Origin: Catajapyx aquilonaris
Taxonomy: Eukaryota
Reading direction: 5' to 3'
Assembly: GCA_000934665.2 (NCBI GenBank)
Contig: KZ537984.1
Coordinates: forward strand, 62,001-126,000
Length of the DNA stretch: 64,000 bases
Shown here piece by piece: positions 1-64,000 of this stretch (positions within the stretch are counted from its first letter, which is position 1; each line of letters opens with the position of its first letter). A model generated the notes under the pieces. That model did not search any database. It was not told where the DNA came from and saw only the letters and a list, made by a program, of their open reading frames with translations. Position numbers and translations under genes: made by a program.

Positions 1-3000
1 GTTTGGGCCGCTTCTCCTATCTCGCCTAGTCTTAACTCCACATTACTACGCCACATTACGATCCCGACTCTGCATTTTGCCCATTACGCTGTTCCCGGAT
101 GTAAGTCCACGGTTTCCATCTAATTTCACAAGGAGTCGTTTCCATCAAGGGGCTGCCGGTGCGAACGCGGCCACTTTTAGGCAAGTGCGTAACGTCTTCT
201 CACCAACTTGGGAGTCGGAGATGCATAAATTTTCATTATTTTTTACGACGTCGTGACAAGGTGAAGTCTTAAAAGTGACAAGTGAAATATAAATTATCAC
301 TTTTGAATAAGCAGCGTGGGAGACAGGGGAAGACTTTTCATATAGTCTGGCAGGCACAGGAAAACATATTTCGAGATAAAGCTATACTTTCTGGAGATGT
401 AATTAGTCTGAAATCAAAATGAAATTCATTTTTAAACAGAGAGTTAGGACAGAAATATTGGGAAAATTATTGCGACTTTTCTGCAGAGGCGTTCGCATAA
501 GGCTGTACATGTACAGTTAGATGGAATCATTATTCTATCAGAATACGACTGTGTATTGTACATACAATGTTAGCAGCATGCACACACTTGGACACAGGCT
601 GGAAATTCACTATTGTATACAGAATAATGAGATGATTAAAATAATAATAGATGTTGTAAGGCTGGAAAATTAATTAACTGGGCCTAGCATATTAATGAGA
701 GGCAAAAAAAACCCCTGCAGTATTTCGGCCTGCAACTTGCATTTTGTGCTCCAGCATCACAGGCGGGAAACAAAAGGAAACTATTGTTTAAAAAATAACA
801 CAAACCAGCAGGGCCACACGCGCTTTGCTTAACAAAAATGCACCAATTAGTTCCAAATACACCGCAACTAATTACCACACTGTCGAATGCATGCCTTCAT
901 AAAATAATCAACCAGCTTCAAGGAGACTTTCCAAAAATTGCACGACATACAGTTACTAGTAACAAACTGTATGCCGCGCAATGTTTGGAAAGTAACTAAC
1001 CCAGGAGTCATTACAAGTTTTACTTGTAACATTACGCATTTATTTGCACCTATATTGGCGGGGTTGGTGATTGTTTACCCCAGCAACCAGCCGGCCATGA
1101 CAAGACCAAATATACCAGACATCTTCACAATATATGCTGACTTCTCACTTGCATGCACCGCAGGAAATAAAAGTCTGAGAAATCCGGTGGTCCTCTGGTC
1201 CCCCCCCCTCTACAGCAGCATGTAATAGTGTGGAAATCTTTCCCTGTCCAAATGGCAGGGTGAGGGGAGGGGGGGAGAGGGTAGTTTTCAGATTCCCCTC
1301 GTCACATTCCCCTGTCGGCCAAGTCGGCCCCGGAATTTGAATTCAGAAACCCTGACGGCAGACAGCTGGGTAACCTCTGCAAATCAACCTGCGGTCCATT
1401 TCCATCAGTCTCCTGATCGAATTCGTATCAGTGGGAGGGGAATAGAAGAGCAGATCCCTGGAGTAGGGTGAGAATACTGCACAGAAAAAAAAGGCGATAG
1501 AAAAATCTTTCTTCTCTCACTTTTTTCCTTATTCTCTCTCTTCCTATGGAAACTGTTGTATTCGAGCAAATTTCCGTTCGAGGAAGAAGCCTTTTTTTAA
1601 AACGAAGGATTCTGTCCGAAAACCGAGCCTATACTTCCGCTCATTCTCAGGTGAGGAAAATCCCCCCGGTATTTCCTCCAACTTTTCTGTTTGTTTAGGA
1701 GTTATAAAATGGTAAAGAGAACCCATGTCTACTCTTTTCAACTTGCGTTTGCTCAGGCTTCTTTTCTAAGCTGAGAGGAAAGAGAGTAGTTAAATACTGT
1801 GGTCTGTGCAGGAGCACGTTCATTCGTCTCCTCCAGACTTTGGGAGATAAAATTGGGAACACGTACGTTTACCTTGGACCCAACACCGAAACTTTTTTTT
1901 TCTTCTCGCTTGTGTTCTTATTCTTAAGAGAATTAACAGCGGGGGATCTGTGCGGTTGAACGTCCTGTATCTTGGCAGGAAATTGCTTGAGAACGGGGGT
2001 TAACACTGCTGTGATGCCCTGAGATGAAGGATGCTATCTATCGTCTAAAGCAGAAATAACGAACCACACAGAAATCCTTATATTACACACTTGAAAAGAA
2101 ATAATTGTCCCACAACATGTAAGCAACTATATCTAGTATTATCATATTACAGATTAATTACAAAAGTGTTATTTTTTTGGACAGCAACAAATTTTCATTA
2201 TCAAAGGTTTGACTGAAACTATGGCTCATACCTAATTAAGAACTTTATTTTTTTTACATCAGCTGACTCTGATGTGCCTGCAAATGTTTGCAAAATGTTT
2301 CAACGTGACCTAGTTTCTTAAATATCAAGTATTCTTCACCCTAAGGGCTTGGAGCAAAATGAGTTTTCGCTGCTGCAGTACTTACAAACAAAATTATTAC
2401 TGCAATTTTGGGGGAATTGTGTGTTTGAATATGAGGCGGCGGATTATTTATTCTCGGCTTGATTTCTGCTCGGGCGTCGTAATAAACGACAGGCGCTTTA
2501 CACGCGTCATTTCCTTGCCTAAAATGTTCATACTGACCATATACTGTATAAGCTACTTAAAATATTCCATTTAGAGGAGGTTTTACAGAGAGGAGGCGAT
2601 TGTAGTGTTACAGCTTGATGGTTACGTGCATAATAAGGAAAAGCGACGAAATGTTGAAATGGCCCTTTTTTGCGACAGCGTTTTAATTGTATTTTTATGC
2701 CCGCAGCATATGTTCCAGTCCCACGGTTAAATAATATGCAAATTGATTCATTTTGTATTATTTGGGCATTTTTGTTTATTGGAAGAATCTTCTGCTGCCT
2801 CTATTTTTACAACATACTGTACATGTACCGTTGTAGCCTACCGGCGCTACACCTTATCAGTTTTATCACATTATTGATAACCGATTTATTGACCACAAAA
2901 TTGTCGTTGTTATTGGTACACCGTCCGCTATGTAAAAAAATCCCACCTTTATGAGTGATATAAAAAAATCTTGCATCATTCGTACGAGTATGTAGACATA

Positions 3001-6000
3001 TGATTACATAAATATCGAAACGGTTTGTCTCAAATAAAAAATCCAATGATCTCTAAAAACCTGATCATTAAATATTACGGTACGTCTAGCCTATAATACT
3101 GAAAACCTACCATCCTACCAAACCTGATGCACTGAAAATAAAAGGACAATCAATTTAACAAATTCAATAGTAATTATGCAGAAGAATTCAATTTAACGAG
3201 TGAAATACAGTCGCATAATTGGTAATAAATTCTGGTTAAGTGCTAAACCATATTATTTTGAGGTTTTTGACAAATCTTGGCAAAGATTTTACACTACAAT
3301 GCAGCTTCATCTAACTCTAGTTAATTTATTGATTGAACCATTTGGCCACTGGAAGTCTGGAATGGTCTCCAGCGTGTTGGCAAACTACAAATTCATCACA
3401 GTATTATCAGAGGGAAGGTTAATATTTTTCATTCTGCACATGTGTCACGATTTGGCACCAGTACAAGCAGCTACAAGTGTTATTATTCATTCACCAGGCA
3501 GGTCATGTAGTTTATACAGTGTGCTCTGGTCCCTTTCTCGCTTCAAAAATATCTCTGCTCTTACGCATTGCTGCACATAAGACCCAATGTGCAGCGCACC
3601 TGAGAACCACTTACGCGATCACCGAGTGCAAACAAAATCTCCTTTTGCTAAGTCAACTCAGCGTGAAAATCATACTCAGTTCATAGCTCTTGGGAACTAC
3701 TGCAAACACTCTGGCATAGTTGGCATTTGATCCCAGCCAATGGGGAAGAATAATAGCGAGAGCTGGTTCATAAAGAAGAGTCCCCTGGTAAAGGTCCTTC
3801 CTTTCCAGTGAGTGACCCCACCCATCTTGAGGGAGCAAAGGCCCACACCAATCCATCGGCCTCTGCCACTGAACACTCCCGACGCAATGAATTGGAAGTA
3901 GAAAAATTCATGATCCAATCTCTCTTTTCTCTCTCTGTGAAACGGGGGAGTCTGCAATGCTATCAAGCCATTCCGACAAAGGGAGTTGAATTTAGTGGGG
4001 TTTGCGGTGGGACAATGGTGTTCGTACCACCATAAATCTATAGTAAAAACACGGAGATAGAGTCGTAATAAGGAGGAGCCTGCGTCGGTGACACAGGTCT
4101 GCATTGCAGTACAGCGCAGAGTGTGTGATGGAAGTCACGGATTAGTGAGCCGAATTAATCAGTATAGAGGATATATACCGCAGGAAGACAGAACTGTACA
4201 TTGTTTGCATGTTATGGTACAGTGCTCTGCATGGAAACAGAGTATACAGTATGGGCTTACAAAATGTGAATAAACAGGGATGGCTACACCATATCCCAAA
4301 TTTTCATTTGGAAAATGCTAATACACTGTACTACAGTAAAAGGTCTGCCTGTTTCATTTAAATAGCTTATCATCATACCTAAATAAACAGAACGGGCGTT
4401 CATCACATAGACAACCGGCATATGTTGAAGTGCACCGGCGTTTAACATCATGCAATATTACCATTGTTAAATACTAGCTGTCATTATTATCATTCACAAA
4501 AAGAATAATAATAGCAATGATTGACATTCATCTCTTTGCAAATCTAGAGGCACAGCATTATTTGTGTCGTTTAGGACCACATACCGGGCACGTAAAACAG
4601 CATGCCATATTTTATCCTTCATAAAACCTACATTAATTCTGCAATAATACCCCATGTTATTAAAATTCATAGCACTACCTTGTCTGTATGACTCAACCCA
4701 ATGTCAACTCCCTGCATGTCGAAGTTTCTCCCCAAGTCCATTCAGGCATCTGTGCAATGACATGGATATGTCTCGGCTCAATATTCCCCACACAATATTG
4801 GCTGACGACCGATCGGCTCCACCATTCTACCCCTCACGCCTTGTATGCTCTACTCCCCAATAAAAATATTTGGAAGTCTTTCACGTCATTTCCTCCAGCA
4901 CGAAATTCGGGGGTGGCTCGCAGGGCTGACAAGACTGGCAAATCAGAAAGCAGTGCAAGTGGGATGAATGGCCAGGTCGTAAAGGTCGTCTGGTGGCATT
5001 CCCCCCCTTCTTTCTTCTCCTAAAATCCTTCCTCTTTTACTATATACCTACCTACCTACCCCCTTATATATACACCCCTCCCCGACGGCGAAATGCTCCT
5101 GGTTTTCTCCACGTGGCATTTCCCCGGCTGCCGCACAACCGCAATCAATGATCCTTCACACGCGTTCTCTTCCGTCTCCCAATCCAATCTCCGCAGCAGC
5201 CTCAGAGAGGCCATGTAGGGACTTGGCGTCTGCACCAGGAAAGGAGGGCTCCCCAACACCCTAATCCCAATTGACCTGGCCATCACTTGATTCCTCACGC
5301 CCCGACAACTCATATCCCCAGCACCAGAATCCGGTTCAAGTGAGCATATTTATAGCTGATGGAAATCAGGCTTCCAAAAAGCGATGGCCTAGTTAATAGC
5401 TGCCAATTTCTGCCCCAAAAACATCGCCTATGATGGTTCCATTGAAATGTGATTGCCATTTTTGGTCACCCCGCGGGATGTGTACAGTACCAAGCAAAAA
5501 TGTGTCACGATTCAACACCGCCCCTTTATTTAAATTTTTAAAAGGTGCAGTCACACCATGAATATATTAAGCTTAACAAGTGACTGACACCGTCTTATAT
5601 GCAAGTAAAATCATAGGGACTAATACAGCGAGCCTTGCTTTTGTTTTGATGAGTCTTTTAGTGGCCTACTGTCGTATATAGGTCAACCGCACTTCCAATT
5701 TGTATGTCTCTGGCACCAGCACCGGAAAAAAAATAGGGCAAACCTTCGGTACTGATATCGTTTCCCCGGCAATGAAATGACACGGTTCGCCGTCTCTCTC
5801 GGCCCATCAGGCCTAATTTGCCCCTAGTGGAATTGAAGCTGGCGGGGAATGGACCCGCAGCATCCACTACCTTTTTTCCCCCCCTCATCCGCCCGATGCT
5901 TCTGTAGATATACCGACATCCTGCTGGAACACAGAGAAGTTTAACGCTGACTCATTGGTGTATCCCAGAATTTAACGCAAGGGGCGGGGGAGTAAATTTT

Positions 6001-9000
6001 TGAACACATACTTCGATATGCATCAGCAAGATCTCTCTTCTTCCCCCGCATAATTTGAGCCTGACAGGAATAATAATCGAGTAGATTTACAAAGATGAGG
6101 GAAAAAAGGGAAGGGATGAGGGGGTGAGAGACAACCAACGGTGTACCAAATGCAAACAACGTGGCATAATTTTAATCCGGCTGTTCCGGTCGGTTTAACT
6201 TTGTATACGTAAGCAGTAGGTCACCTTTAGGATCGCCCTCTCTTTCTATCTATCAAGCAGAAATTCTCCCTCCAACCTCAGCAATGCAAAGGACCGAGCT
6301 TGATTGGCACTGACCCCACAGATTGCCCCAGATCATCAATACTCTCTACTCGCATATACAGGGTGAATCAAAAGTCATCTTATTTCCGAGCAGTACTTAA
6401 TATGATCCATGTTGCTGTTGCCTCACCCTGTAGTACACATCCCAAGCTATTTCCCCGTGCAGTGTATATGCGTTGGGATTCTCTCCAAAAGCCGAGAGCT
6501 TCCATTTTGTGCCATGTCAATCACCTTCAGCAGACCCCTCTACTCGCTATGTGCTCGCCGGAATTTAACCAAAGGATGCGAGATCGATTTTCCACATGTT
6601 TGCGGGAAGCGGTATGAGAATTAGCGGGCCCTGAGTGCTCTCTTTATTCAGTAAAAAAAAGTGGCAGATTGAAAACTCTGGCAGTAATATTTCCCCCCAT
6701 GCAAGCTGCAGAATCACATTGCTACACAATTCGCGTCCGGGGAAAACTTTTTTTTCCTCTTTCTCTTTCCCTAGCGCCCGATACAGATTCGTGATAAATA
6801 TTATAATAATGGAGCGTTCGCACACACACACACAAAAAAACGCGCGAAAGATAAATCTGTACGGGATTATTTAATGCCACTTTTTTGCCTCGAATTTTTA
6901 CTGCCATCAGATTTGAGTCTGAAATCGTGCCAACTTTTAATAGAAATCGTATGCAAATTCCTGCTGCCGACGATACCAAGAAAGGCCAAGATGAACGCCT
7001 ATATTGTGGAAGAGTGAATAATGGATTGGACTCGCAGCATGATTAAACTTTATATTGGCAAAATCCCTCCTCTTTCGCAAGCCCTGCCAACTCCTAGCGC
7101 CCCCCCGTAAACCGAAATGGATATCGCAGATGTGTTACGCTTACACCGTGGAGAGATCTTTAGACAAGCATAATATATTTTTAAAATCCTCTGGTAACGA
7201 GGAACAATCCGAGGCTGTTCTTTCTTGGGATCCGTGTAAGTGACACTGCGAACCTAAGAGGAGATTAGGGCCATAAATAAGATATTAATGGGGACGGGGT
7301 CGGACTTTGCTGCATGAGCATGGCGCGACTTGCGAAAAGGGTTCCTGACAATTAATATCGTCTGGTTTATTTCCATATAAACCAATGATCATCTCTGCAT
7401 TGCAGATCCTTGCAGCTGCATTACGATTCCCGCGGGTTTCTATGGCGTTAAGTATTCTAGGATCCAGATTAATATCTTTGAAAGACTCGACGCCGTCACT
7501 GGCGACATAACCGCTCTGCCCATGCCTCTTATCGTTATAGACTTTTACTCTAGTCTAAAGTGTCAGTCATTGACAAAATAATGGCCGGATATCAAGCGTT
7601 AAGGACCCACTTCCATTGAAGCCTGGTAATGGAAGTTCATCATTTTGCTCCATACGTGTAAATCGCATCAAAAATGAAACAAAAATCATTAATAAACATA
7701 GACAGACACTTTTGAATTTACCATGCTGCCAGATCATTCGTAACAATGACATAATATTATTAAAATGACTCATTAGGACAACAAACTGTCATGTCACGTC
7801 ATGTTTGTAATGAATTTTGAATGGTTGCTATATCGTTTCCAATCTGCCCTCTTCGCGTAATGTTTACGATCTTCAGTTATCGTCGAGTGGCATCGGGATA
7901 TTGCACCCGTGGACGTATAAATTTCTAATAAGCAAAATACGAGCGATGCAGATGCGTCAAGTCTCACAAGTGAGTCCCCGTCTGTATATGTGCGAGTTTA
8001 ATAATTCAGATTCACGTGTCGCTCAGACTTCGATGAGATTAAAATCCTAACCAACTGAACCCCCTGTATTTGTTTACTGCTTCAGGCCTATTAATAAATT
8101 CCGGACTCAGCTTACTTCCTGTGAAAACCAGTAAAAAAGCAGCCACGTTTTTCTCACATAAAAAATTCTCAATAAAAGTTGTACGGCATGAAATAATTTA
8201 AAAAATTCATTTCACACATGATCGCATTGAAATTATTCGTCAAAACTTCGCCATTTAATTGCAAATGACCGCCTTACCCTCCACGACTAACTTAATAGAA
8301 ATTATTACAATAATATTCCACTCTACCTGCAACACTGGCAGTAAAATATTCCCAACGACAAAAGCAAATACTCGCACATTATAAATAGCAGGCTTAGCTC
8401 AACCGACAGCCGATTTGTTTGGGAATACAAAATACCTAATCTCTGCTGCTGGTGCAAGAGATGAAGCAATAGAGATGGCCAGCGTCTCTCGAAACGACAG
8501 TTCTCGGCCAGGAGAAAATCAGTAAATTAATGAGCCTCATCAACCTCCATGACATCTCATTTACAAACGCTCCTTTCTCTTCGTGACGAATGCCTTGGAT
8601 TCCAGAAAGCAACGTCCACGCCTTTGGCAAGGAAAATTCAATAGAGGGCGCAAAAGGAATCATTCGTTTCAAGCAATGTCCCTGGACTTTATTTTATCCT
8701 CGTGTCTTCTGCTGATAAGCTTCGGAAACTCTGCAGGACTCGATTAGTCCTGGACAGCGACTCGGACATACCCGATGCAGTTCTACACACTGTGAACTTG
8801 ATAGAAAAAGCTATTATATATGCTCAGTTGTATGTCTCATATACTAAAGTGAACTGGAACTGGAACGTCGTTATTCCCTATTTTATTATCGTACGACTTT
8901 TCCTGCATTTCTTCTAGAAAATTCCCAAATTTCTGCAACTGCCACAAGCAGAATCTCTCAAGTTGCCCTGGGTTGAATGTGGTGCTTTTGGGATAGTTTC

Positions 9001-12000
9001 AAAGCTATATAGAAATAGGTCTACAGAAGTTCCGTTGGCAGTTTTGTCTGCGCGGTAGGAGGTTGGAAATTGCTTTTCCCTCCAGACGTCCACACTGCAC
9101 GAACTAAATATTGCATTGTAGTTATTCTACTTTACAGGACCATACTCTTCAAAATGAATCTGTAAAATCTATCAGTTTCTGTCAGCTCTGATTGCTTCCA
9201 GGCAGAGAATTGGTGGAAGTAACAGTTAAGAGAACAGAAAAGTATAGCGATTGGGAGGAATAAACTAACTTCATGGCTTAACCACCATCTGAGGTATAAC
9301 TCACATCCTCAATATAATAATAATTATTATCATCATATTATTTCATTGTTCCTAATTTTAATTTAGTAACAGCTCGCATTTCAGCCTTCCGCATCATGAT
9401 ATTGAGGGTGAAAGAATCCGTGCTCGGCAGCGGGCTTATATAGCGCATCAGGAACTATATATAAGAGCAGCATTACTCGTTTGTTGTCCGATGTGATTGA
9501 AGTCCTGGTGCCTCGTGCAGGTCATTAACTGCCACTCTTCTGCTGCGTAACTCTTGACAAGAGAACCTGGAGGCAGTTTCTAAACCAATTTCCTCATCGC
9601 AAATCACCACTCATCCATCATGTAATAAAAACAAGGTTTCGTCGTATAAGCGGCTAATGGCGATCTAAGATAATAATCAGCCAGTTTATAACCTCCGTGA
9701 TTTGCAAGTATAGAAAACTTAATCTGCTTTAAAGCTCCATAAACCCACATTTTGCCATGCGGTGAAAAAGCACGGCTCTATAGGGATTAATACACCCTTT
9801 TAGACTCTATAAATAACTGAAAAATGTCATCTACTATGAGCTCCTGTTTTTTAAGACAGCTTTCCTCATAATCTAACCGGCCCAATATTGCCACAGTCAT
9901 GTAGCCTGATACTTCATGTTTGCAATTCTGGCAGCAATACTGCATTGCAAATTTATTTCTTGGAATTCATTTATTTTGGGATCCAAAATATTTTTACTGC
10001 AGTAACGCTAGTTTGAAGTGTGTTGAATACTGGGGTATATTTTTCATCCACTGTATACATGATTGTTGGAATTTGGGTCGGAAATTCAGCTATGAATACT
10101 AGGAGATTTACTTGTCATGCACTGGTATTTTGCAATCAAATACGCTGTCATCAGTGACATACTTTCATTTATTTGTGCATGTGGAGAGCGTACAATATGA
10201 AAATGACAAGCGAATTTTGAATTCAATAGTTTACTGTGCCATCCCAGTAAAATAATAATTGTGAATTGTGAAATGTTGTGAATGAATTAACGTTGTAGTA
10301 AAAATATTTTGACATAATATATCGTAAAACTAACCCGACTTTGCCTACAAAATAAGCAGCTGCCTCACTGATGTACGCTATATAACTTTCGTAATTAAAT
10401 GTGAAAAGAGAGCCAACAGAAACAGACGCACGCCTTACACAACACCATTCATCAAACTCTTCCCCCTGTACAATTTTCTCCAATCCAAATGAAAAGGAAT
10501 CAGACCCTGGATGCATCGGTGTACCATTCTGATAAGTTTGTGCCTCTTCCAGACGACGTAATTGTAAGCTATGAGCTTCGTCCAGGGTCCAGAAATTGCA
10601 GCAATTTACAGGTGAAGAATCGAAAGAGACGCAACCGCCTCCGGGGACATGGTCATCAAGAGCCTTTAATGACAGAGATTATCTCCGTGTGTCATTCCCA
10701 TCTCTCCCGGACCACCTGCCACAAGATTTTATTTATTACCACGAAAAATACTCGCGTGTGCTGCAATCACACCCACCAGATACAAATTACTAAAGCACTT
10801 TGGAAACATAAATAGAGGAAGTCCTGCTGGGTATCCCTTTCTCAAAATATTACGATGAGGACTGTGCATTTATCGAACCATTTTCCCCAAAAGGAACCCT
10901 TACAAAATGCTCGAACTACGTTCCCACAATGCAATAATACGAAAACAGTTCATTCCAATTAATCCGAGTGCCCAGCAGTCCCCTTTCAAAATGCTCACGA
11001 TAACTTACAAAGCAACAAAAGTACGTCCGGGAAAGGCGTATACCCCAGAAATATTATCAGACACAAAAATGTGTTTCTGAAGCAGTAGAAAGGTACAGAT
11101 CATTGTAAAACATCCTTTGTGAACATTAAAAAAAACTCATACTGTATACTTCATTGCTAATAATAATAGTCCTACATGGAAAGCAAAATACTGTACAAGC
11201 AATTAATATACAAACAACCCCTATTCCCTTTCCCATTTTCTTCGGAAACAATGGTGTCGTTGATGAGCAATATCCTCTCCCCTTTCCATGTTACGGTCAC
11301 GACCTTTACGAAAAAATATTATACAGCAAAGTGTGCAAAAGGAGGAAAATGAGCAGTTTAGAGGTACAGTAATATCCACACATTTTATTCCCAACCGAAA
11401 ACAAAACGCTCCTTTATCCCCTAATAAGCCATAAAATTAACACTGGCGTTGTGCCGTAAAAAAAACCCGGAGGTTTGAAAGGAAAAATCAAGTTCTCAGC
11501 TTCCTCTCTCTACCCCTCCTTCCTTTTTATATCCTTCCGGAAGGCTGCCAACAGAATTAATCTCTCGTTCCATGAAGAGCTTTTTGAGAAAGTGGGTTGC
11601 CCGGGGTGGCAACCTCGTTCCCTCCATCATTAGCAGTGAAGCGGCGGTTCTTCTGCTCCAAGTGGAACTCTGGGAAACCCCTCTTCCTATTTTTTTTCTC
11701 TTTAAAAAAAACCTAACCCTCCCTCCTGCCATAGGGAAATGGAGGGTGGTCCTTAATTAATAGCTTTTATTTTCTTCCAAACGAATTGCGGAACCGAGAG
11801 GGGAGGTTTCGGTTCAGTTTAAATCCAATTGCAAAGAAATTACAGATTCCTACCAGGTTGCACGAAAGCCTGGTTAGTCTCTAATTGGGTTTTATTGAGA
11901 GGATGCACTGTGAGGGTACAATAGGCGATGACACATGTTTTTGAGTCACCCTGCTTCTATAGCTTTTTCCTTCCCCTTACCCATGTCTCTTCTGGGGTTA

Positions 12001-14966
12001 AACCACGTCGAAATGGAGCTTCGTTATGATTAATATACAGGAGAGGGTGTCCTCGCATCTTCAGGAGGGCTTGGAAGAGGATGTGCTGATGGATGGGATG
12101 AAAGCTAAACCCCCCTTCGCTTAATCCTCTGATTATTATCAGTGCACTCTCGCGACCCTTCAACGTACACCAGGGAATTGGAAGTCACTCAACTACAATT
12201 GCACCGCCACGATAATACTGCCTTTAGCACATGGTGAGTGCGTGCGAAATTTTACAGCAAATATTTGATGAAATGAACACAAACAAAGCGCAAGTTCTAA
12301 TACAAACATGTTCACATTCAATATGCTCTAATCATCTTCTAATATGACATATTTTGAAGTTGATGTTGCATGATTTGTTCTTACTTAAAATAATGCTGCA
12401 GCTGCAGGAGTGGCTTTACGACTGTCACAGAAATACTTTTTTTGTTTCGTTATGAGAATTAAACAATCATATAGAAGAAGACAGTAATTAATTACATCAT
12501 TTCATACTCTTCCATGATATTCAACCATTTACTAACACTCATAATAAAATAGTAATGATTATTATAATATGACATATGACGTACCAGCTTGTGGTGAAAT
12601 CCTAATTTTTAAAGTAAAGTCGTTACTGTATTGCCAACTGTTATGACAGTATGCCAGTTTTTAGTATATTACAAGTCACTTTTTTCACTCCTGCATGAGC
12701 CTGTTTTCAGAACAGTGATGCCAAAACCACCCTGTGAGGCCATTACCGAAAGCAAAAAAGAAGAAGAAGAAAAGAGCAATCCCCCTGCAATCACCTGCCT
12801 GAGCATACCTCTACTCGCGTTTAGCAATTAGACTTCTGCCAACATGTTTGTCCTGTACCCTTTTCCGACCACCCAAGCCCAGCTCAGGCCAGGGATCTGA
12901 TGAATTTTGGCCCCCGGGTCCATTTCCCACCCCTTGTTTTCGCACGATCCTGGAACCTTAAGTCCATCACTCCTTCCTGTCCCTCACACGTGTGTCCCTT
13001 TCGGTGGACTCAAACGATGGGAAGGGCCCGTGATGAAAAGAGACCACCGCTGGGAAATGGTAGCCAAGCACCAATTATCGGCAAGCAAAATTTTGGGGGA
13101 AAATGGAGTCTATGTGCGGCACTCCCCCCTCTAATAATAATGTGAAGGGGGGGGGGTGTGATGCTTTGGCTGACCCAAAGTATCCCCCCCCTGTCCCACA
13201 ATAGGCATCACAGAGGGGGGTCCTTGGGCTTTTCCCCCTCGCACAACTTGCCAAATTTCTGCCCATCACTAAAAGTCTAATCGGTCGGACTTAATGAAAA
13301 GCTGGGAGCGACGCGCCGTGTAATTATTCGCAAGAGATGAAAGGCCAGTGCTGTTTCAGAATGGAGCCCTGCTGCTGCAGAATATTGGGAGGTCTGGGGC
13401 GATAAACATCTGACCCGGGATGCTGCTCGGCTCCCCGGCCCTAATTTTGTCTGGCAAAAGTCAATGAGGCTCGTTTTGGGCAAATAGTGCACAAAATCAG
13501 ATAAAATGCACTAGGGTGAAGTTCGCAGCTTGGGCTCAAATCTCTTCCCCGGTGCAGCAGGTATGGGCCTAAAGTAGAAATAATATTTTCTATTTTCACT
13601 GTACAATCCCCTCTGATGTTTAGAAAATAATCTTGGTTCTCGGTAAAATCTCAAGGTGCACGGGAAAGACTGCAGCTGTGGTAACAAATTGATCGTCTAT
13701 GCACTATACAGCAGCGGTTTTCCGTCCATAGGTTTCCAGAAAGGTATTTGGGGTAATGGTTGGCCTACATTAGTCAGGTAAACATTCTAATATTAATATT
13801 GGTAGAACTTATTCTCTGGTGCACAATTCTCACGCTAGAAAAAACATAAACTGGAAAGTGGGTCGCATACTCGCATGGCATGTATCAAGAAATCGGTCAT
13901 GTTGTTTTGTATGATCATGTATGTCATTGGTCAGTATTGCACATGCAGCAGGGTTACGAAAAATTTGTGGAAAATTCATGACAAGAAAAACTGCACTGTA
14001 TATAGAAGAAAAGGTACACTTGCAGTTCCCTTATATCCCCGATGAGAACAGCCCAATATTTCGAGAGCCACGAAAAAGGGGGTTAAAATAAGAAAAAAAA
14101 ACCCTGCAGGGCTTCATCTATTCATTTGCCACGTTGTAAGTCGATAAGTCGATATTTTCAAGAATAGGCTCTTCTTCTACAGAGTGGAAAGTTTCACACT
14201 GGCTTCTTCCTCTATACAGTTGGCTCTAAGGTATAAATCCAGGTTGAGCAAGATTGCAGTTGCTCATTTCAAACATGGTGGCAGCTTAAATGCTAAGAGA
14301 GAAGTGCACATCAGTTTTTCATTGTTCTAACAAATCATGTAACATCCTTTGGCTCGTTTTATTCAAATTAGAGAGCAAGGTTTGGCGTTGTTTCATCAAC
14401 ATTCTCCTTTATTTTGTAATAAACTCGTTTTCTTTAGGCGATTCACTCCCTCTTGTCAAATTTTTTTCTTTCTGCGGTTACCCCCAAACAATCGGCTGGC
14501 AACAGCTGCCCACAATGACACTCGCCACATGACACAGGCTGCAACAGGCCGACATAGCTTTATAATCCACAACGATTGAATCCACATCCCCCTGTTGCTG
14601 GCATCACATGAACGAGAGATACTCCCCACCTGTGTACTCCTGCGGCTATAATTCAGACATGACACGAGTAGGCCTACTCTGTGACTAACATGCCAACTCA
14701 ACACCACAAGCAGAACATGATGCAGTTGACTTAGCAGACCGATTGAATGCAACCCTTGCGCAACTTTTTTTTGTGTGTGTGTGTGTGTGTGCAGACCGGT
14801 GCAGACTATAATCCGTCAATCCTGCCAGCTGCAACTTACAAGCTGTGCCACCTAATCCCCAGCACAATTCAAAAGAAGTATATGTATGCACCCTGGAAAA
14901 TCTGGAGCATCGACATTTGGCGATTTTGGTCCAAAACACCTGCTATAGCATTTTCTGCGACCTTAC

Positions 14967-15140
14967 CTGCTGGGCACAGGGCTGCTGCGGAGATGTGGTG
15001 GCTTCTCAGTCCAGTTACGTCGTGTCGTCTTGACCTCGTCCGAGACCAGAAGATGCGAAGGTCAGCGCAGACTTGCAGCGGTTCGCGAAAAGCGCCAAGG
15101 TGCATCCCGACACGTCCAGACTTGCAAAAAGTTCGCGCGG
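14967..15140 (-). other. Probable non-coding first exon of an unidentified minus-strand gene running toward the left edge
   Basis: Strong donor CAG|GTAAGG on the minus strand at 14967/14966. CpG-rich segment lying head-to-head with TAMM41. No convincing ORF; the 5' end is a guess. Confidence 0.4.
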
Positions 15141-15159
15141 TTTAACTAAAGCGAACAGA

Positions 15160-15460
15160 CGCTGAAAATGGCGGGAAGGGAGAAATGGCGGGAAAATAAA
15201 ATGCGCAAAAAAATTGCATTAATTTATAAACTACAACCCATGTTCGATACCATTAAAATTGCAAAGAATAATTTTCAGCACATCCAGATAATTTAACATT
15301 TTAAACTGCATGCACAGTACAGTACCTGCCGTACCTGCTAACTAGTAATTTAACAAATTATTCCTGCGTCTGTTTATTTTAATTTGTGCTTATTAATAAA
15401 CGAGTTTTAAATTTCTCCGGATTTACCCGCATTTTAAATCGAATCGAATGTGACGTCATC
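15160..15460. promoter_or_regulatory. Probable bidirectional promoter for TAMM41/SWI5 and the leftward transcript
   Basis: Two E2F-type TGGCGGGAA sites (15169-15177, 15186-15194) and a palindromic CRE TGACGTCA (15451-15458), upstream of the TAMM41 ATG at 15566. Confidence 0.5.
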
Positions 15461-15565
15461 ATAACAGCTGCTATTTCTGTTTCGCAAGCAGCTGCGTTTG
15501 TTTCAGCCCGTCCGCCATGTTTGTTTTTTGTTTTGTTTTTTTTTCTCTTGACGATTTGAAGAAGC

Positions 15566-17547
15566 ATGCTGTCCGACACGATTTACCATCGAGTCCTGCA
15601 AAAGCTTCCCCAGTCTGTGTCCTTCGCCTTCGCCTATGGGTCAGGAGTGTTCAGGCAGCTAGGAGAAAACCAGAAGGTGACACTGTACATCCAATGCCAC
15701 GTCTGAAAACAGGGGGCAGAAGTTCAGGGTGTTGATATGCCGGGACTTTAGACATTTGCTGACATTGGTGATCCTTGATGGAAGTGTTTCGTTTGATTTT
15801 AAGATGTAGTCTGTCAACAGCATTGTCATCTCTACTTTTTATACTTACTTTGAATCATGACCTCTGGCAGCTGGGTGGTAAGGAAATAAGAAACTGCCTG
15901 CACACACTGTTGTAGATTGTAGCGTATTTGTCACCTTATTGTGCTAAAACATTTTTTGCCGTAACTTTATTGCGAAATACTAACTGGAGCTGTCTTTCAG
16001 TTTGCTTAAAGGCAATGGAAACTCCAACAAGACCTCCAGGGCAAAGCAGATGTGAGCAGGCAGTTGCGACATTGACGAAACCATTCAAATCTCCATTAAA
16101 CATTGTACGTAAAAGTGAAGTGACTTTGGAGGAAAGGTTGGAGAAGCTTCGGAAACGAGAAGCTGAACTGGACTCTGAGATAGCTGCTTTGGAGTCAGAG
16201 GGATACACGGTAGAAGACAAGAAGGCATATATTGAGGCACTACATGAGTACAATGAGATGAAGGATGTGACGCAGGTGGTCTTGGGGCGTCTGGCCGTTG
16301 CTGAAAATGTTACTGTTAAAGAGCTACACGAGGAATATGGACTTGAAACTAAGGAGTGACCTTGTCTCTATCACAAGTGCTTAGTTATTTTCTACATTGT
16401 TATATAATGTACAGGGACAAATAAATTATTTTCTCAGGTGTCGTAGAACTTGTACTTCAACAATTCACTTTGTAGGAATGTGAGATATTTTATGCATCTT
16501 AGGGACAGGTACTTTATTTTTATTTCTTTTGAGTGTCGTGGCAGTGGGAAGTAAGAGGATCTTTCCATTTCAGGCCAACATGATTGACTTCATTCTAGCT
16601 GTCGACAGACCTAGTCAGTGGCACCGTCTCAACATAGCCAGCAATCCTAACCACTACTCCTTCCTGAGGTGGATGGGAGCAGATTTTGTAGCCCGATACC
16701 AAGAGTCTGGTGGAGCCAAGATCTACTACAACACCCTTATCCCACATGAAAATACGGTAGGCCAAATTCCGGCTCCCAAGTTACACAATGCTTACTTCCT
16801 ACAAGAGATTTTAGTTTTGCAGGTCTGTAAATAGTAACTTCTGTTATTATTTTCTAGCTGGTAAAGTATGGTGTGATATCAACCTCTGCCCTGATAACTG
16901 ACTTGCTGGACTGGGACTGTCTCTATGTAAGTGGCCGCCTGCACAAACCAGTATTGGTGTTGAAGACACCAGAGTCCGAGGCCTTACAGGTAGCGCTCCG
17001 CCACAACTTGGAAAGTGCTCTTCACGCATCATTACTAATGCTGCCAGAATCTTTTTCGGAACGTGACCTGTACATCACCTTAGCTAGATTGTCCTACATG
17101 GGGGATTTCCGCATGATATTTGGTGAGAAGAAGACCAAAGTTTCAGACATTGTGGATGCTCAGTCCCTTCAGTTCAGAGAGCTGTACTTACCTCTCCTGA
17201 AAGAGATGAGTATGATGGTTGAGTTGAATGTTGAGCAGGAAAAGGGAGAGCAGGATACTAGTCCAGAGGCACGGATGCATCATTACAACATGCTGCCCAA
17301 GACGCTTCAGAAAGCCCTTGTAAAGGAGTGGAACAAGGATGGAAAATCCAGGGATGTAGAGGAGGTGATGCATGCTGCTGCATATGACATGGACTCTCAC
17401 GACCTGATCGAGAAAGGTATCCGTGATGTAGTATTTCCTGGTAGTACTGTCCAAAGTTTAAAGTCAATCTTGGCGGCAGGGTTGTGGAAGTCATTGAGGT
17501 ACAGTGGGCGAAAAATTCGTAAAATGATGCGTTCTTCTCGCAAGTGA
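15566..17547 (+). CDS. TAMM41: Mitochondrial phosphatidate cytidylyltransferase (Tam41/Mmp37 family)
   Basis: Exons 15566-15676 (MLSDTIYHRVLQKLPQSVSFAFAYGSGVFRQLGENQK), 16574-16756 (ANMIDFILAVD..HYSFL..IYYNT) and 16858-17547 (LVKYGVIS..DLLDW..LYVSGRLHKPV..LSYMGDFRM). All junctions are GT-AG, phase 0. AATAAA near 17573. Confidence 0.95.
16015..16359 (+). CDS. SWI5: DNA repair/meiotic recombination protein SWI5/Sae3 homolog, nested in TAMM41 intron 1
   Basis: 114-aa ORF from ATG 16015: a coiled coil followed by YIEALHEYNEMKDVTQVVLGRLAVAENVTVKELHEEYGL, matching the Swi5 family motif. Upstream TACTAAC (15978-15984) and acceptor CAG at 16000; AATAAA near 16420. Confidence 0.92.
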   Translation: METPTRPPGQSRCEQAVATLTKPFKSPLNIVRKSEVTLEERLEKLRKREAELDSEIAALESEGYTVEDKKAYIEALHEYNEMKDVTQVVLGRLAVAENVTVKELHEEYGLETKE

Positions 17548-18070
17548 TGATTGTTTGTATTGTTGCTGTAGTAATAAAGTTTTAATTTTTGAATACCTTT
17601 GCACAGGAAGTACCGTTTTACGCAGCTCCTCTTTACGCAGTTTCACATTAACGCTGGTTTTAAAATTACATTTGATATTTTTTTTAACGAAATTTTTTGA
17701 AAAATTTGAAGATAAAAGATCACTGCAACACTTCTGGGTCCAAACACACAACCGTAAAGACTCTTCTTTTCTTTTTCCTGGTAACTTGTGGCAGGTTCTG
17801 TCGATGTATACAGTACCATACTGTTGGTCTCAGCACTCCCCGAAGCACTCTAACTGTTTTTAAATACACAGCGTGTACTGAAGTTCTTGCCAAAATAAGG
17901 AAATGAGCCATCAGAACTCGATTGCACTCAACCTGGAACCTCCCATTAATCAATGTTTCAAATATTCTGCATTAAAAGCAGCAAATTACGAAATTAGTAC
18001 TGCCTATGAAAAAATTTTGTATTTTGGAACCTATCTCATTTACTTACATTATAATTTAGTCTTGTTTTAC

Positions 18071-18376
18071 ACCGAAGCAGTAGTGGTGTAGTGGTATGGT
18101 GTCCGACTGCTAATCGGGAGGTCCTGGCTTCGAATCCCGGAGGCCGGCGACCCTGACCATGGTTTTCTGTGGTTTCCCATGGTCCTTGCAGGATAATTCC
18201 GGGGTCGTTACCGTAATATAGGCCACAGCCGCCTCCTTCCTTCCCTTTCCCTGCTTCATTCCGGTGATGAGAAAAATAGTAAAAATGGAAGAGTTCCAGA
18301 CAAAAAATTGGGAGAAATCCCCCCCTAGGAAAGCCTGTAGGCTGATAATGGGGTGTCAAATTAATAAAAAAATTAA
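18071..18376 (+). mobile_element. tRNA-derived SINE, family A, copy 1
   Basis: A-box TGGTGTAGTGG, B-box-like GCTTCGAATCC, body GGTTTTCTGTGGTTTCCC...GGCCACAGCCGCCTCCTTCC, A-rich tail. 15-bp TSD TTAGTCTTGTTTTAC at 18056-18070 and 18377-18391. Second copy at 29.7-30.0 kb. Confidence 0.9.
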
Positions 18377-18735
18377 TTAGTCTTGTTTTACGCCGATTCA
18401 CTTTACGCCACATTTTTATGGTACCAATTAATGGCGTAAAACGGGTACTTAAGTGTATAATTGTCATTTTCGGACCAAGTAAGGCAGTAATGGATGCCAG
18501 TGAATTGTACGAACATAAAATATTACATGTCATATCACCTGATGTGGTACATAAGAAGACAATGAAAATGTGGTGCATTTTTAAAAATCTGCATCAGTGA
18601 ATGCACACATTACGGACAAAATATGTATTTATTTGTGTTATTTCTTAAAATTACAAGTCATGCAATAATAAGTGCATGAGAGTGCAAGGTGCTGAAATCA
18701 GAATGAGTTCCAGAAACAAGAAGCTTTATGACATT

Positions 18736-21700
18736 TTAGAAAAATTCCTTGCAAGTTGGTATCCACTTGCTTTCTTCCTCGCCATAGATTTTGGCCCTCA
18801 AGACTCGGAGTCTGGATAAGGCTTCATCCCAGTCCAGGTATCCGGCTGACAGGAATCGCTCACTCCCGTCATCTTCAAAGGCCTCTCTCCCATGCAGCAC
18901 TCGTCGGTTGTCAAAGGCTGCCATGTCACCCTCACGCAGCTTCAGACTGATCATATTATTGTCACGATGAAGGATAGAATCAAACAGCTTCATTGCTGCA
19001 TAGAAAGCTTCGACTTTCTCAGGCTCAAGGTCTAGGAATGAATCCCGCTGGGCAGCGCTCATGTTAACACGTTGCGTCTTTCCATCACGATTGAGCCTGA
19101 AATTAAGCAGTAAAGAAGTATTTTTTGAAACTTGCCACGAATAAATTTGACAGTATGGTATTATGTGGTTTGCAGGTCATTAGTCAGCCTCGGATGTAAT
19201 TTAAATTGTGTTACATGGAGTGAATCATGCTAATGTTGTGGAGGTGACTTACTCTATGAGAGGTGTGTTATTGATTTTGTAGAATGGGATAGAATCAGCA
19301 CCAAGATCACAAAAGTAGACTGGTGTGGTGGTCAGGATGTGGTATTCCTCAGGGTGTTGATACTTGAGCTCTCGAACAGCAGAAAACGCATCAGAAAATG
19401 TTGTTTCCCCACCAGCACCAGTGCATTGCTTTATGCAGTGCAAGATCTGAATCTAGGTGAGAAAAGGTGCAAATGAAATTGTAAGACTTCCACAGATTCA
19501 ATGGACTTACTCCTGGGGCATATTCATAATATGGAAGATCCGTGTGAAGGCTCAGCTTGGCATTGGTGTAGGCGATGTTGCTTGGGTCATGCTTGGAATG
19601 GACGGTGAACTCGACAAGGCTGTGAGCATAAGTTCAATCGTTTTTATTAGGTACTGATGAATTAGAAGGGCAAGAATTCAGCGCAATAGCTTACTTGTAA
19701 TGTGTTTGCCTCATGAACCCCACTCGCTGCGAGAGCCTCTTCACCTGTCCTTCCTTTTGAGGTGCACTAGTAATGAGGGTGAACCCATATTTCTCCAAGT
19801 TCTCCAGCCATTTGAGCAAGGTCTCATTGGAGCTCATTAGTTCATTGAAGTCACAGGAGGGCAGTTTGTCAGGCTGCCCCATCTCCGCACCCCAGAAGTG
19901 CATGGGAGCCTTGTACTCAGCCCTTCTCTTTGCCCTGGCATCCACGTTAAATGCCCTTCTTGACAGCCACTCGGGTCGGAATGAGCTCTTGTGTCCATCT
20001 GGCCATACCAGTTTCAGCTTCCCAGAACCAAGCCATGCTTGAGGTGAAGCAGAGTGGATATCCAAGTCTTGCATCAGGAGCTTACGTCCTACTGTAGGTG
20101 ATGGGCAGCAGTGGTGGCACTGACAATTGTCACGAAGCCACGCAAAAGGGTAGACATCCTTGGTGGCATCTGACCAAGTTATGCACACCATTCGAGCCTC
20201 TTTGTCCACTGACACGCCCTCTATTATTTTGTCGCTTTCCACACTGGCTGTTTGGGCTGGAAAAAATGGTTTATTTAAGTTTTATTATGCATGTTATAAT
20301 CAAAAATTGACTTTGGTATGGAAAGAAAACCCTCCCATAAGCACACTGCAATGACATACAAACTTGATTCATAGGCTTGCATACCACTGGTCATGTACTA
20401 AAATCCTGAATGGTAATTTTATATCAGACCAATTCCAAGCGAATACCTTGTCAGTAGTGTTTTGCTTTCAGTGCCATGCTGATTATTTATCAAAGTTTAT
20501 GAACTCTTGTAGTATACAGTATTTTTATAGCATTGTGGTAGGATCTGATATCAATAGTTAGACAACATAGGGTCTACTGTCATCTCTTTCCCTTTTCTTA
20601 TCATTACAGTCCGAAGATCCATACGCACGTTCATGGTTCACCCACTCAACCTTACATGCCAGGTGTCAATACTGACATAGATTGTTCTGTATTTACTTAC
20701 ATGGTCATTAGACGATGAACTTTATATCAGTGATGAACAGAAAGGACTTTCCAACGGCATGAAACTGGAATTCACTAGTTATGAAGTAAGCAAATCAGCG
20801 GGATTTTTTCCCCTGGTGATGTCATACTCTGATTGTGGTAGTTGATCGTGATGCATACCCAAATTAGTGCTGGTGGTTTACGATGCAGATATGTAATCTG
20901 TAAGCTCACACCAGTCATCAAGGAAGTAAAAGTGGAATGTTCTTAAATTGCATATAGTATGTGTTCAAATCTAGATTAGAGTCCCATTTTGTGTTGTCTC
21001 ATCAGTGAGCACATCATATCACAAAATATAAATGTAGATAACCAGAAGAAATAAATTAAGAAACTTTTACATTACTCTAGCTCAACTTTGCACTCCAAGT
21101 AAACAGACCTCAGATTTCTCTGTACATTGAATTACTCTTGAACTAACATTACTGAGACAACATCAGTGATATTACATCATTGGATAAATAGTAATCTATT
21201 TTTCATGATAGGTCAGTTGATTCCATATGGTTTAAGTGGGCCTACAGATGTTTCACATCAGTGCATTTTGATATCAAGAGATATGATGCCATGGAAAAGC
21301 TTAATGCCACTACCTACATCACAATTATTTTCTGATAGGAGGTGAAAAGTATTGACTGTGTACTTCATTTCCAGCCTAAAACTAGAATTTATAAAGTTAC
21401 TCAATCTCAACCTGCTGGTCCACAAGTACAAAATAATGCTGTAAAATACTTATGGGGGAAAAAAATCAAGGTCATGATGGTGGCCACCAGGCCACATATC
21501 CCAAATGTTTAGGACGGTGTATTTCTAAAACTTCCTAAGTACTGCACCACTTCCTATGATGAGGTTCCAATCAAGGGCCGAGTGGTGAGGTGTGTGGGGC
21601 CGAGTGAGAAAGTGACAGAATTCTACTGTACTTCCCACCAATTGCTTAGCATCAACGTCCCATGCTAAAAGGGGGAATATTGATGAGAAATCGTGAGAAA

Positions 21701-22332
21701 TATTTCCATAGGAAGATGAATTCTGTCACCTACTGAACTCTACCCTTGATGGCCCCATGATAGCACCATGCCACAGAAATATTCAGTCGTATAGTAGGTA
21801 GGCACAATGATGATATTGAATTACTTCTGCAAGAAGCATGCTGTTGCACTTGTGCTTGTGCAGACCTGTACTAAGGGGTTGGTAATAATTATTTCCCTTT
21901 CATCAGAGAATTCACATGAAGTATGGTATGTGGTGGTCTTAAACTTTTGCATGACACTGTACATTCACTTATGTTTGTGAAGTGTGAAGAACTAAGTAAA
22001 CTTAAGTGATCTAATGTGATTTTTACTTGACAGAAGTCATATAATTTTCCTTAAGCCAAATATGCTTGTTTTTCATTATCTTCTGATAATACACTTCAAG
22101 GATAATCTTTTGTCAAGGCGACCAGTCACCTCTTGATAGCTTGAAGGTGTTACTCACCTTCCTGCCGGACACGTGAACAAATGTGGAAGTGTCTCTTGTT
22201 GACATGCACATTTGGAGCTTGCAGTTTCAGTTGTAATATCGCTCTCTCTGGCCTTGTTGCTGCAATTCTTCTGCAGAACACATTTAGGCTGCGTTTGATG
22301 AGTACCGATGACAGTTGAGATGTTGACATCAT
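18736..22332 (-). CDS. BBOX1: Gamma-butyrobetaine dioxygenase-like paralog A (Fe(II)/2OG oxygenase), canonical-looking substrate pocket
   Basis: Exons 22332-22158, 20256-19695, 19619-19511, 19452-19253 and 19096-18736, phases consistent. Zn motif WLRDNCQCHHC..WPDGH; NIAYT..LHTDLPYYEY; FDNRRVLHGREAF; RFLSAGYLDWD. Arg-rich N-terminal extension. Acceptor at 22338 implies an upstream non-coding exon (candidate donor near 23960). Confidence 0.9.
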
Positions 22333-24497
22333 TTTGACTGGAACAAAAAAAAATTAATTGGGATAAGAGGAACTAGTAATTGTTGAGGTGGATTCACCCT
22401 TTACTGGGATACATCACACTACCATGTAAGACTATAAAATGTGAATACAAGCAAGAGCTGATACAAGTGATAGTAGCCTGTCCTTGCACTGCACTGGTGT
22501 GTTGAGTATAGTTGGACTATTAAATGTAGAATTATCACTTACTATATGACAAGATTGTAGCTCAGGGTGAAATAACACACTTGTCACTCTTATCACTGTT
22601 ATTCTTTTCTAAGATGTTGAAGTACCAAAAGCAGTGCACTTAACATGCATGCCGGTTAGATGTCAAAGAGTCATGTTTGTTAATAATATTGCAGTTTATG
22701 ACCTTATGAATCTAACAATAAACAGTGAAGGACTTTTCATTTAATAGGGAATTTGCCCAAAAAGTGATTTTAGGTAGCCTACCTAGGTGTCCATAGCTTT
22801 TATTTGTCGAACAACTATCACAAAACTTATGTCATTGATAACAGGTAGTTTACATTTCCAAATATTATGCCACGGATATTCATTATCTGAATGCTGTAAT
22901 TGAGGAAAAACCAAATGGACAAATGCCTTCTTTGTGGAAAACATGTGAGCATATTTTCTGTAACCCATCCAGAGCAAAGTTCCACCTTGCATCATCATTC
23001 TTGTAGCTAATGTTTACATGCCTGGAATTCTGGAAGTGTGCTTCTCTTGTAATGAACAATACATTGTTGAGACACTTTTTTTGAAATGACAAGAAATCCT
23101 CAGAGGCGTGTTGCTTCTGCACATGTAATATACCAAATGTGCTGCATGTTCCACCACTTCCGTTTAAATTGGACCAATGCTACAGCAAATAAAAGTACGT
23201 TGGGTGCACATCTTTACCAACAGTGCACATGGTGCTTAAAAAAATGTTTTTTGGATTCTTATTACCATTTCATGCTTGAGCCACCAAAAATAGTTCATAT
23301 AACAAAGAACTATGTAATTTGGACCTTACAAAAAAGTCTAAAACCATCCTAAATGAGCCTACCTGCAGCATAATTACAACACATTTTAGGTCATGCTTTG
23401 ATTAGTGACTATTTTAATCCTGACAGGTATAACAATTATTATTTAGTCCTTATATCAAAGCAGTACTTCATGTGCTCTGAAATTGTTTAAATTAATCTGA
23501 AAAAGCTTAACGAATTATTGGAGAGTTGGATTGATTCACATGTAATACAAGGCTCTCCAATCTAGATAATAATTATATGGAGCATGTAACATTAAATTTT
23601 ATCATCAGGCAGAGACTCAATCTCTTTTTTTTTGTCAACAAATTATATTCACCTTGTAGCAAAGAAATTTATTACATGGCGGGGAAAGTGACATACATGT
23701 ATTTGCAAGGATCATGAAACTCCCACAAAGAAATGGAATGACAATAATGAAATTATCAAATTTATAGCATTAAACAGTAACTACTATTTATAAAAAGCTA
23801 ACCATTCTATTTCAAGCATGCTTCATCACAATCAAGGCCAATAGCTCTTAGATGTAGCAGCACAATTATCATGAAAAGTGTATCAAATGTCTGACCTGGT
23901 TGGCATGACTATCTCCATAATGATAGAACAGGATGTGAAAGAAAAAATTTCCTTACTTACCAGACACTTTTTAGGCTAGTGCACCATTCTAAAAAAAACA
24001 ACCTGCAGCTTCCTAGAGCAAGGGCCTGTCCTTCTCTGACCTGGACCCACTCTGTTATGGTACAGCTGAGTAACTGATATAATGGGTTCTTATCAGCGGA
24101 ACTTGGACTTATAATCACCAGCCAAGATATAGAATTAGACTTTGGCAGTCACCTTGAGGACATATAGGAAACAGTTACTACTCCTGGCACTGTGGAAGGA
24201 GTCAAGGCAAATAATGTTAAATTAAACAAAAAAGTACAGTGGTACTGGTAGTGATCATTATTTAATATGACATCACTGCCGCTTATACAAAGAAACAATA
24301 ACACAGTCTGTTAAAAAATAGATGACACTATGGTTAGGTACAATGCATGCTTCATTTTGTACTATAGGTCTCGATAGTAGGCACCTTTCCCCCATATATG
24401 ACTTATGTATGTGCCGCTTGACCATTTTTGAAGTACGTTTGAAATGTTTAAAATTTGGATAAATTGTTAAATGAAGATTATTGTTGATTTTGTGGGA

Positions 24498-27302
24498 CTA
24501 ATTAAAAAAGGGAAGATCCTCTGTTCCTTCCAGCTTGCACTTCAGGACACGTGTCTTGGACCTTACTTCATCCCAATCTATGTATGCAGTCTCAAAATGA
24601 CGGCTAGTGGTGGCTGCTTCATTGAAGGCCTCCCGACCATGCAACACACGCATGTTGTCAAATGCAAGCATCTCACCTGCAAATGAAAATAATGTGAATG
24701 GAAAGTGTAATGCACATGCAGACAAAATATGACAAGTGCTTGGTAACTTACCACCTGCAAGCTTAAAGCGAGCTTTGTTCTTCTTGTCATTGCAGAGATC
24801 ATGGTAAAGCTTCATAGCTTCATACATGGGCTGGACCAGCTCCAGACTCACACTGAAGAATGAGTCGCGCACCTGGTTGTTGAAGTTTATCCTCTCTGGA
24901 GCTCCTTCTCTGTTCAGCCTGCATTTAAAGTGTTAGCATTAAGTAATATTTGATGCTTGAAAACTCAAAAATTGAATCAGGAAAGGCACATACTGAATTA
25001 TTGGAGCACGATGGATCTTGTAGTATGGAATAATGTCAACACCAACATCATGGAAATCAACTGGCACAGTTGTGAGGAGGTGGAAAGCACGAGGGTGTAA
25101 ACGGCGAAGCTGCCTTGCGACAAAAAAACCATCGACCAAGTTGTTCTCGCCTCCTACATCTGACTGCTGAATGCAGCGCAGGAATTGCACCTGTGTTTTA
25201 AAAATGCACAATGAGATTAATTCTGAACCCTTCTTAATACGAGTAACACTCTTACCCCGGGCATGTATTCATAGTAGACCAGATCAGTGTGCAAGCCAAG
25301 TTCAAGATTGCTGTCTGACAAGTTGTTTGGTTCATGAGTCGACATCACAATATCTTCCCCAATTCTGTGAAAACAAGATAACAAAATTCATGAGTGAACC
25401 CCTTGAACCCAATCGAATATCCCATTCCGAAATAAATTACGAACAAATATTGAACCAATACAAGTGGATCAATCACAATACTAGTAGTATGAACTATTAT
25501 CATAATATTACAAAACAAAAAAGTTACATGCTCTCATTCTAGTAACTCTCATTAAATTTTCCCAGCCATATAACGCAAAATTTTTTCTAAATAATTACTA
25601 GACCGGTACTATACTATACTAAAACTTATATTCTCAGTAAATACTGCCTAATGTTGGGCCAGTCTTCGTTATAACTCACCCATAATGACTGGGCTTGAGG
25701 AATGCAATCCTACTTCCCAAGAAGTTGGTCTGCCCCTCGAGTGGAGGCACGTTCCTGATTAGGGTCAATCCAAAGCGCTCCAGATCTTCCAGCCAGGTCA
25801 GCATGACAGAATCAGAATTTATCAATTGGGAAAAGTCAACTGTGGGGATTTTGTTGTTCCTATCGAGGTCATCTGCACCCCAAAGGGTAAGAGGGCCACG
25901 CTGGGTACGGCGCCTCTTCTCCTGGGCAGCAGGATTAAAGGCTCTCTGGACAAGCCATTGAGATTCATACGTGCTACGGTGCCCATCGGGCCAGGTCACC
26001 TCCAGAAATGACCCAGCATTTAATATCTGTAAGGCAGGTTATTCTGAGTCACATTCCTTAGCCCATTATTACGATTCTTATTTCGGTTACAATGTCTGTA
26101 CCACCCAATCTCAATGGTTACATGTAAGGGTTCAGGTCAATTTTAACCAATCATGTGTTTTAATCTCACAATTGCTTAAGCTTCCATGATCTCACATAAG
26201 CAATACAAGGGCACTGTATAATCAAGGTTTCAGTAACATTTGAGATCTATAAACCCTGAGCTACAAGATAGCCTGCTTGCAATAATGAAAAGTTGGGTCA
26301 CTGAGGTGAGTGTGGCAGGAAGCCATAAAAGATATCACTTTTATGTCTACTTTGGTCAACAGAGGTGGTTAGTAACATGTGACATTGGATTACACAACTC
26401 CAAAATACTGTAGATGGTACTTTGCATGATAATAGCACAAGCCGTTATCATTGCTCTGACTTGTCAAGAACTACAGAATTAACATTATTGCTTAATATTT
26501 AAAATGCAGTCTAGTGATCATATCCACTCTAGATAATTATGACTCAGCCAAAACATGCAATTATAAGTACGAAATATTTTTCTTCACCACGCAATTCCAG
26601 AAGTGCATTTCTAACCAAGATGACAACTGATAACAAGTAGTTGATATATGTAAATGCAATAAAACTTAAATCATACCTCAACCGCCTCTGGATGAACTTT
26701 GGGATCCAAGTCCTTCATGAGATGCTGGCGGCTCTGAGATGTTTGTAGGAAGCATTTTGGGCACTGGCAGTTGTCCCTGAGCCACACAGATGGATAGCGA
26801 TCCTTATTTCCATTGGCCCAGACTACCTCCAACATGCGGTTCTTTGCATCCAGGGAAACTGCACTCAGCTTCTTGCCATTGGACGGATTTGGTGCTGCAC
26901 CTGTAAACAAAGAAAACATTATGAAAATATTATCCAAAGCCTTATGTAAGGAAGCTTAAAAGAATCCAGTAATGTCTGGAATAATTTGCCAAATGATTAC
27001 GATATTCTGTGGTGTTAAACATCTGTTGAGATGTTTAGCAATGCACTAGTTATGTAACAGACATGTAGCTTACACTTTTCCTGGGGTAGAGCACTCTGGT
27101 GCCTAACCGGAGTATGGCAGGTTGCTGATATGGGCACATCCTTCACAATGGTAGTTGACAAGACTCGTTGCAATGCCCTGCCCCTCTGGAACTCGCACAG
27201 TACATTAGACCTTTTGGATAACCCAGACAAGTCTTGAATGCTGCCAAGACTTGAGTGGATTCTGTAGATCCCTCTGCGGAGAGTGTGAAAACTCAAGAGC
27301 AT
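24498..27302 (-). CDS. Gamma-butyrobetaine dioxygenase-like paralog B, divergent substrate pocket
   Basis: Exons 27302-27074, 26900-26677, 26026-25680, 25364-25256, 25190-24994, 24918-24752 and 24676-24498, phases consistent with no stops. WLRDNCQCPKC..WPDGH; LHTDLVYYEY; RINFNNQVRD; FDNMRVLHGREAF; RHFETAYIDWD. Confidence 0.9.
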
Positions 27303-29679
27303 GTTGAATGTTGGATAACTGACTAAATGATGTCCCACGACCCAGTGCACATGCTTTTATGCTCTTCAGGATGCACGTGCATTTACGAAATCGGGGGTGG
27401 TGGTGTGGAAGAGGGGGTGACTTTTCATCCCATGTGCCAAAGAAATGGTGGCATAACCTCATCTTCATGATGAGATGATCTTCAGCAGATTTTTTCTATG
27501 AGCATCAGCAGACACATCCGGATATTTCCAGTATTGATGGGAAAGGTTAGCATATTTTCAGATGACCTCTAGGAGTTGGCGCCAGATAAGAAGAGGATAT
27601 AATATTTTTATTATGGTAATGAATGTGGCTTGGTTGTGCACAGCATAAGTCAATATAAGTCAATGAAGTGTTGGTTTAGGCTAATTTTATCCTGCACAGT
27701 TAGAGGTGGAGATCCAGATGATTATCATAACTGTACCATGTGTGTGTCACATGCATTATATGCATAACATCAGCGAATGGACAGATGCTCATATCCTTAT
27801 GAAATCTAGGATTTCGTTAGATTAAGAAGTTATCGTAAGAACGTCTGTGTACGTGTGACACTGTCCTTTCACAACAGTTTGGCAACAGTTTGGCAAGATA
27901 TGCATGTTTATGCCAGATGCCCTTATCTCACCATCATGATCATGAAAAAAACATATTTACAACTCACATTCTGTGAATGCCAAAGAGCATGTACATCTTT
28001 TCTTGTCTGCTAAAGTTACTCAATACATCTGACGTCTACTTCTCCAGAAGTGACCTAATTAATAAATAATCTGAACTGATTAATTTGCAAGAAGCGAAAT
28101 GTGTCTTTGCATCAATTCAAATTAATAAGGAATTAATGAAAATTATGTTTGGTTATGCATTGTGAATACCTAAACATAATAAGATATGTACCCTCATTTT
28201 CTTTCATGTGTTTACAATACCTAGAGTCAATAAAATGGATTCTAACTTCAGATGTTAGCTATCCTCTCTCATATGGCTCACAAGAGAAGTACCTCTGTGT
28301 TACACTTCCTGATTTTGAAAAGCCCAGTCTAAACACATAGGCTACCGGTACTTCAGATACTGATATGCCCTTAGGATAAAGTGTTGATTTCAATGCATGT
28401 AAAGCCCCTATAAATAATATGGGCTTCCTCTCATCTTGCATCTGGCCTAGCGATAGGGACCACATTGTGTTTGAGATCTCTTACATCGTTTCATCCTTTA
28501 CTAGCACTACCAGTAATAAGAGATGGAGGACCCCTCTTCCCCAATCCATACTGTCCTTCTTCACTTCGCATTTTTCTTGGCTATTTTTTTATACAATGGC
28601 AAGATCTTCTATTATTTAATAATGATCATGGATCTGACATGTAACTAGTAATATTTGTAAGCCCTATGCAGTAACAGCCTTTGTCACAATGACAAAATGA
28701 AGGAGCAGATATTCAGAGTAACTTTGACAATCCTTACAGTAGCATACAACAAATAAGAGGAGTGAATGACCTGCATAATTTATTTGACTCAACATTATTT
28801 GTTATTGCTGTTAAGTTGGGCTCAAAAGTGTTGGGTGTGAAAATGTAATGGTACCTCTTTTCTCAAGATGTGCACAATCAAAATATTGAAGTTCCATGCA
28901 ATGTCTGAAATCCAGTGGCCCTTTATTTTGACACCAATTTTATTGAGAGCTCCACCTATGAGGGTCAGACACTTTGCAGCTTATGGCAATAATGTCCTAC
29001 CATTTTATCTAGAGTTTACTGAACCTTAGCAGAAGAGTCAGCGCCAGATAAAAATAACTGCGCAGCCCTTCTTCACCAGAAAAACTGGGCATGCGGCATA
29101 TGCCAAAATGATGGTACAGCACGTGCATTTTGACACACATTGGTAAAGTGAGCATTTCTGAAATGCATCTGCTTCTGGAGTTGACCTTTCCACATAAACA
29201 CTACAAGACTTATGTAGTACATGATTTTCAGAGTCCAAAAGTTCACTTCAATGTTTAAAAAAACAACTCTCAAGATCAGCAAATGTTACCCCTGAGGTTA
29301 TCTGCTGCATAAAAAATACCAGCAGGCCCTAGGATATCGCAAGATGTCAATGATCATAAACCAGGAATAATTTTCTTTGTTACATTCTCAAATAATTTAT
29401 CTACTCTTTCTGTTTCATAAGAATTAGACTGTGCATGAGAAAAATTTCCTTGGAACAAAGCAAGCTTTCGTCTGTGTTTCAATGATTATTCCTCACTTGC
29501 ACTTAGAGTGAAACATTCACATGACAAATGGTTTTTTTTTTCTTCGAAATGTTCAGGAAGTGAAAAAAAGTTTCCATCAACTAAACTACCGTATTTCAAA
29601 CATTTTGGGGGAAGCTGTCAGATGGGTGTCTAATGTGCTTTAAAGAATGTCTCATGAAACATCACTTACCTCGCCTATT

Positions 29680-29974
29680 TTTTAATATTTTTAAATATCT
29701 TACCCTGTTATCAGCCTTTTTCGGCTCTTTAGGGGGGAGTTTTGTTTTGTCTGGAACTCTTGCGTACATTTTTACTTCGCTTTTTGGGATAGGATAGGGA
29801 AGGAAGGAGGCGGCTGTGGCCTATTAATTTAGGAAACAACTCCGGAATTCTCCTGGAGGGACCGTGGGAAACCACAGAAAACCACGGTTAGAGTTGCCGG
29901 CCCCGGGGCTCAAACCCAGGACCTCCCAATTAGCAGTCGGACCCTATAGCCACTCCACCACACTGCTTCGGTAA
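29680..29974 (-). mobile_element. tRNA-derived SINE, family A, copy 2
   Basis: Reverse complement aligns with 18071-18376 (head ACCGAAGCAG.., CCGACTGCTAA, GGAGGTCCTGG, GGCCACAGCCGCCTCCTTCCTTCCC). 12-bp TSD ACCTCGCCTATT at 29668-29679 and 29975-29986. Confidence 0.9.
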
Positions 29975-31467
29975 ACCTCGCCTATTAGTATTACGGGTAG
30001 TTGTGAGGGCAATGATATTTAATTACTCCCCAAATCTGTCTGGAAAATACCTAATCTCATCCAGACACAATCCATTACATGGCATAATTATGAGAAAACA
30101 TTAATAGACTGCAAATCAGGAAAGTGCTTCCCAGCAACTGACATAACAGCTAGTGATAGTAAATCCAGAACAAGCGATGAAATAATAATTATGTGCATTG
30201 CATGGATATTAAACCACTTGTTTTGGAATCGCTACTGAAACTACTGTAGTTACTTGTAAATTTTGATATCTGACTAAACACGACTTAGAAAATACTTTTG
30301 AACCAAAATCTGTCTATGATGAGCAAGCGGAATCCAAAATTGGGATTTACATCATATTATTCAAACATATTACTATCCACCTATCATGCTGGCAGCACTT
30401 AAAATGCTGAAAAGCTGCTGGTAGGTTAATCCAATGTAATATTCTGAAACATGTCAGGTGGTCACATTCTTTGTGAGTTGTGTTCAATATCATATCAGAT
30501 AATATTCTCTATACATCCCCTTAATTGAATTTAGGTAACATGTTTTTAAGATAATAACCTAGGCTTCTGACGCATCCACTATCAGGAAAAAATAAATACT
30601 TCAAAAAAACTTTCCCGCTGGGAAAAAATACCAGAGTGAGTGTTACTTTTAATGTAAAGACACAGTGATTTACAACACCTTTGGTGTGCCAACTTGTACT
30701 CGGCACAATGGCAGTCATGCTTACTGCTGTGATAAAAATCTACAAATATGGCAATGGGAATTATGGCTAGTGATGACCAGGCTCGCACAGGAGCTACAGG
30801 CTTGTTTTAAAATTGAGTGGGAAGAAAGTAGAGCAGATTGGGCACACTCCCTAGATTGACCCCCTCGTTAAGAGCCACATTTCTAGCAAGTGAAGGTAGG
30901 TTCCAAGAAAATGGGTGGTAGAAACATCCTATTAATTTACAGATGACAGAAAAGTTTAAAATCCACAAACAGAAACTTTCACTTTCTGGTTTACTTTCCG
31001 GTAGAAGGCTCCAAGATTACAGAAATAAAAGTGTGGATGTTCCAGTGCATAGAACGCCCTTCCAGCTAGTGTTTATTTATTTATTGTTGACAGACATGAA
31101 GAGTGGGAGTAAGCAAAATATCACACAAGCCCACACATTCTCTTAGAATATCATCCTGTGAATTCTGTCGCCCAACTCATGAACTAAACTGAGGTGTGCA
31201 AAAGCAGAACATTTTCTGCACCACTGTCCAATATGCACACCTGTGTTGTTCAAGAAATACTTGGATACTACCCCATCCACATTGTCTTGCATAGAATTGT
31301 CAAGAAAAAAAGGACAGAGGACACATTTTAAATGTGTTTACTCTCTACCCTCTCATTTGTAAATAAAGCTTTAACTCTGCCTACATCTCGTGGCCCACTT
31401 CTAACATTACGCTACATCGAAGTTGATAACCACAATTACATGTATAAAAATGCAATCCACCATGCAC

Positions 31468-33636
31468 CTACTTGGAGCACCCTTCAACATCCAACCCATG
31501 GAAAGTCTGCAAATGCTCAGACAAATCCTCCAGCAACACAAATGTATTGCTACACTGATCACAACCCAATGCTACAGGAACCTCTGCTCCAACTTCAACT
31601 TGAGACACAGTAGTGCCCAAACCAACTCTGACTCCGTCCAAGTCGTCATCTGACATAGCCTCTTCTACAAGACCAACCTCAGCTAGACTCTGATCTGACA
31701 CTCGTACAGGTCGCCCAAAATCAGTCTCTGCTTCTGGTGGTGTTATGTCCAGCACTCCTCCAGAAACATCAAGAGAGACAAACACATCAGGCAGTAAGGG
31801 TGTTAGTTCAGATCCCGGAAGGAGAACCAGGTTTGAGACTGTCTTTCCATCGGGGCCAACCAGCTGGACAAGTTGTCCAACTGGCTCTTCATAATCCTCC
31901 CATGCAACACAGTCAGGAGCTGTAGTGGCAACTGGCTCCTTTCGCTCAATCCGAACCATCCTTTTGGAGGTGGATGCAGCCTCCTTGCTGCGTGCTTCTC
32001 TCTCACTGCGGCGCTGGTGAGACTCCAGGTGCTTCAGAAGTGACTGACGGTCAAAGAAGGGTTTCTGGCATATGTAGCACTCAAAATTCTTGGAGCCTAC
32101 ATGGCGCTTGCGATGGGCATACCAATTCGATTTGAATCCGGTGCGGTACCCACATATGGTGCATTCAAATGGTTTGTTACCTAAGGAGAAAATAAAGAAA
32201 AAGAAATATTAACTTGAAATGTTTACCTTTTTTATCAGTTTAAAAAATACCTCTTTCTCCATTGGATTACAAAATATGACTCTAACTTAGCTCAAAAAGT
32301 ATGCACTCATTGTTGTAAATTCCAACAACCCACCTGAATGCAGGTTAGCATGGTAGACCAAATGCCTCTTAAGCCGGAAGCACTTCCCACATTCGGTGCA
32401 CTGGTAAGGCCTTTCTCCAGTGTGCACCTTTGCATGAGCATTTAGATGTGAGACAGTGAGGTAGGAGCGTCCACAGTCCAGGCATTGGTGAGGCCTTAAA
32501 CCAGAGTGTGATCGCTGGTGCTTCTCCATGTATGACTTGGTCTTGAAACGTTGTCCGCACACCCCACACTCATGTGGTTTCTCATCCAAATGACTGCGAT
32601 AGTGGGAGCGCATGTACGATTCATTAGGAAACATCTTTGGACATCCAGGCTCCAGGCACTTCACAGTCTTGTCAGTGTGGACAGCAGACAGGTGGCACTT
32701 CAATGAGTGCTTGTCTGAAAAGATTCACAACAAATGAATTCACTCAAGGTCTTGCAAGCAGAGTGTCATTCAAAAATTGGACCTCTCCACATCTCCAAGT
32801 ATGAAGTAAATTTGATCTCTCACAATATCTCTCTCATCAACCAACCGTCATACTGTATGATTACATCTGGGTTGAGCACCCAACATAAATATGAGCCTGT
32901 GTAAGATTCACACCTCTCATCTTCTTGTCACATATGGGGCAGGGAAGTAACTTTTCCCGGGACATCTTGTGAACCCTTTTAATGTGAACTTCCAGTGAGG
33001 ACTTGTGTGCAATTTGTTTCTGGCATATTGGGCAGTGGTGATCTTTAACAGCCTTGTGTACCAATTGATGGTTCTTCAGTGATCTGAAAAGGCATGGAAT
33101 AATTGTATAACAAAGGATATCACTCAGAAAAAAAAGGCAATTTTTCTGAACCCACTTGGGAATGTAGAAACATTTCCCACACTCCTCACACTTAAAGTTC
33201 TTCTCTTGTATGTGCTTGGTGATGATGTGGTGCTTCCGAGACACTCTGCTGCTCAACCTCAGGCCACAAACCTCACATTGGTACTTTTTGGCTGCAAATA
33301 GATTACATTGTGAAGTCATCGTTGCCACATTGCCAGTTATAACGTATGTGCTTTACATTCATCCTGTCCATCATCTGTCGATTTGCAGGAAATCACATCA
33401 TTGGCTGTTCTGCTGGCAACCGAATCTCTGCAAGTAAAGTTTACATAATTACGCTGCGATTACCATGCAACTTCATGACTTTTTCCAGCGAAGGTCACAT
33501 ACTTGGAAGCTTTCAAAATTCCAGAGACAGAATTGTCACATTCTTTATCGTTACTCTTCATATCAGTGGTGCTATCACAATCAGAATAATCAGACATTTC
33601 ATCCGGTTCATCCGCTAGTTCCTCCTTCATATCCAT
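31468..33636 (-). CDS. C2H2 zinc-finger protein (about 11 fingers, acidic N-terminus)
   Basis: Exons 33636-33503, 33427-33357, 33291-33156, 33083-32914, 32714-32334 and 32180-31468. Ten clustered C2H2 fingers with HTGERPY/DEKPH/SGNKPF linkers plus one isolated C-terminal finger (CDQC..HLQTFH). Start codon and first two exons are less certain. Confidence 0.85.
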
Positions 33637-34059
33637 GGCTCTTGTCGCCCTGGAATAATAATCCAATGTACAATCATAAATTGCAGACTAAAATTATGCA
33701 GTTGTTATTGTTCTGCCAGGCTTGCAATTAATTTCATCGATGCAACTATTTCAATTATTCTGACTCTACATCGCCTCAAATTATGCCTGAAAATTATATT
33801 GTCCTTTACCATGTGATAAAATTGTACATTATTTGAGCCATAAATGCAACACAAAGTTACTATTAGGATTGAAAAAAATAAGCCAAACATCAACCGCATT
33901 TTTTCTACCCATGACGTGCACCATTCACGCCATTTTTATCATAAAGTGTGAACAACATTGACGTAAATTATTTACCAAAAATATCCGGACGACACAGAAG
34001 AACTGGCCTCTTCTCTTTTATATTGCCCAAGAAAAGAGGCTTCTCTTCAACTAAATTTC

Positions 34060-34800
34060 ATCGACTGGAGGACGCCATTTTGTAGCGACAGGGTTGCAAG
34101 GCTAACAGAGTGGTTAGTGTAATAATAAATGTAATTGTCAGCATAATGACGGTACTAGCAAAATTTCATTGTGTCTTCAAATGAGATTGAAATAAATTAT
34201 AATATGTGATTAAGTTTCGCTTTAATGTGGCACCTTTCCCCCGGTAGATTTTGAAATTTCATTAATCTAATCAGCGAGGAAATGTTGCTTAAAATTTTGT
34301 GTGTGTGTCCTCCATACCATGCATACTTCAAACGTGACATAACAGCTGCACTGGTAGCTAAAAAAATGTAATTTGAAAAGCACTTCTCATCAGTAAAAAA
34401 GAACAGTAATTTCAATCCTTCAAAGGAGAGGAACAGCTGATGGTACAATAGCGTACAATCTTTTATTACACAAGTATATGTACATTACCCAGTGGAATTA
34501 ATCATCTTTTGTTATCATATACGAGTACATACAAATTAGTGCTGACCTTAAGTTTATGCTGAACATATACGTACATATGGCAAAAACACCTGCATTTACC
34601 CCACGATGAATAACCAGGGCCAGCCATATTATTGATCTATGCAAAAACTGCAGACGTTGAATGTAATATTAATCAGCGTCGGTTGCGAAAATAAGTGTGC
34701 CAAAAGGGCGTCAACGGCCCTGGCTGCTTGCATAATTTTCCCGCCCAATCTGGACGCCACACGTGACATAAAAAATAATTACGTGACAGCTGGCGCCACG
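34060..34800. promoter_or_regulatory. Divergent promoter region between the zinc-finger gene and Su(var)3-9
   Basis: E2F site TTTTCCCGCC (34736-34745) overlapping a CCAAT, E-box CACGTGAC near 34759, YY1-like AAAATGGCG on the minus strand near 34073-34081. Locally CpG-rich. Confidence 0.5.
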
Positions 34801-35245
34801 ATGCGGCCAAAATATTCAAACGAATTTCGGCGGTGTCCGTTTGGCTGCCACTCCTGGAATTAAGGGCAAGACCACTTAATCCCCCCTGTTGGACACTCAG
34901 GTCATCCTTATTGAGGGTCACATAAGGTCAGTGGTGTTCCCTATTATGTCTAATGCAAGTTTGGTTGTGGCTGCTGTGCTGCACGGGCATGAGTATTTTA
35001 AAGTAGGTTGACTCCCGATTTGTTTATTTCCAGGCCTGTTTAGCCGCGTTCTGACCTGGGCTTTCGAGCCTGTTTCGAGCTTTCGAGGCTTCTAGGGTTC
35101 TTTCCGTCCTTCGCGGGTGTTCCTTCTGGTGCTGTACCCGCGGGATGGTCCTGCCTGCTCCCGGAGGGTCGAAGGCACAGGGGCCTGGGAGACGGTGACA
35201 CGGAGGAAGGAGGAAGGACTGGGCCCAGGGGCGAGAGAGGTGCGT

Positions 35246-38200
35246 ATGGGTGGGGCGAAGAAGATGGGTGGGTTCCATGGCGTTCCATTTAAGATAATTG
35301 GACATGTTTTGCAAGGAAAAGGTCCAGCTAGGACTGTCCCGAGTAGTTCAGGGGAATGCAAAGAATGTAAGTGAAACACCCCGTGACCTGATTACTTGCA
35401 ACGCACTTCATGATTTGTTATTAGGAATAGCTTGCACTCAAACACATTTCTGTTGCAATTATGGATGCCCTACAAAATGCTTCACCCTGCTCCTGATGAG
35501 ATGGCATATGTGCATTGATTATTTGAAGGAAGACTGGTGTCACTTGTATGGCACAAAGCAAACTGTCTGTTGTCCTGACCTATTCAATTGCAAAATTATG
35601 TTGTTCTGGCATTTCTGTGTTTAGTAAGCAAATACTCAAATAGGTTTGGACTGGGCTCAGTTTTCTCAGTGCTGTGCAAATGACCTCATTCTGTTTGCTC
35701 AAAATTACCAATGTATGAGCCATGCCATTAAGAATTGATCAAGTTGGTTGAGTATCAACAGAATCTATTTTTGTTGACATGAAGAGTCAGACTATCAACA
35801 TGCTGGGTTAGGGATACTGTGCGTAGCAACTGAATAGCAGATTTTGACCAGTTTTGCAGGCACCGAATGATCACTGTGAATCCTATGATCAAGAGGTGTC
35901 TGGACCGGATACTACTTAAGGCATGGATTGAAACTGCTGGCACAGGAAGATGGTATCCATACCTCCTATTGGTATGAGTCAGAATCTTCGTGCACATACC
36001 ACGGCCACAGCCACAGGCATTCCAAGATGGCGTGCTCCATATCTCACGTGTCCAAGAGGGATCAACGCATTGTCGTTCAATTTTTGCTGGTCGAAGGCAA
36101 TACACCGGAGCAAATTTATCGGAGGACTCGCTTTGCGAGGTGGGGGGCCTTCGGCGCAAATTGGTCCGTTCCTGCGCAGGTCCTCATCGGTCTCCGTAAC
36201 TCTCCGAGGCCCGATGCAGGTGCACCCGGCTGCCCCACACTTACCCGACTCTCCGATGTGACCAGAGCAAGTATTTTTACGCAAAAATTGGTCGGAGCGG
36301 GGTGGCATCCGTTTACAGAACTCGTGACGTCATTGCTAAAGGTGTGGAGTGTCAGAACGCGCCGTAGCTGACGTATTGTGAAAGAAGGCACTGAGGTGGG
36401 ATTAGAGTGGTGCAGATTGTCAGTGGTGGGGGAAGGGAGCGCCGGAGAGGGGCTATTGTTCTCCGGCGGCTTAATGATGAGCAGATGGGCAGGGTTGCAG
36501 CTGCATAAGTTGACTTTTGGCCATCTCCAAAATGGATGGGAATTTTGCGATTATGAGGATTTTTGGCATTGCTAAACCGGAGGCGAGAAATCCAATGGAG
36601 CTTTGACCAGCGTTCTACGACCTCAGGAAGTGCGAAATCTTTTCCATCCTCCTCCTATATCCACCTCGGATAGGGGCTTTATATACAATCTTGACTTGAC
36701 TTGATGCTTCTCGTATACAGCAGCAACTGCATGGGAAAGACAACAGTATGGGAATTATTCCGGAAATTCCGAGATGGCAGACAATCCACGGATGATCCTC
36801 CCTTATCAGCTTGTCCACATGCGCAATGATGGCAGGCGTGATTGCATGCCGAGCCTGGCCAGGTCGGGGAAGGTTGTCTGTGGATTCTCTGCCATTTCGG
36901 AATTTCCTGAACCATTCCCATATGGTTGTCTTTCCCATGCAGTTGCTACCGCATAGTTGCATACGGGAAGCATCCTCCTATAAATTTGCTCCAGTGTATT
37001 GCCTTCAACCAGCAAAAATTTAACGACAATGCGTTGATCCCTCTTGGACACGTGAGATAGGGAGCACGCCATCTTGGAATGCCTGTGGCTGTGGCATGCG
37101 CGCGAAGATTCTGACTCATGCCAATAGGAGGTATGGATACCATCTTCCTGTGCCAGCAGTTTCATATCCATGCCCGAAGTAGTCCGGTCCAGACACCATA
37201 TCCGGGTTTCATTTTATCCGCCCTGGTATAAATGGGCGATTCATTCCACATCAACTCAACTCATTAAAAACAGTGTTTGACATGACTTCCTCGGATTGAG
37301 GTGAATTTTTTCGATCTGTGGTTGGTTGAATCCACAGGTTCCATATCCATGGATGAGGTGAGTCGACTGTACGGTGTCTGGACTCGTACTTTCCTCCACC
37401 ACAACTATCATAAAGTGCCCATATTTACTATTAGTGGTGGCTTCATTTAACATTTCTCCTGTGAGCTTCCGTACTTGTAAGTACCAACCAAGGCCATGAT
37501 AGCGGGAACATTTATTGACATTATTCGTCTCTCCAATCAGTAGCCAAAGTACCTAAGACATGATTAGGTGATAGGGGAGGAAGCTACCTTGGACAATATA
37601 TTGAAGATTATTTCTGAGTTCTTTGCCATTATTGTCCCCGATTTTACCAAAAATAAAACAAAACAATCCAATGCAATCGCATTTTCTCTAAGACAACCCT
37701 TTTCTTTATGACGTGATCACAGGTATCTTATCATGCTAGATGCCATTGTTATTCCATGTTGGCTGCAATATTGGTAGCCACAACCAGTGGACCAGGAATA
37801 ACAATTGAATGAAATAACATAAAATTTATGGCAAGATAGAGTTGGTCCAAGATAAGTCTGCAGGACTTTTGCTCCCCACTTTCTGCCAACTATCCCTACT
37901 TTCCCAACGAGTTCATTATGTGCTGCATTTGTTTATAAATTGTGTCACTATTCATTACAACAAATGATTTTCCTGTAGTTATTCTGTGGATTAATGGAGT
38001 AAGTAGTAAAAATACCTGTTAAAGCAACCCTCCATGCATGCTCTCCTTCCCCGAGGCGGAACAGGTAACCTTCATGGCACACCATCTTGTGCTGGGCAAA
38101 CTGTATGTGAACTACATCCATGGCATGTAGATGGCCAAGTGGTCTCGCACAGGACCTGTATGCTACAATAGCAAGAATACCACTGTAACTATGCACTTCC

Positions 38201-41200
38201 GCTAATGAAACATCTTGTGAGATAGATATACCTTCTGTTCACACGTTTGGCATAAGTTTATGAAGTTAAAATATTATTTCAGAACTGAGGGGTGAGATGC
38301 CAAGTGACTCGATGGATCTCCCAGTTGGTGAGTAGGTCAAAGAGATGGATAGTACATGTTGCCTGTCTTCTGTACTTGCTTCAACATCACTGCATTTCTA
38401 TGTGTGATTTTTCTATTCTTCCTCCTTGGCTCTTGCCCCACATAATGCTTTCTGCATAAGGTCTGCAAGGTTTAATCAAAATGATAATAATGATAAAAAG
38501 AAGCAAATAAAACAGGCAGGAAAAACTTCCGAAAGCTATTCTTCCTCTGGGTGAGATCAAAAGTAAGAAACAAGTCAATTAATTGGTTGGGGTTGGTCCA
38601 TCTCATGGGGATGGGTGAAATTCAATTGTAATAAAAAAAATTCGAGCCTTGGAGTCTGGAAGAATTAGGCAGATTAAGCTATTTGAGGGGTGTTGTGGAA
38701 AAGCATGATAACTGACAAAGATGTAATTTTTCAGGAGAGCAAATTGAAGTTTGCATTTTCTTAACAAATCATAGGGATGCTGTTTTGATCTAGTCCGTGT
38801 GGCAGTCTCGTGCATGATACGTGATCTTGGAATATACCAAACTGTTTGTCGTGTCTTATATGTAGTTGCTACGTGTTTAGGTCAAAAATGACAAATATGT
38901 TAGTTATCATGTTTTTCTACCACACCCCTCATTTTATACTCCTTCAACTATCGTACTCTCCCTAATTTTTCCTGACTCCAAGGCTCGAATATTTTAAATT
39001 ACAATTAAATTTCACCCATCCCCATGAGACAGACCAACCCCAACCAATTGACTTGTTTCTTACTTTTGATCTCACCCAGAGGAAGAATAGTTTTCGGAAG
39101 TTTTTCCTGCCTGTTTTATCTGTCAAGGCAGATCTGTAGAGCCTCTGTGGAGGAATGTAGTCACCTCGTATGTTGAATACATGTGAACATCTGTCAGATA
39201 TGTCACTTTGTTCCATCTGCCTGTCTCCTTGCCTTATCTGGCACAGATGCTTTTTGCAAGTGCATGGAATTGGATGCTTAGAATACGTATTCTATGGCAA
39301 GGATGAGGGACTTCATCCTGAATCGCTATTGGTAGCACTTTTATTAGGTTCTGTGTAACTTGGCTCATCAACAAGTAAACTGGGATTGCAAAAAGGATGT
39401 GATCAACCAAGATATAGGGGTCCATATATTGGACATTTGTAATTTTAAAAATATCAGCTGTCTACAAGAAACATTTGGAACATATGGGAAATTTTATTTT
39501 TAACATAAATTAGAGTAATATTTCAAGTCAGGTGAATTTTCTCAACCATCGAAAATCAAATTACCCACATTGTTATAAAATCCTGGTGACACTAGCACTC
39601 GTAGCAGAGAATGAGGGTAAACAGGCTTAAGAGTATAAAGAAACAAACTGGCTGCTACCAGTGAGGTAGTCGGTGTTGTCCAAACAGGTGTGTTTCGATT
39701 TTGCCCTGAGCTGACTCTGGCCCAGGTGCTGAGGTCCTTGGGGACGAAGGAATAGATGGGGATGAAGCAATGGGATGGGGTCAGCGGAGAGGGTAAAAGC
39801 AGGAGGACGTTACCATACAACTCTACCACTCAGTTTGAGCCATACTAAGATGGTGTGTGAGATGGGTTTTCAACTAGTTCAGCAATGCCGAATGTAGCTA
39901 TGATCGAAGTACTGTGTTAGTGACAACTGTTGATTGTGGAACATGTCCAACTTCAATCCAGAGGTCTGACTGGATATGTAATCATATTTTTAAACTGAAG
40001 ATGTGCTTGTTACCAGTGATGTAAAATTTTGTAAGCTCACTTTGCTAAAGGGTCTTTCCCTTTCTTTTAAGTGTTCATAAATGATTTTGGGCCAGGAAGT
40101 AGATTTTTAAGTTAATGGTTTATTTCATTTTTACTCACAGCAAATGGATCTGCAACTTTGAAGATAGTACAAAATGAAGGTAGGCTTAATGGCCATGCCA
40201 ACTACCTGCATGGATGCAGAAACCAGTCTCCACAGCCATTTAGACATGAACAAGGGGACGGGAGAGGTAGCCGCAGGGGTAGCGGCAGCAGCAGCAGCGG
40301 GGTTAGCAGTGGAGGAAGTTTTGACCTAAAGCCCATTGACATGTCAGCCGTTGCCTTAGAAGAGGTTGTAGAGCAGGAAGCATTGAAACAGACTGAGGGT
40401 GATGTACATTGGATGGAGGAGGATGGCGAAGCATCGGAATCTGAAAGGGCTTCAATATCTGTCAAGAGGAAGGCTGAGGAAGTTAGCGACCCTGAAACAA
40501 GCGACAGTGACAGTGAAGAGAACAATGAAGATCGAGCTCAAGATGAATATGAAGTCGAGTGTATCTTGGACTACGCGAAGGAAGGGGTGTGTTTTTTAAT
40601 GCTTTATGTAAAAGTGTAGATTTAGTTTTTGTTAGGGGAGCATGATGAATTCATCCTGGACGCTTAGCCTAGGCATTTAAAAATTCAGTTTGATTCATAA
40701 GGTTATGCTCAAATTAGCACTAAATTGACAGGTTCTTTTTGCCCATTCCTGGTAGGGGAGCACTGTTTAAAACTTCTGATCTATGAGATTGACTAGTTGG
40801 AGAAAGGTGATTCATAGAATCCCTCTCCTTGGAGCAAAACTTACCTGATGATTTTCTTATGACATTCATTACCAGTATATCTTTCCTGCCACTTAACTGC
40901 GCTGGCTACGATAAACTGACCGGAAATCATGGAACTTGGGCAAAAGACAAGAAGTGCAAGCAAGTACCACTTGCTCTGGACTCTACCACTTATATCCAAT
41001 TTCCACTTGCACAATATGTTGCCAAATATTTGGCATACACGTCACAGATACATGATTCGTAGTATTACTTCTGAATGGTTTTGGTCCTTTCAGGAGCACA
41101 AAAAATACTCTGCAAAAAAACTGAACATGGTTCTGAAGAAATAGATGCGTAATAGGCCCCAAAAGTTCCGAAATTGCTTCAAAAAGTTCAAAAACTAACC

Positions 41201-44200
41201 AAGAAAAAGGCCAACTAGGCATGAAAAGTCGCCAAAAGCCAGAATAGGCAAAATAGTTCCCAAAACCAGGAAATAGGCAATTTTAGGAACTATAAAACCT
41301 ACATTTTCCACATTTGCACTTATGAAACGGATAGATCTCTTCACAAAACCATCCCAACCGTTAAGGAACTAAATGGGCATTTGCCTAAAAATCCGGACTC
41401 TAGTTATTACAATCCTGTGCACCTCAGTCTAGTTTCTACCAGTATTTTGATGCTAATGCTGTCATATGTCTTTATTCACAGAATGAAGAGTGGTTCTGGA
41501 TCAAGTGGAAGAACTGGGCCAGCGATTATAATACATGGGAGCGAAAGGCAAACCTCACAGGGTGTTCACAAGCCATCAGGGAATATTTTGAGAGAGAAAG
41601 AAATGGACAGCCACAAAGTCAAAGATCTAAGTAAGACATGTTTTCTCATTAGTTAATCCTCTGAAAAGTTAGCCATTCATTTAGAATGTAAGTCTCATGG
41701 CAACTCTAAGAAGGCCTGATTGTAATGTTTTATTTACTCCCTTTTTCCATGAAATGTGCAGTACAATTCATTTTCAACCATTGAGCTTTTTACTGTTGTC
41801 TTAATTTTCCTTTCTCTCTCTCTCTTTTTTTGCTTAACCCTTAAAGGAAGCAAAAAGCAATATATGAACCAAGAAATATCAAGATACCAGGAGTAGGCGA
41901 TGAAGAACCTGTGAACCAGCTGTTGTCTGAGATTTACAATCCAACAGATTCAGTTCTACTGGCCATCAATGAAAAGTATTCTGATAAAAACAAGCTGCGC
42001 CTTTTGTCAGATAAAGATCTCAAAAAGAGCTTGCTGGAGGTGGCAAAAAAGAAGAGGAGGAAGAAGTCAGAATTGGACTTCTTGCAGGATCAGTTGTACA
42101 TGAAGGAATACCACAAACGAAGGAAGCAGCAATTGGAGAAGCTGAGGAAGTGGCAAACGGAGATAAATATTTTATCAGAAGAGTCTGCCGAGATAACTGT
42201 GGAAAACTTTTATGACCTGGAGGGACCGCCACAAAATTTTGTTTATGTCAATTCTAATGTGGTAAGTACAAAGAAGTTGTAATGCTTAGACCTGGTTTGT
42301 TGCAATGCAAATGACAGCTCTTGTGTACTGATGTGTCACGCCGTCCTTGCTGTTACCCTATGTTACACCACTACTGTTGCTAATTTTACTATCATAATTT
42401 TGAAATGAGGGATTTTGGGGTGTGAGTCATTTTTAAAATGATTTTGAATCAATTTTTTAAATTCCACAGCCAGGCTCAGGAATCGTCATCCCTAATGATC
42501 CAGTGGTAGGCTGCAACTGTGACACATGCGGAGAGGATGATTGTTGCCCAGCTGCGGCTGGGTATGCAAGGCCATACACCAAAGCTGGCTACCTTCAACT
42601 ACCTCAAGGGGAGCCGATTTATGAGTGCAACAGTAGGTGCAGTTGTGAACCAGATTGCTCCAACAGAGTTGTTCAGAAGGGAAGAAAGGTTAGTAATGTG
42701 CATTTGTTCTCATGAGTTCTTCTAGTCGATTAATGTGTCTAAATCACGTTTTCTCAACTTTTTTGACCGTCTCCTAAGTCCTTCGTACCAGCTTGAAGTT
42801 CTCAATTGAGAATATTTGGTATGCTGGTATCTTACAGTAATGTCATATTTATTACTAAGGTATGTCACAGCTTGTGAATCCATTACACTACGTTGCGTCA
42901 AGGGTTTGGTTTTTTGTTGTGAGTGCCATCTGGTGATGTTTTTAGTGTTCCAGAATGCTTCAGTTATTTCAATGAGATATAATATGAATTTGGTTTGTTT
43001 TTACTCCATCAGGTGAAGCTGTGCATATTCAGGACTCCCAATGGATGTGGTTGGGGAGTTAAAGCGAAAGAGCCCATCAAGAAAAACACCTTCGTTGCTG
43101 AGTATGTTGGGGAGCTGATCACTACAGAAGAGGCTGAAAGGAGAGGGGAAAGCTATGGTGAGGAAAATTTTGCGATCTGGAGGCGCTGTAAGTGGAAATT
43201 GTTTTTGTTTCTAGGCTACACTCTGCTGTATATAAACTGTAAATATACCTCTCTGTTTGGGCTTCATTATCTTCCAATTGGACAGGTAAAAAATATTGAG
43301 TTACTGTAAAGCTTATTTACAATCAAGTAGAATTTTGTTGAAATTTTTCCTGACTTCTGTTTACTTAGTGAAAAGAAAGTGTTAGGACTAGTGAATGGGG
43401 AAGACTTGATATTCTTGCAGAATGGGCTTTGATACAGAAATGTCCTTGGAAGGACTCTGTAATATTACTAGACTCTGTGCACGTACTCTGTCCCTTGCCA
43501 AGGGGTTAGGCATTATCTGGTTTCCAATGTACACGTTGTGTACAACGTGATATCAATCCAAACGTGAAGAAATTGGAATATGCATAGCCATGCTGGTACG
43601 CAAATGTATGCATAATAGGAGCATTAAGCTGTGTTTACATGTGAGCGATTTGATGAGCGAAATCGTCGCAGAGGCTGTAATTAACAATCGATTTTCACAT
43701 CAAACAATATTGGTTACTTGGGTTACTCAGCCTCGGCGAAGACTTCTCTCGTCAAATCGCTCACATGTAAACACACTTACTTAGAAGTGTACAGCTGTGA
43801 TCAGACATTGCTATCCTTGTGATGATTTTTTTCGCTTGTTTCCTATCCTTGTGAGGACCGAAAACCTTACGAGGACTTTTTTCAGGCCCTCATAAGGTAC
43901 ACAGTCCTCACAAGGATGGCGGAAAATCAAACCAAGACCTCCTTTTTACTGTGAAAAAATAGGTCACCAAAATATCGTGTGTTTTTTGTAGGTTAGGTTA
44001 GGTTAGTTTTAAATTTTTATTTTTGCCAGACCCTCACAAGGATAGCACATTATAATATGGGTGTACTGAAGTTTCAACCTTCAAGGTGTTGCTGCAAGAA
44101 TGAAACAGTTAAGATGAAATCCTGGGTGAACACCCTAGTGGATTTTGTGTGCAGTGCATGCTGTTTGAATGCCTAGTGTACACGATCATGAACTTGTATT

Positions 44201-45600
44201 GTGACCATGACAAGATTTCCACTGGCACAAATATTGACTGATTTTTGTAAAACTTGAGAGTGCTCACTGTTAGCCCCACGATCCAGATAGTTTGTAAAAT
44301 CTTGATTCATGCAGCCATATGCAGGTGGAGGGAGCATGGTTTTTACCATTACAGTATAATTATGCCACAAGGTACCAAATCAAATTGAAAATGCAGAGAT
44401 GTAGAGATTTTGGGCTTCATGTGTGACTTGCCTCTGTCGTACATCTCACAGATCATAAATCCAGTGGCAAGAATATTTTTCATGAATTAAGCATGCACAT
44501 TAAAGTCAGGTAAAATATCAAGCCAATGTTATGCAGATTTAAGTAAGCTTTTCAGTAACATGAGATGAATTTTGGGACTGTACTGTTAGAAGATAGTGAA
44601 GGCATTACTAGGAGGTCTATGTTCAGTTTATGGATACTAGTCCAGGTTTGTCCACGTGGATTTTGTCCCCTCTTTGGTGGTAGGCGAAATGCTTGAGCCT
44701 GGCATTGCTTTCTAGAAATGCACTTACCCAAATATTGGACAGATTAGTGTGGACTCTGGATTCTTATAGTTATCTAATTGTAACTAATTTTAATAAGTTT
44801 AATATGTATCTTTTTTTTTTGCCTTTATTACCTTACAAACCCAATCATGTCATGGAAAGGTTATTTTATCTGTGTAATGATTTTGTAGATTTTAAAATCC
44901 TGGACTTGAATATATTTTTACAGTAGACTCTCCGCATCCACAGCGGATTGGTTCAGGGACCTTCTGTAGATATCAAATTCCATGAATGCTCGAGTATGAG
45001 ACTTGTATGTGCATAATAATCTGTGCACATGCTCCCATTTACTCAAATCATCTCTGGATTACTAATTGTACCCAAATAATTTTGATCCTCGCTGGTTGAA
45101 TCTGCAGAGCCCAGCATGACATGGCAACTCATCTTCTTTGTGAGGGTGTTATGCTCTGAGTTATTTCCTTTTGAGTTTGGGTGGGTGAGAGAATTGTATT
45201 CAGATAAACCAGTGTGTGGGCTCTCTGGGAAAATCTTTTAACAAACTGTTGTGAAGAAGCCTTGCACTGATGCATTATACAAGGTGGTCCAATAGTGCTT
45301 TGCAATATTTTGGGACTCACTGTCAGCAGCTTATTGTGCAGTTACCTTTAGTGGTTATTGGGCGACACGGTGGCGGAGTGGTTAGCGCCACAGCCTTCCA
45401 CCTCTAAGGTCCCGAGTTCGATCCCCGGGTCGCGCAGAGGATACTTAGAGTTTCGATGGGTTCTCTCCGTGTTCGCGTGGGTTTTCTCGGGGTTCTCCCG
45501 TTTCCTCCCGCAATCAAAATCCATCACACGCAGGCAATAATTAAAGTCGGTTCACGAAAAGATGATCCCCTAAGAGGCCCAAGGCCTATCACGGGGTATC

Positions 45601-45651
<51 letters not shown>

Positions 45652-48600
45652 CATCATTATTATTATTATTATTATTACCTTTAGTGGTTATCAAAAGTAT
45701 TAGTTGCTCATATGAGGCTGAATTGAATAATCTGACCAAGCTGTGAATTTCAATTCATTTCTAATTAGCGGTAGCCCTTATGGGTATCGAATGCCATTGA
45801 TAGAATCAATTTTTGCAGGCCAGACGCAGCTGTACAACTTGATAACTACCAAAAGTGACAATGCCACAGTCACTTCATAAAAATTACAAACCAGTGATGA
45901 CATTTTTTTTGGAACACCCTGCATATTTATTATCCATAATGAAGGCCAAATGGGAGGTTTATATTAAATTTATAGATAGTAGATTGGTAGCTTGGTACAT
46001 GCAGCCTCTTTAAGTGTCTTGCTTTAACACACTTCTTTTTTATAAAACTGTGTGAAGGAGAATGTTACAGGGTTGGGAGGTCACCATAAAGTATGCCATG
46101 ATGATGTCTTAGGAAACTTGATGCCACATTCTAAGCTCTAAGGTGAACTGGGAGTGAGGTGTCTCGCTAGCATTGTATGAGTGGGCATGACATTGAGCTA
46201 AAAGGTAGCTAAGAGCTCAAATCATTGCGACATACTTGACTGATGACTCCATGGGCGAAATGGTGGCATTTACATGTTTTCACATTTATGATGAGTGAGA
46301 GGAAATAATTGTATTCCTTGATAAAAAGGTCATTGTCACTAATTCTTTATTGCTCTTTATTTTGCACTTCATCTTCATATTTTCTTGCACACTGTCTTGC
46401 GTTGTTATTGCTTGCAATATCTTGAGTCCAGTTTATGAATGCTTTTTGCAGTTTTCAGGCTGAGTGTGATAAGAATGAAACTGCATGCAGGTTATGGATA
46501 GAATGTGTAGCAGAATATACCCAGGGGACTGTAGGACAATATTTGTCACTGTTATATTTTCTGCCCTTCTACTGTTTTGGAGGGAAACTTGCCGAAGCTG
46601 TTCAATTACAGATTGTTCATTGCTTGTGTCACATGTTTTAACCCATATGGTAGTAAGAGATTTTTTTTCGTATTTATCACTTGCTGCAATGATTGACCTT
46701 CTGTAGATTGATGATAATGGTTCTGTTCTTAAACTGCATATTAGTCTTTCAGTACCAGTGATACTTAACAGAAACAATTTATATTTAAGTATAAGCATAT
46801 GAGTAGGCAGACACTTTTTCAAGTGAAAATGTAGCGGGTTTAAAATTTTCAATACTTGTTACATGACTTGAGCACTGGAATCCCAATAACCTTACAGTGC
46901 ACCTTGGATTGCAAATTTTAGTCTTTGTAACTCAGCCCCACTGTTCCAAAAGCGAGTACGGTACCTGCATATTTGCAAATTTCACAGGGGTAAGCTAGTT
47001 CTGTATCAAGTAAGTTCACAAAGTAGGGTAGACGCTGGGCCTTACTGACGTAAACTATCCTCCTTCCACTGACATCAGAGGTGCTGGAATTTTTTATGCG
47101 TACAGTTCTTCCGAGTACACATGATATCTCAATTTTCTGCCAAATGTCAGATTCTGGGTTTTGGAATGGCACAGCTAAACTCGCATGCTAGTGAAGAAAA
47201 TAGTTGAAAGTCAAGGCTGGGTTAATTCATAATTATCTATATAAATAAAGCCGTTTGTGACTCTGTCGTCTCTGTCTGTCTGTCCGCCTGCCAAGCGGCA
47301 TTTGCCTCCATCTGTGGTCCGGGTCGGAGAGACGGGAGGGGTTGCAGCTGGGGATTGTGGCCAGATGGCGGGAGGGTGCGCCGGAGAGATGCTATTGTTC
47401 TCCGGCGGCTTAATGAGGGGCAGATGGACAAGGTGGCACGTGCAAAAGTCTGCTTTTTGCCAAGTCCAAAACGGCTGGGAAAGCTCTCATGGCGGCTCTC
47501 TGTGCGTGAAAATTTTGACGGGGCTACTGGCAGGTGTTTTCCCTTCATTCATTTCTTCCCGGGCAACGCCGGGTGCCGCATCTAGTAAAATATAAACTAG
47601 GAGCAAACAAATCTTCTCTGCATTCTTTCTTTTGTAGGTTTCTTTGTGCACGAAATTTTTAAAAGAGTGCTTGGTCACTTATGAGTCAAGGTGACATAAC
47701 TCTGAAAATCAGTATATTAAACGTGTGAAACTTGGCAGAAAATAATGGGTCATCCAAGACAAGTGTTGATCAAGAAAGTAATATAACCTGATGGCAAGTT
47801 TGACTGACAAGCATGAAAGCTGCATCATGTGGACTAGCCATGTTGCTTTGTTTTATCAGCAGTAACTCTGTATTTAGTTTTATTCATTTATTTATTGTTT
47901 AACAATAGAAGTAGCTGTTCCAGCACTTTCAGGACTCTCAACAAACTGAGGAATCAGGATACTTGCTGCATTGGAAGTCAGTGGGTATTGAACTGGGCTG
48001 CTTTGACTAGAGGAAGAAGTGTTTTTTTATTTATTATTTTTTGAATGTCTAGACATTTTTGTGTTTCTGTTCGAGCCAATATACTTGTCCCATTGCTATG
48101 GGTATTTGTGTGGACTAAACTACTTATTAGAGCAGTTACTTTTGCAAAGATACTTCGTGCCTATCAAAAATGTTACCTGCTGAAATGATGCCAAAATGAC
48201 TCATCCATTTAAGCTCTGATGTCTGACTTGCAAAGAATTTCTGATAAAGAATAGTCCATTGGAACAATTGACATCACAATCCAATGAGAGAATCCACTTT
48301 GTGCATGCTTAAAAAACAGTTGATATGTACATGCAATGTAATATTAGCAGCTATTACATTTTATAGCTATTGAAAGTAACCATTCAAATGTAACTGCTAA
48401 AAATAAGCAGCCTAGTTTCAGAATATAGATGTGGAAATCAGACAAGTGTTTTGGATCACCTTGTGAAACTCGTCTGGGTTTTTATCGGGGCTTGAACATT
48501 ATTGTAATTTGTTACGAAATGGACAATGAGGTAATGTTAGAGCAAGAGTTTATTTTCTTCTCCCAAACATATGAGACAGATTATAATCAGATGATTATTA

Positions 48601-50744
48601 TCAATCTCCTGTTGTATCAAGAATTATGAAGATCGTAGTGCAGAATAAAGAGCATGAGTTACGTGAATAATGTCAATAATGAGGGTGGAGGCTATTAATT
48701 TTTGTTGTATTTTGTAATTTCATTTATTGTTGGGCACTGGAAATGTTGTAAGGATCTGTTCAAGGATCAGTATGTTGTGCTGCAATTTATGATAATTTCT
48801 AGTAGAAGTTACAGTAATATTGGAGTAAAAAGTGAAACTCAGCTTTTTCTTGCTTGTTTTCTTTTTCAGCTGTGAAAATTGGGTTTGAAAATTGCAGATT
48901 TTTGAATTTTGTTGGCTTTGAAAAGACCTTTGAGTCACCAGGAATCTTAAAATGTGTTAATTTTAATGGCAATGGTAAATGGTGTCCAACTTTTTGAGCC
49001 ATATGCTGCACATTAAAACTGATATGTAATCAAATTTAGCAATTATTTGTTGCGTGATGTGGAAATGCTGCAAGCAGCTTTGTGAAGCTTTGTTATAGCT
49101 ATGTGCAAGCATCAATTTATTGCGTATCAATTTTAGTGAACAATATGTGATTTGAAAAATTGGGCTTCATTTATATGGCCATTACAAGTAAAATTGAAAT
49201 TCAGTAGAGTTTCTTTGTGGCCATAAAAATTGAAGATCTGATCTATTCCAACACAATTTTTACGACTCAAACAGGTATGGAAAAACTGAGCTTTACTTTT
49301 TAGTGTAATATTATTAGGAGTAGCTTTGATTTGTCCTAAAATATGGAAAAATCAATGTTTGGACCTGTAGCCTAAGTGTATTTAATTTGTAATCTGCACC
49401 TCAGAGAGATTCCTTAAAATTCACTCACAAAATGGGAAGTATATGGAATCATGGAGCACTGTGTTATTGTCATGGCAAGGAAGTCGTGAGGGGAGAAATT
49501 TTTCTAATAGTATGAATATCCTCCTACCTTTATAATTTTGAGAGTTACAATTGCATACATGAGCCAATGCATGTTGAATGGTATGTTATTGTTAGTGAAA
49601 TAGATGTGATATTGTATGAGTTATATGTGAAAATACTGGATTGATGGGTCATGTACTAAAATGTACTTTTCATGTCTTTTTGTGACTTTCCACAGATGCA
49701 GAGGGTCGGACATACTTGTTTGATCTGGATTTCAACCTCCAAGGTGATGAGTGTCCTTATACTGTAGATGCAGCTGTCTTTGGAAATGTGTCGCATTTTA
49801 TAAATCACTCGGTAAGTGGAATTATTCTAAGCATGATGCTTAGGCATTTCTTAAGTAATGGGAAACCAAGAACAGAGAGCAAGAAAAAAAAGTGCACAAA
49901 TGCCAATATGTTTTAATATTCAAGAATTCTGCGTCAGCTGTGGAGCACAAAATAAAATACTGAACAGTGAACACCTATGCAAGCCAATAAATATGTTATC
50001 TTAATTATATTAATGTGCCGATTCGTGCCCATCTCTGTTCTACCAATATCTCCCATATATGAAACTCTGGAGAATGGTTACCGATTCATATTAAGCTACA
50101 TTTTGAATTATATTAGAACGAGTTTTCACTCCACAAGTATTGGCATTAGAATGTTTAATTTACTCTCCAGTTGTTTGTGACTCATATGTACGTTGTGACT
50201 TATTTTCTAGTGTGATCCCAACCTTGCTGTATTCCCTGTCTGGATCAACTGTATGGAGCCAAACATGCCCCAACTGGCATTGTTTGCAACCCGCAATATT
50301 AAGCGAGGGGAAGAGATCACCTTCAATTACATGATCAAGTCAAGGAGAGATGGTAAGTTGAAGTGCCAATGCAAGCCCAACCCAGGCATCTTGAGATAGC
50401 AGCAGCCTACATCTCCCTGTGATTTTAAGTAGTGATAGAAAGTACCCATAATGCATGCCAGTTATCAGGTTAAAATAGCCAGAGTTTTTTTTTCCCCCCC
50501 TGTGCTTTTTGGCAACAACAACATGCTGTGGTGGATCATCGGAATTGAAAGGATAGCTGTCTTCATATCATAATCATAAGATAATAATGTGCAATGCATT
50601 ATATTTATATCACATTCATTTATTACAGAGGATTCTCAGTCCAATTATTTGACGTCACCATCGAAGACAGGTTCTGGTGATAAGGCAAAGGGAAGGATCG
50701 AGTGCAAGTGTGGTGCGTCTAATTGCCAGAAGTACTTGTTTTAA
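35246..50744 (+). CDS. Su(var)3-9: Histone H3K9 methyltransferase Su(var)3-9 / SUV39H (chromo, pre-SET, SET, post-SET)
   Basis: Exons 35246-35366 (tentative), 40141-40586, 41482-41630, 41847-42261, 42470-42688, 43013-43157, 49696-49811, 50211-50352 and 50629-50744, phases consistent. Chromodomain YEVECIL..IKWKNW..NTWE; pre-[59 protein letters not shown]; post-[16 protein letters not shown]. Confidence 0.95.
35894..37229. mobile_element. Two decayed mariner 5' fragments joined in inverted orientation
   Basis: Both encode a mariner transposase N-terminal HTH region ([51 protein letters not shown]). Plus copy at 35894-36126 and 36705-36803; minus copy at 37229-36784 with a TA-flanked TIR-like end. 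No DD34D catalytic part seen. Confidence 0.85.
36127..36704 (-). mobile_element. Helitron-like insertion interrupting the plus-strand mariner fragment
   Basis: Splits the mariner sequence GGAGGA^TGCTTC between A and T. The minus strand starts TC and ends in the hairpin CTCGCAAAGCGAG (CGAG rather than CTAG). Shares about 110 bp with the Helitron at 47.2-47.6 kb. Confidence 0.5.
37303..37371 (+). mobile_element. 3' end of a Tigger/MER2-like DNA transposon relic
   Basis: TTTTCGATCTGTGGTTGGTTGAATCCACAGG...GTCGACTG|TA. The end is the reverse complement of the terminus at 44919 (TACAGT[A/C]GACTC). Confidence 0.65.
38507..39119. repeat. Long inverted repeat (foldback/MITE-like), arms about 160 bp
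   Basis: 38507-38669 and 38961-39119 are near-perfect reverse complements (e.g. CTATTCTTCCTCTGGGTGAGATCAAAAGTAAGAAACAAGTCAATT). Spacer about 290 bp. Confidence 0.9.
43625..43779. mobile_element. MITE (Tourist/Harbinger-like)
   Basis: TIRs TGTGTTTACATGTGAGCGATTTGA / TCAAATCGCTCACATGTAAACACA with TAA/TTA flanks. Related decayed copies at about 53065-53140 and 53215-53317. Confidence 0.75.
43809..44047. mobile_element. MITE with internal (TTAGG)n
   Basis: 14-bp TIR TGCTATCCTTGTGA / TCACAAGGATAGCA, internal repeats of the same motif and a GGTTAGGTTAGGTTAG run. Confidence 0.65.
44919..45129 (+). mobile_element. Tigger/MER2-like MITE relic
   Basis: TA|CAGTAGACTC start, then GGATTGGTTCAGGGACC, AAATCATCTCTGGATTACT and GGTTGAATC blocks, which match my recollection of the MER2 consensus. 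The right TIR is decayed. Confidence 0.65.
45359..45674 (+). mobile_element. tRNA-derived SINE with V-like central domain and (ATT)n tail
   Basis: A-box TGGCGGAGTGG, B-box GTTCGATCCC, central GTTCTCTCCGTGTTCGCGTGGGTTTTCTCGGGGTTCTCCCGTTTCCTCCC, (ATT)n at about 45602-45674. 17-bp TSD TTACCTTTAGTGGTTAT at 45342-45358 and 45675-45691. Confidence 0.9.
47236..47585 (+). mobile_element. Non-autonomous Helitron
   Basis: Inserted between A (47235) and T (47586) with no TSD. 5' TCTATATAAATAAA, (CTGT)n microsatellite, subterminal hairpin CCCGGGCAACGCCGGG, 3' CTAG. Confidence 0.9.
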
Positions 50745-52378
50745 GTGGGAGAAGTATGAAAGTTCAAAGACATTATGTGAAAAAAGTGCTTGTGTGTGTG
50801 TAAAGGATGGTTTGTTTTTGTTTTTTTTTCCTTATTTTCTGATCCCTGGAAGTCATGTGTTTCCAAAGTTTCTTGTTGTTTTAGCACTGACTTGTTCTCA
50901 ATGTGCCTAATTTATGGCCTAGCTAATATAATTTCTGTGTTGCAGGTCTTTTTACTTATGAAATTTGTTAGCTTCAAATGCGCAGGTTGTCAAGGGAAAT
51001 CTACATTGCCTAAAGAGTGAATGCAAGGAAGAACATTACTTTACATTTACAGTGTTCTATAATGTATTGTGACATTATAGGCTGCGCCTTTTTGCCACTC
51101 AGTTATTCCAATATTTGGTTCATTGATCATCATACATCCTTTATGGACATCTCCCTTGCACTGATACGTGTGTTCCATTGGATGGAAGTTTTTTTTTTTT
51201 ACAAGGACGAATAACCTGTTTTGTGTGTTTGGTTTTTATTTCCGTAACGTGTTGGCAGATTACTGTCATTTTGCAGTTTTGTGCATTTCAGTGATTAATT
51301 ATTGTCATAATTATGGAAGGTTGAAAAAACCCTTTGTTTTATGGAACCAAACTGCCATCTCATGTTGTATTGTTTTTTTTTTTTTTTGAAAGCCAATGTT
51401 TATCAGTAATTTTGTGCCTTTTTTTAAAAATATGTCGACAAAGTTGAGGTACTTTTACTTCATGGGGAGGGGGACGTACATTTCATTTGGCTGTAGCACC
51501 TAATTCACCCATTATCAATGACCCAAGTTACCTAATTCATTATGGGATTTCCTGATCATTTAGTTGCAAAACAAAAAGTACCCCAACTTCAATGTAAAAA
51601 GTCATAAGAAATTATGCCTTGAAAAGACCATGATTTAGTCGTATTGTTAAATTGAAATAATCATTCTTTCGACACCAAAACATGAAAATAAAGAAGCACA
51701 CCTTAAAGTGTATTTTGAACCAATAAAAAAAAGTGTTTTTAATATCCTCCTTGGATAGCCAAACTGGAAGCTCTCTTCAGCCCTTTCAGTTGTCATGTCA
51801 GCACCGACGCAACACCCAATTATGACTGGCTACAATATTATTGGACCATGTAATCGGAACACAAGTGACTTGTTGCGCTGAGCCTCTGTGTACGCTAAAT
51901 GAAGCATCGCAATGACTATATACAAGGTGTCACGAATCAGATGCCAGTGACCAGCGAGGACCCTCTGAGCACCCCTGTGAAATAAGCTGGTTTTCTGAGG
52001 TCACGTTGATCCCTCTGCAGGTCACACTGATTGTCGCACCTGGCTATTTTTGAAGCAAGTTTTTCTGGTTGGATTTTTTTTTTTTTTTTTTTNCCCCCCC
52101 CCCTTTTTTTCCAAAAAAAAACAAAATCGACCAATGAGAACAAAGGCTGCCTGTACTGCATCAAACATGTCTTCCATTTTCTCCCTTGGTTGATCCCCAC
52201 CCAAACCGTGAGTCATAAGAGGATCAGTGTTCCTGGGCCGACTGAATGGCGAAAGAAGGTCCCTCCGTCGCACCTTCCATGTAAAGGAAGCCTCTTCCGG
52301 AGGGTCTCTCCTGCTCCGGACGGGAACCTACGGGGGACAGCCACACCCTCTCGGAGGCACACATCCAGGCCAGGAACA

Positions 52379-54575
52379 ATGGAGGCGAAGGTATAATTGG
52401 GGGCATTGGGATGGGGGAATATGTGGGTTGATCAGAACACAATTGACACGTTGAATTCTAACAGAAATCGGTTGAGGAGTATGACTCGGACATGGAGTGT
52501 TCCGAGGAGGAGGAGGTCGGGTACGACGACTACTACCGGCTGGGGGAGGACACGGACGTGGACACGTCGGACATCTGCCGCATCGACCCCGAGTCCTTCC
52601 AGTCGCAGTGCCTGACTATGGAAGAGGTGGAGAAGATGCTCAACCTGTCCGTGGAGACCCTGAGCGACGCCTGCCAGATCACGCCGTCTCTGGCCAAGCT
52701 CCTGCTGCATGCGCACCACTGGGCCACGCAGGACATCATACAGTGGTACCGACAGGACTGTGCCAAACTGCTGGTCACCTCCAGGATCAAGCCGCAGAAG
52801 GCGCCGCCGCCTCAGCAGGCCTCACCCCAGACGCAGTGGGGTCAGGGTGGTGACCCGGGGAAGGTGACATGTCCTGTGTGTGTGGCCGTGTCCTCCAGGG
52901 AAAGGTTCAGTGGACTCTCCTGCGGACACCTGTTCTGCGTTGACTGTTGGGGGATGCACTTTGAGGTGCAGCTCATGCAAGGGATCTCAACTGGTATGCT
53001 CAAAAGTGTTGCATGGTATTGTACTGTCTGTCCCAGGAAATGTAGAGTAGGTCGTACCCTCAGAAAAGCCGTGTTTGCATCCGAGCGATTGGGGCAAACA
53101 TTTTGCGCTGATAAATCACTTTATGTAAACGTGGCTTAAAGCAGTGATTTGGTGTAACCTAGGTGTCGCTTAGATGCAGTACTTCGTAGCTCCTTCAGTG
53201 ACAGTATCAGTTGTAGGCTGTGTTTACATACGAGCGGTTTGATCAGTGCTGAGCTATGATACCGGGAGCGAAATGCGATACTTTCACCCCAATTGCTCGT
53301 ATGTAAATGTGGTCTTCGTTGCGCCGATGTTAACGTGACCTTCTTTGTGACCTAAGGTATAGGATGTATGGCGCAGCAATGTCAAGTTCTGGCTCCGGAG
53401 GATTTTGTGCTGTCAATTCTGAGCAAGGTTAACTTGAGAGAGAAGTATCAGCAGTTCACGTTCAGAGATTACGTCAAGTCGCATCCGGAGCTCCGGTTCT
53501 GCCCTGGGGCCAATTGCCAGGTCATAGTCAGGGCTAAGGAGGTGAGGGCGAAGCGCTGCATATGTGAAGTCTGCAAGACCTGCTTCTGGTAAGTGAGAAT
53601 AGGCCTGTATTTCGTAAGATTGCTTTTTTAAACCATTGTAAATTTACAGTTTCAGCTGCGGGATGGAGTATCATGCACCAACAGACTGTGAAACTATAAA
53701 GAAGTGGCTGACTAAGTGTGCAGATGATAGCGAGACGGCAAACTACATAAGTGCACACACCAAAGACGTGAGTTGAGAATTTGAAACATCACGCATACAA
53801 ATTCAGTCCATGGTGTAAGTCCGATGCTTTTCCAGTGTCCCAAGTGCCACATCTGCATTGAGAAGAACGGTGGTTGCAACCATATGCAATGCTACAACTG
53901 CAAGCACGATTTCTGCTGGATGTGCCTGGGTGATTGGAAGACCCACGGTTCCGAGTACTATGAATGCTCCCGGTACAAGGAGAATCCGAACATTGCCCAC
54001 GAGTCAGTCCATGCACAAGCGAGAGAAGCGCTCAAAAAGTACCTTCACTATTATGAACGGGTAAGTCTCATTACATGTGAGGTGCTGAGCTGTTTGTAAA
54101 AACCCCCGATTCTTTTTTTCCAGTGGGAAAATCATTCAAAGAGTTTGAAGCTGGAGGAGCAGACGCTCCAGCTGAGCAAGGACAGGATAAACGAGAAGGT
54201 AATGAACGGCTCAGGGACGTGGATTGACTGGCAATACCTCTTACAGGCAGCTGCGCTTCTGGCAAAGTGCAGGTACACCCTGCAGTACACGTATCCATAT
54301 GCTTATTACATGGAGGTCGGCCCTAGAAAGGAATTGGTAAGGTTCTCTCGTTGCCTTGTAAGTTTATTAGTCAATCAAGTGAGTGGACTTGTGAATTAAT
54401 TACCTTCATTTCACGTCAGTTTGAGTACCAACAAGCCCAGCTGGAAGCCGAGATAGAGAACCTCTCATGGAAGATCGAGCATGCGGAAACCACGGATCGG
54501 GGTGACCTGGAGAACCAGATGGACATATCAGAGAAGCGACGCATGACACTACTTAAAGACTTCCTGGAAGCTTGA
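52379..54575 (+). CDS. ARIH2: RBR E3 ubiquitin ligase ariadne-2
   Basis: Exons 52379-52390 (tentative MEAK), 52465-52993, 53357-53588, 53650-53767, 53836-54060, 54124-54336 and 54420-54575. RING1 CPVC..CGHLFC..CW; IBR FCPG..HAPTDC; RING2 [19 protein letters not shown]; ariadne domain. Confidence 0.95.
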
Positions 54576-55059
54576 TGATCGGAACAAGTTTATGTGCAAC
54601 GGATTACGGAACTTCTACCCCACCCAAAAGTTTTACACTGAACTCTTTTTTTGTAGCCATAGGTTCTAGATTTATTTTTTCCATTGCCTTTCCCCGCCCC
54701 CCTCCTCTTTACCGTGTATGTGAAGCCCCCCACTTTCACCATGGCATAAAAGGAAGATCGTCAAAACCTATGTGTTTCATGTTGGCAATACACATGTAGA
54801 ATTTTTTTGTGAATACAATTTTTTGAAGTTCAGAACCTGGTGGTTCGGCGGCCACAGCGTTATTTTTATTATTCTTTTCATCTTAGCACCATTGCCAAGT
54901 TTTCCATACTGAACACAACTGAATGAGTTTTTTGACACAATATAAAATATACAAAGGAAAAAAGTCACACATACTGTATAAATTATCTAATTTTTGTTAG
55001 AAGCTTGAATGCTGCACTAGTGAAACGAGAGTGCAAGTACTGTATTGTATGACACAACT

Positions 55060-55959
55060 TTATGAGTGCTTCTTTCCTTTCCTAATTACATTCCAGCCAT
55101 CATCTGGCTCCTCATGATGGTCAGCTGCATCACTTGCGCCATTTTCAACCATCGTATCGATTGGGACAGCCGCCACAGTGAGCCCTTCCATATGCTTTGA
55201 AACGTCAGCCGTCATATCCTTCGACGTTTCGGCTTCCATCTCCTGTGAACGTAACGCCAATAATCATTTAGGAAAATTAGACATTAAATGGACGCTCACC
55301 GTGTCCTCGACCACAACAGCTTTGCATGAGGCCAAGTTGCATTTCCCTTGTTTGGCCAGCTCTGCCTTCACTTCCTCGTCTTTCTTCGCTTTGCACAGCG
55401 AAAAGTAGCGGCAAAGTTGTCCGCTGACCTCCTCCAAAGAGCCATCTTCGCATCTCGTGTTAAATTCAGTGTCCATTATTGCGGTAAGACAATCCGCAAC
55501 CTCGTATGCCTCCAGATCATCTACATAGGTTGATAGGTAACCAAAGCAATGAGGTCTTGCATTTTAACCCATGTCGGACTGCGGCACTTACCATTTAGAT
55601 AGAAATAGTTCTCCATCTCATCAATCATCCACCTCGCTATATTCATACTGTCTGGTCCACCTGCCTGATGCTCCACGGCCAGCTTTTAGGAGGAAATAAG
55701 CTCATTAAATCCAGGTAATTGCAACAAAACCGCGTAATTAGCACAAAAACACGTGGCCCGAGTCGCCATCGGGCTCGGTTCAATCCCGATTTTATGCTCA
55801 TCCGATACTCGCAATGGCCAAGTACCGCACACCAAACGGACGCTCAGATTATGCAGATTCAGTATCACGCATCATATCTGCAATTACCTGCAAAGCGGTC
55901 CAATTATTCAGCGTAATTTCGACCGCCTGGCGAAAAGTTTGCATCTTGGTGGGCGCCAT
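55060..55959 (-). CDS. TSR2: Pre-rRNA-processing protein TSR2 homolog
   Basis: Exons 55959-55888 (MAPTKMQTFRQAVEITLNNWTALQ), 55682-55592 (LAVEHQAGG), 55520-55300 (MDTEFNTRCEDGSLEEV) and 55242-55060 (DDGWNVIRKGKK). Confidence 0.92.
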
Positions 55960-56351
55960 CTTGGGATCATGCACGCACAGTTGCCAGATTTCCCCCAGAT
56001 TGGAATATCGAATTCCGACCTAAATTATAGTTAAATTAAACGACATAACATTGCTCACAAGTTGACACGTAATATTTAAACGTTTAATATTAAATATTAA
56101 ATTAAAATATTTACGCATAAATGAACCGGGCTGTTCCATGACGTATTTTGTCTGAACTGAACGCGCCCAACTGTTTCACACACAAAAAAAAGAAGTTAAA
56201 AGCGCAACCCGGTCTGAAGCACATGACGTGACATTTTGGAATCAGCAATTGTTCTGAACCTTCTGAACTCTGTAAGTACTTTAATTTTTTTAATTATCTA
56301 CTATCTAATCGCACTGTTAATCGCCCATGTCATTTCAGGCGTCAGGTGTAG

Positions 56352-59300
56352 ATGCGTCTGCTGACTGTCCTGAAGAGTAGTGTCAATAAGTTTGTAGTTG
56401 GAGTCAGACGACCTTTGACCTTGAGGTCATATTCATTGGCGGCCAGACTTCAGGGAGAAGACGGGATGAGACTGGAAGGAATCAAGGTCTGCTGGGATGC
56501 GGCCAAGTGGAGCCCGAAGGACATACATGAGCAGGCGGACAGACTCATCGAGAGTACGAGGGAAGCTTACGACAAGGTGGCCAGTGTGCCGGAAGATCAG
56601 GTCAACTTTGAGACTGTCATCAGGGTAAGGAGAGGTCATAATGGGTCATAACGAGGTGTAGAAGGTTGTACCAGGTCATACCTGGTCGTAATGGGTAGTA
56701 GAAGATCTCAGAAGGCCATACTGGGTCATGAGGCTGTCAAGGGGTTGTAAAATGTCATAACAGGTCATATTGGGTCATGAATACTGGGACATGAGGGTGT
56801 CAAAAGTCATAACGGTCTGTAGAAGGTTGTAGCAGGCCATAATAAGTTGTAGAAGAGCTAAGAAGGCCACACCGAGTCATATCAGGTCATGAACAAGGTC
56901 ATGAAGGGTCAAAATGGGTTGTAGAAGATCTAGGACGGCCATACTTGGTCATACTGGGTCATGAGGGGGTCAAGGGGTTGTAGAAAGTTGTAAAATGTCA
57001 TAACAGGTCATATCAGGTTATGAATACTTGGTCATGAGGGTGTCATAACAGGTTGTAAAAGATCACAACAGGTCATAAGGGATCAAAATGGTTGTAGAAG
57101 AGCTAAGAAGGTCATACTGGGTCATGAGGGTGTCCTAATGGGGTTGTCCTAATGGGGTTGAGAAGGTCATAATGGGTTGTAGAAAAGCCAAGAAGGCAAC
57201 ACTTGGGCATATAAGGTCATGAGCGAGGTCATGAGGGTGTCATAATGGGTTGTAGAAGGTCGTAACAGATCATACTGGGTCATAAGGTGTCAACGAGTCA
57301 TACGCTTCTACAAAACATATTGTTGCAGGCGTTGCAGGACATCCATTGTGAGATGTACACGTTAGGCTCGCCGCTTAACATTCCGCAGCATGTGAGCACT
57401 GATAAAGCGGTGAGAGACGCCAGCAGCGAGGCCGAGAGGAAGATGGAAGATTTTGAGGTGGAGATGAGCATGCGGGTCGATATTTTCAAGAAGGTGGTTG
57501 CGTTCCAAGAGAAGTGCGGGACTGACGGGTTGAAGCCTGAGGCCAAACGGGTGGTGGAGCGGCTTGTGAAGCTTGGAATGCGCAATGGGTTGCATCTTGC
57601 GGAGGAGACACGCCAGAAGGTGAAGGATATTAAGAAGAAGCTGTCCGATCTTAGTATCACCTTTCAGCGGAATCTGAACGAGGTGGATACGGAGCTTCTG
57701 TTCAGTGATGACCAATTGGCTGGTCTGCCCCAGGAGTTTATAGATGCACTTGACAAGGCGGAGGATGGAAAGAGGCGGGTCACGCTCAAGTACCCGCACT
57801 TCTTTCCGGTTACACGCAAGTGTAAGGTCGCCTCCACCAGGAAGGCGCTGGAAACGGCGTATCAGTCAAGGTGCATTAAGGAGAACACGGCAATCCTGGA
57901 GGAACTGATCCAGCTTCGGCAGAAGCAGGCCGATCTTTTAGGTAAGTCATTAACAGTGTCGAACTGTTCAACCATACATTCATGTTTCTTGTTGAAGGTT
58001 ATCCGAACCACGCAGCATACATCCAAGAGATGCGGATGGCCAAGAACCCAGCGACAGTGGACAAGTTTCTGCAAGAGCTGGCGACGAAACTGAAGCCCCT
58101 GTGGGAGAAGGAGCGGAAGGTGATGATGGCTTTTAAGAAGGAGGAAGCCTTGGAATCCAGCGAGGACCTTGGGGACGACCTATGCTTCTGGGATCTCCGC
58201 TACTACATGTGCATGGTGGAGGAGAAGCTGTACGCTGTTGACAAGAACAAGATGAGGGAGTACTTTCCTCTGGAGACAGTCACCAAGGGACTGCTTGAGA
58301 TATACCAGGAGTTGCTGGGGCTCAAGTTTACGGAGCAGAAGGAAGGGGACAAGTGGCATGAGGATGTCAGGATTGTGAGTTTGACATCACAGAATATTGC
58401 GGCTCTGACTTCTCACATGCCGCCTCTAATTTCTTGCAGTTCAAAGTGGAAGACGCATCGTCTGGTGCTTTTCTGGGCTATTTTTTCCTGGACTTGCACC
58501 CACGAGATGGCAAGTATGGGCATGCTTGTGTGTTTAAGCTCCAGCCTGGATGCCTCTCGCCTGATGGAAAAGGAAAGCAGGTCCCGGTCGCAGGCATGGT
58601 GACCAACTTCACCCGCCCCACTGCCAGCCGTCCAGCACTGTTGGACCATGATGAAGTGGAGACGTACTTCCATGAGTTTGGGCATGTTATGCACAACATG
58701 TGCAGTGAGGCGGACTATGCCATGTTCTCCGGAACCCGAGTCGAGAGGGACTTTGTGGAGGCTCCATCGCAAATGCTGGAGAACTGGGTGTGGGAGGAGG
58801 AGCCGCTCAGAAGGATGTCCGGACACTTCAAGGTCTGTGAAGCACGTTATCCGCATAACACACCTTTTAACACATTTCTCCACAGGATGGCTCCCCAATC
58901 CCAGCCGAGACTCTCCAGAAGTTGATCCAATCCAAGAAGGCAAACGCAGGGGCATTCAACTTGCGCCAGGTGCTTTTGGCCACCTTTGACCAGATGATCC
59001 ACCGCAGCGGAGGTCCTATTGACACCCAGAAGGCTTTCTCTGACCTCTACCGTGACCTGGTTGGAGTGGAGACCATCCCAGACACCAACATGCCTGCCAA
59101 CTTCGGTCATCTTGCTGGAGGTTACGATGCACAGTACTACGGATACCTGGTGAGATCTCAGCTTGATTAACATCTGGCACATATTACTAAAAATTATATT
59201 CTGTTGCTTTTTTAGTGGAGCGAGGTGTTCAGCATGGATATGTTTGCGGCCCGCTTCAAGAGCGAAGGAATAATGAATCCAAAGGTGGGCATGGATTACC

Positions 59301-59434
59301 GCAAGTGCATTTTAGCTCCTGGCGGAAGTGTCGATGCAGTGGACATGTTGAAGTCATTCCTCGGAAGGGAGCCGAATCAGGAAGCATTCTTGAGGAGCAA
59401 AGGTTTGGCCGCAGAAGACGGAGACGCCCAGTGA
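56352..59434 (+). CDS. Thimet oligopeptidase / neurolysin (peptidase M3A)
   Basis: Exons 56352-56624, 57329-57941, 57998-58374, 58440-58832, 58886-59149 and 59216-59434. Zn site [42 protein letters not shown]. Probably co-orthologous to vertebrate THOP1 and NLN. Confidence 0.95.
56630..57302 (+). repeat. Degenerate tandem repeat filling the first coding intron of the M3 peptidase gene
   Basis: Shuffled recurring units GGTCATA, GGGTTGTAGAAG and ACTGGGTCATGAGGGTGTCA over about 670 bp. Confidence 0.85.
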
Positions 59435-61298
59435 GGTTTAAACCACAAAACATGTTTGCGTTTTTTTTCACTCTTGGAATAAATTTTTTAAAGCCCATTG
59501 TGCACACACTTGCTGATTATTGCGGATTGAAAGTTTGCAGATTGAAGGTTGATTATCTCGTAAAAATCACAACGCCATATTTATAAAAAAGGAGTATATT
59601 TTATACAAAGTCACACTCGCACAAAAAAATGTCTCCACTGCACAGCCCCTATTGGTTACAGCAAACACTACCGCATCATTCGTAATGTTAAAATGGTGGG
59701 TACCATTTATTTACAATATGTCAAAATGGCATCTGATCGCTTCATAAATCACCCTTTTATGCGGTTAATATTCACTACTATCCAAATGTGTTTAAAACTC
59801 CCTGATGTTTTCTGTGTTTGGGCAGCATTACACCTCGTTCGTGACATTGAACGAAGCGCTTTTTAAAAATTACATCACTCATTACATAAGTCCGTAAAGA
59901 GAAAACTGGAATTCCAAAAAATTGCTATGGAAAATATTCTGCTGCTTGATGCGTGTACAAAATCACACGTTGCCAAAAAATGACCTCAAATTTTGTCCGG
60001 TACGAAGAAAAAAAAAAAGTGCATGCCAGTTCAGCAGAACATTTCATTCACTACTAGTGAATATAGCAGAAAATGAAGTACATACAAATTACACATGGCT
60101 ACTGTACAGTTATATATAACAATTAAAAAATGCGCCCTCTTTCAGAAAAAAACGCTTCATCCACAACACTACAAATCCTGATTATCAATTTACTTTTTTT
60201 TTCACTGGGTTGATACATAATTATTATTTTTTCAATAACAGGTTTATAAATGCAGTCCTCTTCACAATATTTCAAGTTTTTTTCAAAAAAAAAATCTGCA
60301 CCACATTCCCCTCCCAAAAAACATGTTATTAAAAAACACCCAAAAAATTCTCACATGAAACATTGATTATACCCCCCCTCCCCCTGATGAACATGCAAAT
60401 TAAAAATCGATAAAATGTGTTGCGCCTTTTTTCCAAAAAAAAAATGGCCACATGCATTAATTTCTTTTCCAGTTCCCAACATTTTTTAAATATAAGGTGA
60501 ACCACGTCTCGATTTACTTTCTCTGTAACAGTTTTGGAAGCACAGCCACGTTTGGATGAGACTCCGCATTTAAAAAATTCGGGGGAGGCGGCAAAATAAA
60601 CACAAGCTAAACTTGATTTCAAGTTACGGCACCTGCTACTCTTCCGAGTTTTCAAATCATGATGATAAAGGCAGTGCATTGCGTTATGTTTATTTTACTC
60701 AAGTCTACTATAGTTTTAAAAATTATTTACCCCTGCTGAGGTCCAAAAAGGCGACTAGAACCGTATCTCGCAACAATAGCTGCCTGGCTCAAACTTTACG
60801 CATCATTGTTGGAAACTTTTTCTCCTGTCCTCGGGAGAAAAACATGAGCAAAAAAAAAAGCCCCAAGAGTCGCGCTTTTCCCCTCTTTGAAAAAATAAAA
60901 ATGGTTAACAGTTGGCAGTGCAAAACAGTAGTGTTATGTTTATGGTTCTGTCCTATTAGCACTATATTTTCGGAAGTTACTGAACAAATAAATATGACAA
61001 ATCCTCTTTCTTTTTTTTTTTCCATTCGAAAAATACACAGATCTCAAATCCAATTATCTCATCACCTGATTTCAGTGAAGAACCATTTGTACACTTCAAA
61101 AAACCATGCCATACAAAAAATTCGCATCCCATGATCCTTACAAATTCCATTCATTAATAATCACATAAAAAAAATCACCATAAAAGAAAAATAATCAAGA
61201 TGCAACAACGATATCGGGCTCTCTCTCTCTCTTTTTTCCCTAGTTAAGATTCCCAAAATACGGATTGATTCCCCCGAAACTCTTCCAAGCCCATTTGA

Positions 61299-62701
61299 TT
61301 AGGAGCTCCGTGAATCATTTCCGATGTCCCCATTCCTCGTGTCTGAACTGGACTCTGATTGGTTTCCGTTTTCGGAGGACACGCTGCTGGCCTGTCCTGA
61401 CTGGCTGTCCGAGGAGGTCTTCTTGACCTTAGGCTTGTACTCCGTTATTATTACCGTTACATTATTCACGGTGACCTCACGATGCTGAGCAGTGCTGCGA
61501 TCCACATTTTTCAGGCGAGGACTGGCGGAAGATAAGAGAAAATCATATTATGAAATTGTGATAAAATAATAACATTTATTATACGGAACACGAGAGAACG
61601 ATCTGACGTCATCGTTCCTTACATTGTTGGTTTTTTGTTGACACTGTTTACTCATATTGTTCTGTGAGTGTATTTACATGGAAATCTTGACGATGTCAGA
61701 TCGTTCTCTCATTATCTGTACATTACATATAAAGCCTTTTGGGTGGAATTATCATCCCACTGCTATAGTTACTGCTAATTAGTAGTAACCATCCCCAACA
61801 TTTCGGTACTGCTAAGTTAACAGTAACTATAGCAGTGGGACGAAAATTCCTCCCTTTGTTGCTTCTGTACTAGAGTGGGATATGGGTAACGTAGCCTATG
61901 TAAGGCCCTCTACCTTTGTCATCACCATGCTCCCTCTTATTTATTGCTTTTGTACTATAAAAAGGTTTATCAAATTAACATTAGCAACAAAATGCAAGCT
62001 AACCAAGATTTGACCCAATGACCCACAAAATCAGGTATGTCGCAAAGATGAGGACACCTCAAGGGGTTAGTCACTTATGAAGTCCTTTGTACTGTACACA
62101 GAGACTGACGTCCAGTCGCAGTTGGGCTGACGTCTGGACAAAGTTCGTGAAGTGCGACTGAAGTCTAATCGAACACAGTCTTGTCGTATGCTATCAAGTG
62201 ACTAACCCCTCAGGACACCTTCTTTTAAGAAACCAGATGGTTCCACCATGTATGACACCAACAGTAACTTACGGATGCTTGCTCTTCTTAGCCACCTTGT
62301 CTGTGGGCATGCTCTTCTTTTCCGTCTTCTCTTTTCCCTCCTTTGTTGTTTCCTTCTTGACCTTTGGTGGCGTGCTGTTGAACTGCTGGGCCACCTGTTG
62401 GGCCACAAGCTGTGGGTTTATCCGCGGCTTCCTGTAAAAAAATGATTACAGTTTAGATTGCCATTAGTTTTATCTAAACGTATACGTTTACCTTGTGGAC
62501 GTTCCCTTCCGTACGTCGCACATGAGGCACTTGAAGGCCTCGGCCGTGTTGCGATAAGTGCACACGCTGCAATCCCAGTAGTCCTCCAGCACCTTAGCCT
62601 GCCTCTTATTCCGCCTGAAACGCAACATACTTTAAGCATCTGCCAGCCCTTCCTTTTATCACAACTTCATACCTGTTGGCAGCGTTCTTCTTGTGGTCCA
62701 T
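61299..62701 (-). CDS. RYBP: RING1 and YY1-binding protein / YAF2 (non-canonical PRC1 subunit)
   Basis: Exons 62701-62673, 62614-62492 (RanBP2-type finger [29 protein letters not shown]), 62431-62273 ([17 protein letters not shown]) and 61521-61299 ([31 protein letters not shown]). Confidence 0.95.
61582..61854. repeat. Two adjacent palindromic MITE-like elements in the last RYBP intron
   Basis: 61592-61710 has the 16-bp IR GAGAGAACGATCTGAC/GTCAGATCGTTCTCTC. 61741-61854 has the IR TCCCACTGCTATAGTTACTG/CAGTAACTATAGCAGTGGGA. Confidence 0.75.
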
Positions 62702-62944
62702 GTCCGGTCCTCAGGTCTTACTTAGACCCAGGGGCGGATACTGGGGGGCAGAGGTTCTTGTTTGGAGGCTCGACTCTAGTGGGGGTGGGAGAGGGATGGG
62801 GCTCACCGTGATAAGAACGGAAACTGCAGGCACACACACCAGAGGGGCAATCGGCCCAGGGGTGTGAACCGGTCTGAACAACAAGGGGCGGCCCACGGGC
62901 GAGTTTTAAAGCCGGGGGCGAACTCGAAATTAAACTTAAAGATT

Positions 62945-63101
62945 TGGAGCCGCCATCTTGGTATGGGATGGAACGAGTTTTGCAAGTTCAACCGCTTTGG
63001 ACACACACGCGCATGCGCTATAGCCACTGCGCATGCGTTGGTTAATATTCGAAAAATCATGTTGGGAAAAAAAAAATCCGCAGACATCCAAGATGGCGGC
63101 C
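62945..63101. promoter_or_regulatory. Bidirectional promoter RYBP / ZC3HC1
   Basis: Outward-facing YY1 motifs GCCGCCATCTT (62949-62959) and AAGATGGCGGC (63090-63100) flank two NRF1-type sites, GCGCATGCGC (63009-63018) and TGCGCATGCG (63028-63037). The ATGs are 392 bp apart. Confidence 0.7.
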
Positions 63102-64000
63102 GATACGGGAGGGAGTCGGGAAGAATGTTCGATTGAATCCAGCCAGCGCTTCGATCCTTTCCTGTTGGACGCCCGGGACTTCATGAAGGAGAAGGAGCAG
63201 ACGGCCAGGTAGATAGCCCAGGGTGGGAAAAGGACATGCAGCAACAGAAGGCCGAAAGTAAAGCGCATGGTTCAGGCAGCATGTGATAATCAAAATAATT
63301 AATTATTAGAACGTACAACCATAATTTGCATGAATTCACACAGTGCAAGTACCACAATATTGTGTCTTTTCAGATCTGAACTTGTAAGACCACGTTGTAT
63401 CTTCAAGTTGAGCAAACGATGCGCGCCGACTGCTAAACCTTGGAGTCATCATGATTTTGTGGGGCGCTTGAAGACGTTCAGTCCGATTAACTGGCCTTAT
63501 AAGCGTGTATCGCCGATTGAGTGTGCGATGAGAGGATGGGTTATCTACGGGATGAACCGGATTACTTGCATTACCTGTAAGGGTCGCATCTACGGAGGGA
63601 TTATGGACACCAAGTACACAGACCTTTGTAAGAAGCTGCTGCAATGTTATGTTTAAAAATGGTTTTCAATTTTTACTTACTGGCTGTTCAATTTCAGATG
63701 AACAGTGGGTCCAGAAACTGCGATCTAATCTCCAAGAGCGGCATGAACTTTGCTGTCCATGGCGAGTGAACCCAACGAGGCTTGAGTTTGAGTATATCTT
63801 TGACCCAGGGAAGGTCCCGCAGTTAGGATTCATTAGAAGGCTCAAGAAGTTTTCACAAGTCAATATGCTTCCAGAGTTGTCAGAAGAATTCTTGGAGTCC
63901 ATCTCTGAAGATACGGAAACAATCAACTCAATTTCTTCCAGACTTGAGAGTGTTCCTGAAGAAAGGGTGGCTCTCATTCTTGCGTTATGTGGGTGGGAGG
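63093..64000 (+). CDS. ZC3HC1: C3HC zinc-finger protein NIPA/Rsm1/Pml39 family, 5' part (truncated by window end)
   Basis: Exons 63093-63208, 63374-63627 (PWSHHDFVGRLKTF..W..SPIECAMRGW..CITC) and 63698 to the edge (HELCCPW..LALCGW). Phases consistent. Confidence 0.85.

Follow-up and report, generated by a model that had tools for sequence, protein, structure and literature searches.

A complete SWI5 open reading frame lies within the TAMM41 gene's first intron in the Catajapyx aquilonaris genome, on the same strand, and this raises the question as to how a recombination protein and a mitochondrial enzyme can be expressed from one locus. The window analyzed is a 64,000-nucleotide stretch of contig KZ537984.1, and coordinates below refer to it. 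The first-pass annotation proposed that the TAMM41 transcription unit has SWI5 as an alternative last exon and is expressed from a promoter with an E2F site. We have compared this proposal with the coding content of the region, with assembled contigs from a public sequencing run, and with Swi5 loci elsewhere.

Coding content of the TAMM41–SWI5 region

The 114-residue Swi5-domain reading frame is situated between TAMM41 coding exons 1 and 2, and the annotated position within intron 1 is borne out by both the coordinates and the Pfam domain matches. The separation between the end of exon 1 and the SWI5 ATG, given earlier as about 340 bp, measures 339 nt. The coding features are as follows.

15566..15676, + strand: TAMM41 coding exon 1; 37 codons ending in phase 0, ATG at 15566, donor AAG/GTGACA; contig over 15554-15676
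16015..16359, + strand: SWI5 coding sequence; a single exon of 114 aa plus stop, AUG context G at -3 and G at +4
16574..16756, + strand: TAMM41 coding exon 2; 61 codons, contig joints 15676>16574 and 16756>16858
16858..17547, + strand: TAMM41 coding exon 3; 229 codons plus stop, contigs over 16857-16949 and 17003-17498

The three TAMM41 coding exons are collinear on the Pfam Tam41_Mmp37 profile (PF09139), with exon 1 matching positions 2-30 (E 1.4e-6, 28.4 bits against a cut-off of 24), exon 2 positions 35-93 (E 1.1e-20) and exon 3 positions 96-322 (E 2.6e-70), placing the product in the Tam41/Mmp37 family of mitochondrial CDP-DAG synthases. The spliced protein of 327 aa is equal in length to decapod TAMM41 records, and decapods provide its nearest named relatives. 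An ESM Atlas search with exon 3 gave no usable match; there are no Rfam matches at E<=0.1 between 14000 and 19000, and ARAGORN predicts no tRNA between 17500 and 19000.

The SWI5 reading frame is intact, with neither a stop nor a frameshift, and residues 38-112 align to positions 1-79 of the 80-position Pfam Swi5 profile (PF07061; E 1.6e-20, 73.4 bits against a gathering cut-off of 22.1), such that the domain is present at full length. All eight columns that are invariant in a 25-sequence Swi5 alignment are retained (H77, N80, K83, D84, Q87, G91, A94 and T100), as expected of a family member. A word-based protein search with SWI5 alone returned just two matches. Swi5 proteins form complexes with an Sfr1/Mei5-type partner and stimulate Rad51 and Dmc1; no gene for such a partner was found in the 64-kb window.

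Splicing of SWI5 to TAMM41 exon 1

The contigs come from a single public run in one study, possibly from the same source as the genome assembly; a search of public runs listed none recorded as RNA that contains the stretch. Four contigs from the gene match the window over 123, 418, 277 and 496 nt with no differing letters, and the introns that they skip (15676>16001, 15676>16574 and 16756>16858) are all bounded by GT..AG. The library type is unrecorded, and these three clean intron skips indicate that the run is cDNA-like. One 446-nt contig contains 28 nt of exon 1 and positions 15999-16416 without a mismatch, whereas another joins the same donor to TAMM41 exon 2 and thus bridges 16417-16573. 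In this run, therefore, a single donor at 15676 has two targets, the SWI5 exon at 16001 and TAMM41 exon 2 at 16574. No further joint follows in the SWI5 contig, which stops 4 nt short of an AATAAA. Because contigs join exon 1 to both acceptors, SWI5 is an alternative terminal exon behind TAMM41 exon 1, a conclusion that is directly supported. This is the arrangement that the first-pass annotation had proposed: two of the four junctions that it named, 15676>16001 and 15676>16574, are present, and SWI5 RNA does carry exon 1 sequence, contrary to a condition that would have refuted the proposal. Features of the SWI5 form are listed below.

15636..15662, + strand: second AUG of exon 1; 8-codon reading frame in the +1 frame, with its TAG within exon 1
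15677..16000, + strand: intron spliced out of the SWI5 form; donor GT at 15677, acceptor CAG ending at 16000, GT..AG joint in a contig
15877..15878, + strand: candidate extra donor GGTG/GTAAGG, a possibility on paper
16001..16009, + strand: end of the TAMM41 frame beyond the splice, TTT GCT TAA, as read from the sequence
16001..16416, + strand: contig-covered part of the SWI5 terminal exon, the 3' end being expected slightly past the AATAAA
16010..16011, + strand: second AG; an acceptor at 16012 would join 37 TAMM41 residues in frame to SWI5, a possibility on paper
16420..16425, + strand: AATAAA, putative poly(A) signal of the SWI5 form, as read from the sequence

The signals assigned earlier to this exon are where they were placed. 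A TACTAAC lies at 15978-15984, 16 nt ahead of the CAG ending at 16000, and is one of four copies in the 64-kb window on both strands (two on the + strand); the acceptor that follows it is the one used in the contig, and the AATAAA put at about 16420 is at 16420-16425. Two further routes noted earlier stand as sequence features and not as observed splices: the extra donor is present at 15877/15878, and an acceptor at 16012 would give an in-frame fusion of 152 aa. No contig was found with donor 15877, with acceptor 16012 or 15916, or with an unspliced SWI5 leader; as contigs drop rare forms, this is no evidence that such RNAs are absent. The E2F label for the promoter fares less well. There are seven strict TTTSSCGC sites in the window against 4.2 expected, a number reached in 16 of 100 shuffles, so the motif is not enriched, and the single nearby copy, at 15188-15195, precedes the TAMM41 ATG by some 370 nt.

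Reading through the 15676>16001 splice confirms the predicted upstream reading frame: the TAMM41 frame closes after two further codons to give a 39-codon ORF, and its stop is 5 nt ahead of the SWI5 AUG, which is the third AUG on the mRNA. The TAMM41 AUG has an A at -3, an adequate context that should limit leaky scanning. Ordinary reinitiation is described as needing a minimum intercistronic distance, for which a 5-nt spacer would be short (PMC5972666). In the account of the Drosophila sloth1/sloth2 transcript a downstream ORF is reached by leaky scanning across a stop-start gap of the same 5 nt (PMC9681215). We infer that SWI5 is translated by leaky scanning, by reinitiation, or from RNAs that start inside exon 1.

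A related layout in a Daphnia-like contig

The first-pass annotation suggested that nesting be sought in other arthropod genomes, and one example was found. A 1.6-kb metagenome genomic contig (L001) contains TAMM41 exon 1 followed on the same strand by a single-exon SWI5. Its exon 1 has an ATG at 264, 56 codons and a donor GAG/GTGAGA at 431/432, and is identical at 54 of 56 positions to residues 1-56 of a UniRef-named Daphnia longispina TAMM41, which goes on with exon-2 sequence that L001 lacks. The Swi5-domain ORF (Pfam E 5e-18) is 640 nt downstream of exon 1. A pyrimidine-rich acceptor is predicted at 1069/1070, and in the predicted 431>1070 join the TAMM41 frame reaches a TAA at once. L001 stops 60 nt past SWI5, so TAMM41 exon 2 is out of view and SWI5 precedes any such exon. 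No TAMM41 match was obtained for the other 79 of 80 metagenome Swi5 loci, whether with 120 TAMM41 queries (E<=1e-3) or with exon peptides (E<0.7); as no close relative of the window or of L001 is among them, they are not counter-examples. Because a Daphnia-like genomic contig has the same layout, the arrangement looks old.

We also considered a retrocopy origin for SWI5, with which its single-exon structure in both the window and L001 would be consistent, but no remnant of an A-tail follows 16425.

The L001 exon contains a further ATG (412-414), in the +1 frame and 20 nt before the donor, and joining it to 1070 gives an in-frame stretch of 175 open codons. Over 61 codons, the conserved N-terminal region of the L001 Swi5 ORF itself lacks an in-frame ATG. 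The sole candidate SWI5 start upstream of this region is in exon 1, and this fits either a shared or an internal transcript start. His-Gly is encoded at the position of the embedded ATG in all four cladoceran TAMM41 N-termini examined, and the other eight N-termini that cover this region have a different residue before the Gly.

Models of expression and relatives of the locus

The explanation that we favor, and think likely, is that TAMM41 and SWI5 are a host and nested gene in an old arrangement, sharing host exon 1 and one promoter, with SWI5 made through leaky scanning. A single promoter just upstream of 15550 would serve both forms. RNA containing exon 1 is spliced either 15676>16574, giving the 327-aa TAMM41, a mitochondrial CDP-DAG synthase, or 15676>16001, which selects the exon that carries the whole 114-aa SWI5 ORF and is probably terminated through the AATAAA at 16420. 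Ribosomes that skip the TAMM41 AUG, perhaps together with some that reinitiate, would then make SWI5, whose output would be kept low and coupled to TAMM41 transcription.

SWI5 mRNAs could instead begin within 15569-15646, past the TAMM41 AUG, and use the same donor, which we regard as unlikely. They would have no TAMM41 upstream ORF, translation of SWI5 would begin at the first good AUG, and the two genes would share the promoter region and the donor and not the start codon. Contigs do not phase the 5' end with the junction; exon 1 is represented at the start of both junction contigs by its final 28-30 nt, which is the overlap where the assembly graph branches. The SWI5 contig has no more of exon 1 than this and is not linked to the AUG at 15566. 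Decapod TAMM41 records moreover include 289-aa isoforms beginning in exon 2, pointing to variety of 5' ends in relatives. Arguing for the shared start, one contig, beginning at about 15550, takes in the AUG and reaches the exon 1 donor, and no separate promoter signal was identified. Somewhat less probable again is that the exon 1–SWI5 RNA serves mainly for regulation or arises as a by-product, an isoform in which intronic splicing and polyadenylation truncate TAMM41, with any functional SWI5 coming from a minor transcript started in the intron. A third AUG behind a 39-codon ORF and a 5-nt gap is normally poorly placed for translation, by the account in PMC5972666, and this is in its favor. 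Against it, the Swi5 ORF is intact and scores 73.4 bits with every invariant column in place; that the layout and an intact Swi5 ORF are kept in the distant Daphnia-like genome argues for selection on a productive arrangement, and no contig represents an intron-initiated SWI5 RNA, although a rare one could escape contigs.

Use of the acceptor at 16012 would make SWI5 a chimera with the 37 N-terminal TAMM41 residues, in the manner of Su(var)3-9/eIF-2gamma, and we consider this very improbable. The join is open on paper and has precedent in the 10 gene pairs and one triplet that, as tallied for FlyBase, share a start codon by alternative splicing (PMC4528330). The contig junction, however, uses the upstream CAG at 16000 and not the AAG at 16011, the phase-0 join in L001 reaches a stop immediately, and phmmer and blastp with the TAMM41 protein and its exon-1 peptide found no Tam41-like N-terminus among 152 Swi5 relatives, made up of the 150 best of 604 and the two from the word-based search.

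A stronger form of the favored shared-exon model is possible but decidedly tentative, namely that this is an obligate shared-first-exon locus predating the split of branchiopods from the lineage of the window, with a promoterless SWI5 whose sole route to expression is a programmed bypass of the TAMM41 AUG and which, in L001, is started inside exon 1. The embedded start fits both the 61 codons without an ATG and the cladoceran conservation of His-Gly. If correct, the ATG at 412-414 would create a short dual-coding stretch, and that AUG would be reachable by leaky scanning only.

Sharing of exon 1 by TAMM41 and SWI5 is real; its kind is already known from Su(var)3-9/eIF-2gamma, ChAT/VAChT and the FlyBase pairs, and the member is new. 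A literature search found no paper that names both SWI5 and TAMM41, nor was any on nesting or bicistrony of this pair among the papers listed. As described for Su(var)3-9/eIF-2gamma in insects, a housekeeping gene has an unrelated conserved gene in one of its introns, in the same orientation, the promoter-proximal exon and donor of the host are common to both with the product chosen by alternative splicing, and the layout persists across a large clade of arthropods; there the start codon and 80 N-terminal residues are shared in frame, whereas here the host frame is closed and SWI5 has its own AUG (PMC4528330). With TTT GCT TAA ending the TAMM41 frame and SWI5 in another, the coding sequences do not overlap in the sense of a shared start codon and common residues.

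Both the window and L001 have nesting of the cholinergic type, with a one-exon ORF in the first intron of its host on the same strand. At the cholinergic locus the shared exon is non-coding and the two products act in one pathway; the exon shared by TAMM41 and SWI5 differs in carrying the host start codon, and we know of no pathway common to their products. The VAChT ORF likewise occupies one exon in the first intron of ChAT, with mRNAs formed by alternative splicing and conservation over long evolutionary distances, and multiple promoters are described (PMC3053374). The joints from the one run also fit the Drosophila pattern of two distinct genes with a common 5' exon and splice donor, for which 130 genes are reported as flagged in FlyBase as sharing promoter and 5' exons; those exons are non-coding for both genes, and TAMM41 exon 1 is coding for the host and leader for SWI5 (PMC4528330). 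The 5-nt gap recalls sloth1/sloth2, which are two complete, related peptides on a single mRNA form, in contrast to the 39-codon TAMM41 stub that splicing creates here (PMC9681215). The context of the TAMM41 AUG, with its A at -3, is also not obviously weak. The SWI5 form is not a true dicistronic mRNA, as it has 37 TAMM41 codons plus two and the rest of TAMM41 is absent.

Unrelated conserved genes with a first exon in common form a small set, to which this locus adds a case documented by splice junctions, its special feature being that the host start codon comes to head an upstream ORF ahead of the guest gene. If it is old, it could serve as a rare genomic character for crustacean phylogeny, as Su(var)3-9/eIF-2gamma does for insects, and as a natural test bed for how an AUG 5 nt after a 39-codon ORF is reached. 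Under the same condition it may also account for the lack of SWI5 in crustacean gene sets, since gene predictors seldom annotate an intronic ORF on the strand of its host. The 120 SWI5 matches listed, of 974, include none from a crustacean or an insect, which is a hint only; chelicerate and myriapod SWI5 genes are annotated separately. The favored model would further couple the abundance of a recombination mediator to the transcription of a gene of mitochondrial lipid synthesis.

SWI5 in the first intron of TAMM41

The SWI5 ORF lies within TAMM41 intron 1, on the same strand, and the locus has the following features.

Features of the TAMM41-SWI5 locus (window coordinates)
15566–15676, +, TAMM41 coding exon 1: ATG at 15566, 37 codons, then GTGACA
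15978–15984, +, TACTAAC, 5' of the SWI5 ORF
16000, +, end of the SWI5 acceptor CAG, preceded by a short pyrimidine run
16015–16359, +, SWI5 ORF between TAMM41 exons 1 and 2: 114 codons plus stop
16420–16425, +, AATAAA, 3' of the SWI5 ORF
16574–16756, +, TAMM41 coding exon 2: Tam41_Mmp37 profile 35–93
16858–17547, +, TAMM41 coding exon 3: Tam41_Mmp37 profile 96–322, E 2.6e-70

The sequence and Pfam matches confirm the coordinates of the TAMM41 exons and the SWI5 ORF in the first-pass annotation. The exon 1 peptide hits the Tam41_Mmp37 profile over its first 30 positions (E 1.4e-6, 28.4 bits; cut-off 24 bits), and joining the three exons by script yields a 327-aa protein, equal in length to decapod TAMM41 records. 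The SWI5 ORF matches the entire Swi5 profile (E 1.6e-20, 73.4 bits; cut-off 22.1 bits) and, when aligned with 24 relatives, retains all eight invariant columns. There are four copies of TACTAAC in the window on both strands, two of them on the SWI5 strand.

A run search identified one public run (X1), whose library type is not recorded; it is stored as contigs, which were aligned to positions 14000–18500. The contigs match the window without a mismatch over the gene and contain three GT..AG skips; because three introns are cleanly removed, X1 is cDNA-like. Junction 15676>16001 is present in a 446-nt contig that joins 28 nt from exon 1 to 15999–16416, and junctions 15676>16574 and 16756>16858 are both on one 305-nt contig; exon 1 (~15550–15676) is covered by a separate contig, cut at a T-rich repeat that is skipped in the alignment. 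Two of these contigs open with an identical stretch of ~30 nt, the 3' end of exon 1, and represent the two alternatives at a single splice choice. The SWI5-exon contig has no onward joint and ends 4 nt 5' of the AATAAA, and together with the junctions this shows that TAMM41 exon 1 can be followed by SWI5 as an alternative terminal exon. The feature is thus real, and the splice junctions bear out the central proposal of the first-pass annotation; the contrary case, that SWI5 RNA never includes exon 1, is contradicted by the 15676>16001 contig. The junctions come from one run in one study, possibly of the same source as the assembly, and the contigs are uninformative on starts, ends, levels and rare forms.

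Two additional routes had been suggested, an in-frame fusion via an acceptor at 16012 and an extra donor at 15877, and neither is in any X1 contig (contigs report presence only). A Tam41-like N-terminus was found in none of 152 Swi5 relatives (the best 150 of 604 from one search and two from another). The suggested E2F promoter is not supported: it was based on one strict motif ~370 nt upstream of the TAMM41 ATG, and this motif is no commoner in the window (7 observed vs 4.2 expected) than in shuffles, 16 of 100 of which reach 7. Other possible promoter elements are two copies of AATGGCGGGAA 18 nt apart (15080–15200) and a palindromic TGACGTCA (15451–15458), ~110 nt before the TAMM41 ATG.

Predicted translation of the spliced SWI5 mRNA

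Splicing 15676>16001 continues the TAMM41 frame as TTT GCT TAA (sequence and script), so that the TAMM41 AUG opens a 39-codon ORF with its stop at 16007–16009, 5 nt before the SWI5 AUG.

AUG codons of the exon 1-SWI5 mRNA
15566, TAMM41: A at -3, C at +4; 39-codon upstream ORF
15636: C at -3, G at +4; +1 frame, 8 codons, ends within exon 1
16015, SWI5: G at -3, G at +4; SWI5, 114 aa

Since exon 1 has no AUG in the SWI5 frame, SWI5 starts at 16015. Under the general exon-junction rule an mRNA whose stop lies 3' of the last exon junction is not an NMD target, and the SWI5 mRNA should therefore escape NMD, because its upstream stop lies 3' of its only exon junction. A true dicistronic mRNA was considered for the SWI5 form and rejected, as its upstream ORF is no more than a stub.

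Ordinary reinitiation requires a minimum spacer and Drosophila DENR-MCT-1 promotes reinitiation independently of distance (PMC5972666), and the sloth1/sloth2 ORFs, likewise 5 nt apart, use leaky scanning (PMC9681215). We propose that the SWI5 AUG would most likely be reached by leaky scanning, possibly with some reinitiation; the main rival to leaky scanning is a transcription start site inside exon 1.

In a FlyBase survey, same-strand nesting is regarded as unremarkable; 130 genes have a shared promoter and non-coding 5' exons, and a start codon with a few N-terminal residues is common to the members of 10 pairs and one triplet (PMC4528330). The lead case, Su(var)3-9/eIF-2gamma, is insect-specific, has a promoter, start and 80 residues in common, and is thought to derive from transposition into a housekeeping-gene intron (PMC4528330). 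In the cholinergic locus, the ChAT first intron holds the full VAChT ORF in one exon; this arrangement, which involves multiple promoters and alternative splicing, is conserved from nematodes to mammals (PMC3053374). TAMM41-SWI5 works like the shared-exon cases and the cholinergic locus, but falls between the FlyBase classes in that the common exon encodes host protein and serves the guest as leader; the in-frame shared N-terminus that defines the Su(var)3-9 type was sought and is absent. In the literature library searched, no paper names both SWI5 and TAMM41, and none was listed on the arrangement of this pair. Such gene arrangements are already known, the TAMM41-SWI5 pair is new, and the translational twist is a proposal.

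The same layout in a Daphnia-like contig

Metagenome contigs were scanned with a Swi5 alignment, giving 175 confirmed stretches, and the best 80 loci were searched first with the TAMM41 of the window, then with a set of 120 TAMM41 proteins. One of the 80 has a TAMM41 match, the 1637-nt contig L001, which also has the top Swi5 match. The other 79 lack a match to these queries, and are no counter-examples because none is a close relative of the window or of L001.

Features of L001 (own coordinates)
264–431, TAMM41 exon 1: ATG 264, 56 codons, donor GAG/GTGAGA at 431/432
1065–1577, same strand, Swi5-domain ORF: Pfam E 5e-18
1068–1069, predicted top candidate acceptor: AG closing a pyrimidine-rich tract

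The exon 1 residues are identical at 54 of 56 positions to residues 1–56 of a UniRef-named Daphnia longispina TAMM41, which runs on into exon 2 sequence absent from L001. The contig ends 60 nt past the Swi5 stop, so exon 2 must lie beyond and SWI5 is therefore within intron 1. A phase-0 join of exon 1 to 1070 gives an immediate TAA, the same outcome as in the window. The TAMM41-SWI5 layout thus recurs in a distant relative: the two carriers are distant pancrustacean-like lineages, as their SWI5 proteins are 45% identical and the window's TAMM41 is nearest to decapods (56–59% over exon 3), then branchiopods (52–56%).

In L001 the first in-frame ATG of the Swi5 ORF (1248) is preceded by 61 open codons. 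Five longer relatives (167–185 aa), which begin with Met near the equivalent of 1065, conserve this upstream part with its RxNRPFKSP motif, and the L001 SWI5 start codon should therefore be in an upstream exon. An out-of-frame ATG at 1228, with a 15-codon ORF (1228–1275) overlapping ATG 1248, and an AATAAA within the Swi5 ORF (1239–1244) also argue against 1248 as the real start. Exon 1 has just two ATGs, at 264 (A at -3, G at +4) and 412, the latter in the +1 frame 20 nt 5' of the donor; joined to 1070 by the predicted splice, ATG 412 would open a frame of 175 codons continuous with the Swi5 ORF. All four cladoceran TAMM41 N-termini examined have His-Gly at this spot, and in all eight non-cladoceran N-termini covering the region the residue before Gly is Leu, Ile, Lys, Ala, Glu or Thr. 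Because His has two codons, the pattern is no more than a hint. If true, the guest start codon would sit in a different frame within the first coding exon of the host, and ribosomes could get to it only if they bypassed the TAMM41 AUG by leaky scanning. A tentative reading, which we consider rather unlikely, is that the coupling is ancient and obligate, with such an embedded start in cladocerans.

Three decapod TAMM41 records (P0153, P0159, P0160) are 289-aa forms, two of them labelled isoform X2, and stand beside 327-aa ones. P0153, the one of the three examined, begins in exon 2 without the exon 1 residues, so alternative TAMM41 5' ends are annotated in relatives. A Macrothrix TAMM41 record (P0165) is longer by ~15 residues, which fall precisely where exon 1 meets exon 2 and resemble the outcome of retained or alternative splicing at the same donor as SWI5 would use.

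Neighbouring features in the window

Just 3' of TAMM41 is a very high-copy repeat (18077–18378) with a summed X1 contig depth of ~15,000 versus 6–16 over the neighbouring gene; it has many mismatching contigs, with loose ends carrying a tRNA-like GGTTCGAATCCCGG motif. ARAGORN found no tRNA in the region and there is no Rfam family; the repeat resembles an expressed SINE-type element. ORF pieces convergent to TAMM41 (18736–20281 and 24498–24932, both -) carry TauD and GBBH-like_N domains and suggest a trimethyllysine or gamma-butyrobetaine hydroxylase-type dioxygenase, the second TauD piece ~5 kb farther suggesting a tandem second copy or further exons. Three adjoining ORFs with C2H2 zinc fingers (31468–33352, -) are probably exons of a single zinc-finger gene. 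Peptidase M3 domain pieces in successive frames (57266–58925, +) are exons of an oligopeptidase-type gene. Close to the window end lies a piece of zf-C3HC, the NuBaID N-terminal domain (63303–63653, +).
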